Source of the DNA: Paraspadella gotoi
Lineage: Eukaryota > Animalia > Chaetognatha
DNA: 64,000 nt
Direction: 5' to 3'
NCBI GenBank assembly: GCA_051294375.1
Contig: CM119268.1
Coordinates: 14,529,396 to 14,593,395 of the forward strand
Part shown: positions 1-64,000 of the stretch, piece by piece
How positions within the stretch are numbered: the stretch's first letter is position 1
How the letters are laid out: each line of letters opens with the position of its first letter
Notes under the pieces: model-generated
Told to the model about the DNA's origin: nothing
The model's database searches: none
What the model saw: only the letters and a program-made list of their open reading frames with translations
Program-made: the position numbers and the translations under genes

Positions 1-959
1 CGCCACCCCCCGAGGGTTAAACGAGACTCCCAACCGAGTCGGTCAAGGCTCCATAAAAGCCGTTTTCGTCGCCGTCGTCGTCGTCGTCGTCACCCGTAAT
101 CTTTGTTCAGTTGTCAATGGTTTCACTCGTCAATAGTCAACGATTTCCGAAACCCTTGATATCAGATAGTAAACTTTTTGAAAGGCTGTGATCCTTCCAA
201 AATTGTCCTCTAGGGTGAAACAGAGTCGCCAATGGAAGTTATGAATATTCTTTAAAAACAAAAAAGTATTTTTATCAAATTTGAATTAATTCTTAATACC
301 AAAATTATAACGTAAAATAAATTTAAAAAAATAAAATGAAGAAAATAAAAAAACATATGAAATTGGTACAACCAATATAAAAATTATCCATTCATTTAAT
401 AAATAAGCTATCTTGTATTTATATGTATTTTAGATCTTTTGTCTAACAATCATCCCTTTCTTGACGAAGCGACATCTATAAAATCATGATATGAATTAAT
501 TCGTTTCCCTCTTCTCTTTTTGGGACAAAAAGACATCGCATATTACGGTTCCACGATTTCTTATGAATATAAAATAAACTTGTTGGAATGTTTAAACTAA
601 CGAAATCAAACCGAGACAACGTCGGTTCATGTAGCGATTAGGTACCTATATTAAATCCTAGAAATTGTATTTATTTGAGTTATTTTGGACGACAATTGCT
701 CGAAAATCAAGAAAATCGGGGCCCTATTAAGACTGAAGCTGTGTGGGCGTTTCTTATTTTTTAACTCTTTCCTCGAATTCGATTTCGTTGACTTCGAAAA
801 CAAAAAAAACTTGAAACGAAACTCTTTTCCAATTCAGACATGTAACTGAAATATCTATTGTCACCATTCAATACAAAAAAGGTCATGATGTAGACTAACA
901 GTTTGCCCATAAAAAAATAAAAACGAGTGAATTAAACAATACGTAAACTTGCTTCAATT

Positions 960-2421
960 TCACGCGGCCAAGGCGAATGGCGCGGTGACTCCGACGAGGC
1001 AAGCCAGGAGTTCGAAACCCGCGAAGACCTAAGATTAATAAGAGAAATCGATAATGAAATAATGCTGCATTTATTGGTATCAAAAAAATGGTTATTATTT
1101 AAACGTTTATTATGTCTCACGTAAGCGGCGATGAGCCTGTCCGTGATTTCCGCTCCGTGTTTCCCGTGATGAACGACGATGAGGATGAGACCGATGAGGA
1201 GGAGGAGTCCGCAAAGACCGAAGAACTGCCGGTCAACAAAAAGTTATAAAACGCGCGGGAAAAATGGTTCGGATAGACCGAGACAGAGTGAGGGAAAAAC
1301 TTTACAGACTGACTCTCAAATCCCGCCCACTCACCAGGTAAGTTCTCCCGACGAGCGGCTCCGGTTTGGAAAGGCAAGTGATGACGATGATGATGAGGGC
1401 GACGATCCAACCGATGATGACGGCCGCTTCGAAAAAGTCGAGGTAAGGCACTCGGGCCTGCGCGCCGGTCGAACTCATCTCACCCTCGTAACATCCCAGG
1501 GAGATGACGCCGAAGATCTGCGGTGTCGAGGTGCGGTGGATGGGTGGGGGGTCAAGGTGGCGAATCGTGAAAAAAAAAGTTTTTGAGGAAATGTCACTAA
1601 TTATCCACTTTACAGTGTCCGCGATTTATCCCTAATTGTTGAATTTTATGGAACTATTTTTTTATTTTTAGTGATATTAGTGCAATTAGTCTTGCTCAAT
1701 GCTCAATTGCTCATTTATCGTTTGAATGTCAAATTGTTTCTTTTATCGTTTTATCGTTTTATCTTTTTATCGTTTTAACTGTCAAATTGTTTCTTTTATT
1801 TCAGAAAAAAATAGCGATTATAACGAATTTGGTTAAAATTTTACTTTTACTTAATTACCCAAACCCTAAAGCCTCTTAACCCTAACTACCCCTAACTTTA
1901 AACCACCCTTAAACTATCTTAGATTCTAAACCCCCCAAACCTCGGTCGGCGAAGGTAAAATTATGCCTGAATTTGAACTTCTTTGAGTTCAGATTGTATT
2001 TTGGTTTGTCATTAAGTACGTGTACAAAGATCTCGCTATAAAAGTTTATTGTCAACGTTTTATTTAGAACATGTAGGCTGTTATTAATTAATTTAATTAT
2101 TCTTTCGACGCTTATCATAAAAAAAACGTAAAAAAATTTAAAAGGGATTTAAAAAACTTGATTTATTACATTATTAAAAAAGTCTCACATTTTTCATTTT
2201 ACATTAGTGGTATTTCTCTTGAAATTTTTTTTATAATCTATTCGTTGCTCTTCGTTTTTCCATAGGCCTCCAGAGGGCATTGATCTCCAGCAATGCCCGT
2301 ATGTATTTTAGTTCAGGTTCACTATTAATTTATTAAACTCTCTAAATATCTATCACGTATTGCGACTCACCAAACAAAATATCGCCACCACGGTCATAAA
2401 GTTTATGGAGAGTTTTCCCAT
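960..2421 (-). CDS. Small four-TM membrane protein, paralog 1 (135 aa, 4 exons)
   Basis: Exons 2421-2371 (MGKLSINFMTVVAIFCL), 1517-1335 (IFGVISLGCYEGEM...FFEAAVIIGWIVALIIIVITCLSKPEPLVGRTYL), 1225-1121 (FFGLCGLLLLIGLILIVVHHG...LIAAY), 1028-960 (VFAGFELLACLVGVTAPFALAA*). All introns are GT-AG, phase 0, and match the positions in four other paralogs. Confidence 0.88.
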
Positions 2422-4234
2422 TTTGAATTGAGCTCGTGCGGCTTTAAAACGTATAAATAACGAAGAATTTAAAGTATTCAAAACGCAGGTTAGAATTACT
2501 GTACAGCGTAGAAGGCTTTTTAGTTGACTAGAACAGACCGGAGGGCGAGTCGTTGATCTGAATTCAAACGAGTCCTGGGAGAGACAATCCCTTCAAAAGT
2601 CAGAACAGGTTTGAAAGTTGCTCCCAAATTCTCAAGAGTAAATCACAAATTCGAAAACCACCGAATTCTTAGACTTTCCCCGCATTCTTTTCGGAGGAGG
2701 AGATTTGGAAATTTCGTGAAGTCGCGTAGTTTCCTGTTTCCCGCTTGAGTTTAAGGAGGCGACATGTCGCCATGATAGGTGACGCCATGTCGCTATACGG
2801 CATGTCGCGCGGTGCGATCTCACTCTGTCTGGCCAAGTCACCCAAAGAGATGTGGCCATGTCGATCTGAGAGATTGAGGGCTAAGCTGCCTCGAGCAAAG
2901 AACTTTGGGCCAAGCGATTGCAGCCAGATAACGTGTTCTTTGAGCTTAAAGATATCTTTTGGACTTTTCATGGTTTTGAAAAACGACATGATTAACAAAT
3001 CGGTTTCAATTTTTAAGACATGGCTAATAAAAAGGTGATTTTTGTTATACACTTATATTCTTACCAAACAGAAGGTACAAAGACTATTCTATTGACCCTC
3101 GGTTTAAGAGCTCCAAATAAACACGTCGAATGGAACTATGTTTATATTTACAAATATATTCAAAATTGAACAAAAGAACCCGAAGATACAAAATAAGATG
3201 CAAAAAAAAGAGGAAAAACAAAAAAAAAGAATTTACAGAGTGATTTTTTTCTATCGGCGAACAGACCGTCGGCAGAAAAAAAATGAAAAACTTTAAACTA
3301 CTAAAAAAAAGCCACGATAATGAATGAAAAAAAATACTGGAAGAAAATGGCTTTTCGGTCATCGTAAAATCTGACTTCTTAAGAGGGAAAAAGGATGACC
3401 CAGTTTGGACATCTACGTTTTATTTACATCGCTGTTACATACATAAAGGGCAAAAAAAAAAAATAATAAGTCTAAATCAATTTTATAGTTATTAAGTTAT
3501 AATGGAATCGATTGAAAATCTTTATATATCTAAACCTGGGCCACCCTGTGAAAAAAAAAAACGAAAACAAAAAGCAACAACAATCCCTAGAACTGACTAC
3601 CGAAAAAATGAGAACATGCGCAAACTGGAAAAACTGGAAAAACGCCTCGCTATTCACGGGACTTTTTTGGGGGGGAGGGGGGCCGAGTCAAATCAAGAAC
3701 GTCTAATTCTTTCGCTTAATTGTTTGGCTAAAAAATATTGCGCTTGGATAAACTTTTTTTTCAAATGCGTGTATATGTCTAAGATAATTTAGCAATAATT
3801 TGACGAACATCGTCGGAGATATAAAAAATCTGACAAGTGAAAAATATATTCAAAAAAACAAATCGAAGTATTTTGCCCCATAAGTTTCCTCGGTCGCATC
3901 GACCCGGGATGACGAGCAAGAAATAAAAAAAAACAAAAAAAAACAAACCTGGGATCCCGTTTATTTTTTTCCTCTCAACAAATGGCGAAGTATTGAATTT
4001 ACAGGCCCTTGGGTCCGTCAAATCTGCCCAAAATCTAAATCATCCCCGAAAAAGACCCACTTTTTTTAAAATTTCTTCCATTTTTTTTTCTCCCTTTTCT
4101 TTTTAAATATCCTCACCAACTTGCGAGAAGGCTGGCGAAAGAGCGAGGCGAGCCGGTTATTTTCAGTGATTAAGAGTTTTAGTTTAAATTTTTTTTTTCT
4201 TCAATGTATGGGAAATCTTGTTAATATTTTTTGC

Positions 4235-10055
<5,821 letters not shown>

Positions 10056-11069
10056 TTTGCTTGGGGGTTTTTTTTCCGCTTTTCGTCACTTTAAAGTTCG
10101 ATTAGTTTCTTATTTTAAATCCGCGATGAAAGTCGCCAATTGTCTTTCGAGTTTCGAGGGCAAAAAGTTTCTTCCTGCTTCCGTAAAACCGAAACAAAAA
10201 AAATCACAAAGGATGAAATTTTTTTTAAATATTTTCGTGAGGCGATTCTTCGTCGGCCCGTTCTCTAACACAAAAATGATTTTTTTTTCTTTCTTCCTTC
10301 TTTTTCTCGGGAGTCAAAAAAAAAAATCAACAAAAAACGTCTTTCGAGAAAAAAAAAGGATGCTTGGTGGATATATATATAAATTCAGAGGATGGTAGTG
10401 CCGAGAGAGACAGACGACGGTGGCCGAACTCGTTTTTTTTTTTGCGTCCGAGCGAAATCGAAAAAAGGAAGGCGAAGAAGAAAAAAAACCTGGAAAAGAT
10501 AGGAAAAAAATTTTTTTTTCGGTGAATCGAGTTAATAAAAATTCGGATGGAAGAGATCGAAGGAAAAGATCGAAATCCGCCTCCCCCACCCCCCACTCCC
10601 GCCTCCCCCACGCCCCCACCCATCTTTTCACTCATTCACCCTCATTCGCCACGCCCTCTCTCTCCCTCCAGTTCCACCCCTCTGCTCCACTGTCTTCACT
10701 CTTGGCTCTCGACACTCCCTAAGGCACACGAGAATCCAGTCTTACACCCTTCGTCCAAATCATAAAACCGATCACTGATTCTTCGGATCTTATAGTTCAA
10801 GTGCCCACTGCCCAATCATCCACTCGCTCACACGTTCAATAACATCGATAAGTTTATTAATAAATATTTTTTTTTAATTTTGTGACCCTTATGGCTCCCA
10901 ATCACAACGGCACAAACTTTCACATGGCCCCAACCTAACTTACTCAATATTTTTTTTAAGACCAACTGGTGAAATCTTTTAGGCGACCCCGACCGAAAAG
11001 GCCCAAGTGAACCCATCACTCAGAATTCGATGATTTCTCTTCACTCAACACGAATTCACGCAATCCAGT

Positions 11070-11865
11070 TTCTTCTCTCCACCCTTCAATTCTCTCCCTT
11101 CTCTCCCCTTCTCGATCCTTCTTTCCCCTTCTCTATCCTTCTCTCCACTTCTCTATTCTTCTTTCCCCTTCTCTATCCTTCTCTCCACTTACTCTATCTT
11201 CTTTTCCCCTTCTCTATCCTTCGCTCCTGCTATATCCTTCTCTCCCCTTCTCTATCCTTTATCCCTATCCTTCTTCCCCTTCCTAAACTTCAATCCCCTT
11301 CTCTATCCTTCTATCCCTATCTTCTTTCCCCTTATCTATATTCTTCTCTCCCCTTCTCTATCCTTCTCTCCCCTTATCTATCCTTCTATCTCCTTCTATA
11401 TCTTCTCTCATCTTTCTACCCTTCTCTCCCATTCTCTATCCTTTTCTCCTCTTATCTATTCTTCTCTCCCCTTCTCTATCCTTCTCTCCCCTTGTCTACC
11501 TTCTCTCACCTCTCTATCTTTCTCTCCCCTTACCTATCTTTCTCTCCCCTTCTCTATCCTTCTTTCCCTTATCTATCCTTCCCTCCCCTTCTATCCTTCA
11601 TTCCCCTTATCTATCTTTCTCTCCCCTTATCTATCCTTCTCTCCCTCTCTCCCTCCTCTCCCCTTCTCTATCCTTCTTTCTCCTTCTCTATCCTTCTTCT
11701 CCCTTATTTTCTTCTTCTCTCTTCTATCCTTTCTCTCTCTTCTCTATTCCTTCTTCCCTATTTATCCTTCTCTCCCTTCTCATATCCTTCTCTCCCTTCT
11801 CTTATCCTTCTTCCCCTTCCTCTATCCTTCTTTCCCCTTCTCTATCCTTCTCTCCCCTCTCATCC
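11070..11865. repeat. Pyrimidine-rich degenerate minisatellite (CCTTCTCTATCCTTCTCTCC-like)
   Basis: Nearly G-free, CT-rich tract. The 282-aa ORF here is a by-product of its composition. Confidence 0.85.
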
Positions 11866-13232
11866 TTGTTTAGTATAATCTAACCCCTTTTTATAACGCG
11901 ATCTCTAACAAGATTATCTCCTTTTTTACTACTTTCTTTCTGTTTTCTTTCTTTCTTTCTTTCTTTCCTTATTTTCTTTATAAAATTCCTCTTCATCACA
12001 AAGCAACTTCTTCACAACATCAACATGGATATTATCATTCATCAGAATTGATAAGAAGGGAAAAAGAAGGAAGAAAAAGGAAAGGGAAAGGGGAAGCAAA
12101 GGAAAGGAGAAAAAAAGAGAGCGCTCATCTACAGAGATCGTCGACGGAAAGAGATCGCGGAGAAGAAGAAACAGTGAATTACGATCATCAAAGAATCATA
12201 CAATCATCTGAAATCAGTCAGTGACATTCATCTCTCAATCATCCATACAACTCAATACAAGTCATCGGATCAATACATTACATCACACTTCATCTTCAGA
12301 CTTAAGATCATCATCATCATCATCTTCATCTTCCTTATCATCGTCGGCGGTGTCGTCGTCGGCAATGTTTTATCTATGCCCTCTGCTCCAACGGCCGAGC
12401 ATCTTTCGAGTCCGACATCAGAAACAACAACAAAGGCGAACTCTAGCGGATTTGGGCAGAATTATTTTTTTTTAAATACAATGGGAAAAAAAGAGCAAAC
12501 AAGATTGTAAGGAGTGAAGTAGGAATGAAAATTAGTATTTAGCGAGAAAATTTTTTATTTTTTTAAACTTTTATAGATTTTTTTGGGTGAATTTATTATT
12601 AGTTGATTTTTCACGGTTGCGTTGCGCTTCCGATTCGCGTAAGTATATTTTTAAAACTTTTGCTGTTATTTTTTAATCGATTTTCTTGTCGTTACGCCAA
12701 GAGAAATATTCAAAAAAGCATAAAATTGTATGAGTCTGTTGAAATTTAATTCAACGTATATTTTTATGTCGTAGAGAGATCTATAAAAAGAAAAGTTTAT
12801 CCAGTGGAAAAGCGATGCGTCAGATCTTAAAGCGAAAAAGCAGACTGAGTGATTAACGAATTGATAGAAATTTTAACATTTCTAAATCCGGTTGTTTTTG
12901 TTTATATTTAGGTTAAAACGAGGATAAATAAACGGATATAAACAAAAGTCAATTTAGACTTTAAAACAAATGACGAAGTATATAAAGCAAATAGTAGTGA
13001 AGAGCGGAGGGGTTGGATTCAACAGTGAACAGTTGAGCTTTTAAGTGGCGTGAATCCTGACTTCGGTTGAGAATTTATTGGAAAAAAAAATGAGAAAAGC
13101 GAAAACGATTCAGTGATTGAAAAGAGGAGGAGGGGCAGATATTTGGGGTAAGTCGCGAGCTGCAAGGTAAGTTCTTTGAATAGATTGAAGACGAGTCACG
13201 AGGTAGACAACAAGCGAGAACGAAAGGAAGGA

Positions 13233-13295
<63 letters not shown>

Positions 13296-13429
13296 AGAGA
13301 AGTAGAGAGAGAGATAGTTTGCGCAAGAAAAGTGCGCAAGGGAGGAGAGCAAAAGAAAGACTGGATTCACTGTGAAGCCCAACCAAAGAAAAAAAATCCA
13401 GAGTCGCTCCGACTCGGACTTGAGTTTTT

Positions 13430-13523
<94 letters not shown>

Positions 13524-13752
13524 CCTCTCCCCCTCCAGGGTTGAAAAAAAAAAAGATTTGGTATCATTTGCCTGCTCGGAAATCAAAAAACTTTTTTCAA
13601 AGTGCAACGTTTGAACCCTCGTATTTCCGACGATGGTAACAGCGATGATGATGGTTTTGCGTTACGTCAAAAGTTTTCGATTTCCCCGATTCACGCTACG
13701 AGGGCCTAATTCAATTTTTTTTCATCCTCGTCTGCTGCCCCCGAGTTTTTAA

Positions 13753-13861
<109 letters not shown>

Positions 13862-15461
13862 CTCCCTCTCTCTCTCTATCTCGCCGCGGGCCACGAAGGG
13901 CTGCCCCGTTGGGGCGCGACTCCGTAGTCCCGGCCGGCGCAGGGCGGCGACCGCGCCCCCAGTGAAACTTGAAGCCCCGAAACGAAGCGGCGGAGGAGGG
14001 AGGCGCAAAGGGCTTGGGAGTGACGTAAAAGGCGTGGCTGGGCTGCTTCGCTGCAACAGAGGGGCAGACGGATGGACAGATGGACGGACGAAGTAAATTT
14101 CTGGTTTTGAAATTAAAGCGAAGTAACCCGTTTAAGAGATAGAAATGGACATTTTTATCGATAACTTTCGGTGATTAAAACGCCCAATATTTACGTGTGA
14201 ACTGTCGTGAAACTTATGCAAAACCTTAACCTTTGAAAATTTTACAAATGAAGTGAATATTGAGCGATTGTGAAACGTTATTGTAGACTAATGGAAGACG
14301 AGGGCATAAAAGTTTTTTTTTAGTTTACGGCAGTCAACAAATATTTTCTTGCGCGTAGGAATAGTATGTCGTGAAAGGATAAAGGAAGAAGGATATTTAT
14401 AATTGCGGTACTAAAAAAAAAATAGAGATCAGTTTTGCATTCTGAGCCATCATCCGTCCTAAGCGACGAGGAAAAAACTTTCTTAAAATATGGGAAAAGA
14501 ATTAAAAGGGGATTTCCGAATGAATAGATTCTTGTTTATATCACAAGTTATTTTATCGTATGAAATATTTCATCATAGCTAAAAGATAAAATCTACGCGT
14601 TAGGGTTTAATCCCTGAAAACAAAATTTAACCATTTTATGCAAGTCTTTTTATCCAGATTCTAATCCCGAAGGAAAACGGTTAGGGATGCGTTTGTGTTG
14701 TTGTTGTTGTGATACCCATTGATAAGACGAGGATTTTTTTTTCTTATCAAGACATTCGAAACTAAGAACGATAGACGAAAAAAGTTAAACGAAATTCACA
14801 AAAGAATTTGTTGGGGGAAAAAAGGGAGGAAAAAAAAACAGTGAAAATTGATGAATTGAGAGAAAATCGTGATGGTGGGGGCTGGAAGCTCAGGAGGCAA
14901 AGAAAAACCGGAGAATTCAAACCAGAAATTCGTTTAAAACATAACCAGAAAACAAAAACAAAAACAAAAACTTTACCCACCCCCTTTTTTTTAAATGTTG
15001 ATTCTGCCATCTTCAATTAAGAAGAGCCCTAATTAAATTGTCTCGAAAAGTCATTTCGCGAATTTCTCCCGATTAAAATTCCGTAATTCTCTGTCCGGAG
15101 ACTGAAAGGGGACGAGGTTAGTGGGTTAAGTCAAGAAGCAGAAATTACAGTAGGGACTTTTCCTAATTTTGACGCATCATCCTTGGCCTTACTTTGTAAA
15201 CGCGAAAAAGTTAAACGTATAATAACGAAATGGCAAATGGGTTTAAAGGAACCAGCTTAACTTCCTAGTTCTCTTACGTAGCTTCTGGCGGCAAAAATTC
15301 AAAACAAAAAACAAATAAAATCCTTTCGCATTTCGTCTCCTACTTGCTCGGTTTTTTCGTAAACATAGAAGAATGAGAGGCTCTTGTTCCAAACTTATAA
15401 TCTGCCAACCAAGCGACAGAAATGAATAAAAAAGAGGTTTGTTTATTTACTGAGAATTTTC

Positions 15462-15547
<86 letters not shown>

Positions 15548-16817
15548 GAAAAAGCTAGAAAGAAATAGAAAGTAGGCAATGTTTGGACGAGCAAATTTTT
15601 GCGTTGCCTTACAAACCAATCGAGAATTCCTGACAAGGTTAATCGCAAGAAAAGAAGTTATTCTTTTCGGAACTTACCTTTCCCCCGCCCCTTACCTTCT
15701 AGAGTTTGCGTTGAGGTATTTTCAACAAACGTGGGTGTCAAGAAATACCGCGGATTGTACGCACCTTGAATGTGCGTAGGAGACAAGTGCTTTCATTAGT
15801 CAAATTTCCTCTATACGTTTAAGTAAATGACGTAATTTCGCTTCCTGTTGGAAGAGTCTGTTTGGAAATTCAAAAAGACGCCATGTGACGGACGCCAGAA
15901 CCAAGAAGAACAGATCTCAATAGGAGAGACTAAAACGTCGGGTGAGGTACACAACAAACGAAAAGAAATGAAGTTAGTAAATTCACTTGTTGACACTGCT
16001 ACAAAAATGACCGCCCTGAAAATGTATCTGTCATGTCCATTGGACATTGTCGGACATATCATTGTCCAATGTCGTTTTAGTGGAAATGACTAAAAAGTAA
16101 AACCTTTGCATCTAAAGTCACATTACGCATTAAACATTGCCCAATGCACAATGCACAAATTGCAATCTCAAATTTAGCGTTTTAAACATTATAAAATTAT
16201 AATTGCCTCGAGTCTCGATGCAAAAACTGAAAAAAACGTAACTCGAGTCTGCAAAGATATTCGAACGCCTGGCAGTTTGAGGGAAAACTCCATCTTGCTT
16301 TAATTTGCGCGGGGTAGAAGAAAAACAAATTTATTAGAATTAAGAACAACAAGGATCGAAGGAAGTCAGTTGTTATGGAAACCGCCAGCCCCCGGTAGGG
16401 CGTTGTTAGGCGCGCTTGGTGAATTGTGAAAGCTTGCAATTAGAATATGGCGGGAAATCATGTGAAAATTCATAATGGAACAATTTTCTGTAAAGTAACT
16501 TTTCATGAGTTTTTTTATAAAAAGAATATTGTTTATCTTTAACTGAAATTGACTGCATTTTCACTGAAATATCTAAATATCTTGACGAAAAAAGTCAATT
16601 GTCAGATAACGATGGATGTTTCATAAACAAGACAGACACTAAAAGTTAAAATTTGGTTTTTCAAATTAAAATTGTTCAAATTTTTTAAATTAAGAAAATA
16701 ATTAAGTCACTTAAAAAATTGGAATGTTTAAAAAAAATTTCATTTTCTAAAATAAGTTAGCATACATAGGGCGCAGCATCAGCAGCAAATACAAAGAGAG
16801 AGAGAGAGAGAAAGAGA

Positions 16818-16915
<98 letters not shown>

Positions 16916-17858
16916 AGAGGAAAAGAAAATTAGACGACCCGAGGGAAAAAAAATGGCGTTTGGAAAGAAATATAATAATCGCATTAAGGTCGAGCATATA
17001 ACATGTTCGGTGTTTGTAGAAAGGAAGGGAGGGTCTGAGGCCCGAAGGCTTTTTAAGTTTCATCCGAAAGTCGAAAGTAAGAACAAAAACTTTGGGTCGA
17101 ATTTCAAAACAAAATGGAAATTAAAAAATTCGTAATGAAATTGGAACAGTATGAATAAAGAAAAGTCTTAATTGGGCCAAAAAGCGCCTTGAATCCCAAG
17201 TAAGCGATTAAAAATGAATAGAGAAGAGACCGCAACCTAGTACAGGAAGGTCATCGCCCACGACATCGACAAATAATCATTTCTGTTGCCATCTTTTTTT
17301 TTTAGGATGCAATCAATTTTGTTTGGAGATATTCCTTGCCTCAACAAATTGAACTTTGAAGCACTTTGTACGAACTTGAGCGCCTTAATACGTGATGAAT
17401 CGATATTTAAAAAAAATGTACTGTTAAAATTAAGCAGGACCAGAGTCAGGTACATGGTCTCAAGAAGAGATTATTATTTAATGATTATAAATTAATAGAA
17501 ATACAAAAATCCGATAAGGACGACGATACAAGAGGTGACAAACAGTTTATCTCTTAAAAATCAAAATAAATATATTTTTTATTTCGTCCAGGTTTATTTT
17601 TTTTTTATTTCGTATAGTAGTCATTCCGAAAATGGTGATCGTTATTTTTTCTAAGCCTTTTTTTTTTTGCTTTGGGCTTCGTCTGCGGCGTCGGCGGCGG
17701 AGGTGGCGGCGTGGATAGCGAAACTATTATCATTAAAACTGAAAGGAATATTTCTCTGCTTTAAATTCATTTAGTTTCTGTGAGTTTGCGACCGGCGAAT
17801 GGACGCCGACCAAAGAGTTCACGCACTCCTCTCACTGCGAGACCCAAAACATTTCTAT

Positions 17859-17946
<88 letters not shown>

Positions 17947-19400
17947 CCTCTCTCTCTTCATTCGCTCTCGTGTTTAATCTCCGGACCGTGAATTTTGAAT
18001 ACATCAAATCCTCTTTTATTTCCCTAGTATTTTATAATTTCGTGTTTCGAGCTTTTTTTTTTTTTTTATATATTTTTTTTGCCACGATTAGATTTCAAGA
18101 TGAAAAAAAGGAGAAGCGAGCGATTGGTCGGTTATAGCGCGAATGCTTTGTTTTATTAATACTCGAATAAAACAGTTTTAAAATGTATTTTTCTCTCTTT
18201 TCTTTTACCTCTTCTCTTCGTTTGCGGTAGAAAAAAAAGATGAGAGAGCCTTTATAGCTTTTGATCTAATTCATCTCGGCCATAAGGGTTTTAGAAAAAT
18301 CTGGCTTTCAAAACACATTAGTAATTTTATTGAATAAATCTTTGTAGTTAACTCCGTATAGAATGTTTTCTTGATTTTGTTTTCAAGTTTCCTCCTGATT
18401 GATTAGTTTTGAGAAGAAAAAAAAACGTTTATGGGATAGCTTGACATAAATAAGTGCGAATAATGTAAAAAGCAAACATTATATTTAATTTGTTTTCGAT
18501 CCGCAAAGTTTTCCCTCCAAATTTGGTCCGAGAATGTAATTATAGCGAATTAAGGCGTGGTTCTCCTCTTTTAGAATTAAACCAAAAAAAAAGGGGCAGA
18601 AAAAAATTCTGTGTATATTTTTGGAGGGCATAGAATTTAATTCTTTCCGGGCTGAGTCATTCAATTTGGGTTTTCTGCCTTTAATTTAAAAAAAAAGGTC
18701 ACCGTTTCAAATCTTCTCCTTCGGTTGAAAATTTCTCCGAGTCCATTAATAGAAATGTCACTTGACCTTTTTTTTTTCGAGGTTCAACCAGCGACCTTTT
18801 TTTGAAACTCTCGCGCTAATTAATCTGATGTCGGGTATTTTTGTCAAGTTCACCCAAAAAAGAGGGAATTTTTTTTTTGACAAATGTCTGACGGGGACCG
18901 AAATGATAATTTTCTTTACAGATAACAATAAGTTTAGTATTCATTTGACAATTTTAATAAACAGTTTTACTATCTGTCTAGTAAATTCTTTAGGGAAAAC
19001 GAAAAAAAAAAAGGAATTTGCCGAAATTTAATTAATGCTAAACGTTCAAAATTTTTTATCTACGTTTGTTAGTTGGTTTGTCTGTCAGATTTAAAATTAT
19101 TTTTATTACAATCTCTCGCAACGGAATTGATTTATCGCAACGAATTTCGATTTTATAACTGTAATCCATAGAACAACTACAAAAGGTTGATATAAAAATG
19201 AATTGAATAATATAAAACAATGACCTGTTGGACCAATATTGTTGGTCGAAGGAAAGCTATTTGTAATGATTTTGTATATCATTATTCTTTTTTCGCAGAT
19301 GAATGTTGTAACTGTATTGAATTTCATCATCTTCAATTTAAGCGGGCACAAGAAAAAATCTTTGAAAATAATTTTTGGGCGCTTCTTCCTTTTCTCATGC

Positions 19401-19492
<92 letters not shown>

Positions 19493-20293
19493 AAGAGTGC
19501 GAATCTGGTGAAAAGTTCACGGCGACTCCCAACGTGCAAATTACTTTCTCCTCTCCCCCGATCTTTTAGCTTCTGACGTGCGCAAAGCGTACACAGGGTC
19601 GAACCAATAAATCTAGTCTCATTGTTACTTTAAAACTTGTCATCAGTAAAGTCAAAAAAAGTTTTAGGACCGAGAAGTTAAAGTTTAGATTTCTTCGCTT
19701 TCAAATAAAAACAGTTCATATTATATAAATTTAATACCTGTTTTTCAAAGAGTATTTGTTAGATAGCCAGGATTGTCAGGATTAAAGAGTTTTAAATTGC
19801 TTTAATATTTTCCAAGTACTAATCTATTTTATTTATTTTATCAAATAGAACGAAATATAATGAAATTTGATGAAATATTTGTATTTTCAATTAACACGAT
19901 CATCAAACGTATGCTGTAGCAGTGGTATGGAAATGAATCTTATAATAAGGAAGTTGTCAAACCAACAAATATAAATTAAAACCTTCGATTGGTCTTCATT
20001 CTCATTTGAACAAATCTATGAATTTCCGCTTGATAAAAGTAAATCACAATACAAATAGAGCTAACATTTTTACCACGGTACGGTATAAACTAAAGCGAAA
20101 ATATATTAATTCTGACTGAAAATTGAGTCAAAGCAGTTTTACAATGAGGACATGAAACAAGTTTGATAAGAAGTCGCGAATAAAGTCCAGCGCGGATTCG
20201 TCCCAAGTGGATCGTCCAGAGGAGACAAAATTGCAGCATAAATTCGAATTTAGAGAGTGAACAGAGGTGGAGAGAGAGGTAGAGATGGGAAGG

Positions 20294-23111
20294 CTACGCC
20301 TGAGCCTGAGGACTCTGCCACAAGAAAGGAGCGACGACTCCGAACACGCAGACGAGAATTCCGAGGAGAGCAAACGCCTAAAAACATTCTCCAGTAACAT
20401 TATTGTGATTTGATTCTTCTCAACAATAACGAATCATAAATAACTTTAATCCCATAACAAATTATCCTCTCCACCCCATTCTTCTTCAGACTTTTAGATA
20501 TTTTGAATTTTCAATAAATGACTTCTTAACAAGAATGAGGTCTAATATCTAACTAGAAAACTAGGGAAGAAAGTAACTTTTAACCTTGTGTTGTATAGTT
20601 GCTTCCTCTATTTCCAGAAGACAACACTAACATCCCTCTCCCCATTACATTATAAAAGATTATACTTTACATAAAGATAATTAAATCTAATATATAGTGA
20701 TATTTATTAAATTTTTACAGTTATTTTTGAATTTTAATATAAAATTTTAAAGTCTAATATAGTAAAACAAGTATATAATTTACCACAACAAACCGCTAAG
20801 ACTTAAGTCAAGTAAGAGTCTTCTCTTAAAAGAGCTACAAAACAATAAAATAATTTTCAACCCTGACCATTGACTTTTACCATGGAAGCGATTCTGGCGG
20901 CGTGTTCGACGCCGTCGACGCCGAAGCAGACGACGCCGACGACGAGAAGAAAGGCGCTCACCGCGAAGAACTAAATGTCGTGAAAACAAAAACATATAGT
21001 AAATAATAGTAATTACTTATAAAGTCACAACAATTTTTAGCTTTTTGACTTAGTCTCGTCTTTCCTGCTAAGGAAATTAAACGCTGTTTTTTCAATTTTT
21101 TTTTAAATAATCCATATTAAATTTTTAATATATATATTTTTATACTTTTGATATAATTTTTATGTGTCTCACCAGGTAACTTTTCCCCGTGATGTCCGTC
21201 GAATTACAGCAGGTGGCAAGGAGGACGACGACGGAAAGCAAGATGGCGGCCACCAGCACGGCCTCGTAAGCGTGACCTAGACCTGACCGTGTCAAAGTCG
21301 ACGCTTTTAAAATCAATCGTTTGAAGTTTGAAATTTGCAATAAATAATGACGACGCTGTGGCAGCAAGACTTAAAGCGTCCTCAGCCTCGTCTCAATGGC
21401 TGAGCAGGCTAAATCATCTCATTCCATCCGTGCGTCCGGGTTCAATCCCGCGGTATCCCGGTTCTGGCTTAAATGTGACGGTGCGGTATAAACATCCAGT
21501 GACAGGAGGCGGTCACTGAGGGTCCGCAGCCCCTACGCCAGTTGGTGAGAAACCTCGCGCCCGGGTATCACAGGCTATTCTCCCGTTGCCATAAGTGGTG
21601 AGCCCTACTATCGAACACACGCAACCGCTGCGCACCGTGCGCCCGAGCTTACGTCGCTTAGAGTATGCATATCACGCCTATGCCCTACTTCTCTGGTAAC
21701 GCTCCAGACCTCGCTCGCTCGCCCGCTCGCTCTCACTATGGCAATGAGATCAAAACCTTCTCTCAGACATCTCCTCAGGATTGAGGCCCCTGTGGAGAAG
21801 TCTGGTGGGGGGATCCTGTGGCAGCAAGACTTAAAGCTGCCTCACTGCTGTCCGTCCTCAGCCTCGTCTCAATGGCTGAGCAGGCTAAATCATCTCATTC
21901 CATCCGTGCGTCCCGGGTTCAATCCCGGGTATCCCGGTTCTGGCTTAAATGTGACGGTGCCGGTAAAAAACATGCCAGTGACAGGAGGCGGTCACTGAGG
22001 GTCCGCAGCCCCTACGCCAGTTGGTGAGAAACCCCGCGCCCCGGGTATCAACGTCGCCCCGGGTATCACAGGCTATCCTCCCGTTGCCATAACGCTACCT
22101 GATCGATCGATCCTGCCGTGCTGTGGCGGTTGATACTCGTACATTGAGATGGCGAGAATACACGCGATCTGTAGAGTAAAAAAAATGTCACATCAAGTAT
22201 GGCTAATTTAGAATATAAATCTGAAAGCCTTTAACATTTTGTAGCTGTACTAAAGTGTCGTTAGTATTTATTGCCTTTTCATCGCTTTCGTCGAACATCC
22301 TTTTAGTGCAGGTATATGATGCCCTAATGTATCCTTTTTTTTTTTCAAATGTTTTCACATTCATGTCTGTGGAACTCGTTCCCACCAAAAGAATTTACGG
22401 AATTTCTCAATCGGAACGGCGACCGATTTGGATGTTAATTTATATCGTTTTAATTGCATACGGTTAGGCAATTAAACTGAGGGTAAAACGGTCCGCGGGG
22501 AACGCGCTCTGGAGTCGTAAATGTTTTCGGAGCAAATTGCATTTAGTCCACCTATCTTTCATGATTAAGAAACCTTTTTTTTTTTTATGACTAAATTAAG
22601 GGAAAAACGATGAATTAGAATTTCATGCGCATATTTCGTTATAGACAGACCTTCAGTTAGTCTTAGTAAATTTTAAAAAAAACCTAAAAGTTAAATTTGA
22701 TCTTTTCGGCGCATTCTCGTTCCGATCTCACTCAATCACTGCGACGACGCTGAAGCGCTGAGGTCGAATCTTTCTTCTCTACTCAATCGCTTCATATTTG
22801 CTTTCTTCTCTCTGACGAGTTTAACTTCGGAAGAAAAAGGATTTTGAACTTCGCTTTTTTTAGCCCCAAAATTTACTTCTTTTTTTTTTTCTTCGCCCAA
22901 AATTGTTGAAAATGTTTTAATACTTCTTAGTATCTCGCGCATTTATCTAATAATTACAGTTTAATTTCAAATTTTAATAAATACAGTAAGTGCTAATGAA
23001 AAAAAAAACATTCTTTCCAAAATGAAAAGTGGAAACCCATAAATATTATTAATCCGTTACCATGACGACGATGGAGATAATGGACATGATGCTGATGCGA
23101 ATCGTCGCCAT
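20294..23111 (-). CDS. Small four-TM membrane protein, paralog 3 (about 134 aa, 5 exons; extra intron splits exon 2)
   Basis: Exons 23111-23061 (MATIRISIMSIISIVVM), 22168-22099 (IACILAISMYEYQPPQHGRIDRS), 21282-21173 (GLGHAYEAVLVAAILLSVVVLLATCCNSTDITGKSYL; alternative in-frame AG 6 nt downstream), 20970-20881 (FFAVSAFLLVVGVVCFGVDGVEHAARIASM), 20377-20294 (AFALLGILVCVFGVVAPFLWQSPQAQA*). Confidence 0.83.
21464..21541 (+). ncRNA. Twister ribozyme (type P5 permutation) in the 5' LTR of element A; degenerate copy
   Basis: CTGGC-TTAA-ATGT-GA-CGG-TGCGGTA-TAA-ACAT-C-CAGTGAC..GTCACTG-AGGG-TCCGCAGC-CCCT-AC-GCCAG. The G of the GC pseudoknot dinucleotide and one P1 base are missing relative to the other LTR. 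Confidence 0.65.
21873..21926 (+). promoter_or_regulatory. Candidate Pol III type-2 internal promoter (A and B boxes) in the LTR of element A
   Basis: TGGCTGAGCAGG (A-box-like) about 43 nt upstream of GGTTCAATCCC (B-box-like). The same pair occurs in the 5' LTR at 21397 and 21439. Confidence 0.5.
21940..22020 (+). ncRNA. Twister ribozyme (type P5 permutation) in the 3' LTR of element A
   Basis: P5 CTGGC/GCCAG; P2 ATGT/ACAT; GA-CGG pairs with CCG of loop L4 (TCCGCAGC); GC after P2 pairs with GC of L4; P3 CAGTGAC/GTCACTG; P4 AGGG/CCCT. The UAA site reads as an A-run here. Confidence 0.7.
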
Positions 23112-23243
23112 GATGCGGTCGTTGCTGGGGCTGTGATTGTGATCGATGATGTTGAGATCCCTCGAGGCGTTATTTTAGAATTCGCGTTTATTTTTCTTTA
23201 ATTCGATCTTCCCTTGAAAGAAGCTGGTGTCAAAATCCGAGAT

Positions 23244-23244
<1 letters not shown>

Positions 23245-23297
<53 letters not shown>

Positions 23298-23464
23298 TCT
23301 TTCATTTTTTCACTCTGTCGCTGCGTTTGAAAGTTTTTTTAAATCTAAAAAAGTAAACTCCAGTGTGACTGAGAGAAGAAGAAAGGAAAAGGAAACAGCA
23401 TGTGAAAGAGAGAGAGAGAGAGAGATAGAGAGAGAGAAGAGAGAGAGAGGAGAGAAGAGAGAGA

Positions 23465-23519
<55 letters not shown>

Positions 23520-23735
23520 AAAAGAGAGAGAGAGAGACGAGAGAGAGAGAGTGAGTGAGGAAAAAAGGGAGAGAGAGAGAGAGAGAGGAGAGAAGAGAGA
23601 GTCACAGAGAAAAAAAAATATATAGAGAGAAAGATAAAAAAGAGAGAGAAAGAGAGATGTATCGAGAGTGAGAGAGAGAGAAGAGAAAAAGGAGAGAAGA
23701 GGAGAGAGAGAGAGAGAGAGAGAGAAAGAAAGAGA
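23245..23735. repeat. (CT)n followed by compound (AG)n purine-rich low-complexity region
   Basis: Direct inspection. Confidence 0.9.
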
Positions 23736-25171
23736 AATATTGAAAGATTTGTCAGCCAAGAAAAAACAAGCTCGCCTGAAATGTAACATTAAAGAAAAAG
23801 AACAAATTTTACTCTGAAAAAAAAAACGGATGAGAAAAAAAAAGTGGTGAGAAAAAGAAAGAGAAAAAGAAAGACTAAAAGAAAACACAAAAGAAAGAAA
23901 ATTAAAGATAAAAGGGGCGAGCTTTTAAATCAAGATACCAAATGCATTCCATTCTTTTAGCTCTCTCGATAAATGTCGAGAAAGAGAGATAGAGCGAGAG
24001 AGAGTATACGAGAGAGAGTCACCTTGTGCGCCTCACCGTCAGAAAGAAAGTTTTATTGCTTCACGAATTGTTTTGTTTCTTCGTGAAAACTCACGGAGAT
24101 GACGAAGTCGAGTGAAAGGGAAGTAGAAAAAAGAGCGAATTGGGGATGAAAGAGCGAATCGAGACAGAAAAAAGACAGAAAAATACAAAGATAGATATAA
24201 AAAATAAATAAGGAAAGACAGAAAGAAAGAGAGATAGAAAAAAGAAAGGAAAAATAGAAAGACAGAAAGAGAGAAAAAGAGAAAAGAAAGGAAGCAGAAA
24301 GAGAGGAAGGAAAACAAACAAACAAACAAAGAAACTGGATATTAAACGGACAGATGGGATCTGAAAATATCTTACCGAGAAAAAAAAAGAGAGTTTTTCT
24401 TTTTATTTAGGTTTAATTACGAACTCCGTTGCGTGTGGATTTGAGGTGGAAGTTTAAAAGCGCGCGAAAACGTTTGAAATCTCCGATGTTTCGAAATGCG
24501 ACCGATAGACGTCACTAGGGACGCGACGAAGCATCTGTTGGTCCGGAGAACGAGGCGGACTAACGATCAGCGTTTAAGAGGATCTCACGTAAGCGGATTG
24601 ACTTTTTAAGTCAATCTTCGTTTCTCAGTTTAAAGGGAGATGTTCTTAAAGAGTAACTTGGACCAACGGTAAACACGGAATCCTTCAGAAAAAAAAAAAG
24701 TCGGTAGGTTTTTTTCTGGAGCAAAAAGGTTTTTTTCTGGAGCTAAAACGGATACTTCGACGTCGAGGTACGAAAAGTAACATAATTGTAATCAAAAGGT
24801 AAAATTTTTATTAAATGTTTTCGAATCGTTATTTTAAAACACTCGGTGTCAAAATCATCAGATCTAGCTTTTCAGTTCTTCCGTTAGCTTCTCACTATCT
24901 AAACTCTAAAGACAAAGTCAAGAAAATTTTTAATTTTTTTTTTATTTACAATAGTAAAAATGAATAATCACCAAACACGCACCATTTGTATTTTACAGAA
25001 ATGAGCTTTGAGGAATGCAAAATTTTAAAACAAGACTAGAAAACTGATAAAAGAGAAGATTTACGCGTCAATTTAGCAATAATAATAAAAAAAACTTTTG
25101 AAGCAGAATCGCCCATTTTTTTGTTTTATTTTTCACTTCACACGACAATTATTGGGTTTTTCACAACGTCT

Positions 25172-27174
25172 TTATTTACAGACGAAAGGGGCGAGAGTCC
25201 CGGCGAGCGCAGCGATGAAGGCGATGCCGGCGAAAACCTGAAAACAAAAACAAAAGAAAAAGCATTTAGTTTCACTCGGCTACTTACGGAGCCTCGTTTC
25301 GACATTCATGATTTCATCACCAATCAGCTGAAAAACCAAAATTATCATTTTTCGTTCATCCCTGTTCATTCGTTCAACGTTCATTCCTGTTTGCGTTTTA
25401 ATCGACTCGATCCCAAATTATAAGAACAAAAAAAAATGAAGATTGAAAACAAAACAAAAGAGACGTTGCAATTGTGGTCGTGATTTAATTGGACGGTATG
25501 ACTGTCCGTGTTGAACTAGATATGTTAAGCTATTAAAGATTTTGATGTCCTGAAATGACTGTTAATATCTTTTAACTCATTAACATTTAAACAAAATAAA
25601 AAAAATTAAAACAACAATTAAAACATAAATTTGATTGCCTTGCCGCTCGAGGGAATCGAGGTTTGTGCTAATACCACCAATGATTTGTAACCGGATTTAC
25701 AAGATTAATGCGGCACCGCAGACATTTTGTTCAAAAGGCACGCACGATCCGAAGCAATCGCTCACGCAGCAGAAATCAGCAGTATGCAGCAGCACGTGGC
25801 AGCAACCAGCATTCGGCACGCTCTCTTGAGTGCAGCGACTCACGCAAGAGGCGATGAAGTAGTTCATCTTTTCTTGCAATGCATCCTTCACGGACTGCAT
25901 TGTCTGGGCGTCGATAATATTGGCGAGATCGTCCAGGACGAGAGCGAACAGGATGATTCCGATGATGAGAAGGATCGTCGATAACGCGTAGATCTTGAAA
26001 TGAGAAGCGGGAAGGGACGGAATAAATTAGGTTAGAATTGAATCGTTCGTAAATGAATCGAAAAAAAATGAGAGAGAAAGATCCGAGAGGAGAGAAAGTT
26101 GCAAGACACCCATTAACAGAGTGGCTTTTGCGGCTTACTTATTGGAACTTAGAAACAGGACTAAAAAATGCTTCCGGCCCATTACTATTTTGTAAAAAAA
26201 TAGATAAGAAAAGGGAAAATATAAAAAGAAAAAGAAAGAAAGAGAAGAAAAAAAAGGAAAAAAATTTAAAAAATTTAGAAAAAATACAAAAATAAAAAAT
26301 TAAAAGTAAAGAAATAAGAGAAAACTTAAAAAAAAGAAGAAAAAAAAGAAAAAGGAAATAGAGGAAATAAGAAAAAAAAGCCAAAAAAAAGACAAAAAGG
26401 AAAAAAAGAGAAAAAAGGAAAAAAAGAAAAAAAAAGAAAAAATAAAAAAAGAGAAAAAGAAAAGAAGAAAAAAATGATAAAAAATATGATAATAAGAAAA
26501 TAAGAAAAAAGGAAAAAAAAAAGAAGAAAAGAAAAAAGAAAAGAATGTAAATTGAAGGGGCAAGATTAATTTAAACGACGAGGTAATTGATTTAGAAGTT
26601 TACTTTAGTCATAGAGAACTTTTTCTGTTGATATTTTTTTAAACTCATTTGTTTTTCCTGTTATATCTTCTTCACCATCTCCATTTCACACTTCACCAAC
26701 TATTTCCCCCACCGATTCTTCCTCCTTCGAACTCCCGACCCCCCACCACAGCCGTACCAGGAACGTCTTCCCCGTGACGGCCTCCATGTCCCTGCAGGTG
26801 ACGACGAGTACGACCAACGCCAGAATAATGGCGATGATGACGAAAGCCTCGTATGTGTTGGCGTAGTCGCCGCGTTTGTCGCCAGGGGGTGCGGCTTCGT
26901 AGACCGCCACCGAGACGATGCCCGCCACCTGGAGTTAAGTTGGGAGGGGGACAGAGTGGGCGTGGCAACGTTTATTCTCGGAAATGACGAAAACGGAAAC
27001 TTTCATGGGAGCCAAAATCATTGGCGAATGGCTCCAGGTGGTATTTCCGCGTTTTTAAAAGGGATTATACTGTAAAATAAGACTTGAGAAAGATCGCGCC
27101 CAAAGCTGATTGTCAACTCTCACCATAATGATGACGGCAATGATGCTCATCACATTAATCTTCAATGTCGCCAT
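25172..27174 (-). CDS. Small four-TM membrane protein, paralog 4 (145 aa, 4 exons)
   Basis: Exons 27174-27124 (MATLKINVMSIIAVIIM), 26928-26758 (VAGIVSVAVYEAAPP...TYEAFVIIAIILALVVLVVTCRDMEAVTGKTFL), 25993-25844 (IYALSTILLIIGIILFALVLDD...YFIASC), 25237-25172 (VFAGIAFIAALAGTLAPFVCK*). Confidence 0.88.
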
Positions 27175-29645
27175 TTTTTCGTCGTTGTTGTTGTTGTAGT
27201 CGAAAGTTTTTTTTAATGATATTGGAGTTCGTAAATCCGAACCGAAGCGATGTAAGTCCAGACAGGAATTCTGAAAGGAGATATGGGCGTTATAGATTTT
27301 AAAGAAATACAATTTCAGATTTTTATCCAAGCGATTCGTTGAGAGAAAGAATTTCGTGTGTTAGGTCGTTTTATTTTGTATTTTTTGCTTTGAATTTTTT
27401 TTTATTTGTTGAGATGTCGATTTTTTGCTGTTTTGTGGCGTTTTCCGTTTGAAACTAACCATCAAATCAAAAAGGATAAAATCTTCCTCCCGAAAAAAAA
27501 AATATGAAATTAAGAAAAAAGGTTGGCTTTAAAAAAAAAATTAAAAAAAGGAAGAAAAAAAAAGATTCCAAAACTGAAATGGAAGGTCGACGTCGAATCC
27601 ACAAGCCGAGTTCTGGGTGAGTTCTGGGTGAGTTGTTATCAGAGTTGAGAACGAAAGAGAAGGCGAAGCCACGAAAGAGAGTGAAAGTGAAAAGAGGGAA
27701 GGCAGCGGTGGAATAAGCTTCTTTTTTTTCCCTCACTTTTTCATTTTTTTTTGGGTTCGACAAAGTTGGATTCTAAGGCGCGCCACCGACGCGAAGTGAG
27801 ACACGAGTTCAATCCGCCGGGCTCGAGGTCGTAACCGCCCGGTTAAATACAGGGTGAGAGAAAGAAAGTCTTAGAGGTTCTGCGGATTTTCATGGAGGAT
27901 TTGGACTTTTGAAAAAAAACAAAAAAAGTTTCGACGGATTGAATCCCGGGATTTCTGAATCTCGAGTAAAATAAACATCCCATGGAGATTGGAGAAGGCC
28001 GAGGAAATTCGAGTGAATCTTGAGATTTAATCTACGTCTGACTTTTTTTTTATTTATATCGCATTTTGTTGCGTACAATTATATTTCTTTGACAAAATAA
28101 AGCCGAAATTTAAAATTAAGAACTTGTCAAGGTGGAATCTAGAAGTATTAATCGTAATCTCTACGACAAGAACACGTTACAAAAACTTTTCCAGCTCCGT
28201 CCTATTAAAAATATATGGCTGTCAAAAAGTGCAGCGTCGCTCTGTTGAGCTAACGCAAGATTTCAATTAAAGAGAGCAAACAGACTTAAAAAATATATAA
28301 ATCCTTTAATATTAACTCGAAAGCCTAGGCAATGAAACTGCTCGATATCAGTATATAAAATTAGTTTTAATTTTAATTCTCTCTCTGTTAAAATTGATCG
28401 CAACGATCTAAGTTATCATATACAATTTTTTTTTTAAAGTTGTAAGTTTAAAAAATGACTTACAACTAGAATAAGAAATAAATGAAAATAAATAAACTTT
28501 AAAATTAACTTTAAAAAAATCAAGAAGTTTCCCTTCCCATTATTTGACATGTCACCGAGGAATTTGTCTCATAAAATTTAATTATTGATATTTTAGGCTA
28601 AAGCATTTTTTTTTCTAAAAAATTTTGAGGGCATTTTACGCGGGTGATAAGGCAGACTAAGAAGTAAAGCAAATAATAACGCCACTTCGAAAAAAAATCC
28701 AAGTCTCAACGACACTTGGGAATTTGAAAAAGGTATGGGAAAGAGTCAACGATTGCAAATTTATAAAAATACTTTAATCGTTTATTGCCTACATTTGTAC
28801 ATTTAGTTTTCGACGAACCTTCCATGTAGCAACAGTACTTTTGTTTCTGATGTTACCATGACATCTTTGATTTTGAGGAAGAGAAACATTATGTTTCCAG
28901 CGGTATCGTTTGCTTTTTCCCGAACCTACTAAAAGAAATCAATAAAGCGCAAATATAGTTATTACTTTACAGGGAAACATACATTCGCGAATCTGTGGGA
29001 GAAGAGCCTCGTGGCGAGTCGGCTAATCCAATATCCACCACTTACGAAGTCTTAAGCAGTTTATAACAGAAAAAATATATATACTTGGTTATTTTTATAT
29101 TTAAATATTTATTGACAAAAATATTCTTTTAGGCGACTATAGAAAATTACTATTTAAGTAAAACACCAGATATTCTCATTAAAATTAATAACGCTTAATT
29201 TATTTTAACCAAATTTAAAAATCTGAGTGTCACTTGGCGCTCGTCTTTCGTCCTTCGTCTCTTAATTGAATAAAGAAGTTCAATATTTTTACATTTTTTT
29301 CAACTAATTGAGATTAAAAATATATGAAGTCTAGAAATAATAAGCTCAGCGTTTAGCATCCCAAATATCTAAGACTCAAAAACTTTACATAGCTCACCAT
29401 AAGCGCTATTTTTTGTCTTCAAAGAATTCTGATCAAAAAAAGAAAACTTTTTAATACAATTGTTAAGATTCTTAGAATTTCGAATATGACACCTTACTTT
29501 AGTCAAATTCTAAAATTGGCGGTGAACTTTCTTGAATATTTGATAGAACGATCAAAATAACGCATGACAAAGCGCTGATTTAACGGGCCTTGTGGTCTTG
29601 ATATCACCGCGTTAATAAACTAATTCCCCTATTACAATTGATTTA

Positions 29646-30644
29646 ATTATCTCGCCTGACGGGTAAAGCCCGTCTTGGCGAGATAAAGCGAAGGCCAGGC
29701 TTCTTTGTCGTCGTCGGACAGCACCCATTTTCATCGCCTTCTTTGTCGTCCTCTTCGTCTTCTTCATCGTCATTTTCATCTTCGTCATCGTCTTCGACAT
29801 CGTTGTCGTCATTTTCTTGATTTTCGTCGTCGTCATCGTGGTCTTTTCGTCGTTTTCTTCGTCGTCTTCTTCGTCGTCGTCAATTTCGTCATCGTTTTCG
29901 TCGTCTTCTTTGTCGTCTGTTTTGTCTTCCTCTTCGTAGTCATTTTCGTCATCTTCATCGTCATTTTCGTCGTCATCTATGCCATCGTTTTAATCGTTTT
30001 CTTCCTTGTTGTTGTCGTCGGTTTTCTTCTACCAATCAATCAATCAGAAAGAGAGAGAAAGAAAGAGAGAGAGAGAGACGAGACGCATTATTAGGTAACT
30101 CTCGTTTATATTGGTTATCCGTTACCTCGAAACGGCGGCTTGATCTCGGTCAAGTTGATTTTTTTTATATACGTAACGTTTCCGTTCCCATCGAAACACG
30201 TTATTAGGTCATGTTCCTCGACATTGTTTACTCGTTGCCCCTCAACGGCCAAGAAATCCAGGTCAAGTAAGTTACTTTTCACATTTTCTAAAAAGAATCT
30301 CAGATGTAAATTTGGGATTTTGTATTGGGCAGTGATTTTAATCGAGGAATTCAGCAAAAAAACCACTTTTTGCAATATTGCAAGAATCAACAAAATTGAT
30401 TAATTTTGAACCTTAAGACAGTGGGCTCGATTACGGATTAATTTAAATCATCTGCTGCATGATCGCACACTTTTATAAAAATTCATAGTTTTTTTATTTA
30501 AAAAAAACTAAGTCCCAGCCAAAACTATAAAAGCGTAGTAGTTTTTATATAAAAAAGCGTGACGCCGACGACGACGACGTCACAAAAAAGCCTGGCCTTC
30601 GCTTTATCTCGCCAAGACGGGCTTTACCCGTCAGGCGAGATAAT
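29646..30644. mobile_element. Pair of inverted Helentron/DINE-1-like element ends
   Basis: A 57-bp perfect inverted repeat (29646-29702 vs 30588-30644). Each arm contains the hairpin TTATCTCGCC-T-GACGGG-TAAAG-CCCGTC-TT-GGCGAGATAA followed by a (GTC)n tract. Confidence 0.55.
29705..30020. repeat. Degenerate (TCG/TCT/TCA)n trinucleotide tract
   Basis: Direct inspection; it extends from the left Helentron-like end. Confidence 0.8.
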
Positions 30645-31018
30645 ATTTCTGCTAAATATGTCAAATATCTATCTATATCTATTTGGGATTTACACAAAAT
30701 ACTAAAATTCAGGTATTCAGTTCAAAAGCACGATCTATTGTTAGCAACTTGTCACCTAATTAAGTTTTAACTGCCTACAGAAATATACAACTTTAAAAAG
30801 CATATGAAAATACATATATTTTCGAAACAATTGAGTTCAACCAAAATGGCGACCTAATCAAAACATTGTAGAGACGGTCTTAAATATGACTCATATTTAT
30901 AGGGGAACTTCTTTGTATCAACGAACTCTCAAAATTTTCAAAAGTTTATTTACAAAGTTTAGCAAATAAATTAGGTTTTTCTTGTCTTTAAAACGTTTTG
31001 TCTTTTCAACTTCCTAAT

Positions 31019-32127
31019 TTATTCATCGCAACATTCATTTTTCTGAGAATCAAATAATTCCATCGCAAACTTGAGTTTATCAGTCACGTGAGTAAAAAGG
31101 TGATGCTTAATTTTAATTCCCCATGGAGTAAAAAATTTGCAATGTGCACATTCAAATATTCGACCAAGCGGACTTCGATGACAAGTATTCATTTTCTTTA
31201 GCGTTAACGAACGATTGCCAACCAACGCGCGAGTTACTTGAGATTTTTCGTAATCTATCGTAGATGGGGCGTCCATTTCGTGTGATTCAAAGTTAGTCAA
31301 ATCCTGAGCACCTTTGTTATTCGTGGATGCGCGATGACGCACTAATTTTTTCGGTCGATGTTTAGCTTGATGATTAAGAAAACGTATTCTGTGGTTACTT
31401 TCGTAGTCACAAAAATTACATTTGTGAATAATGTTTGAATGGGTGTATCGGTGTGACATCAGCTTACATTTTGTGTTGGTAGAAAAATCGCAAGTTTCAC
31501 AAAAATATTTTGGTTCTGTTGCATGGGAATCTTTGTGCATTTGCAAGGTATAAGAAGTTTTAGAAACGTAATTACAAATTGTACAAGAAAAGTCTCTCGC
31601 CGCTTTCTTACGCCGTAGTAATTCAATTCTCTCAATTTTTTCTTTTTCATATTCTGATTTATGCATTCTCATCTTGTGCCGATTCAACCAGGGTTTGATT
31701 TTGGCTACATAATGGCAATATTCGCACTTGTAAGTTTTGTTAGAATGCGTCCAGGTTTTATGTTGATACATACGAATATGGTTCATTGCCGTGTAACCAC
31801 AAATGTCGCACTGTCAATACAAAAATAAAAATTTGTAATAATGAATTAATATGGAGTATCACTCATGCTACAATACAAAACTACTCCATCGTTTCTTACC
31901 ACGTAAGTTTGATTGTCATGCCAATACTTAATGTGCCTCCGTAATAAATAACTTCGGTGGGAGGAGAATTCACATTTTTCACACTTAAAAGGTTTTTCAA
32001 TTTGGTTCCTTGGACTAATTGATTGTTCCTCAGACATCACCGATGGAGGACACTGTGTTTTAAACACATTTATTTCGTCAGTCTTGTCATTTTCCAAGTT
32101 GACAGATTTCCTTTCGCTATTTTCCAT
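31019..32127 (-). CDS. C2H2 zinc-finger protein (about 339 aa, 2 exons)
   Basis: Exon 32127-31900 (MENSERK...FKCEKCEFSSHRSYLLRRHIKYWH..YV) splices in phase 0 to 31810-31019 (CDICGYTAMNHIRMYQHKTWTH...). Several CxxC-x12-HxxxH fingers. Confidence 0.88.
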
Positions 32128-32468
32128 TTTGCTACAAAAAAAATAAAAATAGAAAATGGTGAAACAAGCAATTTTCAAATTTTCATAGAAATTTCATAGT
32201 AGTAACATGATTACTAAAACTTGATAAATGAAATGCTTTTTGAACATGCAGAACTAGTTGTAAGAATAAAATCATAAACATAAAAGTTTGAAAACAAAAA
32301 AATTTTGAAAAACTGAACTGCATGTTATAAATTTGAATAAAATAGAAAAAAAAATCAGACAAAAAAAACAAAGCATAATTCTAGTACTAAACCTGGCAAA
32401 AAATACTAGTTTATGACAGTTTTATTACAATATTACAGTTTAAGGATAAAATCAAGAAAACTTTTTAA

Positions 32469-33607
32469 TTATGAGTTTTGTAATTCCGTTTTCACATTTT
32501 TATAGTCGAACAGTTTTAGCTCAAACTTGAGCTTGTCGGCCACGTGGGATAAAAGATGATGCTTGATGCTAATTCCCCAAGGAGTAAAAAATTTGCATGT
32601 GTCACATTCAAAAATGCGTCCTAATGGACTAAAATGGAGTTCATTATTAACAATGGGGTCAGTCCGAGAAACTTGGTCCATATGTAAACTTGGTGAATTT
32701 TTAAATTCTTCTGAGGACAAAATTGTTCATCAATAACCGAGTTGTCCTTTAAAGTGAATAGTAAGGCATTGGGATCTTTTTGGTGGTTTTCCTTTAATTG
32801 ACATATTTTTAGATGCTTCTTAAAATCTAATTTGCTAGTTGCCACAAATTGACACTTTTCACATATGATGAACTTGCGATGTCTTGTACGTTTATGATCA
32901 CGAAAATAACTTGTATTTTTTGTTTTATAATCGCATTCGTGACACTCGTAGATTTTATCCGAATGAACGAATTTATGCTTATAAAGTTTGGCTTGTGTAT
33001 TCGTAGTGAAATAACAAAGCTGGCAAAAGTATTTCGCGTTTGTACTGTGGCTATCTCGGTGGCGTTTGAGCGATTGATGGAGTTTCGTGGTAAAGTCACA
33101 TTCTGGACAGCTCAATATTTCGTTATTAGGCGATTTCTTTTTAAACTGAATTTTTTCCTTGATGATTCCGTGATTCCTCCGTTCGTGTCTGGTCACGTAT
33201 TGCTGACGAAGAGCCGAGTAATTACAAACGCTGCACTTGAAGGTTCGAGTGGAATGCCTTAAATATTTGTGTTGATAAAGACGAATTCGATTTATTCCCG
33301 TGTAGCCACAAATATCACACTGCAAATATAAAAGTAATATAATATTAAAAACCGATTTATTTATAAATTAAAATGTTAGGAAGCTTTCAATCTCTAATTA
33401 CAAATTTGGATAAAAGAAATTGCTTACCATGTGCGTTATTTTGTCATGCCAATATTTGACGTGAGCATTCATCAAGTCCTTTCGGGCCGATGAGAAATTA
33501 CATTGTGAACATTTAAACAAGTTTTCCTCTTTAATTTCTTCTTTATTCATCGAAATTTCAAAGTTTTCAGTTCCCATATTAGTTATTTCTACTGGAGTTT
33601 GGTCCAT
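32469..33607 (-). CDS. C2H2 zinc-finger protein, tandem paralog (2 exons; one probable sequencing frameshift near 32720)
   Basis: Exon 33607-33428 (MDQTPV...FKCSQCNFSSARKDLMNAHVKYWH..HM) plus 33319-32469 (CDICGYTGINRIRLYQHKYLRH...). The duplicate copy reads through the frameshift position (VIDEHLSSEEF). Shares the C-terminal SPLGRIFECxxCKFFTPWGI finger with its neighbour. Confidence 0.82.
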
Positions 33608-34123
33608 TTTAGCATAGAAATTGCATTACGACTGCGTCGGAGGATAATTTTGAAATATATAGATTTAGAGAGAGCCACAAAAATTATGTATCAAAAAGAG
33701 AGATGTAATATATTTTTGGATTTTTTTTTTACTCGAGTACCAGAGAAAGGTGCGAATTAAATTTTTAAACAAAACAGTCTTTTTAGTTGAATTGTCTCCA
33801 TATCTGTTTATCCTGAGAAGTTTTATTGTGAGACAAAATTGGAGTTGGGTTTCCGCACTTTTAACTCTTGAACCAGCTGACTCGAACTGAATTCGTGAGG
33901 ATGAAAAGCTAAAACAGAGTGCTCACTTTTGTCGTCAGAGGCGCGAGGCGTTGCAGAGAAAAACAAAATACGAGAATACTGAATTCAATTTCAATTGGAA
34001 ATATAATTAAAATTTTAACTATATTAACGTTCAAATTGTTTATTTTTAGCATAAAAAAGTTTCGATAATAAAAAGTTAATACAAAATGAATCCGCCTAAT
34101 ATTTATTATTCATATACTGATAA

Positions 34124-34360
<237 letters not shown>

Positions 34361-34842
34361 TGATATCATAAGAAGTTGAAAATGTATATATGGCTTCTAA
34401 TCATCAAGATCTTTAAAATCAATATTCGTATTTATGTTTTATTTACAAAACAGCTTCTCTCTCTCTCTTTTAATTATATGTCGCTCTCTCTCCCTCTCTT
34501 TTTCTCTGCAGCGGCTGTCCAGCGGCTGTCCAGCGGCTGTCCAGCTTCTCTCTCTCTCTCTTTTAATTATATGTCGCTCTTTCTCTCTCTTTTTTTCTTC
34601 TGAATAGGGGTAGCCCTCTCAATGGGGTGAGTCAAAAATTTAGAAGAGAACATGCTCAAACGAAAATTTATACATTTTTAAGTATACTTTCAATGTAAAA
34701 AAAATTCTTAAATGGCTCTATACCCAAGTATTTATTTTTAATATTTATTTTATAGAAAGGAAAAGAGTTCGACCCTATTCAGATTCGTCGAAAAACGAGT
34801 TCAGCTATGCAGCGGCGATCCAGCGGCTGTCCGGATAACCGA

Positions 34843-35738
34843 TGGTCTTTTCATACAATTGAAACATTCTTTGAAATATTTTCCACTTCATTGATAGGGA
34901 AGCAGGTACTCTGGGAGTGAATAAACGAGTCTGTGAAAGAGTCTTGATTGAAAGCTTGCAGGGACCTGCTATGTCATTATCTTGTAAGAGTGATGGAGGC
35001 CTTAAACCACCAAAGCCTGTCCAAAGTCAGGGGCAAATAGCTTATTTATTAAATGAATGGATAATTTTTATATTGGTTGTACCAATTTCATAAAATTCAG
35101 CTCCTTGTATTTTGATGCTAGTGCGGAGTACAATAAGTATTCCCGATCTAATATTTAAGGGAGTGGTCTTTTCATACAATTGAAACATTCTTTGAAATAT
35201 TTTCCACTTCATTGATAGGGAAGCCAGGTACTCTGGGAGTGAATAAACGAGTCTGTGAAAGAGTCTTGATTGAAAGCTTGCAGGGACCTGCTATGTCATT
35301 ATCTTGTAAGAGTGATGGAGGCCTTAAACCACCAAAGCCTGTCCAAAGTCAGGGGCAAGATAGCTTATTTATTAAATGAATGGATAATTTTTATATTGGT
35401 TGTACCAATTTCATAAAATTCAGCTCCTTGTATTTTGATGCTAGTGCGGAGTACAATAAGTATTCCCCGATCTAATATTTAAGGGAGTGGTCTTTTCATA
35501 CAATTGAAACATTCTTTGAAATATTTTCCACTTCATTGATAGGAAGCCAGGTACTCTGGGAATGAATAAACGAGTCTGTGAAAGAGTCTTGATTGAAAGC
35601 TTGCAGGGACCTGCTATGTCATTATCTTGTAAGAGTGAGGAGGCCTAAACCACCAAAGCCTGTCCAAAGTCAGGGGCAAGATAGCTTATTTATTAAATGA
35701 ATGGATAATTTTTATATTGGTTGTACCAATTTCATAAA
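34843..35738. repeat. Tandem repeat, about 322-bp unit x 2.8
   Basis: Units start at 34843, 35164 and 35488 (TGGTCTTTTCATACAATTG...). The array is absent from the duplicate copy near 46080. Confidence 0.9.
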
Positions 35739-35836
35739 CGGGGGTGACCTAATAACGAGTCTCGTTGGCGGGAAAACTGTCCAGTATGGCAACAGCCAGG
35801 TTGCCTGTGATGCCCATTGGGATGGGGCATCTCACT

Positions 35837-35917
35837 GTTGGCTTTGGGGGCTTCCGACCCTCAGTGACGCATCCAGTCACTGGCGCGGTTACCCTAGGAC
35901 GGTCTCGCTTTGCCAAC
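35837..35917 (-). ncRNA. Twister ribozyme (type P5 permutation) in the 3' LTR of element B
   Basis: GTTGGC-AAA-GCGA-GA-CCG-TCCTAGGG-TAA-CCGC-GC-CAGTGAC-TGGATGC-GTCACTG-AGGG-TCGGAAGC-CCCC-AAA-GCCAAC. The core is complete: UAA, GA, UNNNAAGC loop and both pseudoknots. Confidence 0.82.
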
Positions 35918-36234
35918 GCAGAGGGAAGTCGTTAGGACTGTGGATGGAACACTACGCCTGGGATGGTGTGTTCCCCCTCTGAGCCAATGGATTTGGCTGA
36001 CGGATGGTGGACGTGAGGCGGTGTGAATATACCGCCACAGGATCCCCGGGCCAAGACATCACTCAGGTTCCTCAAGCCTGAGAGGTGTCTGACAAGACTG
36101 TTACCATAGTGGGAGAGAGAGAGCGCGAGTTGTGGGGGCATAGGCGTTTGTCGTAGCGTACCCCAGGGGCATAGGCGTTTGTCGTAGCGTACCCGAAGTC
36201 GGCAGGGCATAGGCGTTTGTCGTAGCGTACCCTG

Positions 36235-36270
36235 AGAAGGTTGCGTGTTCGAATCACGTCGGGCTCACCA
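36235..36270 (-). promoter_or_regulatory. Extended primer-binding site complementary to the tRNA-Trp 3' half
   Basis: The + strand reads AGAAGGTTGCGTGTTCGAATCACGTCGGGCTCACCA, matching the variable loop, T-arm, acceptor strand and CCA of eukaryotic tRNA-Trp(CCA). It lies 2 nt from the 5' LTR end. Confidence 0.85.
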
Positions 36271-36324
36271 CTTATGGCAACAGCCAGGTTGCCTGTGATG
36301 CCCATTGGGATGGGGCATCTCACT

Positions 36325-36404
36325 GTTGGCTTTGGGGCTTCCGACCCTCAGTGACGCATCCAGTCACTGGCGCGGTTACCCTAGGACGGTCTCGCTTTGC
36401 CAAC
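36325..36404 (-). ncRNA. Twister ribozyme (type P5 permutation) in the 5' LTR of element B
   Basis: Identical to 35837-35917 except for one C after P4. Predicted U^A cleavage between 36378 and 36377. Confidence 0.82.
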
Positions 36405-37253
36405 GCAGAGGGAAGTCGTTAGGACTGTGGATGGAACACTACGCCTGGGACTGAAGAATATATTCCATTCTCGAACTTGTGAGTGTTCCCCCTCTTGAGG
36501 CTCAACTGGATTGGCCTCGACGAGATGGTGGACGTGAGGCGGTGTTAATATACCGCCACACCAGCTTCTTTCTCTCTCTCTCTCTCTCTTTCTTTCTCTC
36601 TCTCTCACTCATACTCGGATTTGTTTGTTTTATTTACGTTGAACGATTCATCGTGTCAATGAATGACTATCATCGCATCAATGAATGATTCTCATCATAT
36701 CAATGAATGACTATCATCGTATCAATCATTTGGTTATCATCGCATCAATCATTTGGTTATCATCCCATCAATTCATCAATCATCGCGTCAATTTTTTATC
36801 TTTTTTTATTTCTTTATTTCCTTCTCTCGTCAGGCGAGATCCTGTTCTTTTAAGATTTTTTTTTATTGTTCGGTGAGCTCATAAGAGAAAATTTTCTGAG
36901 CTTGAAATCGTACTGTTGTAAAACAGGCACAGAATAAGTGAGTCATGAATCCGTTTTTGTACTTAACTGTTATTTAAAACTTTTTTCCTTAGTTGAGTAT
37001 CTATAGCGGAGACTACAATCTTTTACTATTTTCTTCTCGATTTAATGTTCACCGAAGTTCGCAAAAATTTAATGTAAAGATACACTAGGAAAATAACAAA
37101 TAATTTATTTGAATTAGGTTATATTCAGTTATCCTTAACAATGAATCGAGAAAAATGGTGATTAAAATAATTTTAATTTTGAATTATTAAAATCGGCGAA
37201 AAGGAAAAAAAATAAAAAAGCTTTCATGGAACTTCATTCGGTATTGAGTCCCG

Positions 37254-38392
37254 TCACCGCCAGACGAAGGGGGCGATCATCCCGGCGATGGCAACGAGCA
37301 TGGACAGCGTCGAAAAGACCTGAATAAAAACAAAAGAACAGTCGTAGTTAAAGTTTAACTTAAACTTAACTTAAATTTCGGTGAAATCATGAATCTCAAA
37401 AAAAAAAAGAACGGTGATTCCAATGTGTTGCGCCGCAGTGACTTTATTTTCACATGAACTAGCATGACAGAGCATGACTAAAAAAACTTTTTTAGCCCTT
37501 GACTGAGGTTTTTTCCTGTCTTAACAAATGAACAATCAACTATAAGCGAATTATATGTATTTTTAATGTAAGTAGGACAGATCGAACGACAGGCCGACGG
37601 AAAGGTGACTTATAGAGTTGCTAAAAACCTAAAAAAAATCCCTATCTCGAAACTCACGCAAGCGGCGATGAAATGGTAGCAAAGAGGGAAAAACATCTCG
37701 TTTGTGCAGATGGGAAAATCTGCTTCCCCTTGCAAGACGAAGACGATGCAGACCAATGCGGACAACAGCATCAGCGCGATCAGGAGGAACAACTGCAATG
37801 GAATTATGTTGAATGGAATTTGGTTGCTTTTTGAACCATACAGTTTTAAGATAGATATTAGAGACTTATTATTCGCTGGCATTTCGTTTTCATTTACAGG
37901 ACAAAAGGAAATATGACGGATGGCGAGATAGTAGACGTAATTACGTATATGTATCAAATGTTACTCGTTGTTGCGCTTTTGGTCGGGCCTTTCTTACCAC
38001 GAAGGCTTTCCGAACAAACTTTTCCAACTGGATGCAAGAGATGACGAGGATTCCAAAGGCGATAAAAATCGTCATCATCGTCATGATTTCGTAGACGATC
38101 CACTTGACCGGCCGACCCGGGATCCCGACCTGCTGGTAATGCTCGAAGAGGCCGACGGCGGTGATGTTGAAGACCTGAAGTACAGAGAGCAGGCGAGAAA
38201 GTTATTTGGGAGAGGATGTAATTAAAGAGACTACATATGAAAGTGAAAAAAGTGGATAGTTCAAAGTTGGCGGGAGCTCACTTTGGCAGTTTCAATAAGA
38301 TGAATAAATCGAATCGATTGACCCAGACCAAAAATACTCACGATTATGATTAGGGCGAAAATGCCGATGAGACTTAACCTAACGGTGATCAT
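37254..38392 (-). CDS. Small four-TM membrane protein, paralog 5 (142 aa, 4 exons)
   Basis: Exons 38392-38342 (MITVRLSLIGIFALIII), 38174-37998 (VFNITAVGLFEHY...VYEIMTMMTIFIAFGILVISCIQLEKFVRKAFV), 37792-37658 (LFLLIALMLLSALVCIVFVLQG...HFIAAC), 37319-37254 (VFSTLSMLVAIAGMIAPFVWR*). Confidence 0.87.
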
Positions 38393-39594
38393 TTTGAAAG
38401 TTTGTCGATTAAAATCGATTAAAAAAAATATTGAGACGACAAAATGAAAGTTTTTTTTTTTTTTGTGTTTCCGAATCGGGTCTCCAAGAAAACTGCAGAT
38501 TGGATTTGTTAAAAAAAACCGTTGGGGATTTATAAGAATCCTCTTTTTTCTCGGGATTACTTGGTTTCCGGTCGCAGTGAATCAGTTCCGCTTTTACAGA
38601 CGTATCGAGTCAAAACGGGTATTAATTTTGTTTTGTCGAAACTTATTCGTATGTACGTAAGAATTGCTAGTAGACTGCGTGAGACTTAATTTACTTACTA
38701 TAAATCAATAACGGATATTGGATTCCGCAAACGAAAACGCTGCTTTTTGTAAGGCTTTGAAAAAGAAACCATCTTTCTTCTCTTATCTGTTTCGAGAATA
38801 ATCTGAGGTGGAAAGTTCCGTTTCCAGTCACCCTTTGCAATTTTGAACCAATCGTTGCCTCTGAGAGACTTCAATTCTGGCATTTTCCCCTACACTTACG
38901 CCCGCTCGCATTTATTGAGAATGTCTATTTTGTAATTTGTGAAGTATGCAGGACTGAATAAAAAAAGACATTTCTTTCAAAAAAGAAATTTTAATAGTCT
39001 TAAAATTTAATTTAAAAACAATTTAAAATTGATAATTAAATTTAAAAAATTAATGTAACTCGAAAGAATAGGATTTTTCTTTTCACGAAATAATTTTCAG
39101 ATTTTAAAATCAATTAAAAACAGACGCAACTTTGAAAACTAAAGATATTCTAATATGATGTTTAATTGTAAAATTATGTTTTAAGTCTCAATTTTTTATG
39201 GTTTTGTTTAATTTTCTCCAGATTATCTGTTACGTACCGCTATCACCAAAAATTTTCAAAAATAAACTGTGTAACAAGACAGAAATAAAGCTAATTATAT
39301 TCAATAACTCGGATGAACTCTTAATTGCACATTAATCTAATGAATTTTTTTTTTTCGAACGATAAATCTTGAACAAACGAAAGAAAAAAGAATTAAGAGG
39401 GCAAATTCTTTGGCATGACTAAATACTCAGAGCTTCGAATAAAAAAATGTTCACAGATTGAACGCAGGGAACGTTGGGCGCGGTCGAGGGGCAACTTGCC
39501 CGTCGCACACAAAAAACAAACATCGGGCACGATATCCTCGCACGGCCGAGCACCCCGTTCCCGAACGAGTACAAAAGGAACGTCAATTTCAAAA

Positions 39595-40751
39595 TCAGGT
39601 GGTCGGGCAAGAGCCAAGGTTGACGTCCCCGAACGGTTCGCCACCCCTGAGTGGCTGCGTTCGATTCTCGAAACGGAAGTCGCGGATGCAGCCGACGAAG
39701 GGTTCCGTGGCGCGAAGGGCGGCGAAGGTCGCCCCCTCGGGCACGCCTCCGACGTAGAACGGATCGTTAGTGTCCGTCGAAGAAATGCCCGCCTAGATAA
39801 AACCAAGTTTAGAGAAAGTTAATGAACGAATTGACAAAACAGAATTGTAATTGGCAAGGCTTCAACAGTCCTTCATTGCAACAACTTACCTTTCCGATGC
39901 CCGGAGTCTGGAAATCGTCGTCGACCGTGAGAGTCACAACGTTTTTAGCTTTCACCGCCTTTTGAGAATTGAAGAAAAAGAATAAGGGCATTGAGAATTA
40001 ATTAAGTCAAAACATAAACAAGACAAACACACATTGAAGAGACGAGAAGGATCGTATCCTCACCATGATCTCGTGCCAGTTTCCGTCGCACAAGTAGTTC
40101 TTGGCTTCGGGTTCGTATTTGGTGAGGATCTCCCCGGCTCCGTTGTTGGCGCTGAAGATCAGATTGCCGTCCTGCATCTGCAGCATGAGGTAGTCGTCCT
40201 TGCGCGCGGATTGGATGGCGACGATGGCGCCGTCCATCGTGCGAGGTTTCATGGCGAATTTGATGATCAGGTCGAGTCCCACGCGGAAGTTGTCGACTAG
40301 GTTGTGAAAGAGTGAAAAATTGAATATAAGTTTGTATTCTTACCTATATTTACTACTTTTTCATAAACAACTTTGCTTTCGTACAGAGTTTGATGTATCC
40401 TCCATCGATGCCAAAGAAAGTCCCGTCCTCCGATTCGGCGGAGCATAGGCTGGTCCCCACCTCGACGGGCGCTTCCCGAGACTCGAACCGACTGTTCTTT
40501 TGTTTAAAGTCGCGCATACATCCGATGAAACCAGAGGAGACGCTCTGCAGCGAAAATTTTTTTTTTTTTTAAAGCCAAAGAAAAGGCCAATTGCATGGGA
40601 CTACGAAGTAAAGTTTCACACTAAGTTTTGTAATTTATAACAAAAAAGAAAACTTACGTCCACGTTCCTCATAAACTTCTTTCTGTATTTTCCTTCTTTA
40701 ACTTCAGGCGCGATGCCGCCAAGGTAGAAAGGAGGTTTGATGTTCATCGAC
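39595..40751 (-). CDS. LAMA3/5: Laminin alpha terminal exons (end of LG4 and LG5), intact copy
   Basis: Exons 40751-40658, 40544-40385, 40296-40064, 39958-39890 and 39792-39595, ending PFYVGGVP...FVGCIRDF...VNLGSCPTT*. The frame is open. Confidence 0.88.
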
Positions 40752-41049
40752 CTAAAAATATAATGAGATTATTAAAATTATAAAGTGATAATCCAATACG
40801 TTAGCTCGGTCGCTCTTAAAGCCGGGTAAGTATTGAATAGAAACGATGAAAAATGGCTCAAATAATTTCAGGAGAATTATCATTATTTCGGGATTCAAGG
40901 CTAAAGAAAGATTTCAGTCAATTTTCGTTTACCAACGAAATATTTTTTATCCAAACGTCAATTCATCAAAACAGGGCAAAAATCTATCAATTTGCATCAA
41001 AAAAAGGGAGAGAGAGAATCAAAAATGTACGCGCTGGGTGGTTGGAGAG

Positions 41050-41651
41050 TAAGGCGTAGTAAAACTTCTAAATTTAACTTTAATAAAAATTTTAAAAGTG
41101 AGGAACGAACAACATTATACTAATGAACATTTATGTATAAAAAAATTATAATAAATTTTACAATTTACGCAGTAGGCCATATTTATCTTAGTACTAATCC
41201 AATAAATGTTAAAATTTCAAACAGTTTTTCTAAGATTTTTTTGCAGATTTGGATTTGTCATAAAAAGTTGATAAAAAAATATAACTATTTTTAAAAAATT
41301 CCTTCATTAAGTGGGTCAAAAATTAGAAAAAGCTATATTTTAAGCTGAAATTAACTTTTTATATATTAAATATAGTTTTTGTAATTTTTAACCCACTTAA
41401 TGGAAGAATTTTTAAAAATAATTTATATTTTCTTTATCACTTTTGACGAGGAATTCAAATCTGCAATCAAAATTAAGAAAAGCCCATTTTGAAATTTTTC
41501 AATTTTATAAGGATAATACTATATATAAATATAGCCTACTGCGAAAATTAAAAAACATAAATTAATTTTTTTTACAAATTAATGTTCACTGATGGTATGT
41601 TGTTCATAATTGACCTTTAGAATTTTCGTACGTAACTTTCACTACGCCTTA
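41050..41651. mobile_element. Foldback MITE (about 600 bp, near-complete imperfect palindrome) with 8-bp TSD
   Basis: Termini TAAGGCGTAGT / ACTACGCCTTA; TSD TTGGAGAG at 41042-41049 and 41652-41659; arms pair inward to about 41350. An 8-bp TSD is compatible with hAT-type transposases. Confidence 0.85.
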
Positions 41652-42379
41652 TTGGAGAGTCCACAATGCGGACTGGGGTATCATTCAACGCAAACTACTT
41701 TTCAATATAAAGAGAAATATATCAAAACGGAAATTGCTACCATGGCAGATGGGTCTTGCTTATAATCGATAAATATGGCTGACTCTAAAATAATTTTATA
41801 TTTGTGTTGGATAAAAAATATGTTGAATAATATCCGCTTTTAAATGTAGCGACGGTATGACGAGGAATGGGAGATAGAATGAATTGTTTTTCTGTGCAAG
41901 TTGTTTAAACTTTCGATAAAGCAGTACATTTTTAAAACCGAGGAACTTCACGCAATTTCAGGAGCCACGTGGTGGAAAAAACAAACGTGGTTCACTCTAA
42001 CGGCAGTTACCTGTCCTTTCCAGAGGCACTACGTTTTTTTTGTCAAAGGAAAGGAAAATATAAAACCGAGATTAGGTCTACAAGCTAATTTGACACCAGA
42101 AACAAAATAAAACGTTACACGCAACCAAAACCAGTAAAGTTCATGATTTTTTTTATTTTCATTCTTGATAATTTTTTTTTTTTTGCATGATGGTTGCCGC
42201 TAACGATCCTTTTCATTTCTGCAATATTATAATATAATAACGAGTTAATCTTTCTACGGAAAGATTAAAAGTTTTTTTTTTTCGTTCCGAGATGCGAGTT
42301 TTTTTCGTAGTGGCGAAACAATAACAATAACTGTCGCCCACGAAAACTCGAGAAAGATTTATTAACACGGAACTTCGTT

Positions 42380-44885
42380 ATTCCATCGCAAACTTGAGTT
42401 TATCAGTCACGTGAGTAAAAAGGTGATGCTTAATTTTAATTCCCATGGAGTAAAAAATTTGCAATGTGCACATTCAAATATTCGACAAGCGGACTTCGAT
42501 GACAAGTATTCATTTTCTTTAGCGTTAACGAACGATTGCCAACCAACGCGCCAGTTACTTGAGATTTTTCGTAATCTATCGTAGATGGGGCGTCCATTTC
42601 GTGTGATTCAAAGTAGTCAAATCCTGAGCACTTTGTTATTCGTGATGCGCGATGACGCACTAATTTTTTCGGTCGATGTTTAGCTTGATGATTAAGAAAA
42701 CGTATTCTGTGGTTACTTTCGTAGTCACAAAAATTACATTTGTGAATAATGTTTGAATGGGTGTATCGGTGTGACATCAGCTTACATTTTGTGTTGGTAG
42801 AAAAAATCGCAAGTTTCACAAAAATATTTTGGTTCTGTTGCATGGAATCTTTGTGCATTTGCAAGGTATAAGAAGTTTTAGAAACGTAATTACAAATTGT
42901 ACAAGAAAAGTCTCTCGCCGCTTTCTTACGCGTAGTAATTCAATTCTCTCAATTTTTTTTTTTCATATTCTGATTTATGCATTCTCATCTTGTGCCGATT
43001 CAACCAGGTTTGATTTGGCTACATAATGGCAATATCGCACTTGTAAGTTTTTAGAATGCGTCCAGGTTTTATGTTGATACATACGAATATGGTTCATTGC
43101 CGTGTACCACAAATGTCGCCTGTCAATACAAAAATAAAAATTTGTAATAATGAATTAATATGGAGTATCACTCATGCTACAATACAAAACTACTCCATCG
43201 TTTTACCACGTAAGTTTGATTGTCATGCCAATACTTAATGTGCCTCCGTAATAAATAACTTCGGTGGGAGGAGAATTCACATTTTTCACACTTAAAAGTT
43301 TTTCAATTTGGTTCCTGGACTAATTGATTGTTCCTCAGACATCACGATGGAGGACACTGTGTTTTCAACACATTTATTTCGTCAGTCTTGTCATTTTCCA
43401 AGTTGACAGATTTCCTTTCGCTATTTTCCATTTTGCTACAAAAAAAATAAAAATAGAAAATGGTGAAACAAGCAATTTTCAAATTTTCATAGAAATTTCA
43501 TAGTAGTAACATGATACTAAAACTTGATAAATGAAATGCTTTTTGAACATGCAGAACTAGTTGTAAGAATAAAATCATAAACAAAAGTTTGAAAACAAAA
43601 AAATTTTGAAAAACTGAACTGCATGTTATAAATTTGAATAAAAAAGAAAAAAAAATTCAGACAAAAAAACAAGCATAATTCTAGTACTAAACCTGGCAAA
43701 AAATACTAGTTTATGACAGTTTATTACAATATTACAGTTTAAGGATAAAATCAAGAAACTTTTTAATTATGAGTTTTGTAATTCGTTTTCACATTTTATA
43801 GTCGAACAGTTTTAGCTCAACTTGAGCTTGTCGCCACGTGGGATAAAAGATGATGCTTGATGCTAATTCCCCAAGGAGTAAAAAATTTGCAGTGTGCACA
43901 TTCAAAATGCGTCCTAATGGACTAAAATGGAGTTCATTATAACAATGGGGTCAGTCCGAGAAACTTGGTCATATGTAAACTTGGTGAATTTTTAAATTCT
44001 TCTGAGGACAAATGTTCATCAATAACCGAGTTGTCCTTTAAAGTGAATAGTAAGGCATTGGGATCTTTTTGGTGGTTTTCCTTTAATTGACATATTTTTA
44101 GATGCTTCTTAAAATCTAATTTGCTAGTTGCCACAAATTGACACTTTTACATATGATGAACTTGCGATGTCTTGTACGTTTTATGATCAGAAAATAACTT
44201 GTATTTTTTGTTTTATAATCGCATTCGTGACACTCGTAGATTTTATCGAATGAACGAATTTATGCTTATAAAGTTTGGCTTGTGTATTCGTAGTGAAATA
44301 ACAAAGCTGGCAAAGTATTTCGCGTTTGTACTGTGGCTATCTCGGTGGCGTTTGAGCGATTGATGGAGTTTCGTGGTAAAGTCACATTCTGGACAGCTCA
44401 ATATTTCGTTATTAGGCGATTTCTTTTTAAACTGAATTTTTTCCTTGATGATTCCGTGATTCTCCGTTCGTGTCTGGTCAACGTATTGCTGACGAAGAGC
44501 CGATAATTACAAACGCTGCACTTGAAGGTTCGAGTGGAATGCTTAAATATTTGTGTTGATAAAGACGAATTCGATTTATTCCCGTGTAGCCACAAATATC
44601 ACACTGCAAATATAAAAGTAATATAATATTAAAAACCGATTTATTTATAAATTAAAATGTTAGGAAGCTTTCAATCTCTAATTACAAATTTGGATAAAGA
44701 AATTGCTTACCATGTGCGTTATTTTGTCATGCAATATTTGACGTGAGCATTCATCAGTCCTTTCGGGCGATGAGAAATTACATTGTGAACATTTAAACAA
44801 GTTTTCCTCTTTAATTTCTTCTTTATTCATCGAAATTTCAAAGTTTTCAGTTCCATATTAGTTATTTCTACTGAGTTTGGTCCAT
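42380..44885 (-). pseudogene. Frameshifted second copy of the two C2H2 zinc-finger genes
   Basis: Colinear with 31057-33607, with scattered 1-bp deletions; truncated at the duplication boundary. Confidence 0.7.
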
Positions 44886-46768
44886 TTTTAGCATAGAAAT
44901 TGCATTACGACTGCGTCGGAGGATAATTTTGAAATATATAGATTTAGAGAGAGCCACAAAAATTATGTATCAAAAAGAGAGATGTAATATTTTTTGGATT
45001 TTTTTTTACTCGAGTACAGAGAAAGGTGCGAATTAAATTTTTAAACAAAACGGTCTTTTAGTTGAATTGTCTCCATATCTGTTTATCCTGAGAAGTTTTA
45101 TTGTGAGACAAAATTGGAGTTGGGTTTCCGCACTTTTAACTCTTGAACCAGCTGACTCGAACTGATTCGTGAGGATGAAAAGCTAAAGCAGAGTGCTCAC
45201 TTTTGTCGTCAGAGCGCGAGGCGTTGCAGAGAAAACAAAATACGAGAATACTGAATTCAATTTCAATTGGAAATATAATTAAAATTTTAACTATATTAAA
45301 CGTTCAAATTGTTTATTTTTAGCATAAAAAAGTTTCGATAATAAAAAGTTAATACAAAATGAATCCGCCTAATATTATTATTCATATACTGATAAGGTTA
45401 CGGCAACCGGCTCTTTGTCGGATTCCGCAAAGGTCTTCTGCATTTTCTACGCTGGAATCGGCGTTCCATTGACGCTGATAATGTTCACCGTTTGGTGGAG
45501 CGATAATGATTCCAACTTCTCTCTTATTGCTAAAAATCACATTATCCGGCTTGCAGTCTTACGTTGCGTCGTCGTCGTCGTCGTCGTCGGCGTTATGCTT
45601 TTTTGCAATCATTTCTATTGAAAGTGTGATATCATAAGAAGTTGAAAATGTATATATGGCTTCTAATCATCAAGATCTTTAAAATCAATATTCGTATTTA
45701 TGTTTTATTTACAAAACAGCTTCTCTCTCTCTCTTTAATTATATGTCGCTCTCTCTCCCTCTCTTTTCTCTGCAGCGGCTGTCCAGCTTCTCTCTCTCTC
45801 TCTTTTATTATATGTCGCTCTTTCTCTCTCTTTTTTCTTCTGAATAGGGGTAGCCCTCTCAATGGGGTGAGTCAAAAATTTAGAAAGAGAACATGCTCAA
45901 ACGAAAATTTATACATTTTTAAGTATACTTTCATGTAAAAAAATTCTTAACGGCTCTATACCAAGTATTTATTTTTTAATATTTATTTATAGAAAGGAAA
46001 AGAGTTCGACCCTATTCAGATTCGTCGAAAAACGAGTTCAGCTATGCAGCGGCGGTCCAGCGGCTGTCCGGATAACCGATATAAACGGGTGACTAATACG
46101 AGTCTTCGTTTGGCGGAACTGTCCAGCTTCTTTCTCTCTCTCTTCCTCTATTTCTTTCTCTCTCTCCTCGATACTCGATTGTTTGTTCTTATTTACGTTG
46201 ACGATTCTCGTGTCATGAATGCTATCATCGTAAGAATGATCTATCAATCAAGAATGACTATCTCGTCTCAATCATGGTTATCACGCATCATCTTTGGTTA
46301 TCATCATCAATATCAATCTCGCGTCATTTTTTATCTTTTTTTATTTCTTTATTTCTTCTCTCGTCGGCGAGATCCTGTTCTTTTAGATTTTTTCTTATTG
46401 TTCGGTGAGCTCATAAGAGAAAATTTTCTGAGCTTGAAATCGTACTGTAGTAAACAGGCACAGAATAAGTGAGTCATGAATCGTTTTTGTACTTAACTGT
46501 TATTTAAAACTTTTTCCTTAGTTTGAGTTATCTATAGCGGAGACTACAATCTTTTACTATTTTTACTCGATTTATGTTCACCGAAGTTCGCAAAAATTTA
46601 ATGTAAAGATACACTAGGAAAATAAAAAATAATTTATTTGAATTAGGTTATTCAGTTATCCTTAAATGAATCGAGAAAAATGTGATTAAATATTTTATTT
46701 TGAATTATTAAAATCGGCGAAAAGGAAAAAATAAAAAACTTTCATGAACTTCATTCGTATTGAGTCCG

Positions 46769-47849
46769 TCACCGCCAGACGAAGGGGCGATCATCCCGGC
46801 GATGGCAACGAGCATGGACAGCGTCGAAAGACCTGAATAAAACAAAAGAACAGTCGTAGTTAAGATTAACTTAACTTAACTTAAATTTCGTGAAATATGA
46901 ATCTCAAAAAAAAGAACGGTGATTCCAATGTGTTGCGCCGCAGTGACTATTTTCACATGAACTAGCATGACAGAGCATGACTAAAAAAACTTTTTTAGCC
47001 TTGATGAGGTTTTTTCCTGTCTTAAATGAACATAACTATAGGAATTATATGTTTTTAATGTAAGTAGGACAGATCGAACGACAGGCCGACGGAAAGGTGA
47101 CTTATAGAGTTGCTAAAAACCTAAAAAAAATCCATATCGAAACTCACGCAAGCGGCGATGAAATGGTAGCAAAGAGGGAAAAACATTGTTGTGCAGATGG
47201 GAAATCTGTTCCCTTGCAAGACGAAGACGATGCAGACCAATGCGGACACAGCATCAGCGCGATCAGAGGAACAACTGCAATGGAATTATTGAATGGAATT
47301 TGGTTGCTTTTGAACCATACAGTTTTAAGATAGATATTAGAGACTTATATTCGCTGGCATTTGTTTTCATTTACAGGACAAAAGGAAATATGACGGAGGC
47401 GAGATAGTAGACGTAATTACTGTATATGTATCAAATGTTACTCGTTGTTGCGCTTTTGGTCGGGCCTTTCTTACCACGAAGGCTTTCCGAACAAACTTTT
47501 CCAACTGGATGCAAGAGTACGAGGATTCCAAAGGCGATAAAAATCGTCATCATCGTCATGATTTCGTAGACGATCACTTGACCGGCGACCCGGGATCCGA
47601 CTGCTGGTAATGCTCGAAGAGGCGACGGCGGTGATTGAAGACCTGAAGTCAGAGCAGCGAGAAGTTATTTGGGAGCATGTAATTAAAAGAGACTACATAT
47701 GAAAGTGAAAAAGGGATAGTTCAAAGTTGGCGGGAGCTCACTTTGCAGTTTTCAATAAGATGAATAAATCGAATCGATTGACCAGACCAAAATACTCACG
47801 ATTATGATTAGGGCGAAAATGCCGATGAGACTTAACTAACGGTGATCAT
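46769..47849 (-). pseudogene. Frameshifted second copy of four-TM paralog 5 (probably sequencing errors in the duplicated segment)
   Basis: Colinear with 37254-38392 but carries many 1-bp deletions in every exon. Confidence 0.7.
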
Positions 47850-49032
47850 TTTCAAAGTCTGTCGATTAAATCGATTAAAAAAATATTGAGACGACAAAAT
47901 GAATTTTTTTTTTTTTTGGTGTTTCCGAATCGGTCTCCAAGAAAACTGCAGATTGGATTTGTTAAAAAAAACCGTTGGGATTTATAAGAATCCTCTTTTT
48001 CTCGGGATTACTTGGTTTCCGGTCGCAGTGAATCAGTTCCGCTTTTACAGACGTATCGAGTCAAAACGGGTATTAATTTTGTTTTGTCGAAACTTATTCG
48101 TATGTACGTAAGAATTCTAGTAGACTGCGTGAGACTTAATTTACTTATATAAATCAATAACGGATATTGGATTCCGCAAACGAAAACGCTGCTTTTTGTA
48201 AGGCTTTGAAAAAGAAACCATCTTTCTTCTCTTATCTGTTTCGAGAATAATCTGAGGTGGAAAGTTCCGTTTCCAGTCACCCTTTGCAATTTTGAACCAA
48301 TCGTTGCCTCTGAGAGACTTCAATTCTGGCATTTTCCCCTACACTTACGCCGCTCGCATTTATTGAGAATGTCTATTTTGTAATTTGTTGAAGTATGCAG
48401 GACTGAATAAAAAAAGACATTTCTTTCAAAAAAGAAATTTTAATAGTCTTAAAATTTAATTAAAAACAATTTAAAATTGATAATTAAATTTAAAAAATTA
48501 ATGTAATCGAAGAATAGGATTTTCTTTTCACGAAATAATTTTTAGATTTTAAAATCAATTAAAAACAGACGCAACTTTGAAACTAAAGATTTTCTAATAT
48601 GATGTTTAATTGTAAAATTATGTTTTAAGTCTCAATTTTTATGGTTTTGTTTAATTTTCTCCAGATTATCTGTTACGTACCGCTATCACCAAAAATTTTC
48701 AAAAATAAACTGTGTAACAAGACAGAAATAAAGCTAATTATATTCAATAACTCGGATGAACTCTTAATTGCACATTAATCTAATGAATTTTTTTTTTCGA
48801 ACGATAAATCTTGAACCAACGAAAGAAAAAGAATTAAGAGGGCAAATTCTTTGGCATGACTAAATACTCAGAGCTTCGAATAAAAAAATGTTCACAGATT
48901 GAACGCAGGGAACGTTGGGCGCGGTCGAGGGGCAACTTGCCGTCGCACACAAAAAACAAACATCGGACGATATCCTCGCACGGCCGAGCACCCCGTTCCC
49001 GAACGAGTACAAAAGGAACGTCAATTTCAAAA

Positions 49033-52000
49033 TCAGGTGGTCGGGCAAAGCCAAGGTTGACGTCCCCGAACGGTTCCGCCACCTAAGTGGCTGCGTTCGA
49101 TTCTCGAAACGAGAGTCGCGGATGCAGCCGACGAAGGGTTCCGTGGCGCGAAGGGCGGCGAAGGTCGCCCCTCGGGCACGCCTCCGAGTAGAACGGATCG
49201 TTAGTGTCCGTCGAAGAAATGCCCGCCTAGATAAACCAAGTTTAGAGAAAGTTAATGAAAGAATTGACAAAACAGAATTGTAATTGGCAAGGCTTCAACA
49301 GTCTTTCATTGCAACAACTTACCTTTCCGATGCCGGAGTCTGGAAATCGTCGTCGACCGTGAGAGTCACAACGTTTTTAGCTTTCACCGCCTTTTGAGAA
49401 TTGAAGAAAAAGAATAAGGGCATTGAGAATTAATTAAGTCAAAACATAAACAAGACAAACACACATTGAAGAGACGAGAAGGATCGTATCCTCACCATGA
49501 TCTCGTGCCAGTTTCCGTCGCACAAGTAGTTCTTGGCTTCGGGTTCGTATTTGGTGAGGATCTCCCCGGCTCCGTTGTTGGCGCTGAAGATCAGATTGCG
49601 TCCTGCATCTGCAGCATGAGGTAGTCGTCCTTGCGCGCGGATTGGATGGCGACGATGGCGCCGTCCATCGTGCGAGGTTTCATGGCGAATTTGATGATCA
49701 GGTCGAGTCCACGCGGAAGTTGTCGACTAGGTTGTGAAAGAGTGAAAAATTAAAATTGTATTATTACTATATTTACTATTTTATTCATTAAACACTTTGC
49801 TTTCGTACAGAGTTTGATGTATCCTCCATCGATGCCAAAGAAAGTCCCGTCCTCCGATTCGGCGGAGCATAGGCTGGTCCCCACCTCGACGGGGGCTTCC
49901 CGAGACTCGAACCGACTGTTCTTTTGTTTAAAGTCGCGCATACATCCGATGAAACCAGAGGAGACGCTCTGCAGCGAAAAAAAAAAAAAAAAAAATTTTC
50001 AAGGCAAAGAAAAGGCCATTTGCATGGGACTAGAAGTAAAGTTTAACAATAAGTTTTGTAATTTATAACAAAGAAGAAAACTTACGTCCACGTTCCTCAT
50101 GAACTTCTTTCTGTATTTTCCTTCTTTAACTTCAGGCGCGATGCCGCCAAGGTAGAAAGGAGGTTTGATGTTCATCGACCTAAAAATATAATGAGATTAT
50201 TAAAATTATAAAGTGATAATCCAATACGTTAGCTCGGTCGCTCTTAAAGCCGGGTAAGTATTGAATAGAACGATGAAAAATGGCTCAAATAATTTCAGGA
50301 GAATTATCATTATTTCGGGATTCAAGGCTAAAGAAAGATTTCAGTCAATTTTCGTCTTACCAACGAAATATTTTTTATCCAAACGTCAATTCATCAAAAC
50401 AGGGCAAAAATCTATCAATTTGCATCAAAAAAAGGGAGAGAGAGAATCAAAAATGTACGCGCTGGGTGGTTGGAGAGTAAGGCGTAGTAAAACTTCTAAA
50501 TTTAACTTTAATAAAAATTTTAAAAGTGAGGAACGAACAACATTATACTAATGAACATTTATGTATAAAAAAATTATAATAAATTTTACAATTTACGCAG
50601 TAGGCCATATTTATCTTAGTACTAATCCAATAAATGTTAAAATTTCAAACAGTTTTTTCTAAGATTTTTTTGCAGATTTGGATTTGTCATAAAAAGTTGA
50701 TAAAAGAAATATAACTATTTTTAAAAAAATTCCTTCATTAAGTGGGTCAAAAATTAGAAAAAGCTATATTTTAAGCTGAAATTAACTTTTATATATTAAA
50801 TATAGTTTTTGTAATTTTTAACCCACTTAATGGAAGAATTTTTAAAAATAATTTATATTTTCTTTTATCACTTTTGACGAGGAATTCAAATCTGCAATCA
50901 AAATTAAGAAAAGCCCATTTTGAAATTTTTCAATTTTATAAGGATAATACTATATATAAATATAGCCTACTGCGAAAATTAAAAAACATAAATTAATTTT
51001 TTTTACAAATTAATGTTCACTGATGTATGTTGTTCATAATTGACCTTTAGAATTTTCGTACGTAACTTTCACTACGCCTTATTGGAGAGTCCCAATGCGG
51101 ACTGGGGTATCATTCAACGCAAACTATTTTCAATATAAAGAGAAATATATCAAAACGGAAATTGCTACCATGGCAGATGGTCTTGCTTATAATCGATAAT
51201 ATGGCTGACTCTAAAATAATTTTATATTTGTGTTGGATAAAAAATATGTTGAATAATATCCGCTTTTAAATGTAGCGACGGTATGACGAGGAATGGGAGA
51301 TAGAATGAATTGTTTTTCTGTGCAAGTTGTTTAAACTTTCGATAAAGCAGTACATTTTTAAAACCGAGGAACTTCACGCAATTTCAGGAGCCACGTGGTG
51401 AAAAAACAAACGTGGTTCACTCTAACGGCAGTTACCTTGTCCTTTCAGAGGCACTACGTTTTTTTGTCAAAGGAAAGGAAATATAAAACGAGATTAGGTC
51501 TACAAGCTAATTTGACACCAGAAACAAAATAAAACGTTACACCAACCAAAACCGGTAAAGTTCATTATTTTTTATTTTCATTCTGATATATTTTTTTTTT
51601 GCATGATGTTGCCGCTAACGATCCTTTTCATTTCTGCAATATTATAATATAATAACGAGTTAATCTTCCTACGGAAGATTAAAAGTATATTTTTTTTTCG
51701 TTCCGAGATGCGAGTTTTTTTCGTAGTGGCGAACAATAACAAAACTGTCGCCCACGAAAACTCGAGAAAGATTTATGTTCAATTGTTTGTGCGCGTGCTT
51801 TTTTTTCGCAAGGGCGCGATGCTACTGTTCACAGTTTAGTAGGGAATGTTGATTGGTTAGTGAATTGGCAGTCTTGGGGGGGGGAGGGAGAGGAGCGGTC
51901 TTGGTGAGGGGGGAGCGGTTTGATATCGGGGGCGAGGGGGCTTGCGGTTGGGTTCTTAGNNNNNNNNNNNNNNNNNNNNNNNNNACGAGCTACTTACGTG

Positions 52001-54234
52001 GATTGACCCGGCGCCTCGCCCTCGTCCAAGGTTTCGCCGTCGATAAGAAGTTCGCCAGAGCTGCCCGTTCGTCGTAGGCGCATCTGGAAGATCGTGCGAA
52101 GGGAAATTAGAATTATAAAAAGTATAAAACATTGTACCACAATGTAAATAAAATTGATATTTACCGCATGCCACTGGCCGTCGTTGAATGTTCTCTTCGA
52201 CGTGAGACGCAACACGCCGGAGCCGCAGTTGAAGGCGTAATAAACGATTCCGTCCTGGAAAATAACCGCAACTCCAAGTCACTCAAACTTTAAAAAAGTG
52301 CGTTTTATTTCGCTAAAAAGTTTTTTACCTTCATATAAACGGATATAAAGTCTGTCTGTCTGTCTCCGGAAACGTAAAACAAGAGTCCCATCGGGGCGGA
52401 TGTTTGGAAATCGAAGGTGAAGTCGTGTTTGGATCGAATGCGACCGGGGACCTTGGAACGGGGGGGGGGCAGGAGGTCAAAAGTTAATGACGGGAGCAAG
52501 AAAGGAGAAGAAAGATAAGTTTTCGAAAGAAAAAAATGTTGAGAGAAATTTCAGGAAGGCAAAAAAAAAGGCAATAGAAAGAAGAAACCATTTAAAAATC
52601 CGATGACCATATCTTGACAATCCCTTCACGGCCTCGACATCATCGATCGCGTTGTACCTTGGCGAATTCCAGCCTCGAGTCCGGCGCCCCGCCAAACTTG
52701 TACCCATCGACGCTGCCAGATCCGCCACTTCCGGCCCCGGCGGCCGAAGCTGAAGACGCCGGAACTTTGGGCAACGCGCACTTGACTCCCGCGGACCCGT
52801 CCAATAGACGCCAAGAGACCTCTTCCGAGAACGGGCCGGCGCCGTAGTCGTTGAGCGCCATCACGCGGAAAATGTAAACGCGACCGGCGAGTAGTTGGCG
52901 AAGGATGGCGCTGCAAAAATAGTTTTATTATAATACAGAGTATGTACATGTATGCATGTGTTCAAGTCAGTTATTAAGAGGTAGACGAAGATATCAACGG
53001 ACCTCCTCTGATCGCCAACGATATTTATTGTGCTCCAAGCAGAATCGTCGATATCCAAGCCGGTGCCGTCGTCAAGGGCATAGAAAACGCGGTAACCTAG
53101 CAACGAAAATTAAGTTCATGAAAATTGAAGAGGAAACGAACTAGATTAACATCCATGACGAAGTTTTCTCTACCGGTTATAATTTCGCCAGGATCGACGA
53201 AGTATTCCCAAGAAACTTCAACTTCTCCCGCGGCTTGTCCGTCAGCGACGCCGATATTGGTCGGCGCTTTGATCGGTGGACCTAAACGAAAACAAATTGG
53301 GCGTCAACAATGGGTAACGATGACGGAGTTACGACGACGAAAATGATGTAAGACAGATGTAACAGACGATCACTTAGGATAATACACGAATAATGAAAGT
53401 TTATAGAAGATTGTGTAAATATATAAATCCATTTTTGAAAATATTTTACGCGCAGCAGAAAAATTTTCATTCAGAGATTCGCTATTCTAAGACAGCGCGA
53501 AATAGTTCAGAATATGTAACTATAAACGCTTTATTGACGCGTTATTAAACGGTAAGGGATATGGAAATCCCGACTTTCAGACATTTTATTATTCTCAATT
53601 GATTCCTTTAAAAAGTATTAGAAAACCATCAATTTATAACTCGGGTAATTAATCTCAAAACAAAGGATAAAATTCATGACATTTTAACGTCTTGCAAAAA
53701 AAAAGTCTTACTCTCGGGAAAATTGGGGCGGCTTATCGGCGATGGACCAAGGTCCACAGTTTCTCCCTTATCTTTGATAAAAAAAAAAAATTCATGCAAA
53801 TTTTGTAAATAAAGAAAGATGGAGCTTTATATAATTGTTAAATAAGCTTTTTAACACGTCACATCAAAAGAGCAACGAAAGAAGTAAATTCAAATCGGAA
53901 GCGGTTAGTACTCGAATTAAAAAAATACTTACCAGGGAACGGACGGCTATGACCTCGATCGAAAGTCTACTAATTGATATGACTTTTGCTTTTCAATATT
54001 TAAAACTAATAACTTTTTTCAACATTTCCTAAAAGATTCAGAAAAATCTTATAGATTCAATTATGCATGATTGTTTAATTTCCTTTATATTTCGTTGTAT
54101 TTCGAATTTTGTTTACAAAGTAGAGAGTTTTAAATTTTCTTTAAACGATTTTATTTTATATCGGACATGTTTCGGTTCTTGTTCGAACCTTCATCAGCGA
54201 AAATATTTCAAAGTGGCAATTTTTGAAATAAGTT

Positions 54235-54313
<79 letters not shown>

Positions 54314-57300
54314 TCAAATTAAAAGTTGCCAACAAATATTTGAGAAAGGACAGTGGTCAGATAAGTGAGGACAGCTTCAGTGAAGTTGTTTAAATAAAAT
54401 TAAAAACTCTCTACTTTGTAAACAAGATTCAATTCTAAAAGTTTATTCTTTAGTAAATTTATATTTTCCCCTAACGAAATTCACCTGAGAAGAGCGGCTT
54501 CGGCCCAGGCGCGTCCCCGTCGGCCCCCGACGTTTCCACGGCAACCGAACCCTCGTGCAGGTTGTTAATCTGATCGCTAACTCTATTAGGGTGGTTATTG
54601 CGGTCGGCCGCGGACTCGGCCAAAACAGGGACAGCAGTGGCGTTAATAGATATGGTGCCGATAGAGCGAGAAGCGGAAGAAGCCGCGGCGGCGGCGACGA
54701 GCCGTTGTTCATTTGTCGAAACACTGCGGTTAGTAGCGTCCCCGAACCGCGCGGCGGAGCTAGGGGTCTCGTTTGCCGAGTCCGACGAGCCGCGGCTCTC
54801 GTCGGATTGCAAAAGATCATCGCTTTCACCTGTATTCGGTTCGCTGGTGGGAACCTCGACCGTGGGTTCCGTGATTGGGGGAAGGTTGGGGATCAGGCAT
54901 TGATCCAGACCGACGTTGACGCGGGAACTGGGCGGCCCGACGGCAAAGTCGATGAATCTTGTCGGAAAGAGGTAATATTACTATCACGAGCCAAATTCAC
55001 CAAAGACTTTTACAAATTGTAATGCTTACTTGTCATTGATATTAACATCGGCCAAGCATCCCTTGAAACGTTTAGTGGTTGGAACGTTGTCGGGATTTAG
55101 CCGGTAGGACAAGGGCACGCCGCCGAAGTACATGGCCTTCGTCTTGATCTTTGGCTTTTGACGCAAGTCGACCTGATAGAATAAGAGGGAAAACGAGAAA
55201 AAATGATAAATCCCGTTAAAAATATAATTTCGGACTTAAATTAGGATATTAACCTCGATCTTGTCGTCCACTCGATCGTCGAACGTGACCGACAGCTTCT
55301 TCTTCCGCAGAGAGACGGTCACGTGATGCCAGAACCCATCGCTGAATCCCGCGCGAGCCGCTTCGCTGACGGTGGTGTCCACAGCGACGGAGCTGCCACG
55401 CGAAGGCTCTAGCACCACGTGGATTTGTCCGTCAACGAGACCGATGGCCAGAGACTGTTTTGAAAAGACGAATGGGTTAAAAAAAACAACCTCAATTTAA
55501 AACGAGAAGACGAGAGAAACAACTTCATTTCATCTACCTGATCTTGGTTCTCACTGGCGGAATAGACCAAGAGCCCGTCGTCCTCGACCGTGCGGAACTT
55601 GAAGCCAAAGTCGAAGCCGTTAAAGTCGCGCGGAGGCACCATCGCGATGTAGCCCTCGTCGCCGTGCTTCTTGAAGGTCGCTAGGGACACGTCCTGAGAG
55701 GTTAGCGAAATAAAGAAACATCGGTGAGGCAAAAGCTACATTATCGTACGAGTGGGACAAAAAAAGCATGCCGCGAAAATTAGCCAAACCAGTGTATGAT
55801 TTAACCTGTTACATTTAACTGTATTTAGAGAGAAAAATATCTTGGGTAAAGTCATTTTTACTGTTGGCGTTAATTCATCATAGCGAAAACAATAAAATAA
55901 AATAGTTCCCTTTATCCATTTTTATTGATAACGCGATCAATCATTAAAAATCCTGCAGAATCATCAAATTTTTAGCGGAAAACAGAGCGAAGAGTCTAGC
56001 AAATAACTCGCTACATGCTTTTAATATCCTCGGCGATATGAAGTACAATAAAAGCGGATTAAAAAAAAAACAATAACTTTCGCGTAATGCGGAGCGTTAA
56101 AAAATTTTCGCTCCAAAATGAAGCGACGGTTTAAAATCGTGCCAAGATAGTATCGTCGATACGGAAGAAGTTGGGACTGAGGTACTGAGGTAGCAGTAAA
56201 AGTGAAGTTTTGAGATAGAAAGATAGAGAGTAAAGATAAAGTGACAAAAATGCGGCGTGGATTAGTACCTAAGGGGAAAAAAGGCAAGGAAAGCTGCTCC
56301 GAGAAAAGCTTTATCTCTTTGAAAAGAAAATAGCCTTTCATAGAGAATGATTCAATTTTTCTTTACGTTTAGTTAGAGAAAAAAAACAAAGACTGCTGTC
56401 TTTCGCGATTTGGTGAAAATGGGGAGGGGGTTTCGTATCTCTCTCTCTCTCAGAGATGAAAAAGAGAAAAACGGGAATACGAAGAAAAATCGCTTCATTT
56501 CAATTTCTCAAAAAAAAAAAAAAAGACATGACAGGTCAAAACTTCCGTGACATGCCGTTTTAAGTATTCTCCGGAGATGTCATGCCAAACTCTCGTGGTT
56601 TGACATGACAAGTCATCAAACGCGGACGTACCGAGAAATGGGGCGCCACGCAATGGGCACCGGCTCTCATCCATTGCAATTGAGACACTTTTTTTTGTGT
56701 TCGTGTGTGCGTATTTTAAATGTGAAATTTTTGTTATGACACGAAAATCGAGTTATAAAGATTATTTTTCAATTGAACCAAAAAACTGTCAACGCGAGAA
56801 CGTCATCGTTAATATATGATAGAAACTGATGTTAGTGTTTGTATAACTACTCCGATTCTTGAATACATACGTACGTATACGGAAACATTATAACAACAAA
56901 CGGGGGAATAATAGAATAAGAAGAAACAAGTCGGTCTACTCACCATATTCATCACCCCCGACAACCCCCCCACGCTCCCAAAACTCCTCACCGAGAAGGA
57001 GCATCCCTCGATGATCCCGCGGGCCTCCTCGTTGTCCTTGAGCTTTCTCAACGCCGTCCCCAATATGACGCCCTGGATGCAACCGTGGAATCCGGCCGAC
57101 GTCACTTCCGGTCGCCGGTGATCCATCTTGACTCCGCCGATCATGACCTCGTCGGTGATGGAGAGTTCCTTCATGTTGCCGGGCGCCATGCCTGTCGCCT
57201 CTGCGGAATGAGCAAAACGAATTTATTCATTAGAAACTTTCTAAAAACTTTATTTTTACGTGAGTTAAACGAAGTTTATTCCGTAAATCTTTTAAAAAAA

Positions 57301-60300
57301 CAACCCAAATATTTAAAAAAATTTAAGTTAAAGGGGAAAACTAACTAGTAACGATTAGCATTTACGTTCGGTAATATTCTTTAATTGAGGCACTTTAACC
57401 ATATGGCCGAGCGAGAAACACCGAAAATTTGGGTTCAAAAAGGAGGCGAGCGCCTCGGAAACTGTTTTTTTCTCCTGCCGCTCGTGCGTGCATAAAAACT
57501 GGGCTGGGAGTAACCGTAAAAATCAGCGCACGTGCGCAACCTGCTGCACACCGGAGCAGCAACTTTTCAGGAGCGAACGGGATGTATTCTCGATCCCAAC
57601 TTATCTTTCGAGGGGTTAACCTTTGCCACCGTGGATCCTCGATATATGACCTCGAGGTCAATTTTTTTTATTTTCATAAAAAACCAAATGAATATCACTT
57701 GGGGATTAAAAAAAAAAATACATCGGATTCCGATTTCAAGTAAGAATCTGCAAAGCTCGCGATTCCCTTAAGAATCCAGACAAGTTATGGAGCCAACAAA
57801 AACTGTGTCCTTCATATAAAATGCAATGAAATCCCGCAAAACCGAATAAAAAATCTAGTGGTTCCCACTGGAATCCAAAGAAAATCCCCTCCCTCCAAAA
57901 ACAATCAAACCGAAACCTTTCAAGCATAAGCGTAGCACTCCACTATTCCCTACCCAGTGTACCCACTCCACTCCACTCCACTCCACTCCACTCCACTCCA
58001 CTCCACTCCACTCCACCTCCCAATAGAAAAAACACACAAATCCCCGCAAGGTTTTCTTTATTTCTTCTCATCGATTCAATTCTCGTTCCCAATCCCCTCA
58101 TCCGATTTCGTCAGTCGGAAGTCCTTCCAAGGTTTTTCTTTCTTTTTCTTTTTCTTTCCTTCTTCCATCTCGAACTCTTCTTTCTCTCATATGTTTTATC
58201 GTTTCCTAAGAGGTTTCTTCGTTTTTCTCTCCGAGCATCGCTTTTCATCCTCCTTTGACTTCCGCGTTCTTCCCTTTCATGAGAGTTTCTTTTTATCCCC
58301 ATTCTTTCCTTTTTTTCCCTCTCTCCTTTTCTTTCCTTTTTGTCTCTCCATTCTTTTCAAAAAAGTTTCAGTCTTTTCAAGCTTATCTCCTTTCACCCGC
58401 AAACCACCATTGTCGTCGTCCTTTTTAAAAAATATTTCCTTTCCTCACATTTTTTTTTGGGGGGGGCGGAGACACATTCTAATATCTTTTTTTTTTCTCA
58501 CTCTTTTATCCACATCATAATCAACGAAAATCTATATTCGAGCGAGAGGCACGTTTTTTTCTTTCGATCTTCCTTTTTCTCCTTTTTTCTCACCGAAAAC
58601 TTAAATCCCCGGCACGTGATAGCAAAAGCTTAACCTCAGACAATGCTTTTTATATCTTAAATCTCTCATCAGGGGCGGAAAAAAAAACCCAAGAAATGTC
58701 GGTCTAAAAAAGGTTAAAACTCTCCCCGGCCTCTCCCCCAAACAAACCACCTTACCCAACTGGTTGTCCACGTGAAGGATTCCAGATTTTTCCCTCCGCT
58801 TAAACTTGACCGAATGCCATTCCCCGTCGTTGAACTTTTTGCCCGCTTTGGGAGAAAGGGTCGCAACTCCTGATCCCAAGTCGTACTGATACAGCAGAGA
58901 TCCGTTCTCCATGGAGAGAGACATGAAGTCTCGCTGTTGGGGGAGAGGGGAATTTTTTTCGCGTGGGGGGTTGAGGTGGAGGAGTTTGGGGGGGGGGTAG
59001 TAGGCGTCCGTGGAGACGAAGAAAGGGAGGAAAGTGAAAGAGGAAAGATGATACATGCGGGTGACGTTCGTTGGAGGAGATCGAAAGAGATTTTATCGGA
59101 AAAGAAAAGGAAAATAGAAGGGAAGGCATGGATAAAGAAGATAGAAAGGAAATAGAAAAAAGGGGGGAAAATAGGAAAGAAGGGAAGGGGGGAAGAGGGA
59201 AAGGTGTAAAAGTTAAAAGAAAACGAAGGAAAAAAATGGAAGGAATGCGAAAGAATTGGAGGGCAAGGAAGGAAAGTGAAAAAGTTCAACAGCGGGACAC
59301 GAGTAAAAAAAAAATATGAAAAGAATAGGGAAAGTAACAAAAAGATGGAATCGGGGTTGAGAAAGTCGATCGGGTGAGGGCCGGGGAAAGGAACAAAATA
59401 TGAATTGAGAATTAAATATTAAGGCGGGCCAAAATGTAAAACTTTTTATAATGAGGAATAATCCAAAATTCTTTTCTCTTTTGATTTTTACTATCATTTT
59501 TTAACTGGTATAACATTGAAGCATTTAATTATTTATCAAAATTTTATTATCTTTAAGGGATACTCTAACATTATTTATATTACAAAACTCTTAGTTTTTA
59601 CTTTGTTCTGCCTTATTGAATATCCGATTCCCTTTTTATATAAAACAAAATGGGGAAAATGAAACTTAGGTCTTTTTCAATATTGTTTTTAAATTTTCAC
59701 AAGATTGACGTCACATTTGATTTAAACATACAGTTGTTTCCCTTTTTCATTTAAATTTATTTTTCTCTGGATGTCGATAATAACATTATGGGGTGTGTGT
59801 GCTATCTTTTTTATATCGTGATCCTTGTTCTATTTTCATAAAGAATTCATTTTTTGAAAAGCTTTTAAAATAAAACCTACTTAAAACACTATGGTGCACT
59901 ATTCCTCTAGATTTTAAAAAATTAGACGAAAAACAAAAGTCCAATTTGTTTTTCGCTAAGACTATAAAAACAAAAAACAAATTAATTCATAAATCAAACA
60001 AAATCGCCTCCTAGTGGGATCCCGAGAGACGTAACAAATGTTCTATTAATATTTTCTATAGGTAAAAAGGGGAAACCACAACAAACCATAAAATAAAAAA
60101 AGAGCAAACGAAGGGGGACATGTTGGAAAAAGGGGGAAAATGTGCTTCTCGGAAGGTGAATTTGGTTCTCGAAATAAAATCGGTCTGGCACAGTTAATCT
60201 TCAAAGTTGGCGAGTGAAATGTCATTTTTCACCGAGTGTGCGATGAAAACTTAACAAAAAAAAAAAAAATAGGGTCGGAGCAGTTTGAATATCGGCACCA

Positions 60301-63300
60301 CCCAGACGCTTCGTGTTAGTTGTGATTTAATTCAGGCAAATTAATCTGCAATCACGATTCAAAGGTTGAAAAAAATTTTTTATTGTTATTTCAAATTTTT
60401 AACTTACTTCGTGACCATCCTACATTTTCAAATTTTTATTTAAAGAAAAAAATGAAATTTGTTGATTAATAAATCCAAAAATAAAAATTAATGTTCCTTC
60501 CCTTCACAAAAAAAAGGTGTTTCATTAATTTTAAATGCGTTTCTATTTATAAATGTGCTACGTAAATCACTTCACCTGTTTATGTTAAAAGCATCTTCAA
60601 ATTAACCCAAGGAACGAAAAATTCAATACAAGAGGATGCTGTTTGTGAACTTATTTCAAATTTCAAGCCTATGAGTGAGTTTGACGGCCATAGCCTTTAC
60701 GTAAATTACGTAATTTACGCACATCGGTTAGTGGTCAAAATATTTTTTTAATCTAAATTATTTTTAACTGGCTATGTCCGATTTTGTGTCCAAATTCTGC
60801 GAGCAATTAACATTTTATAAACGTCAATTATTATTTTCATTGCTTAAGTGTAAAAAGACAAACTAACAAAAAAAACTCCAAATCAAAGTGACAGTGCTAA
60901 ATCAATTCTCGCGTAGGGGCGCCTTCCCGGCATCGTGGCATATTTACATACCACCGACTTTGGGGTAGCAAAAAAAAAAACGGGCGATTTTCAAAGAAAA
61001 AAGATGGGCGGGGAGGGTAAAGCTTTAGAATTGAGATTTGTTGTTTGTCGCGTCATTCAAACATCGAAGCCGTACGAATAGGCAGGCGATGGGGGAAAAA
61101 AATCTTCGAGGCGTTTCATGCCAAAGCGATTACGAAGAACGGGGGGTGATGGCTGCGCAAGTGGGCCGACAGGGTAGCGCGAGGAGGGAGCGGTACTTTC
61201 TGGTGTACACTGTACCAACGCCGCAAGCCAAGTGAAGCAACTTGCTTAGACTTATTGAATGAAGTTTCGTTTTCAATGGTTAGGAGTATTTTAAAATCAC
61301 AATAATATTGATTAAGTTAACAAAAAGAAATTGGCGCAAAACACATTGTCGTATTGACAGCGATAAATTGTCATAAATCCGCGACCACCACCATCACTAC
61401 CACTACCACCACATTTTTAGAGCGAAAACCACCCTAGCGTCGAAACACTCACGTCTTTGCCGACGAAAAAGAGAATTCCGTCCTCGGCGTAGGTGCGGAA
61501 TCGGAGCACCACCTCCGAGCGACGACTCGGTTGAAAGCGGCGTCGGTTGAGAATGATGTAACCGTCTCCCTTGAACTGGACCGAGTCGGAGGAAGACTCG
61601 GGGAAGTCGCTGGGAGGGCGAACAAGGTAAGTCGAGAGCGTAAAGGTGAGGTGAGAGCAGTAGGTGAGTTCGGAAGAGTTGAAAAAAAAAGGCGAGGGAA
61701 AAACGGAGAAAGTCGTAAATTAATCGAGAATTTAAAAAAAAACCCAAAAAAACAAAAAGTTGCCGACGATGGGTTTTAATTACAAGAACACAGTCAATTA
61801 GCTGAAAACTGCATAAGTATGAGAGTAATTAATCTCGTCAATCGTTACAAATAGCTCGTTCTTGAAAGAAGTGGTTATTTTCTGACGCAAAAGACGTCAT
61901 TAGGATAAATCATTAAATTTCTATGATGAAAGATGGTAGTTATATATATTAATTACGTCTGATGAAAGGAGAAAATGGTAAGAAGGGAAAATATGGAGAG
62001 TTGGAGCTGGAAGGAAAAAAAGGAGAAAAAGATTTAAAAGGTGAATCAGAGAACGGAAAAGAAAGAAAAAAGAAAAATAACAGATGAAAAAAGAAAAAAG
62101 CGAAGTGGAGAGTGAAAAAAAAGTCGCGCTAACTGAGAAAAGACTTGTCGTTAATCGCTGCTAATCACTTACTGCCAATCAGATTCCCTGTTGGTCGCGA
62201 GAAAAAATAGAAAGTTATATTTGAGAGAATCTTCGCGTGCAAGATTGGAAAGTACGATGTATAGCGAAAGGATATTAATATTTAAACTGTACCGCAAAGA
62301 TTACGGTTAGTCCCAAATAAAAGTTCTAAACCCATCAAAAGTTTGAAACGCGCGATGCAGGATTAAATGAAAATTTAACTAGTGATAATTACGGTTTTAT
62401 TCTCAAGCAATTTGCATGCGCCTCTTATGAGCATCATGCCTGAAAAATTAAATTATTTATACAAATTTCCTAAAGAAAAATCTCGCGTCGGTTTTTTTTT
62501 TTTTTTTAAAGCGATATCTACGAAATACAGGATAGCCCCCCGTCCAGTCAGGGAAACTCACCCTTCTTGACAGGGAGCCAAGTTTTCGCCCTGCACGAAG
62601 TTCCAGAGTCCGACGGGATACTGAAGGAACTTTAATCTTTCAATGCAGCCGTCAAACCGTCGATTTACAATCTCCCGCGAGATCTGAAAAATGAATGATG
62701 ATAAAATTAGTTACCACGCCTACCGGGCGTCGCATATTTATATTTAAACGACTGAAGAATTACTTATTAATATGCTCTATCCAAACATGACTATGTTCAA
62801 AATCCTAACTCAAAACTTACGATGGACGTAGCAGGGATTCCGCCCACGTAAAGCTTGGTCGTCTGCCGAGGAAGATCGAGCACTCGGGAGTCTCCCTGCG
62901 CTTCGCCCGTCGCCGTCTGAGGTCCCTGGTCCTTTGAGAGCACGATGACTTTTCCGCGATGCTGGTCCCTGTTTGGGAAGTAGAGAAGTGCATCGGATGA
63001 GATCTAAACCAACAAAAAACAGCCAAACGTCCCTACACAACTTGCTCGAGAGTTACCTCTCCGCCCGAACTTGATGCCAGCTTCCATTGGCGAAGTTTTG
63101 TCCGTCGCAGCAGGCGACGGAGGCGGGTCCGCTGCCGAGGTCGTACTTGAAGACCACCTGCCCGTTGTCCAGCTCCAGCGACATCCAATCCTCCTTCCCT
63201 GCGATTTTCGTGCCGTCTGGGCCGAGGTAGAGGAGCAGACCGTTTTTGGAAGTCGTTCTGGGAAAGTAAGAAGTTTGATTGAATGACTGATTGATTTTAT

Positions 63301-63609
63301 TTATTAAAATTATGAATTCCGCTCAATAAATTAAAAAGAGTGACTGATTGATTGATTGAGCAAAGTGGATTGATTGATCATAAAAGATTACATTTTTCTC
63401 CGTCTTTGCCGATCTTACTTGAAGGAAATCTCCATCTTGGATCGAGAGGCCAACGCCTCCAAATTGGGCGTGGTCCTCAGCTGCAGCGTCGTCCTTCGTT
63501 CGAAGGTCATGCCGACCTTGATACGGTTCGAAATCTCCCGCGCCAGTTCGATCTTTTCGCGGAGGGCGGTGATGTTGGGGGCGATCTGGTTGGCCTTCAG
63601 AGTGATGCT
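49033..63609 (-). CDS. LAMA3/5: Laminin alpha chain (alpha-3/5 type), 3' part: end of coiled coil, LG1-LG3, linker with FN3, LG4-LG5; the 5' part lies beyond the window
   Basis: Phase-consistent GT-AG exons: 63609-63419 (LREKIELAREISNRIKVGMTF), 63257-63057, 62968-62821, 62683-62562, 61609-61453, 58933-58756, 57200-56992, 55693-55538, 55454-55254, 55172-55030, 54957-54485, (53771-53712), 53281-53174, 53096-53003, 52910-52658, 52451-52329, 52254-52165, 52083-51998, then terminal exons at about 50178-49033 (frameshifted in this copy). LG motifs include GLLLY, YDLGSG, NDGxWH, YxGG and FxGC. Confidence 0.92.
50478..51081. mobile_element. Second copy of the foldback MITE, in the duplicated segment
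   Basis: Same TIRs and TTGGAGAG TSD as 41050-41651. Confidence 0.85.
51960..51984. other. Assembly gap (25 N)
   Basis: Run of n inside a laminin intron. Confidence 1.
57965..58020. repeat. (ACTCC)n pentanucleotide microsatellite in a laminin intron
   Basis: About 10 tandem units. Confidence 0.9.
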
Positions 63610-64000
63610 CTGTGGGAGAGGAGCGAGTGGTTTGTTAAGTGTCCGAATGGATCGTTTTTACTTCGTGAAAAAAAAATCAAATGATGTTTTAAAAAATTTG
63701 AAAATGATTTTTTCCGTTTGTATATTACTAATAATCAACTGAGGCTTTTTATAAATATTCCGATCATCATCTTTATAATAATAGTATAATTTAAAAATAA
63801 TTTCAAGAAACGATATCATCTAGCTTCATCGCGAAAAAATAAAAAACACCAAAAAACAAAAAAAACTAAGCAGATAACGCCATTATTGGGAGGACAAAAA
63901 AGTGTCAACAAAAAACATTTATGATCCTCGGAGGATAATTGGTTTCCGCTCGATGCAACGAACGGAAAGGATAAAGAAAAACGCAACTCGGATAAACTCA

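Follow-up and report, generated by a model that had tools for sequence, protein, structure and literature searches.

The window, by which we mean the whole 64-kb stretch of DNA that was analysed, contains a reverse-strand gene with five exons, and one of its introns holds, in antisense orientation, a 735-bp non-coding LTR element (21357-22091, plus strand), called here element A. Laminin-G and C2H2 genes were also seen in the window and mark the DNA as that of an animal. The host gene and the parts of element A are the following:

20297..23111, minus strand: host gene, five exons, small hydrophobic protein of unknown family
23061-23111, 22099-22168, 21173-21282, 20881-20970, 20297-20377, minus strand: host exons
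21283..22098, minus strand: host intron holding element A, 816 nt with A and 77 nt without it
21353..21356, plus strand: left target site duplication (TSD), ACGC, from the sequence and the empty site
21357..21593, plus strand: 5' LTR, 237 bp, TGT...ATA
21545..21571, plus strand: GTGA..TCAC hairpin close to the LTR end, from the sequence; also formed in the fold of element B (below)
21581..21596, plus strand: LTR end and start of the primer binding site (PBS), pairing with 21734-21749 in a U5-leader-like stem
21596..21613, plus strand: PBS of tRNA-Trp type, degenerate past base 10
21674..21685, plus strand: ACGCCTATGCCC motif, candidate packaging hairpin, one copy in A and three in B
21734..21749, plus strand: internal antisense copy of the LTR-end/PBS junction
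21807..21816, plus strand: short G-rich polypurine tract (PPT) and TCC spacer
21817..22091, plus strand: 3' LTR, 275 bp, with an internal 19-nt duplication near 22040-22058
21820..21841, plus strand: the 5' LTR hairpin GGCAG/CTGCC, in the 3' LTR
22092..22095, plus strand: right TSD, ACGC

The LTRs start with TGTGGC at 21357 and 21817 and end with GCCATA at 21593 and 22091, TGGTGAGCCC is located at 21596 and GGGGATCC at 21809; the element limits, LTR ends and ACGC duplication given in the initial annotation are thus exact. Being shorter than 1 kb, with two direct LTRs and no protein, element A has the features of a TRIM; its single ORF of at least 110 aa had no Pfam match. The PBS follows the 5' LTR and the PPT, which is short, precedes the 3' LTR. 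The assignment of the PBS was made by comparison with tRNA-Trp and with Gypsy-32_NVi, and in element B 18 of its 19 bases are complementary to honeybee tRNA-Trp.

An exact empty site was found in the public run X5 (record 17, 401 nt, depth 11.3), where 21352 is joined to 22092 and the 735+4 nt are missing, which confirms the TSD. The element had been placed at intron position +4, 3 nt from the splice donor; in fact the TSD occupies +4..+7 and the element begins at +8. Positions +1..+7 of the donor are thus unaltered, and the donor context is preserved, as had been claimed. Run X9, which is RNA-like in its exon-only cover, covers only the exons of the host gene, with matching edges. Pfam assigned no family to the host exon 21173-21280; among paralog exons two had no match and the third had a sub-threshold FAM176 match.

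The LTRs carry a putative permuted twister ribozyme

The initial annotation had described A as a second, diverged subfamily of an LTR element with a twister ribozyme. To search for the ribozyme we used a descriptor made from the fields of Table 1 of Liu 2021 (PMC8501958). Its matches lie in three of the four LTRs of A and of the sister element B and nowhere else in the 64-kb window, with no mismatched pairs in the 3' LTR of A and two in each LTR of B. The relevant features are:

21464..21541, plus strand: twister of the A 5' LTR, permuted in P5, cut predicted at 21489/21490
21490..21966, plus strand: predicted unit RNA of A, bounded by the two cut sites, 477 nt, 57% GC
21940..22020, plus strand: twister of the A 3' LTR, opened in P5, from the descriptor, predicted cut after 21966
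35785..36560, minus strand: element B, sister subfamily, 776 nt, 13.7 kb from A, TSD CTGG
36273-36560 and 35785-36039, minus strand: LTRs of element B
about 36326-36404 and 35838-35917, minus strand: twisters of element B, unit RNA 487 nt

The A 3' LTR and both B LTRs contain P2, P4, L1 with NAA and GA, L4 and the pseudoknots T1 and T2; in the A 3' LTR the order is P5, P2', GA, T1', the palindromic P1 8-mer (21958-21965), N-AA, P2, GC, P3, P4/L4 and P5'. The 5' LTR copy of A gave no descriptor match. Two bases are missing from it as assembled: a C in P1 and, in the T2 dinucleotide, the G, a position that tolerates no substitution in the rice twister. The 477 nt between the predicted cut sites agree with the monomer of about 477 nt proposed earlier. 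In both subfamilies the 8-nt P1 is self-complementary, with a self-pairing energy of about -11 kcal/mol, and forms no hairpin alone.

One or two positions of each subfamily depart from the twister consensus. In L4, subfamily A carries C where B and every row of Table 1 of Liu 2021 have A; in the published L4 this A is part of the A-A pair. In subfamily B the basal pair of P2 is C-A, and P4 includes an A-C. Rfam at gathering score found nothing in the 64-kb window, and element A had no match even at E<=10. On element B, the twister-P1 model (RF03160) matched both LTRs weakly through its positions 11-56, with 16.1 and 14.2 bits against a cut-off of 67.2, and twister-P5 had no match. The LTR motif is permuted and bears both P3 and P5. 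Folded freely, the 111-nt motifs had an unexceptional MFE (z -0.6 and -1.4), and no hammerhead core was found on either strand by our own scan or by Rfam. The initial reading of a twister within an LTR element is supported; the fitting motif, in the A 3' LTR and both B LTRs, is opened in P5 and predicted to cleave.

Structure is kept between two diverged subfamilies

The LTRs of A and B are 60-63% identical over all columns (75-81% with gap columns excluded), in keeping with the low identity noted before, and the LTR pair within each element is 98.7-98.8% identical with gap columns excluded. Across this divergence, A and B retain the catalytic G-A, the AA that follows the cut site, T1 and the GC pairs of T2. 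Of 26 twister base pairs 17 are the same, six changed on both sides (one of them in T1), one changed on a single side and two are broken; the chance of such covariation, from a comparison of only two lineages, is roughly estimated at 1e-6 to 5e-5. This supports selection on the RNA structure of the twister, as the initial annotation had suggested.

The covariation proposed there for the hairpins is found in P5, P2, T1 and P1 but not in P3, identical in 7/7 pairs, or in P4, where one pair is broken and none is compensated. All the named hairpins exist, with the qualification that GGCAG/CTGCC (four pairs the same as in B, one double change) is confined in A to the 3' LTR, since 16 nt are missing from the 5' LTR. 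In the LTR-end/leader stem, seven of 13 pairs are the same, three changed doubly and two singly, and one is broken. The contigs of B contain variants of at least 5% inside 35838-35917 only in loop L3, as against eight in the 122 nt upstream.

The age of the family needs to be divided: the sequences support an old split between A and B, so that this part of the earlier proposal stands, whereas each subfamily is young, given its near-identical LTR pairs and the polymorphic insertion.

Further copies and the quality of the assembly

The LTR start of A was joined to unlike flanks in 43, 41, 30 and 6 contigs (X1, X4, X5 and X9), and that of B in 93 (X1) and 77 (X5). Thus A and B belong to a dispersed multi-copy family with many further copies, and the claim of abundance is borne out (30-43 contigs per DNA run for A, 77-93 for B). 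We did not take summed contig depth as copy number. In contigs of all four runs, position 21966 reads T in 96-99.7% of summed depth (113,929/114,228 in X1) and one A fewer is present at 21967 in 43-96%; together these changes give the motif GGTA-TAA-ACAT-GC, the form whose restoration the initial annotation had proposed to look for. The defect of the 3' LTR in the window is therefore absent from most sequenced copies, which keep both UAA and GC; with this and the many further copies, neither of the two results that would have refuted the initial annotation was obtained. The deviant letters of A (L4 C) and of B (P2, P4) are the common letters in the contigs.

Where stretches of the window are duplicated, one-base gaps between the copies (37-41 per 2.3-3.3 kb) outnumber substitutions (10-29), which points to unpolished long reads behind the assembly. 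Depth was 0 at 36470-36499 in 4/4 runs; this indicates no cover and does not prove the insert in the 5' LTR of element B erroneous.

Pol III boxes and the predicted unit RNA

The LTRs of A also contain boxes of the internal Pol III promoter:

21397..21408, plus strand: A-box of the 5' LTR, 0 mismatches
21440..21448, plus strand: B-box of the 5' LTR, 0 mismatches, 43 nt after the A-box
21873..21925, plus strand: A-box (21873) and B-box (21917) of the 3' LTR, 44 nt apart

These are the only two perfect A+B box pairs in the 64 kb, and such pairs were seen in 1/5000 shuffles. Both lie upstream of the twister. In the 3' LTR of B each box has one mismatch and the spacing is 36 nt (172/5000 shuffles); no boxes were found in its 5' LTR as assembled. 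The sense strands of A (735 nt) and B (776 nt) contain no TTT, which is also the case in 7% and 4% of shuffles. Because of the boxes and the missing T-runs, Pol III transcription of A and B is likely. As a circle, the unit RNA has a stable predicted fold, with z -2.5 for A (0/60 shuffles as stable) and -3.5 for B. The depth of X9 relative to X1 was about 0.1 for B and 0.02 for A, not above the 0.12 of an unrelated neighbouring repeat; such ratios of contig depth cannot rank expression. Since the junction of a circle has the sequence of the LTR, contigs are unable to reveal circles. No helper element was found in the 64-kb window.

Proposed mechanism and alternatives

We propose, with a probability of roughly 0.55, that element A is a non-coding TRIM that works as a twister LTR retrozyme. 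Pol III would start at the tRNA-like boxes of the 5' LTR, the two twisters would excise the unit of 477-487 nt, the unit would circularise, and a Gypsy-type helper would reverse-transcribe the circle. A more specific version is a speculation that we hold to be improbable as a whole: A and B would be the first animal and the first twister LTR retrozymes, Pol III-driven, with cutting efficient only when two LTR copies pair via the palindromic P1, and with a stable viroid-sized circle as template of reverse transcription, perhaps with RNA-to-RNA copying. The step of gating by dimers is weakened by the fact that P1 is not needed for twister cleavage.

Alternatively, an active twister might form the 3' end of a linear Pol III RNA, so that no circle is needed; we give this perhaps one chance in four. 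Most cutting would be done by the 3' LTR copy, the 5' copy being slow, and ordinary strand transfer would use the stretch from start to cut as its R repeat. If transcription starts, as inferred, 7 nt before the A-box, the cut follows 101 nt later in A and 103 nt later in B despite their differing box spacing. This is consistent with such a role, as are the missing T-run terminator, the lack of AATAAA in the element outside the twister, and the weak cis P1, which would lead to partial cleavage. However, the same ribozyme is present in both LTRs and a silent 5' copy would need a special fold; after two cuts the ends of the unit would rebuild the twister at the junction, favouring ligation; and plant LTR retrozymes of the same layout make circles.

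Somewhat less probable is that the element is active but transcribed by Pol II or passively with its host, with boxes left over from a captured tRNA or SINE and with twisters that free the unit from read-through RNA. In X9 contigs the LTR ends lie within records of 2-6 kb, i.e. in long host transcripts, B as the more abundant subfamily has imperfect boxes, and it has a TATA at LTR position 9. Against such an origin of the RNA, the boxes of A are perfect and at tRNA spacing, and TTT is missing from the sense strand of both elements.

It is rather unlikely that the motif descends from a twister that no longer cuts and acts in an ordinary TRIM as a structural signal, e.g. as a palindromic loop for dimer initiation or packaging. 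The deviations of both subfamilies and the missed Rfam cut-off would fit, as would the palindrome, which suits a kissing-loop role by analogy with retroviruses. The features kept across the 60-63% identical split, with the double change in T1, argue against this reading, and the rice twister often tolerates single mismatches in P1, P2 and P4; its four intolerant positions do not include the L4 A that differs in subfamily A. Finally, chance or an assembly artefact, for which one could cite the indel-rich assembly and the missing Rfam match at gathering score, is very improbable given the lack of descriptor matches in 34 Mb of shuffled sequence (19.2 Mb from 150 shuffles of the window and 15.1 Mb from 10,000 of the element), the cleaner motif in the public runs and the compensatory changes between A and B.

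Comparison with known systems

The closest design is that of the plant LTR retrozymes (Cervera, Urbina, de la Pena 2016, PMC4918200), which like A and B are non-coding, with a self-cleaving motif per LTR (in A/B one predicted to cleave, intact in 3/4 as assembled), a PBS, a PPT, a 4-bp TSD, GC above 55%, a structured unit RNA and a presumed Gypsy helper. They differ in the type III hammerhead, the tRNA-Met PBS and a unit of 600-1000 nt, as against an animal host, a twister opened in P5, a tRNA-Trp PBS, Pol III boxes and a predicted unit of 477-487 nt. Without the type III hammerhead and the tRNA-Met PBS, A and B are proposed to work in a retrozyme-like manner and are not members of the group as defined.

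Helenus/TRIMp3 elements (Kojima 2024, PMC10886601) are TRIMs as well, whose LTR bears an A-box and a B-box, with a short G-rich PPT, a 4-bp TSD in animals and tRNA-Trp among the wasp primers; in A and B, unlike there, the boxes are in the 5' half, followed by the twister and no T-run. Of the Helenus box motifs (TRGCY, YGG; GGTTC), A has TRGCY and GGTTC at tRNA spacing with AGG for YGG, and B has one mismatch per box. We rejected membership: ARAGORN found no tRNA gene in the element, and in a motif comparison the twister-core and LTR-end motifs were absent or unrelated in Data S1. The main text names a ribozyme only in a reference (PMC10886601).

Metazoan non-LTR retrozymes (PMC7229834; bioRxiv 10.64898/2026.07.22.740005) share the animal host and the ribozyme-delimited unit RNA, but are tandem repeats with type I hammerheads and Penelope-like dependence, lacking LTR, PBS and PPT. 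The amphibian hammerheads described there, with a minimal stem and a palindromic tetraloop, cut best as dimers, which may be compared with the proposed role of P1. The twister variants of Schistosoma Perere-3 (Liu 2021, PMC8501958) are also from an animal retrotransposon and tolerate extra A's and any base before the cut; they belong to type P1, occur once per element at its 5' end and involve no circle, the element being autonomous and of the non-LTR kind. PbTRIM, from harvester ants (Zhou and Cahan 2012, PMC3532108), resembles A as an animal TRIM of 480-781 bp with a 4-bp TSD, intron insertions, solo LTRs and AT-rich targets, and is set apart by its description (tRNA-Leu PBS, 152-184-bp LTRs, no ribozyme reported).

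In the literature we found no animal twister LTR element, and the LTR retrozyme design only for plants, with another ribozyme. In pattern scans, all 15 loci in metagenome contigs were unrelated chance matches (WD40-repeat and bacterial genes by eye), the single locus in genome contigs was a chance bacterial match, and viral contigs gave no match. In published schemes, LTR retrozymes are found in plants and carry type III hammerheads, and animal retrozymes are built as tandem repeats carrying type I hammerheads. The perfect Pol III boxes upstream of the A twister, the lack of TTT in both elements and the palindromic 8-nt P1 are new relative to the initial annotation, which also makes no mention of the LTR-end/leader stem or of tRNA-Trp as the match of the PBS. 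If the proposed mechanism is true, the principle of a ribozyme in the LTR and a circle as template arose again with another ribozyme class and promoter type, and eukaryotic twisters have a second role in retrotransposons; a natural dimer-gated twister, if true, would be new to ribozyme biochemistry. An animal LTR element of this kind also suggests that screens based on Rfam miss permuted twisters in annotated TRIMs. As a high-copy and recently active system, A and B would be suited to asking if a circle can take the place of the R repeat during strand transfer.

Anatomy and twister motif of the two elements

We compared element A, a non-coding LTR mini-retrotransposon (TRIM), with element B, a member of a sister subfamily. 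Their parts were delimited as follows:

21357-22091 (+), element A, from 5ʹ LTR to 3ʹ LTR, flanked on both sides by ACGC
21357-21593 (+), 5ʹ LTR of A
21594-21816 (+), internal part of A
21817-22091 (+), 3ʹ LTR of A
35785-36560 (-), element B, target site duplication (TSD) CTGG

B was the sole relative of A within the window (blastn and nhmmer, E 8e-34), and 60-63% of columns were common to the A and B LTRs. The LTR pair of A was 3 substitutions and 7 gap events apart, and that of B 3 substitutions and 10 gap events. The 5ʹ LTR of B carried ~33 additional bases within 36440-36530 (-) that were absent from its 3ʹ LTR; they are probably an assembly error, and depth at 36470-36499 was 0 in 4/4 runs. 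B is adjoined by a 323-bp tandem repeat (34843-35783, with an inverted piece at 356-415) of very high summed depth in the DNA runs and in run X9. The window also contained C2H2 zinc-finger and laminin-G exons of the host animal, the latter from a laminin-G-domain gene (neurexin/laminin-like) at 56812-59092 (-).

No match to Rfam was found in the window at the gathering score, nor for A at E<=10; the twister-P1 model matched both B LTRs weakly (16.1 and 14.2 bits, model 11-56). A descriptor written from the Table 1 fields of Liu 2021 (PMC8501958) and from a review (PMC5408937) matched the 3ʹ LTR of A and both LTRs of B, did not match the 5ʹ LTR of A, and produced 0 matches when the window was shuffled 150 times and element sequence 10,000 times. 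The motif is a permutation opened in P5, in the order P5, P2ʹ, GA, T1ʹ, P1, NAA, P2, GC, P3, P4/L4, P5ʹ. Among its 26 pairs, 17 were the same in A and B, 6 had changed on both sides, 1 on a single side, and 2 were broken. One of the double changes lay in pseudoknot T1, which is not predicted by plain folding. A rough binomial estimate, for two lineages and an assumed divergence, was 1e-6 to 5e-5. The isolated 111-nt motifs did not fold unusually well (z -0.6 and -1.4).

In rice twister, only G13, G30, A46 and G48 were intolerant of substitution and stem mismatches were often tolerated (PMC5113685). Equivalents of all four were present in the 3ʹ LTR of A and both LTRs of B, and the 5ʹ LTR of A as assembled was without that of G13. 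At an L4 position where all seven rows of Table 1 of Liu 2021 (PMC8501958) show A, element A has C, and B deviates by C-A at the P2 base and A-C in P4. Since these letters were absent from the variant rows, we consider them the common letters of their subfamilies.

Mobility, abundance and assembly errors

Ten public runs contained the stretch, all as contigs and none on record as RNA; 4 of the 10 were compared on A and 4 on B, giving five different runs overall (X1, X4, X5, X9, X10). An empty allele was found in X5, where record 17 (401 nt) spanned 22092-22261 and 21150-21352 in one piece, without exactly element A and one TSD. The abundance proposed for the family was confirmed by LTR starts joined to unlike flanks, in 43, 41, 30 and 6 contigs for A (X1, X4, X5, X9) and, for B, in 93 (X1) and 77 (X5); these counts set a minimum for the insertion sites. 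Summed depth of the elements was 10^3 to 10^5 above that of the flanks, which is not a copy number, and B-type sequence was several times commoner than A-type in contigs. The loose LTR-end flanks of other copies were AT-rich, with TA/AT beside the LTR (low agreement, 0.4-0.5), and differed from both window TSDs (ACGC, CTGG).

Run X10, labelled as another organism, gave over 36185-36450 a B-like contig (depth 6; over 264 nt it differed at 4 letters and had 4 gaps) and an A-like contig (depth 2.5), the second running on into A-like internal sequence. This may indicate kinship, transfer or contamination.

The twister defects of A had been ascribed either to decay or to long-read error. In the 3ʹ LTR of A, contigs carried T at 21966 (X1 113,929/114,228; X4 84,956/87,096; X5 35,081/35,385; X9 2,190/2,279) and lacked one A at 21967 (X1 49,422/114,259; X4 57,771/87,779; X5 18,112/35,411; X9 2,188/2,279). 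The version of the 5ʹ LTR at 21482-21496 was the best fit for almost no contig (depth 6-188, all with differing letters). Duplicated window stretches differed by 37 and 41 one-base gaps vs 29 and 10 substitutions, a mark of unpolished long reads. The twister motif is therefore kept by the family, and sequencing or assembly error is the likelier cause of the defects at this locus, with private decay a less likely alternative. Near-identical blocks (38699-41980 / 48148-51406 and 31041-33400 / 42364-44700), which include C2H2 zinc-finger genes, were mainly interrupted by one-base gaps; they represent either a recent duplication or, in this unpolished assembly, haplotypes that were left uncollapsed.

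Promoter boxes, priming and RNA structure

The window was searched with Pol III A-box and B-box patterns. Each LTR of A carried an A-box and a B-box without mismatches, spaced 43-44 nt; no other perfect pair occurred on the two strands of the window, and 1/5000 shuffles had one. The 3ʹ LTR of B had one mismatch per box and a spacing of 36 nt (172/5000 shuffles), and no box pair was found in its 5ʹ LTR as assembled. Contigs making up 27-52% of depth insert a T behind 21926, and with it the B-box is enclosed in a complete tRNA-like T-arm. TTT was absent from the sense strand of A and B, as it was in 213/3000 and 112/3000 shuffles. By the Helenus box cores of Kojima 2024 (PMC10886601), the LTRs of A resemble the A/B box design of Helenus/TRIMp3, with TRGCY and GGTTC at tRNA spacing and AGG in place of YGG; unlike A and B, the Helenus LTRs that we examined have a tRNA-like part ending in a T-run and no twister core.

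The primer binding site (PBS) of B matched the complement of honeybee tRNA-Trp at 18/19 bases (Fig. S2, Kojima 2024), and the opposite strand of this site folds into a T-arm with a CCA end. The first ten PBS bases were kept in most copies and in A and the later ones differed, so that the B copy in the window looks primer-refreshed, as tRNA-primed reverse transcription predicts. The tRNA-Trp-like complement extends to 36 nt (36235-36270, -). At 36260 the tRNA-exact letter was the minority (other letter: X1 6,629/9,189, X5 16,940/17,974, X9 4,321/4,349), as if primer-refreshed copies were rarely the source of new RNA.

In a 13-bp stem between the LTR end and an internal antisense copy, A and B differed on both sides of 3 pairs and on one side of 2, and 1 pair was broken. 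The hairpin ending in ACGCCTATGCCC, a candidate packaging signal, occurred three times in B (36216, 36178, 36147, -) and once in A (21674, +). Another long hairpin, with a TTGAGG loop common to both subfamilies, lies ahead of the PPT (21762-21806 and the matching B stretch).

Proposed life cycle

The unit between the predicted cut sites (after 21966 in the 3ʹ LTR of A) was 477 nt in A, in agreement with the monomer of about 477 nt predicted earlier, and 487 nt in B. Folded as circles, the units gave z -2.5 (A) and -3.5 (B), with 0/60 shuffles each; the minus strands gave -0.9 and -2.5. By analogy with the circle and Gypsy-type helper model of plant retrozymes (PMC4918200), the most likely life cycle is the following. 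Pol III would start ~7 nt before the A-box and read through to a T-run in the flanking genome, where the first T4 lies at 22237; the twisters would cut in both LTRs, with loss of the R repeat, and the unit would be ligated to a circle, copied by tRNA-Trp-primed reverse transcription and integrated by a Gypsy-type helper with a 4-bp TSD. The main rival is that a linear RNA with an R of 101-103 nt is kept and the twister serves as a 3ʹ-end former. Run X9 contained the element at a depth relative to X1 of ~0.1, vs 0.12 for an unrelated neighbouring repeat, a ratio compatible with the presence or absence of an abundant circle.

In each subfamily a self-complementary 8-mer lay between T1ʹ and the predicted cut site, with letters that differ between the two (UGCCGGUA, UCCUAGGG). 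Self-pairing yields about -11 kcal/mol for either 8-mer, and forcing a 2-bp hairpin takes +5.0 and +2.7. Although the innermost P1 pair cannot form in cis, it showed a double change between A and B; the probability of this by chance, for the inner pairs, is about 0.4-1.6%. A palindrome is likewise found in amphibian hammerheads, there as a tetraloop on a minimal stem, and these cleave best as dimers (PMC7229834). Since the env22 twister can do without P1 (PMC5408937), we offer gating of cleavage by a P1 dimer only as a hypothesis; alternatively, the palindrome may have a dimer or packaging role instead of gating.

Relation to known retrozymes

LTR retrozymes have been tied to plants and hammerheads (PMC7761336, PMC6765202, PMC7229834, PMC13725137, PMC11722881, bioRxiv 10.1101/2022.07.19.500677) or called "primarily" plant (bioRxiv 10.64898/2026.07.22.740005), and animal twisters to non-LTR elements (same sources). 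Unpublished type III hammerheads in insects are mentioned in PMC7761336. An ant TRIM is described in PMC3532108, with no ribozyme reported. Full-text search of the published literature, outside most subscription papers, the Roth 2014 eukaryotic twister list, bioRxiv supplements, Repbase and Dfam, retrieved neither a twister-bearing LTR element nor an LTR retrozyme from an animal; this element, or its twister alone, may already be catalogued in one of those other sources without the twister-LTR link having been drawn. Judging from sequence, the twister-bearing LTR element is real, and its TRIMp3-like boxes with a P5-permuted twister are a new combination among retrozymes, for which cleavage and circles are predicted.

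Insertion in the host gene

Element A lies antisense in an intron of a small hydrophobic protein gene (20297..23111, -). The intron measures 77 nt in the empty state and 816 nt with the insertion. As originally described, the donor context is preserved, positions +1..+7 being unchanged by the insertion. X9 had a depth of 9.16 over 21173-21280 and up to ~22169 and nothing in the intron flank, which is consistent with splicing at this donor, with A present or absent in X9. The host-sense strand has pyrimidine-AG sites at 21790 and 21802 that could act as cryptic acceptors. In two paralogs, 8096-8284 (-) and 26758-26928 (-), the exons flanking the insertion are fused into a single uninterrupted exon. 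Only this paralog has the 77-nt intron and its weak GTAGCG donor; the intron was either gained here or lost in the other two.

Follow-up and report, generated by a model that had tools for sequence, protein, structure and literature searches.

The 64,000-nucleotide stretch of DNA analysed here as a whole (the window) contains a short element with a ribozyme-like motif in each of its long terminal repeats (LTRs), and the question raised by this locus is whether an animal genome can hold an LTR retrozyme in which a twister stands where the plant elements have a hammerhead. On our best reading the element, termed element B, is such an animal LTR retrozyme using a twister, for which cleavage, circle and helper are predicted. 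Stated in full, we think it reasonably probable that element B is a recently inserted, many-copy, non-coding LTR mini-retrotransposon with a conserved twister motif in each LTR, which likely self-cleaves to give a 487-nt RNA that is predicted to be circular and would be copied to DNA by a gypsy-type helper. The host is an animal, as seen from laminin-G and C2H2 zinc-finger exons within the 64-kb window (17 of the 51 listed ORFs scanned).

Sequence mapping places element B on the minus strand, a point absent from the preliminary description of this DNA, with a total length of 776 nt (36560-35785). Its parts and surroundings are the following.

36273-36560, minus strand: 5′ LTR of element B, 288 nt, TG...TA ends
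36040-36272, minus strand: internal part of element B, 233 nt
35785-36039, minus strand: 3′ LTR of element B, 255 nt, TG...TA ends
36561-36564, no strand: target-site duplication on the 5′ side, same four bases as 35781-35784
35781-35784, no strand: target-site duplication on the 3′ side, same four bases as 36561-36564
46123-46126, no strand: unoccupied insertion site within the duplicate of the element B flanks, the four bases present once
36235-36270, minus strand: tRNA-Trp primer-binding site (PBS)
36043-36047, minus strand: candidate PPT, a short purine tract separated from the 3′ LTR by 3 nt
36136-36232, minus strand: three head-to-tail copies of a unit of ~28 nt

The flanks of element B recur at ~46080-46430 with no element inside and with a single copy of the four bases (46123-46126), and therefore the 4-bp repeat around element B is a true target-site duplication. 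Either the insertion is younger than the duplication of the flanks or haplotypes differ. The 776-bp non-coding element with two LTRs, a PBS and a 4-bp duplication of the preliminary description is borne out, whereas of its G-rich tract only a purine tract at the LTR junction stands, merely five purines long (36047-36043), at a junction that is also kept in the sister element A described below. The GC content of element B is 57% and the longest ATG-led frame in elements A and B has 92 aa; the 12-nt end of the ~28-nt unit is kept once in element A. The two LTRs of element B are identical at 178 of 179 positions in their downstream part and at 73 of 110 upstream. Within the 5′ LTR, the stretch 36468-36523 had no contig cover in 4 of 4 runs and is either private to the window copy or an assembly error.

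The first 18 nt of the PBS match the tRNA end in the window copy of element B, and complementarity to tRNA-Trp presumably runs on to ~36 nt. In LTR elements, plus-strand copying of the tRNA primer extends up to the methylated A58. At nucleotides 11-18 of the PBS (36260-36253; among the 40 of 55 variants listed) neither most contigs of the B family nor element A have the sequence of the window copy, and because its 18 nt match tRNA-Trp where most contigs differ, the window copy likely arose by tRNA-Trp-primed reverse transcription. Eighteen of 19 nt of the PBS match the tRNA-Trp end and the PBS of Gypsy-32_NVi as given in Fig. S2 of PMC10886601. A YrlA match in the 1-kb Rfam scan of element B (E 0.43) was rejected, as it reflects the tRNA-like PBS. 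Neither this footprint of primer copying nor the RNA polymerase III (Pol III) boxes in the LTR figured in the preliminary description.

The motif that makes these LTRs unusual was mapped base by base, along with its counterpart in element A, and its parts are given for the 3′ LTR of element B.

36325-36404, minus strand: twister motif in P5 permutation, 5′ LTR of element B, descriptor match, predicted cut 36378^36377
35837-35917, minus strand: twister motif, 3′ LTR of element B, descriptor match, predicted cut 35891^35890
21940-22020, plus strand: twister motif, 3′ LTR of element A, descriptor match, with compensatory changes relative to B
35917-12/35842-37, minus strand: P5, 6 bp
35908-05/35888-85, minus strand: P2, 3 bp plus a C-A mismatch adjoining the active site
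35904-03, minus strand: catalytic GA, containing the catalytic G
35902-00/35856-54, minus strand: pseudoknot T1, 3 bp
35899-92, minus strand: P1, a self-complementary 8-mer
35891-89, minus strand: UAA at the cut site (35891^35890)
35884-83/35851-50, minus strand: pseudoknot T2, GC/GC
35882-76/35868-62, minus strand: P3, 7 bp
35860-58/35849-47, minus strand: P4, 3 bp
35891-36377, minus strand: predicted RNA of unit length (487 nt) from cut to cut, lacking a terminal repeat

The order in each LTR of element B is P5-P2'-GA-T1-P1-UAA-P2-GC-P3-P4-L4-P4'-P5', the twisters of the two LTRs are identical, and the catalytic G, the cut-site A, T1 and T2 are all intact. Every twister part named in the preliminary description is thus present in both LTRs, and its predicted cut positions, 36378^ and 35891^, were confirmed by the mapping to lie 487 nt apart. 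Two of its details call for revision. P2 does have 3 bp, but the C-A mismatch beside the active site had been omitted; P1 is present as an element, but as a self-complementary 8-mer it has no room for a loop. At the level of sequence, T1 and T2 are complementary in both LTRs of element B and in the 3′ LTR of element A; P4 has 3 bp in both elements, while the C-A position of P2 in B makes a fourth pair in A, which also retains the GA. The same element order, both pseudoknots and the catalytic G and A characterise twisters of type P5 in the available text of PMC5408937, PMC8501958 and PMC11662667.

A descriptor written by hand matched three times in the 64-kb window, at both LTRs of element B and at the 3′ LTR of element A; it was composed after the motif had been seen and misses the damaged 5′ LTR of A. 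It had no match in any of 40 dinucleotide shuffles or in 123,286 bases of unrelated loci. With Rfam, nothing reached a gathering score. The twister-P1 model matched in part, and the part matched is the unpermuted one: in 101-base scans it gave 16.2 bits (E 0.3) for the 5′ LTR twister of element B and 13.6 bits (E 1.6) for element A, as against a gathering score of 67.2, and it ranked first of 4,227 families in both. In the 1-kb scan of B the same model came third (E 3.1, a partial match at the 3′ LTR twister), and the 1.1-kb scan of A did not list it. The twister-P5 model, with which the preliminary description had proposed to check the LTRs, gave no match at E<=10 in the scans of A and B, and neither did twister-P3. 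Element B thus departs from type P5 twisters in being missed by their Rfam model, with twister-P1 as the nearest and partial one, and in its loopless P1 8-mer.

Folding without pseudoknots gave probabilities of at least 0.9 for P3 and P5 and of 0.01-0.05 for P2 and P4 in both families. For element B an alternative fold that pairs P1 with P4 is 11 kcal/mol lower, a figure that comes from a pseudoknot-free calculation without a known-twister control. In large-scale testing of natural twisters, defects in P1, P2 and P4 were tolerated, whereas the pseudoknots and catalytic residues were sensitive (PMC11662667, in its available part). A change from A to C in the A-A pair, which the loop of family A also shows, was tolerated according to the same source, and P1 is reported as dispensable there and in PMC5408937. 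Taken from sequence, each LTR of element B carries a twister motif that likely self-cleaves.

Element A, which represents a sister family, allows the motif to be compared across a wide divergence.

21357-22091, plus strand: element A, 735 nt, LTR ends and PBS start the same as in element B
21357-21593 and 21817-22091, plus strand: LTRs of element A, with a 4-bp target-site duplication at 21353-56 and 22092-95
21873-21926, plus strand: perfect A box (21873) and B box (21916) in the 3′ LTR of element A, tRNA spacing
21397/21439, plus strand: perfect A box and B box in the 5′ LTR of element A, tRNA spacing
35975-35986, minus strand: A-box-like motif in the 3′ LTR of element B, one mismatch, from a pattern scan
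35942-35950, minus strand: B-box core within a hairpin resembling a T arm, 3′ LTR of element B, from a pattern scan
36429-36437, minus strand: B-box-like core within a hairpin resembling a T arm, 5′ LTR of element B, from a pattern scan

The LTRs of A and B are identical in 185 of 303 aligned columns (~60%). Seven pairs of the motif differ on both sides between the two, and six of these stay paired (rough p 0.03), a count that represents one divergence event in a register set by hand, as MAFFT misregisters P1-L1-P2. The preserved two-sided changes fall in T1 (one, a swap of the middle pair between the families), P2 (two), P5 (one) and P1 (two), the exception being the C-A of element B; the compensatory changes that had been described for T1, P2 and P5 of element A therefore hold. 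In the twister core of element A the 5′ LTR is short of two bases and keeps UAA at the cut site, and the 3′ LTR has an A-run there; at this position U accounts for 96% of contig depth, and most contigs are one base shorter, restoring UAA.

The family data come from public assembled contigs in 6 of 15 listed runs, whose depth gives no copy number. The contigs of one organism contain the element B family; in run X1, 9,728 contigs align to element B and 1,408 to the 3′ LTR of element A. At the borders of element B contigs leave into unrelated AT-rich flanks (27 and 42 at 35784/35785), and they run off into unrelated flanks at 36039/36040 (106 and 37) and 36272 (81), as well as at 21817 (44) and 22092 (23) of element A. 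Because contigs run into unrelated flanks at the LTR borders, A and B are marked as two dispersed, many-copy families, and the run-off at 36272 points to solo LTRs of B. Joints of the 'goes back' kind in single contigs were left out as evidence for circles or multimers. From organisms B and C and from a biofilm metagenome, each run yielded 2-5 contigs, in most cases with a depth below 30; these are indistinguishable from contamination and were left aside. Run X14 gave zero contigs on the element.

Within family B, none of 68 core sites varies at a frequency of at least 3%, compared with 13 of 122 upstream LTR sites (run X1; Fisher p 0.005; from the 40 of 55 variants listed). Among these same 40, the two frequent variants sit in loop L3, the part of the LTR beyond the twister shows about as little variation as the core, and the one core variant in 5′-LTR coordinates (36336, 4.6% of a thin depth) leaves a G-U pair. 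Within family A, the ends of the P1 8-mer show a swap from U-A to A-U (21958 in 42 contigs, 21965 in 13), the two changes being seen together in a loose-end row at 21968. The reading given in the preliminary description thus holds for the anatomy and for the assignment to twister, through the descriptor, the compensatory changes, the low variation of the core and the Rfam ranking, but not with respect to the twister-P5 model.

Upstream of the twister, each LTR of element A has a perfect Pol III-type A box and B box at a spacing of 42-43 nt; searched on both strands, the 64-kb window contains no further perfect A+B pair. In element B the boxes are less regular: the A box is disrupted in the 5′ LTR copy, while the B box of the 3′ LTR has no variant at 35937-35952 (among the 40 of 55 listed). 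The box patterns used in the scan are standard consensus forms and are consistent with the motifs quoted in PMC10886601. ARAGORN and Rfam called no tRNA at the LTR boxes. The sense strands of A and B have no T4 run, an absence that within 776 nt is weak by itself, and no AATAAA signal occurs inside either element.

Plant LTR retrozymes, as far as the available text of PMC4918200 (Cervera, Urbina, de la Pena 2016) describes them, resemble element B in being non-coding and in having a self-cleaving ribozyme in each LTR, predicted in the case of B, a PBS, a purine tract, a 4-bp target-site duplication, a high GC content (>55%; 57% in B) and a unit RNA without a terminal repeat in which the ribozyme is predicted to be blocked. 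They differ in their type III hammerhead, where B has a twister and an animal host; in a tRNA-Met primer, where B has tRNA-Trp and Pol III-type A/B boxes in the LTR in addition; and in a unit of 600-1000 nt with demonstrated circles, where that of B has 487 nt and a predicted circle. No hammerhead core was found on either strand of A or B. Judged from their sequences, the Pol III-type boxes would make Helenus/TRIMp3 as close a relative as the plant retrozymes, to which the preliminary description drew its parallel. Helenus/TRIMp3 elements (Kojima 2024, PMC10886601, partly available) share with A and B a TRIM size below 1 kb and, in animals, a 4-bp duplication. Their hallmark is a tRNA-derived sequence with A and B boxes in the LTR, to which the perfect boxes of A and the degenerate ones of B would correspond; their PBS for a tRNA 3′ end is shared with Gypsy elements, tRNA-Trp included, and that of B resembles the PBS of Gypsy-32_NVi. 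In most listed animal Helenus, however, the boxes lie near the 3′ end of the LTR, often before a T run, whereas in A and B ~90 nt of ribozyme and 50 nt follow the boxes, with no T run and a TA end. Our verdict is that element B would work like an LTR retrozyme but has no hammerhead, and that it agrees with Helenus in most defining features but has another LTR layout.

Other ribozyme-bearing retroelements of animals are more distant in the available parts of their descriptions. The twister of Perere-3, an RTE (non-LTR) element of Schistosoma, processes the RNA of an animal retroelement, as is proposed for B, yet Perere-3 is autonomous, with a single 5′ ribozyme of P1-type order and without LTR, PBS or circle (PMC8501958). 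Animal non-LTR retrozymes are likewise non-coding, with ribozyme-delimited units, but they have type I hammerheads, tandem arrays, longer target-site duplications and Penelope-like helpers, and no LTR, PBS or PPT (PMC7229834, PMC7761336, bioRxiv 10.64898/2026.07.22.740005). Some of their weak ribozymes with palindromic loops work as dimers (PMC7229834), which bears on P1 of the present motif.

P1 is a self-complementary 8-mer without a loop in A as well as in B, with a different sequence in each. As a hairpin it can form 2 bp; alternatively it can form a dimer duplex, for which ~-11 kcal/mol is predicted with a second copy in both families. By analogy with the dimer-dependent hammerheads of amphibian retrozymes, which have palindromic loops (PMC7229834, in part), the two LTR twisters may activate each other through P1 pairing, and the loopless P1 offers a natural test case for dimer-dependent twister cleavage.

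The proposed cycle would begin with Pol III starting at the A/B boxes of the 5′ LTR and reading through both LTRs, because there is no internal terminator. Both twisters would then cut U^A at 36378^36377 and 35891^35890, possibly aided by mutual pairing of the P1 8-mers, and the 487-nt RNA so produced, with a 5′-OH and a cyclic phosphate at its ends and lacking a terminal repeat, would be ligated into a circle; for element A a circle of ~477 nt would be expected. The circle of element B is predicted to fold at -171.3 kcal/mol with the ribozyme blocked, which corresponds to z -3.0 relative to 60 shuffles, although only 59% of it is paired. A unit RNA without an R region cannot undergo normal strand transfer, which a circle would solve, as has been argued for plant retrozymes (PMC4918200), and RtcB circularises animal retrozyme monomers in vitro (PMC7229834; both available in part). 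Finally, host tRNA-Trp would prime reverse transcription by a gypsy-type enzyme, whose integrase would make the 4-bp duplication. The 4-bp duplication and the primer from a tRNA 3′ end point to this putative gypsy-type helper; no helper element was found in the 64-kb window (17 of 51 ORFs scanned) or in the metagenome and viral-contig scans. A helper of the CsRn1 clade was also considered, an idea for which the literature text examined offers no support.

If the twister is active, it might nevertheless serve as an end trimmer in linear LTR replication, with one LTR ribozyme cutting per transcript, for example the 3′ one in place of a terminator, so that a terminal repeat is left and no circle arises. 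The lack of a T4 terminator or AATAAA inside either element suits this account, as does the predicted blocked fold, which would make cutting partial, and twisters trim the transcripts of the non-LTR Perere-3 without a circle (PMC8501958, available in part). We hold this main rival to be unlikely though far from negligible, since the two ribozymes are identical, each with a P1 8-mer (dimer ~-11 kcal/mol) that favours paired cutting, the 487-nt unit has a better fold than its shuffled versions (z -3.0), and plant LTR elements of the same layout make circles according to the available text of PMC4918200.

Cleavage itself is denied by the idea that a non-cleaving Helenus-like TRIM has kept the relic of a twister here, or uses the motif as a structural signal for packaging or dimerisation. 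Sub-threshold Rfam scores, the C-A mismatch in P2, the loopless P1, the competing fold and a low variation that reaches beyond the core (among the 40 of 55 variants listed) would all be expected of it. However, two families only ~60% alike (185/303) have both retained the two pseudoknots, the catalytic G and the U^A site, with a compensatory change in T1, and the imperfections present are of the kinds reported as tolerated in the accessible part of PMC11662667, which leaves this idea improbable. That hairpins fell into this pattern by chance, or that assembly created it, is scarcely credible: the window is indeed rich in errors, as the damaged A copies and the uncovered 5′ LTR stretch indicate, and the descriptor was composed after the motif had been seen, yet it found nothing in 40 shuffles or in 123 kb of unrelated loci, the narrow Rfam scans rank twister first for both A and B, and the core is carried by thousands of independent contigs, so that the contig data already contradict this account. 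The twister-bearing LTR retrozyme stays our preferred reading.

The preliminary description knew of no twister-bearing LTR mini-element in animals, and none appears in the literature covered: neither a twister-bearing LTR element nor a described animal LTR retrozyme was met with there, in sources that include the available text of PMC6765202, PMC7761336, PMC11722881 and PMC3587641 and that lie outside most subscription journals and the survey supplements. In the parts available, LTR retrozymes are placed primarily in plants (bioRxiv 10.64898/2026.07.22.740005), and animal retrozymes are described without LTRs, primer sites or purine tracts (PMC7229834, PMC7761336, bioRxiv 10.64898/2026.07.22.740005). 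PMC7761336 mentions, from unpublished work, type III hammerheads in insect elements as well as truncated twisters in RTE elements, and the biological roles of twister are largely unassigned according to PMC8501958 (both partly available). If the preferred reading is true, a circle-based route into LTR replication would be a general solution served by different ribozymes, twister would gain a second function in retroelements, and TRIMp3 promoters and retrozymes, which are two lines of research, would be joined. Since the motif scores below the Rfam thresholds, other genomes may contain similar elements that have gone unnoticed.

Searches for relatives elsewhere were also made. A metagenome scan for the junction of LTR end and PBS gave 18 loci, all of them unrelated chance matches and none with LTRs or a twister; nine belong to one fungal-type WD40-repeat gene family. 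Viral contigs, scanned in turn for this junction, for the tRNA-like stretch and for the P3-P4 motif, gave 0 each time, and a scan of prokaryote genomes for relatives of the element also gave 0. Inspection by eye of the animal Helenus consensus set in the supplement of PMC10886601, as far as available, disclosed no twister, and the known Helenus elements of Nasonia and zebrafish, considered as twister carriers, were not borne out in this way.

A wider proposal, put forward as a possibility rather than an expectation, is that animals own LTR retrozymes that are tRNA-Trp-primed and Pol III-driven and have a slot after the promoter for unrelated ribozymes, a twister here and a type III hammerhead in the gall-wasp Helenus-2; the LTR twisters would switch each other on via the P1 duplex, so that only transcripts with two LTRs would be cut and circularised. 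With regard to the gall wasps, Helenus-2_SyJa and Helenus-2_SyUm have a tRNA-Trp-type PBS and, by eye and in the available consensus sequences, what looks like a type III hammerhead immediately behind the boxes, one that goes unmentioned in the main text of PMC10886601.

In the LTRs of two gall-wasp Helenus elements (TRIMp3; short non-coding LTR elements with tRNA-type A and B boxes), Helenus-2_SyJa-LTR and Helenus-2_SyUm-LTR (PMC10886601, supplement DataS1), an apparently full type III hammerhead could be recognised by eye. The same inspection delineated a GUC triplet, a 7-bp stem I, CUGAUGA, stem II, GAAAC and stem III, with loops that appear complementary, the tRNA boxes seemingly lying immediately before the putative ribozyme and a PBS that appears to be of the tRNA-Trp type. 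The position of this motif in the LTR is to be set beside window 35837-35986, the stretch of the 3' LTR of element B (the 776-nt mini-element at 35785-36560, minus strand) in which A- and B-box-like motifs are followed by the twister motif. The main text of PMC10886601 does not mention a hammerhead in these LTRs, and literature searches on Helenus ribozymes or Synergus hammerheads yielded nothing further.

Among the metagenome loci from the pattern scan for the LTR-end/PBS junction, nine contigs (L001, L002, L004, L007, L008, L009, L011, L016 and L018) carry genes that are paralogues of one another and contain WD40-like tandem repeats of 129 nt, and were rejected as element relatives, being unrelated chance matches to the pattern.

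The families of element B and of its sister element A (21357-22091, plus strand) share a block predicted to form a hairpin, together with a short motif, directly before the purine tract (36040-36110 in B, 21730-21816 in A); downstream of the PBS, a motif of 12 nt is also kept. All of these are candidate packaging or dimerisation signals. A stop-to-stop frame of 149 codons spans 21549-21998 (plus strand) of element A and is probably incidental. Downstream of the twister in the 3' LTR of element A lies a local duplication (22034-22069) that is absent from the 5' LTR and over which contig cover is thin.

The upstream part of the 5' LTR of element B (36451-36560) differs from the 3' LTR by 34 gaps and 3 mismatches over 110 columns, including an extra piece of ~30 nt, and contig cover is absent at 36468-36523. 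This divergence, which contrasts with the recent look of the insertion, may reflect either an assembly error or a private change.

Element B lies in one copy of a large, near-identical duplication (~31000-42000 versus 42400-51400; offsets ~9.4 and 11.3 kb), the other copy having an empty site. Many single-base indels separate the copies, which may have arisen by segmental duplication or may be two haplotypes that the assembly placed in tandem. Other features in the window are as follows.

34843-35738: a ~323-bp unit present three times head to tail, the array ending ~45 bases before element B
31019-33367 and 42436-42939, minus strand: duplicated C2H2 zinc-finger reading frames
58601-59092, minus strand: laminin G domain exon (Pfam, E = 1e-15)

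Follow-up and report, generated by a model that had tools for sequence, protein, structure and literature searches.

The window analysed here, a stretch of 64,000 nucleotides of contig CM119268.1 from Paraspadella gotoi, raises the question of whether a twister-like ribozyme carried in both LTRs of a retroelement is built to work in pairs. An initial annotation of this DNA had proposed that the P1 hairpin of the fold is replaced by an 8-nt near-palindrome and that the copies in the two LTRs pair with each other to form an 8-bp P1, so that efficient cleavage would need a transcript containing both LTRs. The window is eukaryotic in character and AT-rich, with microsatellites and C2H2 zinc-finger exons. 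Near-identical blocks containing such exons are found 9.4–11.3 kb apart at ~31000–51400 and stem either from a recent tandem duplication or from duplication in the assembly.

Two related elements, A and B, were delineated (Table 1). The LTRs of B are identical at 248 of 254 aligned positions, the 5′ LTR carrying an extra insertion of ~33 nt. Element A has the same overall build (two LTRs, a 4-bp TSD, a PBS, and a PPT), and 152 of 226 aligned positions (67%) are identical between its LTRs and those of B. Neither element is overlapped by an ORF of at least 150 aa among the ORFs of the window. In public sequencing run X1, 9,438 contigs align on 521 bp of B, and many different flanks adjoin the LTR ends (125 contigs at 35785 and 109 at 36039). 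Summed depth was about twofold higher in the LTR than in the internal region, a ratio that we did not take as a copy number. The elements belong to a high-copy, non-coding LTR family. Their LTR ends (21357, 21593, 35785, and 36560) follow the pattern TGT...ATA instead of TG...CA, and each LTR opens with a hairpin whose AT-rich loop may contain a TATA-like box. Three tandem hairpin units of ~26 nt, possibly a packaging signal, are present in the internal region of B (36138–36232), with one related piece in A near 21676–21690. A 322-bp unit, repeated ~3 times (34843–35750), directly adjoins element B.

Table 1. Positions of elements A and B and of their features in the window.
Feature	Position	Strand	Basis or remark
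Element B, non-autonomous LTR element, 776 bp	35785..36560	-	TSD CTGG at 36561-36564 and 35781-35784
5′ LTR of B, 288 bp, TGT...ATA	36273..36560	-	Alignment with 3′ LTR
3′ LTR of B, 255 bp	35785..36039	-	Alignment with 5′ LTR; contig flank joins
P5-permuted twister-like fold, 3′ LTR of B	35837..35917	-	Weak partial Rfam twister-P1 match; covariation with A
P5, 3′ LTR of B	35912-35917/35837-35842	-	Descriptor coordinates
P2 3′ strand, GA, and T1 triplet, 3′ LTR of B	35900-35908	-	Descriptor coordinates
8-nt self-complementary P1 slot, UCCUAGGG	35892..35899	-	Directly after GA-CCG, before UAA
UAA of L1, 3′ LTR of B	35889..35891	-	Predicted cut after 35891 (U), before 35890 (A)
P2 5′ strand, 3′ LTR of B	35885-35888	-	Descriptor coordinates
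P3, 3′ LTR of B	35863-35881	-	Descriptor coordinates
P4/L4, 3′ LTR of B	35847-35860	-	Descriptor coordinates
Second twister-like fold, 5′ LTR of B	36325..36404	-	8-mer 36379-36386, UAA 36376-36378
PBS of B, tRNA-Trp type, starts TGGTGAGCCCGA / TGGTGAGCCC	36232..36270	-	Matches CsRn1-clade PBS (PMC2582038, accessible part)
PPT-like GGGGATCC ahead of 3′ LTR of B	36040..36047	-	Same motif in A
Element A, B-related non-autonomous LTR element	21357..22091	+	TSD ACGC at 21353-21356 and 22092-22095
LTRs of A	21357-21593 and 21817-22091	+	Comparison with B
Twister-like fold, 5′ LTR of A	21464..21541	+	7-nt slot 21482-21488, then UAA
Twister-like fold, 3′ LTR of A	21940..22020	+	8-mer UGCCGGUA at 21958-21965, then A-run; copy without UAA

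In each LTR, the strands follow one another in the order P5, 3′ strand of P2, GA, triplet, short segment, UAA, 5′ strand of P2, GCC, P3, P4/L4, and P5, which is the order of a P5-permuted twister when compared with the Rfam consensus. Between B and A, both sides of T1 are exchanged (CGG/CCG and CCG/CGG, respectively), and compensating changes are also found in P2 (CCGC/GCGA and ACAU/AUGU) and P5 (GUUGGC/GCCAAC and CUGGC/GCCAG). Conversely, UAA, GA, GC, and the frame of L4 are preserved. The L1 region combines UAA and GA-CCG with a P2 of 3 bp plus C-A in B, and UAA and GA-CGG with a P2 of 4 bp in the A family; a contig of run X10 has a G-U pair in P2. The C-A in B is the first pair of P2 (35888, 35905); since it occurs in both LTRs and none of the variant rows shown (40 of 98) falls there, it seems to be a family state, located beside the active site. 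The motif U-NNN-A-A-G-C of T2 and P4/L4 is exact in B and has C for the first A in A. Such an A-to-C change in L4 and defects in P2 are tolerated in twisters, according to the accessible part of PMC11662667. The fold in the 5′ LTR of A is one base short at GCC and lacks the G of T2.

Searches of Rfam at the gathering threshold returned no match for the LTR fold. Below threshold, partial matches to twister-P1 (RF03160) scored 16.1 bits (E 2.8) and 14.2 bits, compared to a threshold of 67.2, and Twister-P5 (RF02684) gave no match at E values up to 10. The lack of a match at threshold is expected if P1 is shortened and P3 inserted, but membership of the twister class thus rests on our own descriptor. 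The latter, written after B had been seen, matched twice in the window, compared to a mean of 0.01 (maximum of 1) in 100 Markov resamples; the covariation between A and B is the stronger support for the fold. The fold probably acts as a twister in the setting of an LTR retrozyme, and cleavage is predicted. We placed the cut at U-A by analogy with the U-A of twisters (PMC8501958, accessible part), which puts the two predicted cuts of B 487 nt apart. As defined, Rfam Twister-P5 and the plant retrozymes do not include this fold. The motif of the B/A family had no match in viral and metagenome contigs. Loose twister patterns mostly returned chance matches, with six parsed motifs among 128 loci and four among 121 loci; one of the latter four was a rice-like type-P1 motif and the others had no convincing P4. 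A P3-type pattern returned a single locus, which was set aside.

As described in the initial annotation, only 8 nt separate the triplet from UAA in B: positions 35889–35899 (minus strand) read UCCUAGGG followed by UAA, and the same 8-mer is present in the other LTR of B. The corresponding description of A, UGCCGGUA followed by UAA, is right for the family and wrong for the copies in the window, in which the 8-mer precedes an A-run or a 7-mer precedes UAA. In public contigs covering the 3′ LTR of A, T at position 21966 accounted for 86,525 of 89,297 in depth in run X1, 31,230 of 31,542 in X5, and 2,207 of 2,300 in X9 (97%, 99%, and 96%, respectively). This dominance indicates that UGCCGGUA plus UAA reflects the state of the A family, although neither copy in the window retains it intact.

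The 8-mers of A and B were also correctly described as self-complementary when G-U pairs are allowed, with self-duplexes of about −11 kcal/mol, and as too short for a stable hairpin, the best ones being at +2.7 (B) and +5.0 (A) kcal/mol. In the LTR fold, a hairpin P1 would have no more than 2 bp (+2.7 to +5.4 kcal/mol), and 8 bp are reached only between copies. Full self-complementarity, with G-U allowed, was found for 1,200 of the 63,993 8-mers of the window (1.9%). With the two outer pairs taken for granted as the stub of a hairpin, an equally stable self-duplex is obtained with 7 of 256 possible 4-nt middles for B and 2 of 256 for A.

P5-type twisters of phages and bacteria served as controls. 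From at least 140 loci, 105 distinct motifs were parsed and 103 P1 segments were kept, a 34-nt mis-parse (L332) and a 3-nt match (L260) having been dropped. Among the matches listed (n = 103), P1 was 11–26 nt long (median 18 nt) and formed a stable hairpin (median −12.7 kcal/mol); none of the 103 had a P1 of 4–10 nt, although the patterns allowed such lengths. Twenty control loci were compared with Rfam Twister-P5, in the consensus of which P1 has 8 bp. Eighteen passed the threshold; the other two (one below threshold, one without match) were those with the shortest P1 segments kept, L008 (11 nt) and L261 (12 nt). Among the matches listed, 4 of 72 control P1 tetraloops were self-complementary and 13 of 72 had a pairing centre. 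The P1 slot of the LTR twisters lies outside the natural range of the listed controls, a prokaryotic set obtained with a search pattern that leans to the Rfam consensus, and displays no shift to stable capped hairpins. Several P5-type matches were detected within 1.4 kb of single phage contigs (four in L307:81-1402 and three in L266:81-1268).

Conservation of the palindrome in other subfamilies had been put forward as a test of the proposal, and it was observed for the main versions: all four have 8 nt and are self-complementary, while the centre is broken in a minor state of B (3.2%). The versions are UCCUAGGG, present in both B LTRs; UGCCGGUA, of the A family; AGCCGGUU, the majority line of loose-end contigs (33 in X1, 26 in X5, and 5 in X9), which is mixed since agreement is 0.65–0.70; and AACCGGUU, from one contig of depth 24 in run X10. 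Their duplexes range from −10.1 to −11.0 kcal/mol and their hairpins from +2.7 to +5.4 kcal/mol. Across the four versions, pair 1:8 is U-G/U-A/A-U/A-U and pair 2:7 is C-G/G-U/G-U/A-U, whereas pair 3:6 is always C-G and pair 4:5 is U-A (B) or C-G (A group). The combination of weak outer pairs and strong middle pairs makes a poor hairpin and a good duplex. Pairs 1:8 and 2:7 covary, which fits a hairpin and a duplex equally; because adjacent bases are unable to pair in a hairpin, only pair 4:5 separates the dimer from the hairpin.

The minor state of B (35895 T>G; 48 contigs and 42,759 of 1,322,681 in depth in X1, 0.3% in X9) has UC at the centre, so that pair 4:5 is broken. It was the one variant of the B 8-mer found in the rows shown (40 of 98), and rarer or compensating ones are possible beyond these. 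Its duplex is at −6.1 kcal/mol and its hairpin, at +1.5 kcal/mol, is the best of six 8-mers. The spread of this sub-lineage indicates that a perfect palindrome is unnecessary for some spread. In A, a minor UG state (1.9%, 6 contigs) retains a wobble pair, and A>C was found at position 8 of the 8-mer (1.8%). The centre states seen are therefore CG, UA, UG, and UC, three of which, including both main ones, can pair. Run X11 spans the 8-mer of B and lists no difference there; a contig of run X13 (8 of its 13 differences shown) ends at 35887. Neither added a state. An RNA origin of runs X9 and X11 is a guess. By our own estimate, the chance of one palindromic tetraloop (~0.06) multiplied by that of a second pairing state (0.2–0.5) amounts to a few percent, and the palindrome thus looks selected.

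Pairing of the two LTRs into an 8-bp P1 proved topologically possible, a strand-swapped double twister being fully nested in secondary structure. In constrained folds of the 776 nt of B, the swapped arrangement reached −268.3 kcal/mol, compared to −260.1 kcal/mol for two monomers with open 8-mers and −258.1 kcal/mol for two monomers with 2-bp hairpins. This advantage of 8–10 kcal/mol shows feasibility only, since the swap would gain in this way from any palindromic sequence. An unconstrained, pseudoknot-blind fold of a 762-nt piece speaks against the proposal, the probability of the 8-mer duplex being at most 0.003, although the inner swapped P5 had a probability of 0.72 in that ensemble. Free folding of the predicted circle, with a program blind to pseudoknots, revealed no twister.

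These observations can be accommodated in the following model. The P1 hairpin would be replaced by the 8-nt self-complementary segment, the partner of which would most simply be the other LTR in the same transcript; we infer that transcription runs through both LTRs. Each core would be completed by the 5′ strand (P5, P2, GA, and T1 triplet) of its partner. The resulting strand-swapped double twister would share an 8-bp P1 and cleave itself with higher efficiency than a lone twister does. Two separate transcripts could pair to the same effect. Cleavage at both U-A sites would release a 487-nt unit, which, by analogy with retrozymes, might circularise with LTR sequence at the junction. Such a circle, containing one weak ribozyme, would resist re-cutting and could be a template for the reverse transcriptase of a CsRn1-type Ty3/gypsy element. 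Twisters are very fast cutters, and an element replicating through circles therefore has to keep its twister inactive in the monomer. If the model is correct, a palindromic P1 would provide a simple switch, convergent with that of double hammerheads, and a regulatory role for a stem regarded as dispensable.

Selection of the 8-nt segment for pairing with a second copy, resulting in dimer-assisted cleavage, is in our judgement an evenly balanced proposition. Within it, we read the dimer as enhancing the rate without being strictly required. Strict dependence on two LTRs is doubtful: the P1 slot is palindromic in four of four main versions, which speaks for the pairing initially proposed, but P1 is reported to be dispensable in twisters and the UC sub-lineage of B propagated. 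Only tentatively, then, would we see here a first dimer-dependent twister, nearly inactive as a single copy and cutting as a strand-swapped pair, in a non-plant LTR retrozyme.

The same sequences might belong, though we hold it rather unlikely, to a twister that needs no partner to cut, in which the 8 nt would be open or form a minimal P1 (2 bp with a CNNG loop, or 3 bp with a 2-nt loop) stacked on T1, the palindromic centre being incidental. One LTR contains all of P5, P3, P4, T1, and T2, and P1 is dispensable or near-neutral in the twisters assayed. According to the accessible parts of the sources, twisters without P1 retain an almost wild-type cleavage rate (PMC5408937), the length, stability, and defects of P1 have no effect on cleavage in 1,948 type-P1 twisters (PMC11662667), Schistosoma mansoni variants with a poor P1 are active, some of them less so (PMC8501958), and the env22 twister forms only the 2 central pairs of P1; one paper calls the cleavage of P1-less twisters inefficient. 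The twisters of these studies differ from the LTR fold, in which the ends of P1 are tied by an 8-nt linker. The covariation of pairs 1:8 and 2:7 and the fixed C3-G6 suit a hairpin equally, and the minor B variant that spread is the one with the best hairpin. Pair 4:5 has two main states, and these, UA and CG, differ by a double transition, the most frequent kind of double change. Against incidental palindromy, both main centre states pair, compared to 13 of 72 loops in the listed controls, as do three of the four states seen. The hairpins also remain unfavourable (+2.7 to +5.4 kcal/mol), with no move to stable GNRA- or UNCG-capped forms, unlike the controls among the matches listed. Cleavage as a monomer stays alive because a single pair is discriminating, a pair-breaking sub-lineage has spread, and P1 is known to be dispensable.

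LTR retroelements package dimeric RNA through palindromes, as at retroviral dimer-initiation sites. The 8-mer could accordingly be a genome-dimerisation kissing loop on a monomer-cutting twister, pairing RNAs for the Gag of a helper and having no part in catalysis. A central kiss of 6 bp requires no strand swap, and cleavage would leave the 8-mer at the 3′ terminus of the unit RNA. This explanation is improbable given that the palindrome occupies exactly the P1 slot, with exactly 8 nt, a position that argues for catalysis rather than packaging, whereas the free P3 loop (7–8 nt) is non-palindromic in both A and B. It is far less probable still that the fold is a relic or mimic of a twister that no longer cuts and owes its conservation to the youth of the copies. 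The Rfam score far under threshold, the C-A mismatch in P2 of B, and the damage to both window copies of A would fit a dead fold, but T1, P2, and P5 covary between LTRs that are only 67% identical, and UAA, GA, GC, and the L4 motif are kept, the defects in P2 and L4 being of a kind reported to be tolerated.

The tRNA-like complement of the PBS of B extends over ~39 nt, beyond the usual 18, as judged against what we take to be the sequence of tRNA-Trp. A diverged version of this long complement is present in the PBS region of A (21596–21630, plus strand). ARAGORN found no tRNA. In both elements, the LTR end and PBS pair with an internal segment (21581–21606 with ~21715–21750 in A, 36260–36285 with ~36075–36105 in B), with differing sequences and energies of −27.7 and −30.1 kcal/mol; this predicted pairing may hide or present the PBS. 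Ty3/gypsy elements of the CsRn1 clade have a PBS, TGGTGAG/CCCCGT/A, for tRNA-Trp and a 4-bp TSD (PMC2582038, accessible part). Both features are present in the B/A family, which differs from these elements by the lack of gag and pol. From this match, a CsRn1-type Ty3/gypsy element is the likely helper of the family. No helper element was found within the window.

The LTR fold shares with type-P5 twisters (RF02684) the catalytic-core residues and the strand order P2 3′ strand, GA, T1 triplet, P1, UAA, P2, GC, and P4/L4. It differs by a P1 of 8 nt in all, instead of an 8-bp hairpin in the consensus, by a P3 arm and a closing P5, by CGG/CCG at T1, and by its location in a eukaryotic LTR. A weak-P1 twister tied to a retrotransposon is also known in Perere-3 of S. 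mansoni (PMC8501958). These T-variants are type-P1 and non-LTR, with one copy at the 5′ end and a P1 completed by the target site, and the accessible part of the paper does not mention dimers.

The assumption of the initial annotation that hammerheads dimerise through palindromic helix III loops is well founded. In the accessible parts of PMC4209133, PMC6765202, and PMC7761336, hammerheads with a helix III of 1–2 bp and a palindromic loop dimerise in tandem repeats, and the double hammerhead is thought to permit cutting of multimers and to spare the monomeric circle (PMC4209133, PMC6765202). Minimal type-I hammerheads of this kind, with a short helix and palindromic loop near the cut and tandem copies, are described in Penelope-like elements, a newt satellite, and non-LTR retrozymes, where the strand-swapped dimer restores the short helix. 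An unstable short helix, a palindromic loop, and tandem copies are likewise present in the LTR twisters, although the ribozyme is of a different class and the tandem consists of two LTRs with cuts 487 nt apart. The analogy is weaker for twisters, since hammerheads need helix III whereas P1 of twisters is reported to be dispensable. If cleavage depends on the dimer, two-LTR transcripts would yield a unit-length circle unable to re-cut itself, and the switch of double hammerheads would have been reached by convergence.

Our search of titles and abstract openings, most subscription journals being outside its reach, returned no twister LTR retrozyme and no twister acting as a dimer. Animal retrozymes are described, in the accessible sources, as having no LTR, PBS, or PPT. 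The layout of LTR retrozymes (a ribozyme in both LTRs, a 4-bp TSD, a PBS, a PPT, and no ORF) is that of the B/A family. As far as the accessible parts of the sources go, plant LTR retrozymes (PMC4918200) are similarly non-coding, with a ribozyme in each LTR, a 4-bp TSD, and a PBS and PPT of the Ty3/gypsy type, but combine a type-III hammerhead with a tRNA-Met PBS, whereas the B/A family combines a twister-like fold with a tRNA-Trp-type PBS. The hammerhead of the plant 5′ LTR cleaves within a one-LTR transcript (PMC4918200, PMC9695139). Should the monomer prove able to cut, LTR retrozymes would still be widened beyond the hammerhead elements of plants by a high-copy LTR element that has putative twisters and a tRNA-Trp-type PBS.

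Follow-up and report, generated by a model that had tools for sequence, protein, structure and literature searches.

A laminin alpha chain of the chaetognath Paraspadella gotoi with a fibronectin type III domain in its LG3-LG4 linker

The analyzed stretch of Paraspadella gotoi DNA, called the window here, comprises 64,000 nucleotides and contains on its minus strand a gene that, judged by the domains it encodes, codes for a laminin alpha chain. Its 5' part, where the LN, LE and L4 short arm and the coiled coil of such chains would be expected, extends past the end of the window. Matches to laminin G (LG) domains were found in five ordered exon groups with Laminin II directly before LG1, and the gene order is Laminin II, LG1, LG2, LG3, a tether, a fibronectin type III (FN3) domain, LG4 and LG5, with the stop codon right after LG5. 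The end of Laminin II and the start of LG1 are encoded at 63419..63609 (Pfam Laminin_II, PF06009, 39.4 bits, cut-off 33); the sole laminin match of this exon in the PDB was to alpha5 and was weak (E 0.15). The LG1 exons are located at 62563..63260, with approximate ends (Laminin_G_2, E 1e-14; tblastn with L001, a related laminin locus; junctions from DNA), and the LG2 exons at 56991..61620, i.e., at about 61620-61453, 58932-58756 and 57201-56991 (Laminin_G_2, E 1.4e-15 and 9.4e-5; RNA joint 55692/56991). The junctions of Laminin II, LG1 and LG2 upstream of 57300 were read from the DNA alone. A possible 15-nt microexon, preceded by CAG and followed by GTAAGT, is present on the minus strand at 62173-62187, between the last LG1 and the first LG2 exon. 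LG3 is encoded at 55030..55693 (exons 55693-55538, 55454-55254 and 55172-55030; Laminin_G_2; RNA joints) and LG4 at 51998..52451 (exons 52451-52329, 52254-52165 and 52083-51998; Laminin_G_2, E 1.3e-7 and 0.01; RNA joints).

The end of LG4 and LG5 is present in two copies, both on the minus strand. The copy beside an N gap (49040..50179) is frameshifted, and the RNA differs from it by indels and five substitutions. The other copy (39590..40751) is intact, with an open frame and the stop codon, and its LG5 exon matched laminin alpha1 LG4-5 with E 2.1e-18; alpha1 and alpha2 were the sole LG4-5 structures among the PDB matches listed for this exon. When the 3' exons of the intact duplicate were used, the spliced sequence had an open reading frame between the first LG3 exon and the stop codon, which encoded 826 residues in the form with the long tether. 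The cysteines at positions 436 (linker) and 730 (LG5) of this model both aligned with L001.

The N gap (51960-51984) is located inside an LG4 intron. The block 31057-42362 nearly repeats the block 42380-51776, which ends near the gap (95-97%, differences mostly indels). The right copy, beside the gap, contains the LG5 frameshifts, and the RNA matched the left copy at four of the five substitution sites. The duplication is likely an assembly artefact, namely an unpolished overlap that leaves the FN3 exons untouched, and the frameshifts in the copy 49040-50179 are likely assembly errors. Several further features were seen in the window. C2H2 zinc-finger exons are present at 31019-33367 and 42436-44598, their frames being long in the left copy and shorter in the right one, and a tandem repeat at 34843-35738 (323 bases, 2.8 copies, 98% matches) marks the break between the duplicated blocks. 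An AT-rich intronic repeat at 50514-51077 (and 41086-41626), at which the summed contig depth was very high in the RNA run described below (up to about 10,000), has two copies that match at 75% in inverted orientation, so that the element may be palindromic and MITE-like. On the minus strand, 932-1625 and 8018-8359 are short coding stretches, hydrophobic and similar to each other, that perhaps encode paralogous small membrane proteins; a Pfam search of these two stretches gave no convincing match.

The FN3 domain is made up of the first 98 residues of the spliced product of three exons, all on the minus strand. FN3 exon 1 (53174..53281, 108 nt; RNA joints) encodes the first two strands and the conserved Trp, FN3 exon 2 (53003..53096, 94 nt; RNA joints 53094/53172 and 52910/53003) a GY-x-V-x-Y strand and an acidic loop, and exon 3 (52658..52910, 253 nt; RNA joint 52449/52656) the end of FN3 and the start of LG4. 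All three exons have AG acceptors and GT donors, the joining phases are 1, 1 and 2, and the spliced frame is open, in agreement with the three phase-consistent exons that had been proposed in the earlier note. The intron ahead of FN3 exon 1 (54484-53282, 1203 nt) is a phase-1 intron and is located exactly at the N-terminal border of the domain. At the C-terminal border there is no intron, and exon 3 continues directly into LG4: the end of FN3 (to about 52817) is followed by 12 residues, the linker Cys (C-x-LP), a Gly/Ser/Ala stretch and the first LG4 strand. The previous reading that the third exon enters LG4 without an intron was thus correct. The GC content was 0.51-0.64 in the FN3 exons, 0.48-0.63 in the flanking exons and 0.27-0.42 in the introns, and GC3 was 0.61 in FN3 and 0.66 in LG4, with values of 0.76-0.79 in LG3 and LG5.

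Transcript support was obtained from the public run X1, which contained 0.53 of the sampled words; none of the listed runs is annotated as RNA, and X1 was taken as such as its contigs are without GT..AG introns. Two further runs, X2 and X3, gave 0 and 1 records, which provides no evidence. X1 is one run from one study, which may derive from the assembled animal, and it was used in the form of contigs instead of reads, so that rare forms are dropped. The joints in X1 connect LG2, LG3, tether, FN3, LG4 and LG5, and one of them, 50177/51996, crosses the N gap. Four joints that enter, connect and leave the FN3 exons (53279/54483, 53094/53172, 52910/53003 and 52449/52656) all have GT..AG ends. The joint 52910/53003 uses the donor that closes FN3 exon 2, GTCCGT at 53002, which had been doubted earlier as weak and is in use in the X1 contigs. 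GT..AG ends were found at 14 of the 15 listed joints (17 in total), and at the position of the remaining one the window copy contains errors; the two unlisted joints are probably those inside an intronic repeat. A joint that skips FN3 was not present among the 15 listed of the 17 joints, and neither was a joint into an internal acceptor, in line with the claim that the FN3 exons are kept in transcripts. The two joints that connect the three FN3 exons and every listed joint downstream of them share the depth of 217.3, which is that of one 1730-nt contig, and the listed pieces of this contig span 48826 to 52910; we infer that it reaches, without branching, from FN3 exon 1 as far as the 3' end. 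In the X1 contigs the inclusion of FN3 looks constitutive. In a splice model, the loss of all three exons, of exons 1 and 2, or of exon 2 led to an early stop. The skipping of only FN3 exon 1 preserves the frame, and exon 3 contains four internal in-frame AG sites that could bypass FN3, and thus minor FN3-skipped forms are possible.

The exon upstream of FN3 encodes the end of LG3 and an acidic tether rich in Ser, Thr, Ala and Pro, and it occurs in two forms on the minus strand. The long form (54485..54957) is documented by the RNA joints 54957/55030 and 53279/54483 and had a contig depth of 110, and the short form (54830..54957) is documented by the joint 53279/54828 and had a contig depth of 49; the two depths are not a measure of the isoform ratio. 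FN3 exon 1 is thus joined from two donors in the X1 contigs, 54484 and 54829. The use of donor 54829 removes 345 nt, equivalent to 115 residues, and leaves an open frame of 711 residues. The distance from the last LG3 Cys to FN3 is 138 residues in the long and 23 residues in the short form, and FN3 is present in both. The long tether has few aromatic residues, a net charge of -11 and three N-glycosylation sequons, while the short form has no sequon. The alternative tether donor is new here and was missed by the earlier note.

The FN3 consensus is characterized by a core Trp, two Tyr and Leu positions and the lack of Cys. The Trp, Tyr and Leu positions are all present here, and there is no Cys in the 98 residues; this residue pattern was written down after the sequence had been viewed and is not an independent test. 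The Pfam fn3 model matched exon 3 at its positions 50-82 or 52-82 of 84 (E 0.0015 and 0.0034, 18-19 bits), which is below the PF00041 cut-off of 25 bits in a scan that covered single exons, exon 3 holding the last third of the domain. FN3 exon 1 gave a Pfam match to positions 2-25 of Ig_RIMBP2 (E 0.051) and a single PDB match, contactin-1 chain 2ee2 (E 1.4), and for FN3 exon 2 alone there was no Pfam match and nothing else of relevance. A PDB search with exon 3 gave 43 matches with E values of 10 or less, the best of them being titin, HCF-1, receptor phosphatases and neogenin, and in the ESM Atlas 27 of 30 matches were fn3 clusters, with a weak recognition of 2205, below the mark of 2300.

As a pairwise yardstick an FN3 domain of a phage was used that scores 44.8 bits on PF00041 and that had been chosen using exon 3. 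Residues 6-98 of the spliced domain aligned to this Pfam-validated FN3 with a score of 92 (pairwise E 9.5e-8), which was reached by none of 5000 shuffles, and exon 2 is in register within this alignment. As the target had been chosen with exon 3, the fair test is that with exons 1 and 2 alone, which were not used in the choice, and here 3 of 5000 shuffles reached the score. The alignments of single exons were weak (365 of 5000 shuffles for exon 1, 124 of 5000 for exon 2), and with a second, weaker FN3 domain of the yardstick protein the match was not significant (271 of 5000 shuffles). Taken together, the Pfam match of exon 3, the PDB matches, the ESM Atlas clusters and the whole-domain alignment bear out the FN3 identity that had been read from the sequence hallmarks, and the domain is almost certainly a real part of the laminin chain. 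It has a net charge of -9 and a long acidic loop, and a motif scan of tether and FN3 detected no RGD, no LDV, no basic cluster and no furin-type site.

A metagenome scan by LG5 alignment revealed four laminin loci from 129 matches. Two of them, L001 and L004, were used for the comparison of linkers, and L002 and L003 were left out as their linker is not spanned. Over 391 residues of LG4-5, L001 shares 38% identity with the chain described here, and the alignment begins at the same C-x-LP segment. The linker from Cys to Cys comprises 248 residues here versus 59 in L001 and 58 in L004; no fn3 match was found in L001 and L004, and FN3 is thus absent from both readable related linkers. L004 has a 61-nt phase-1 intron (296-356) in its LG3-LG4 linker, 16 residues before the Cys. 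The nearest LG5 relatives, P0001-P0003 (sources merc, JGI and Logan), are 71-81% identical to the model; they were three of 21 candidates in a word-index search with the LG5 exon among proteins of up to 2000 residues, and all three are too short for the linker. An ESM Atlas search with P0003 gave LG clusters only. Analogous word-index searches among proteins of up to 2000 residues yielded no relatives of exon 3 (0 of 2800 candidates) and none of the Laminin II exon (0 of 62), and no relative of exon 3 was found in a metagenome scan with 465 pattern matches. A second FN3 as a candidate donor was not detected within the 64-kb window. Nothing suggests gene transfer from a plasmid or phage, for which the matches were at chance level (E 4-6); one of these matches supplied the yardstick domain used above. 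In the accessible text of the literature searched, no description was found of FN3 in a laminin alpha chain or of FN3 in an LG3-LG4 linker, and the available portions of PMC3516229 and PMC2755686 contain nothing on FN3 in laminin. The lineage-specific insertion put forward in the earlier note was partly borne out: its support consists of the absence of FN3 in the two readable related laminins and in the vertebrate and fly literature.

The reading that we favor, with moderate confidence, is that the FN3 domain, which is spliced into the chain after LG3 and ahead of LG4, was probably gained through exon shuffling in this lineage, and that at the base of LG4-5 it likely serves as a folded spacer or docking block. 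The domain would have entered a phase-1 linker intron. Consistent with such an origin are the phase-1 intron at the N-terminal border of FN3 and the phase-1 linker intron in L004. A class 1-1 exon-shuffled module has phase-1 introns at both borders; half of this signature is present here, as the intron exists at the N-terminal border and is absent at the C-terminal one.

According to the accessible parts of several publications, laminin alpha chains have five LG domains, of which LG1-3 bind integrins and LG4-5 dystroglycan and heparin, and a flexible LG3-LG4 linker (PMC6744579, PMC11260871, PMC3544787, PMC10381214), which is tied to LG5 by a disulfide (PMC3544787, accessible part). By analogy with vertebrate laminins, the linker Cys 12 residues after FN3 would bond to LG5. 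This putative disulfide would place the C-terminus of FN3 within 12 residues of LG5, and thus FN3-LG4-LG5 would move as one distal unit, with the upstream tether as the flexible part. The alternative donor would set the distance of this unit from the integrin-binding LG1-3 cluster, and FN3 together with the two tether lengths would likely lengthen and adjust the reach between the two cell-binding ends of laminin. The two best-known binding modes of FN3 domains are those of RGD-integrin ligands and of heparin sites. Because the domain is acidic and contains no RGD, LDV or basic cluster, it probably serves neither as an RGD-integrin ligand nor as a heparin site, which favors the role as a spacer or docking block. 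A more far-reaching version, in which a rebuilt laminin end is shared by the whole clade, with a conserved FN3 that has a ligand of its own and forms a third binding unit attached to LG4-5, and with a tissue-specific splicing switch between tethers of 23 and 138 residues on which the simultaneous engagement of integrin, dystroglycan and the FN3 partner depends, is speculative and rather unlikely.

An alternative that is possible, although less probable than the spacer, is that FN3 is mainly a new binding site for a partner that canonical laminins do not have, such as a collagen, a basic matrix protein or some non-RGD receptor, and that the spliced tether controls the access to it. FN3 is kept in both forms while the tether varies, its hallmarks are intact, it has a long acidic loop, and extra FN3 and VWA domains add interactions to vertebrate collagens (PMC3308698, accessible part). 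However, the lack of RGD, LDV and a basic cluster speaks against this reading, and the searches with exon 3 gave no FN3-bearing relative. It is doubtful that the order LG3-FN3-LG4 is old or widespread in invertebrates, already contained in public annotations, and lost in vertebrates, flies and the animals from which L001 and L004 derive. The GC3 value of FN3 is similar to that of the neighboring exons (0.61 versus 0.66-0.79), indicating that the gain is not very recent, and the protein searches extended to 2000 residues, which is below the length of full-length laminins. Yet the two readable related linkers are both without FN3, the accessible text of reviews gives five LG domains, a flexible linker and a basement-membrane toolkit that is very little changed among invertebrates (PMC3308698 for the latter), and the literature searched, as far as accessible, contains no description of this order.

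Improbable is the view that FN3 is a tolerated passenger without a selected role that landed at the only flexible position within the LG tandem. Linker length and sequence do vary between animals (248 versus 58-59 residues from Cys to Cys), and laminin alpha chains with insertions or lost LG domains in particular lineages have been recorded: the fly alpha1,2 chain is extended at its N-terminus and carries an insertion of 45 residues, and a worm laminin chain is without the fifth G domain (PMC2148222, accessible part). But a passenger is at odds with three exons whose splice sites function, whose frame contains no stop and in which every core residue is retained, and with the lack of observed skipping. 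The N gap and the 11-kb near-duplicate, about 700 bases downstream of FN3, could indicate that the FN3 exons belong to another gene or result from an assembly or annotation artefact. This is highly improbable: FN3 and LG4 are fused in exon 3 without an intron, the RNA joints link LG2 through LG5 and cross the gap (50177/51996), and no RNA substitution is listed inside the FN3 exons. Barring a misassembly of X1, the independent GT..AG joints in X1 refute it.

According to current descriptions, the LG1-5 end of laminin alpha chains hardly differs between animals, and the LG3-LG4 linker is a flexible spacer with a passive role. The spliced-in, presumably folded domain and the two natural tether lengths indicate that the LG3-LG4 site accepts new modules, and they offer a natural test of the importance of the distance that separates the integrin site from the dystroglycan site. 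If it is shared by relatives, the FN3 insertion would be a rare genomic marker of the clade. The event itself is of an ordinary kind, i.e., domain shuffling in a matrix protein, and the proposed function is deduced from sequence.

Usherin is composed of LN, LE, LG and many FN3 domains and is similar in that LG and FN3 modules occur in one extracellular protein; it differs from the chain described here, which has Laminin II, five tandem LG domains, one FN3 and a stop after LG5. The FN3 domains of titin, HCF-1, receptor phosphatase, contactin and neogenin share the C-terminal pattern L-x-x-G-x-x-Y-x-FRV-x-A-x-N-x-x-G, but here a single copy is located inside a laminin, and the matches were short and identified no donor family. 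L001 has the same C-x-LP-x-P start and G-x-x-FG strand, and L004 the phase-1 linker intron, whereas both have plain Ser/Thr/acidic linkers, of 59 and 58 residues, respectively. Vertebrate alpha1, alpha2 and alpha5 (PDB 2jd4, 1dyk/5ik4 and 5xau) and Drosophila alpha1,2 and alpha3,5 likewise consist of Laminin II and five LG domains, and the known laminin alpha chains also share the long flexible LG3-LG4 linker, the linker Cys before LG4 and the extra LG5 Cys (CDG motif). The canonical linker is free of folded domains; in contrast to the known laminin alpha chains, as far as the accessible literature describes them, the linker of the Paraspadella gotoi chain contains a 98-residue FN3, measures 248 residues from Cys to Cys and has a tether that is set by an alternative donor.
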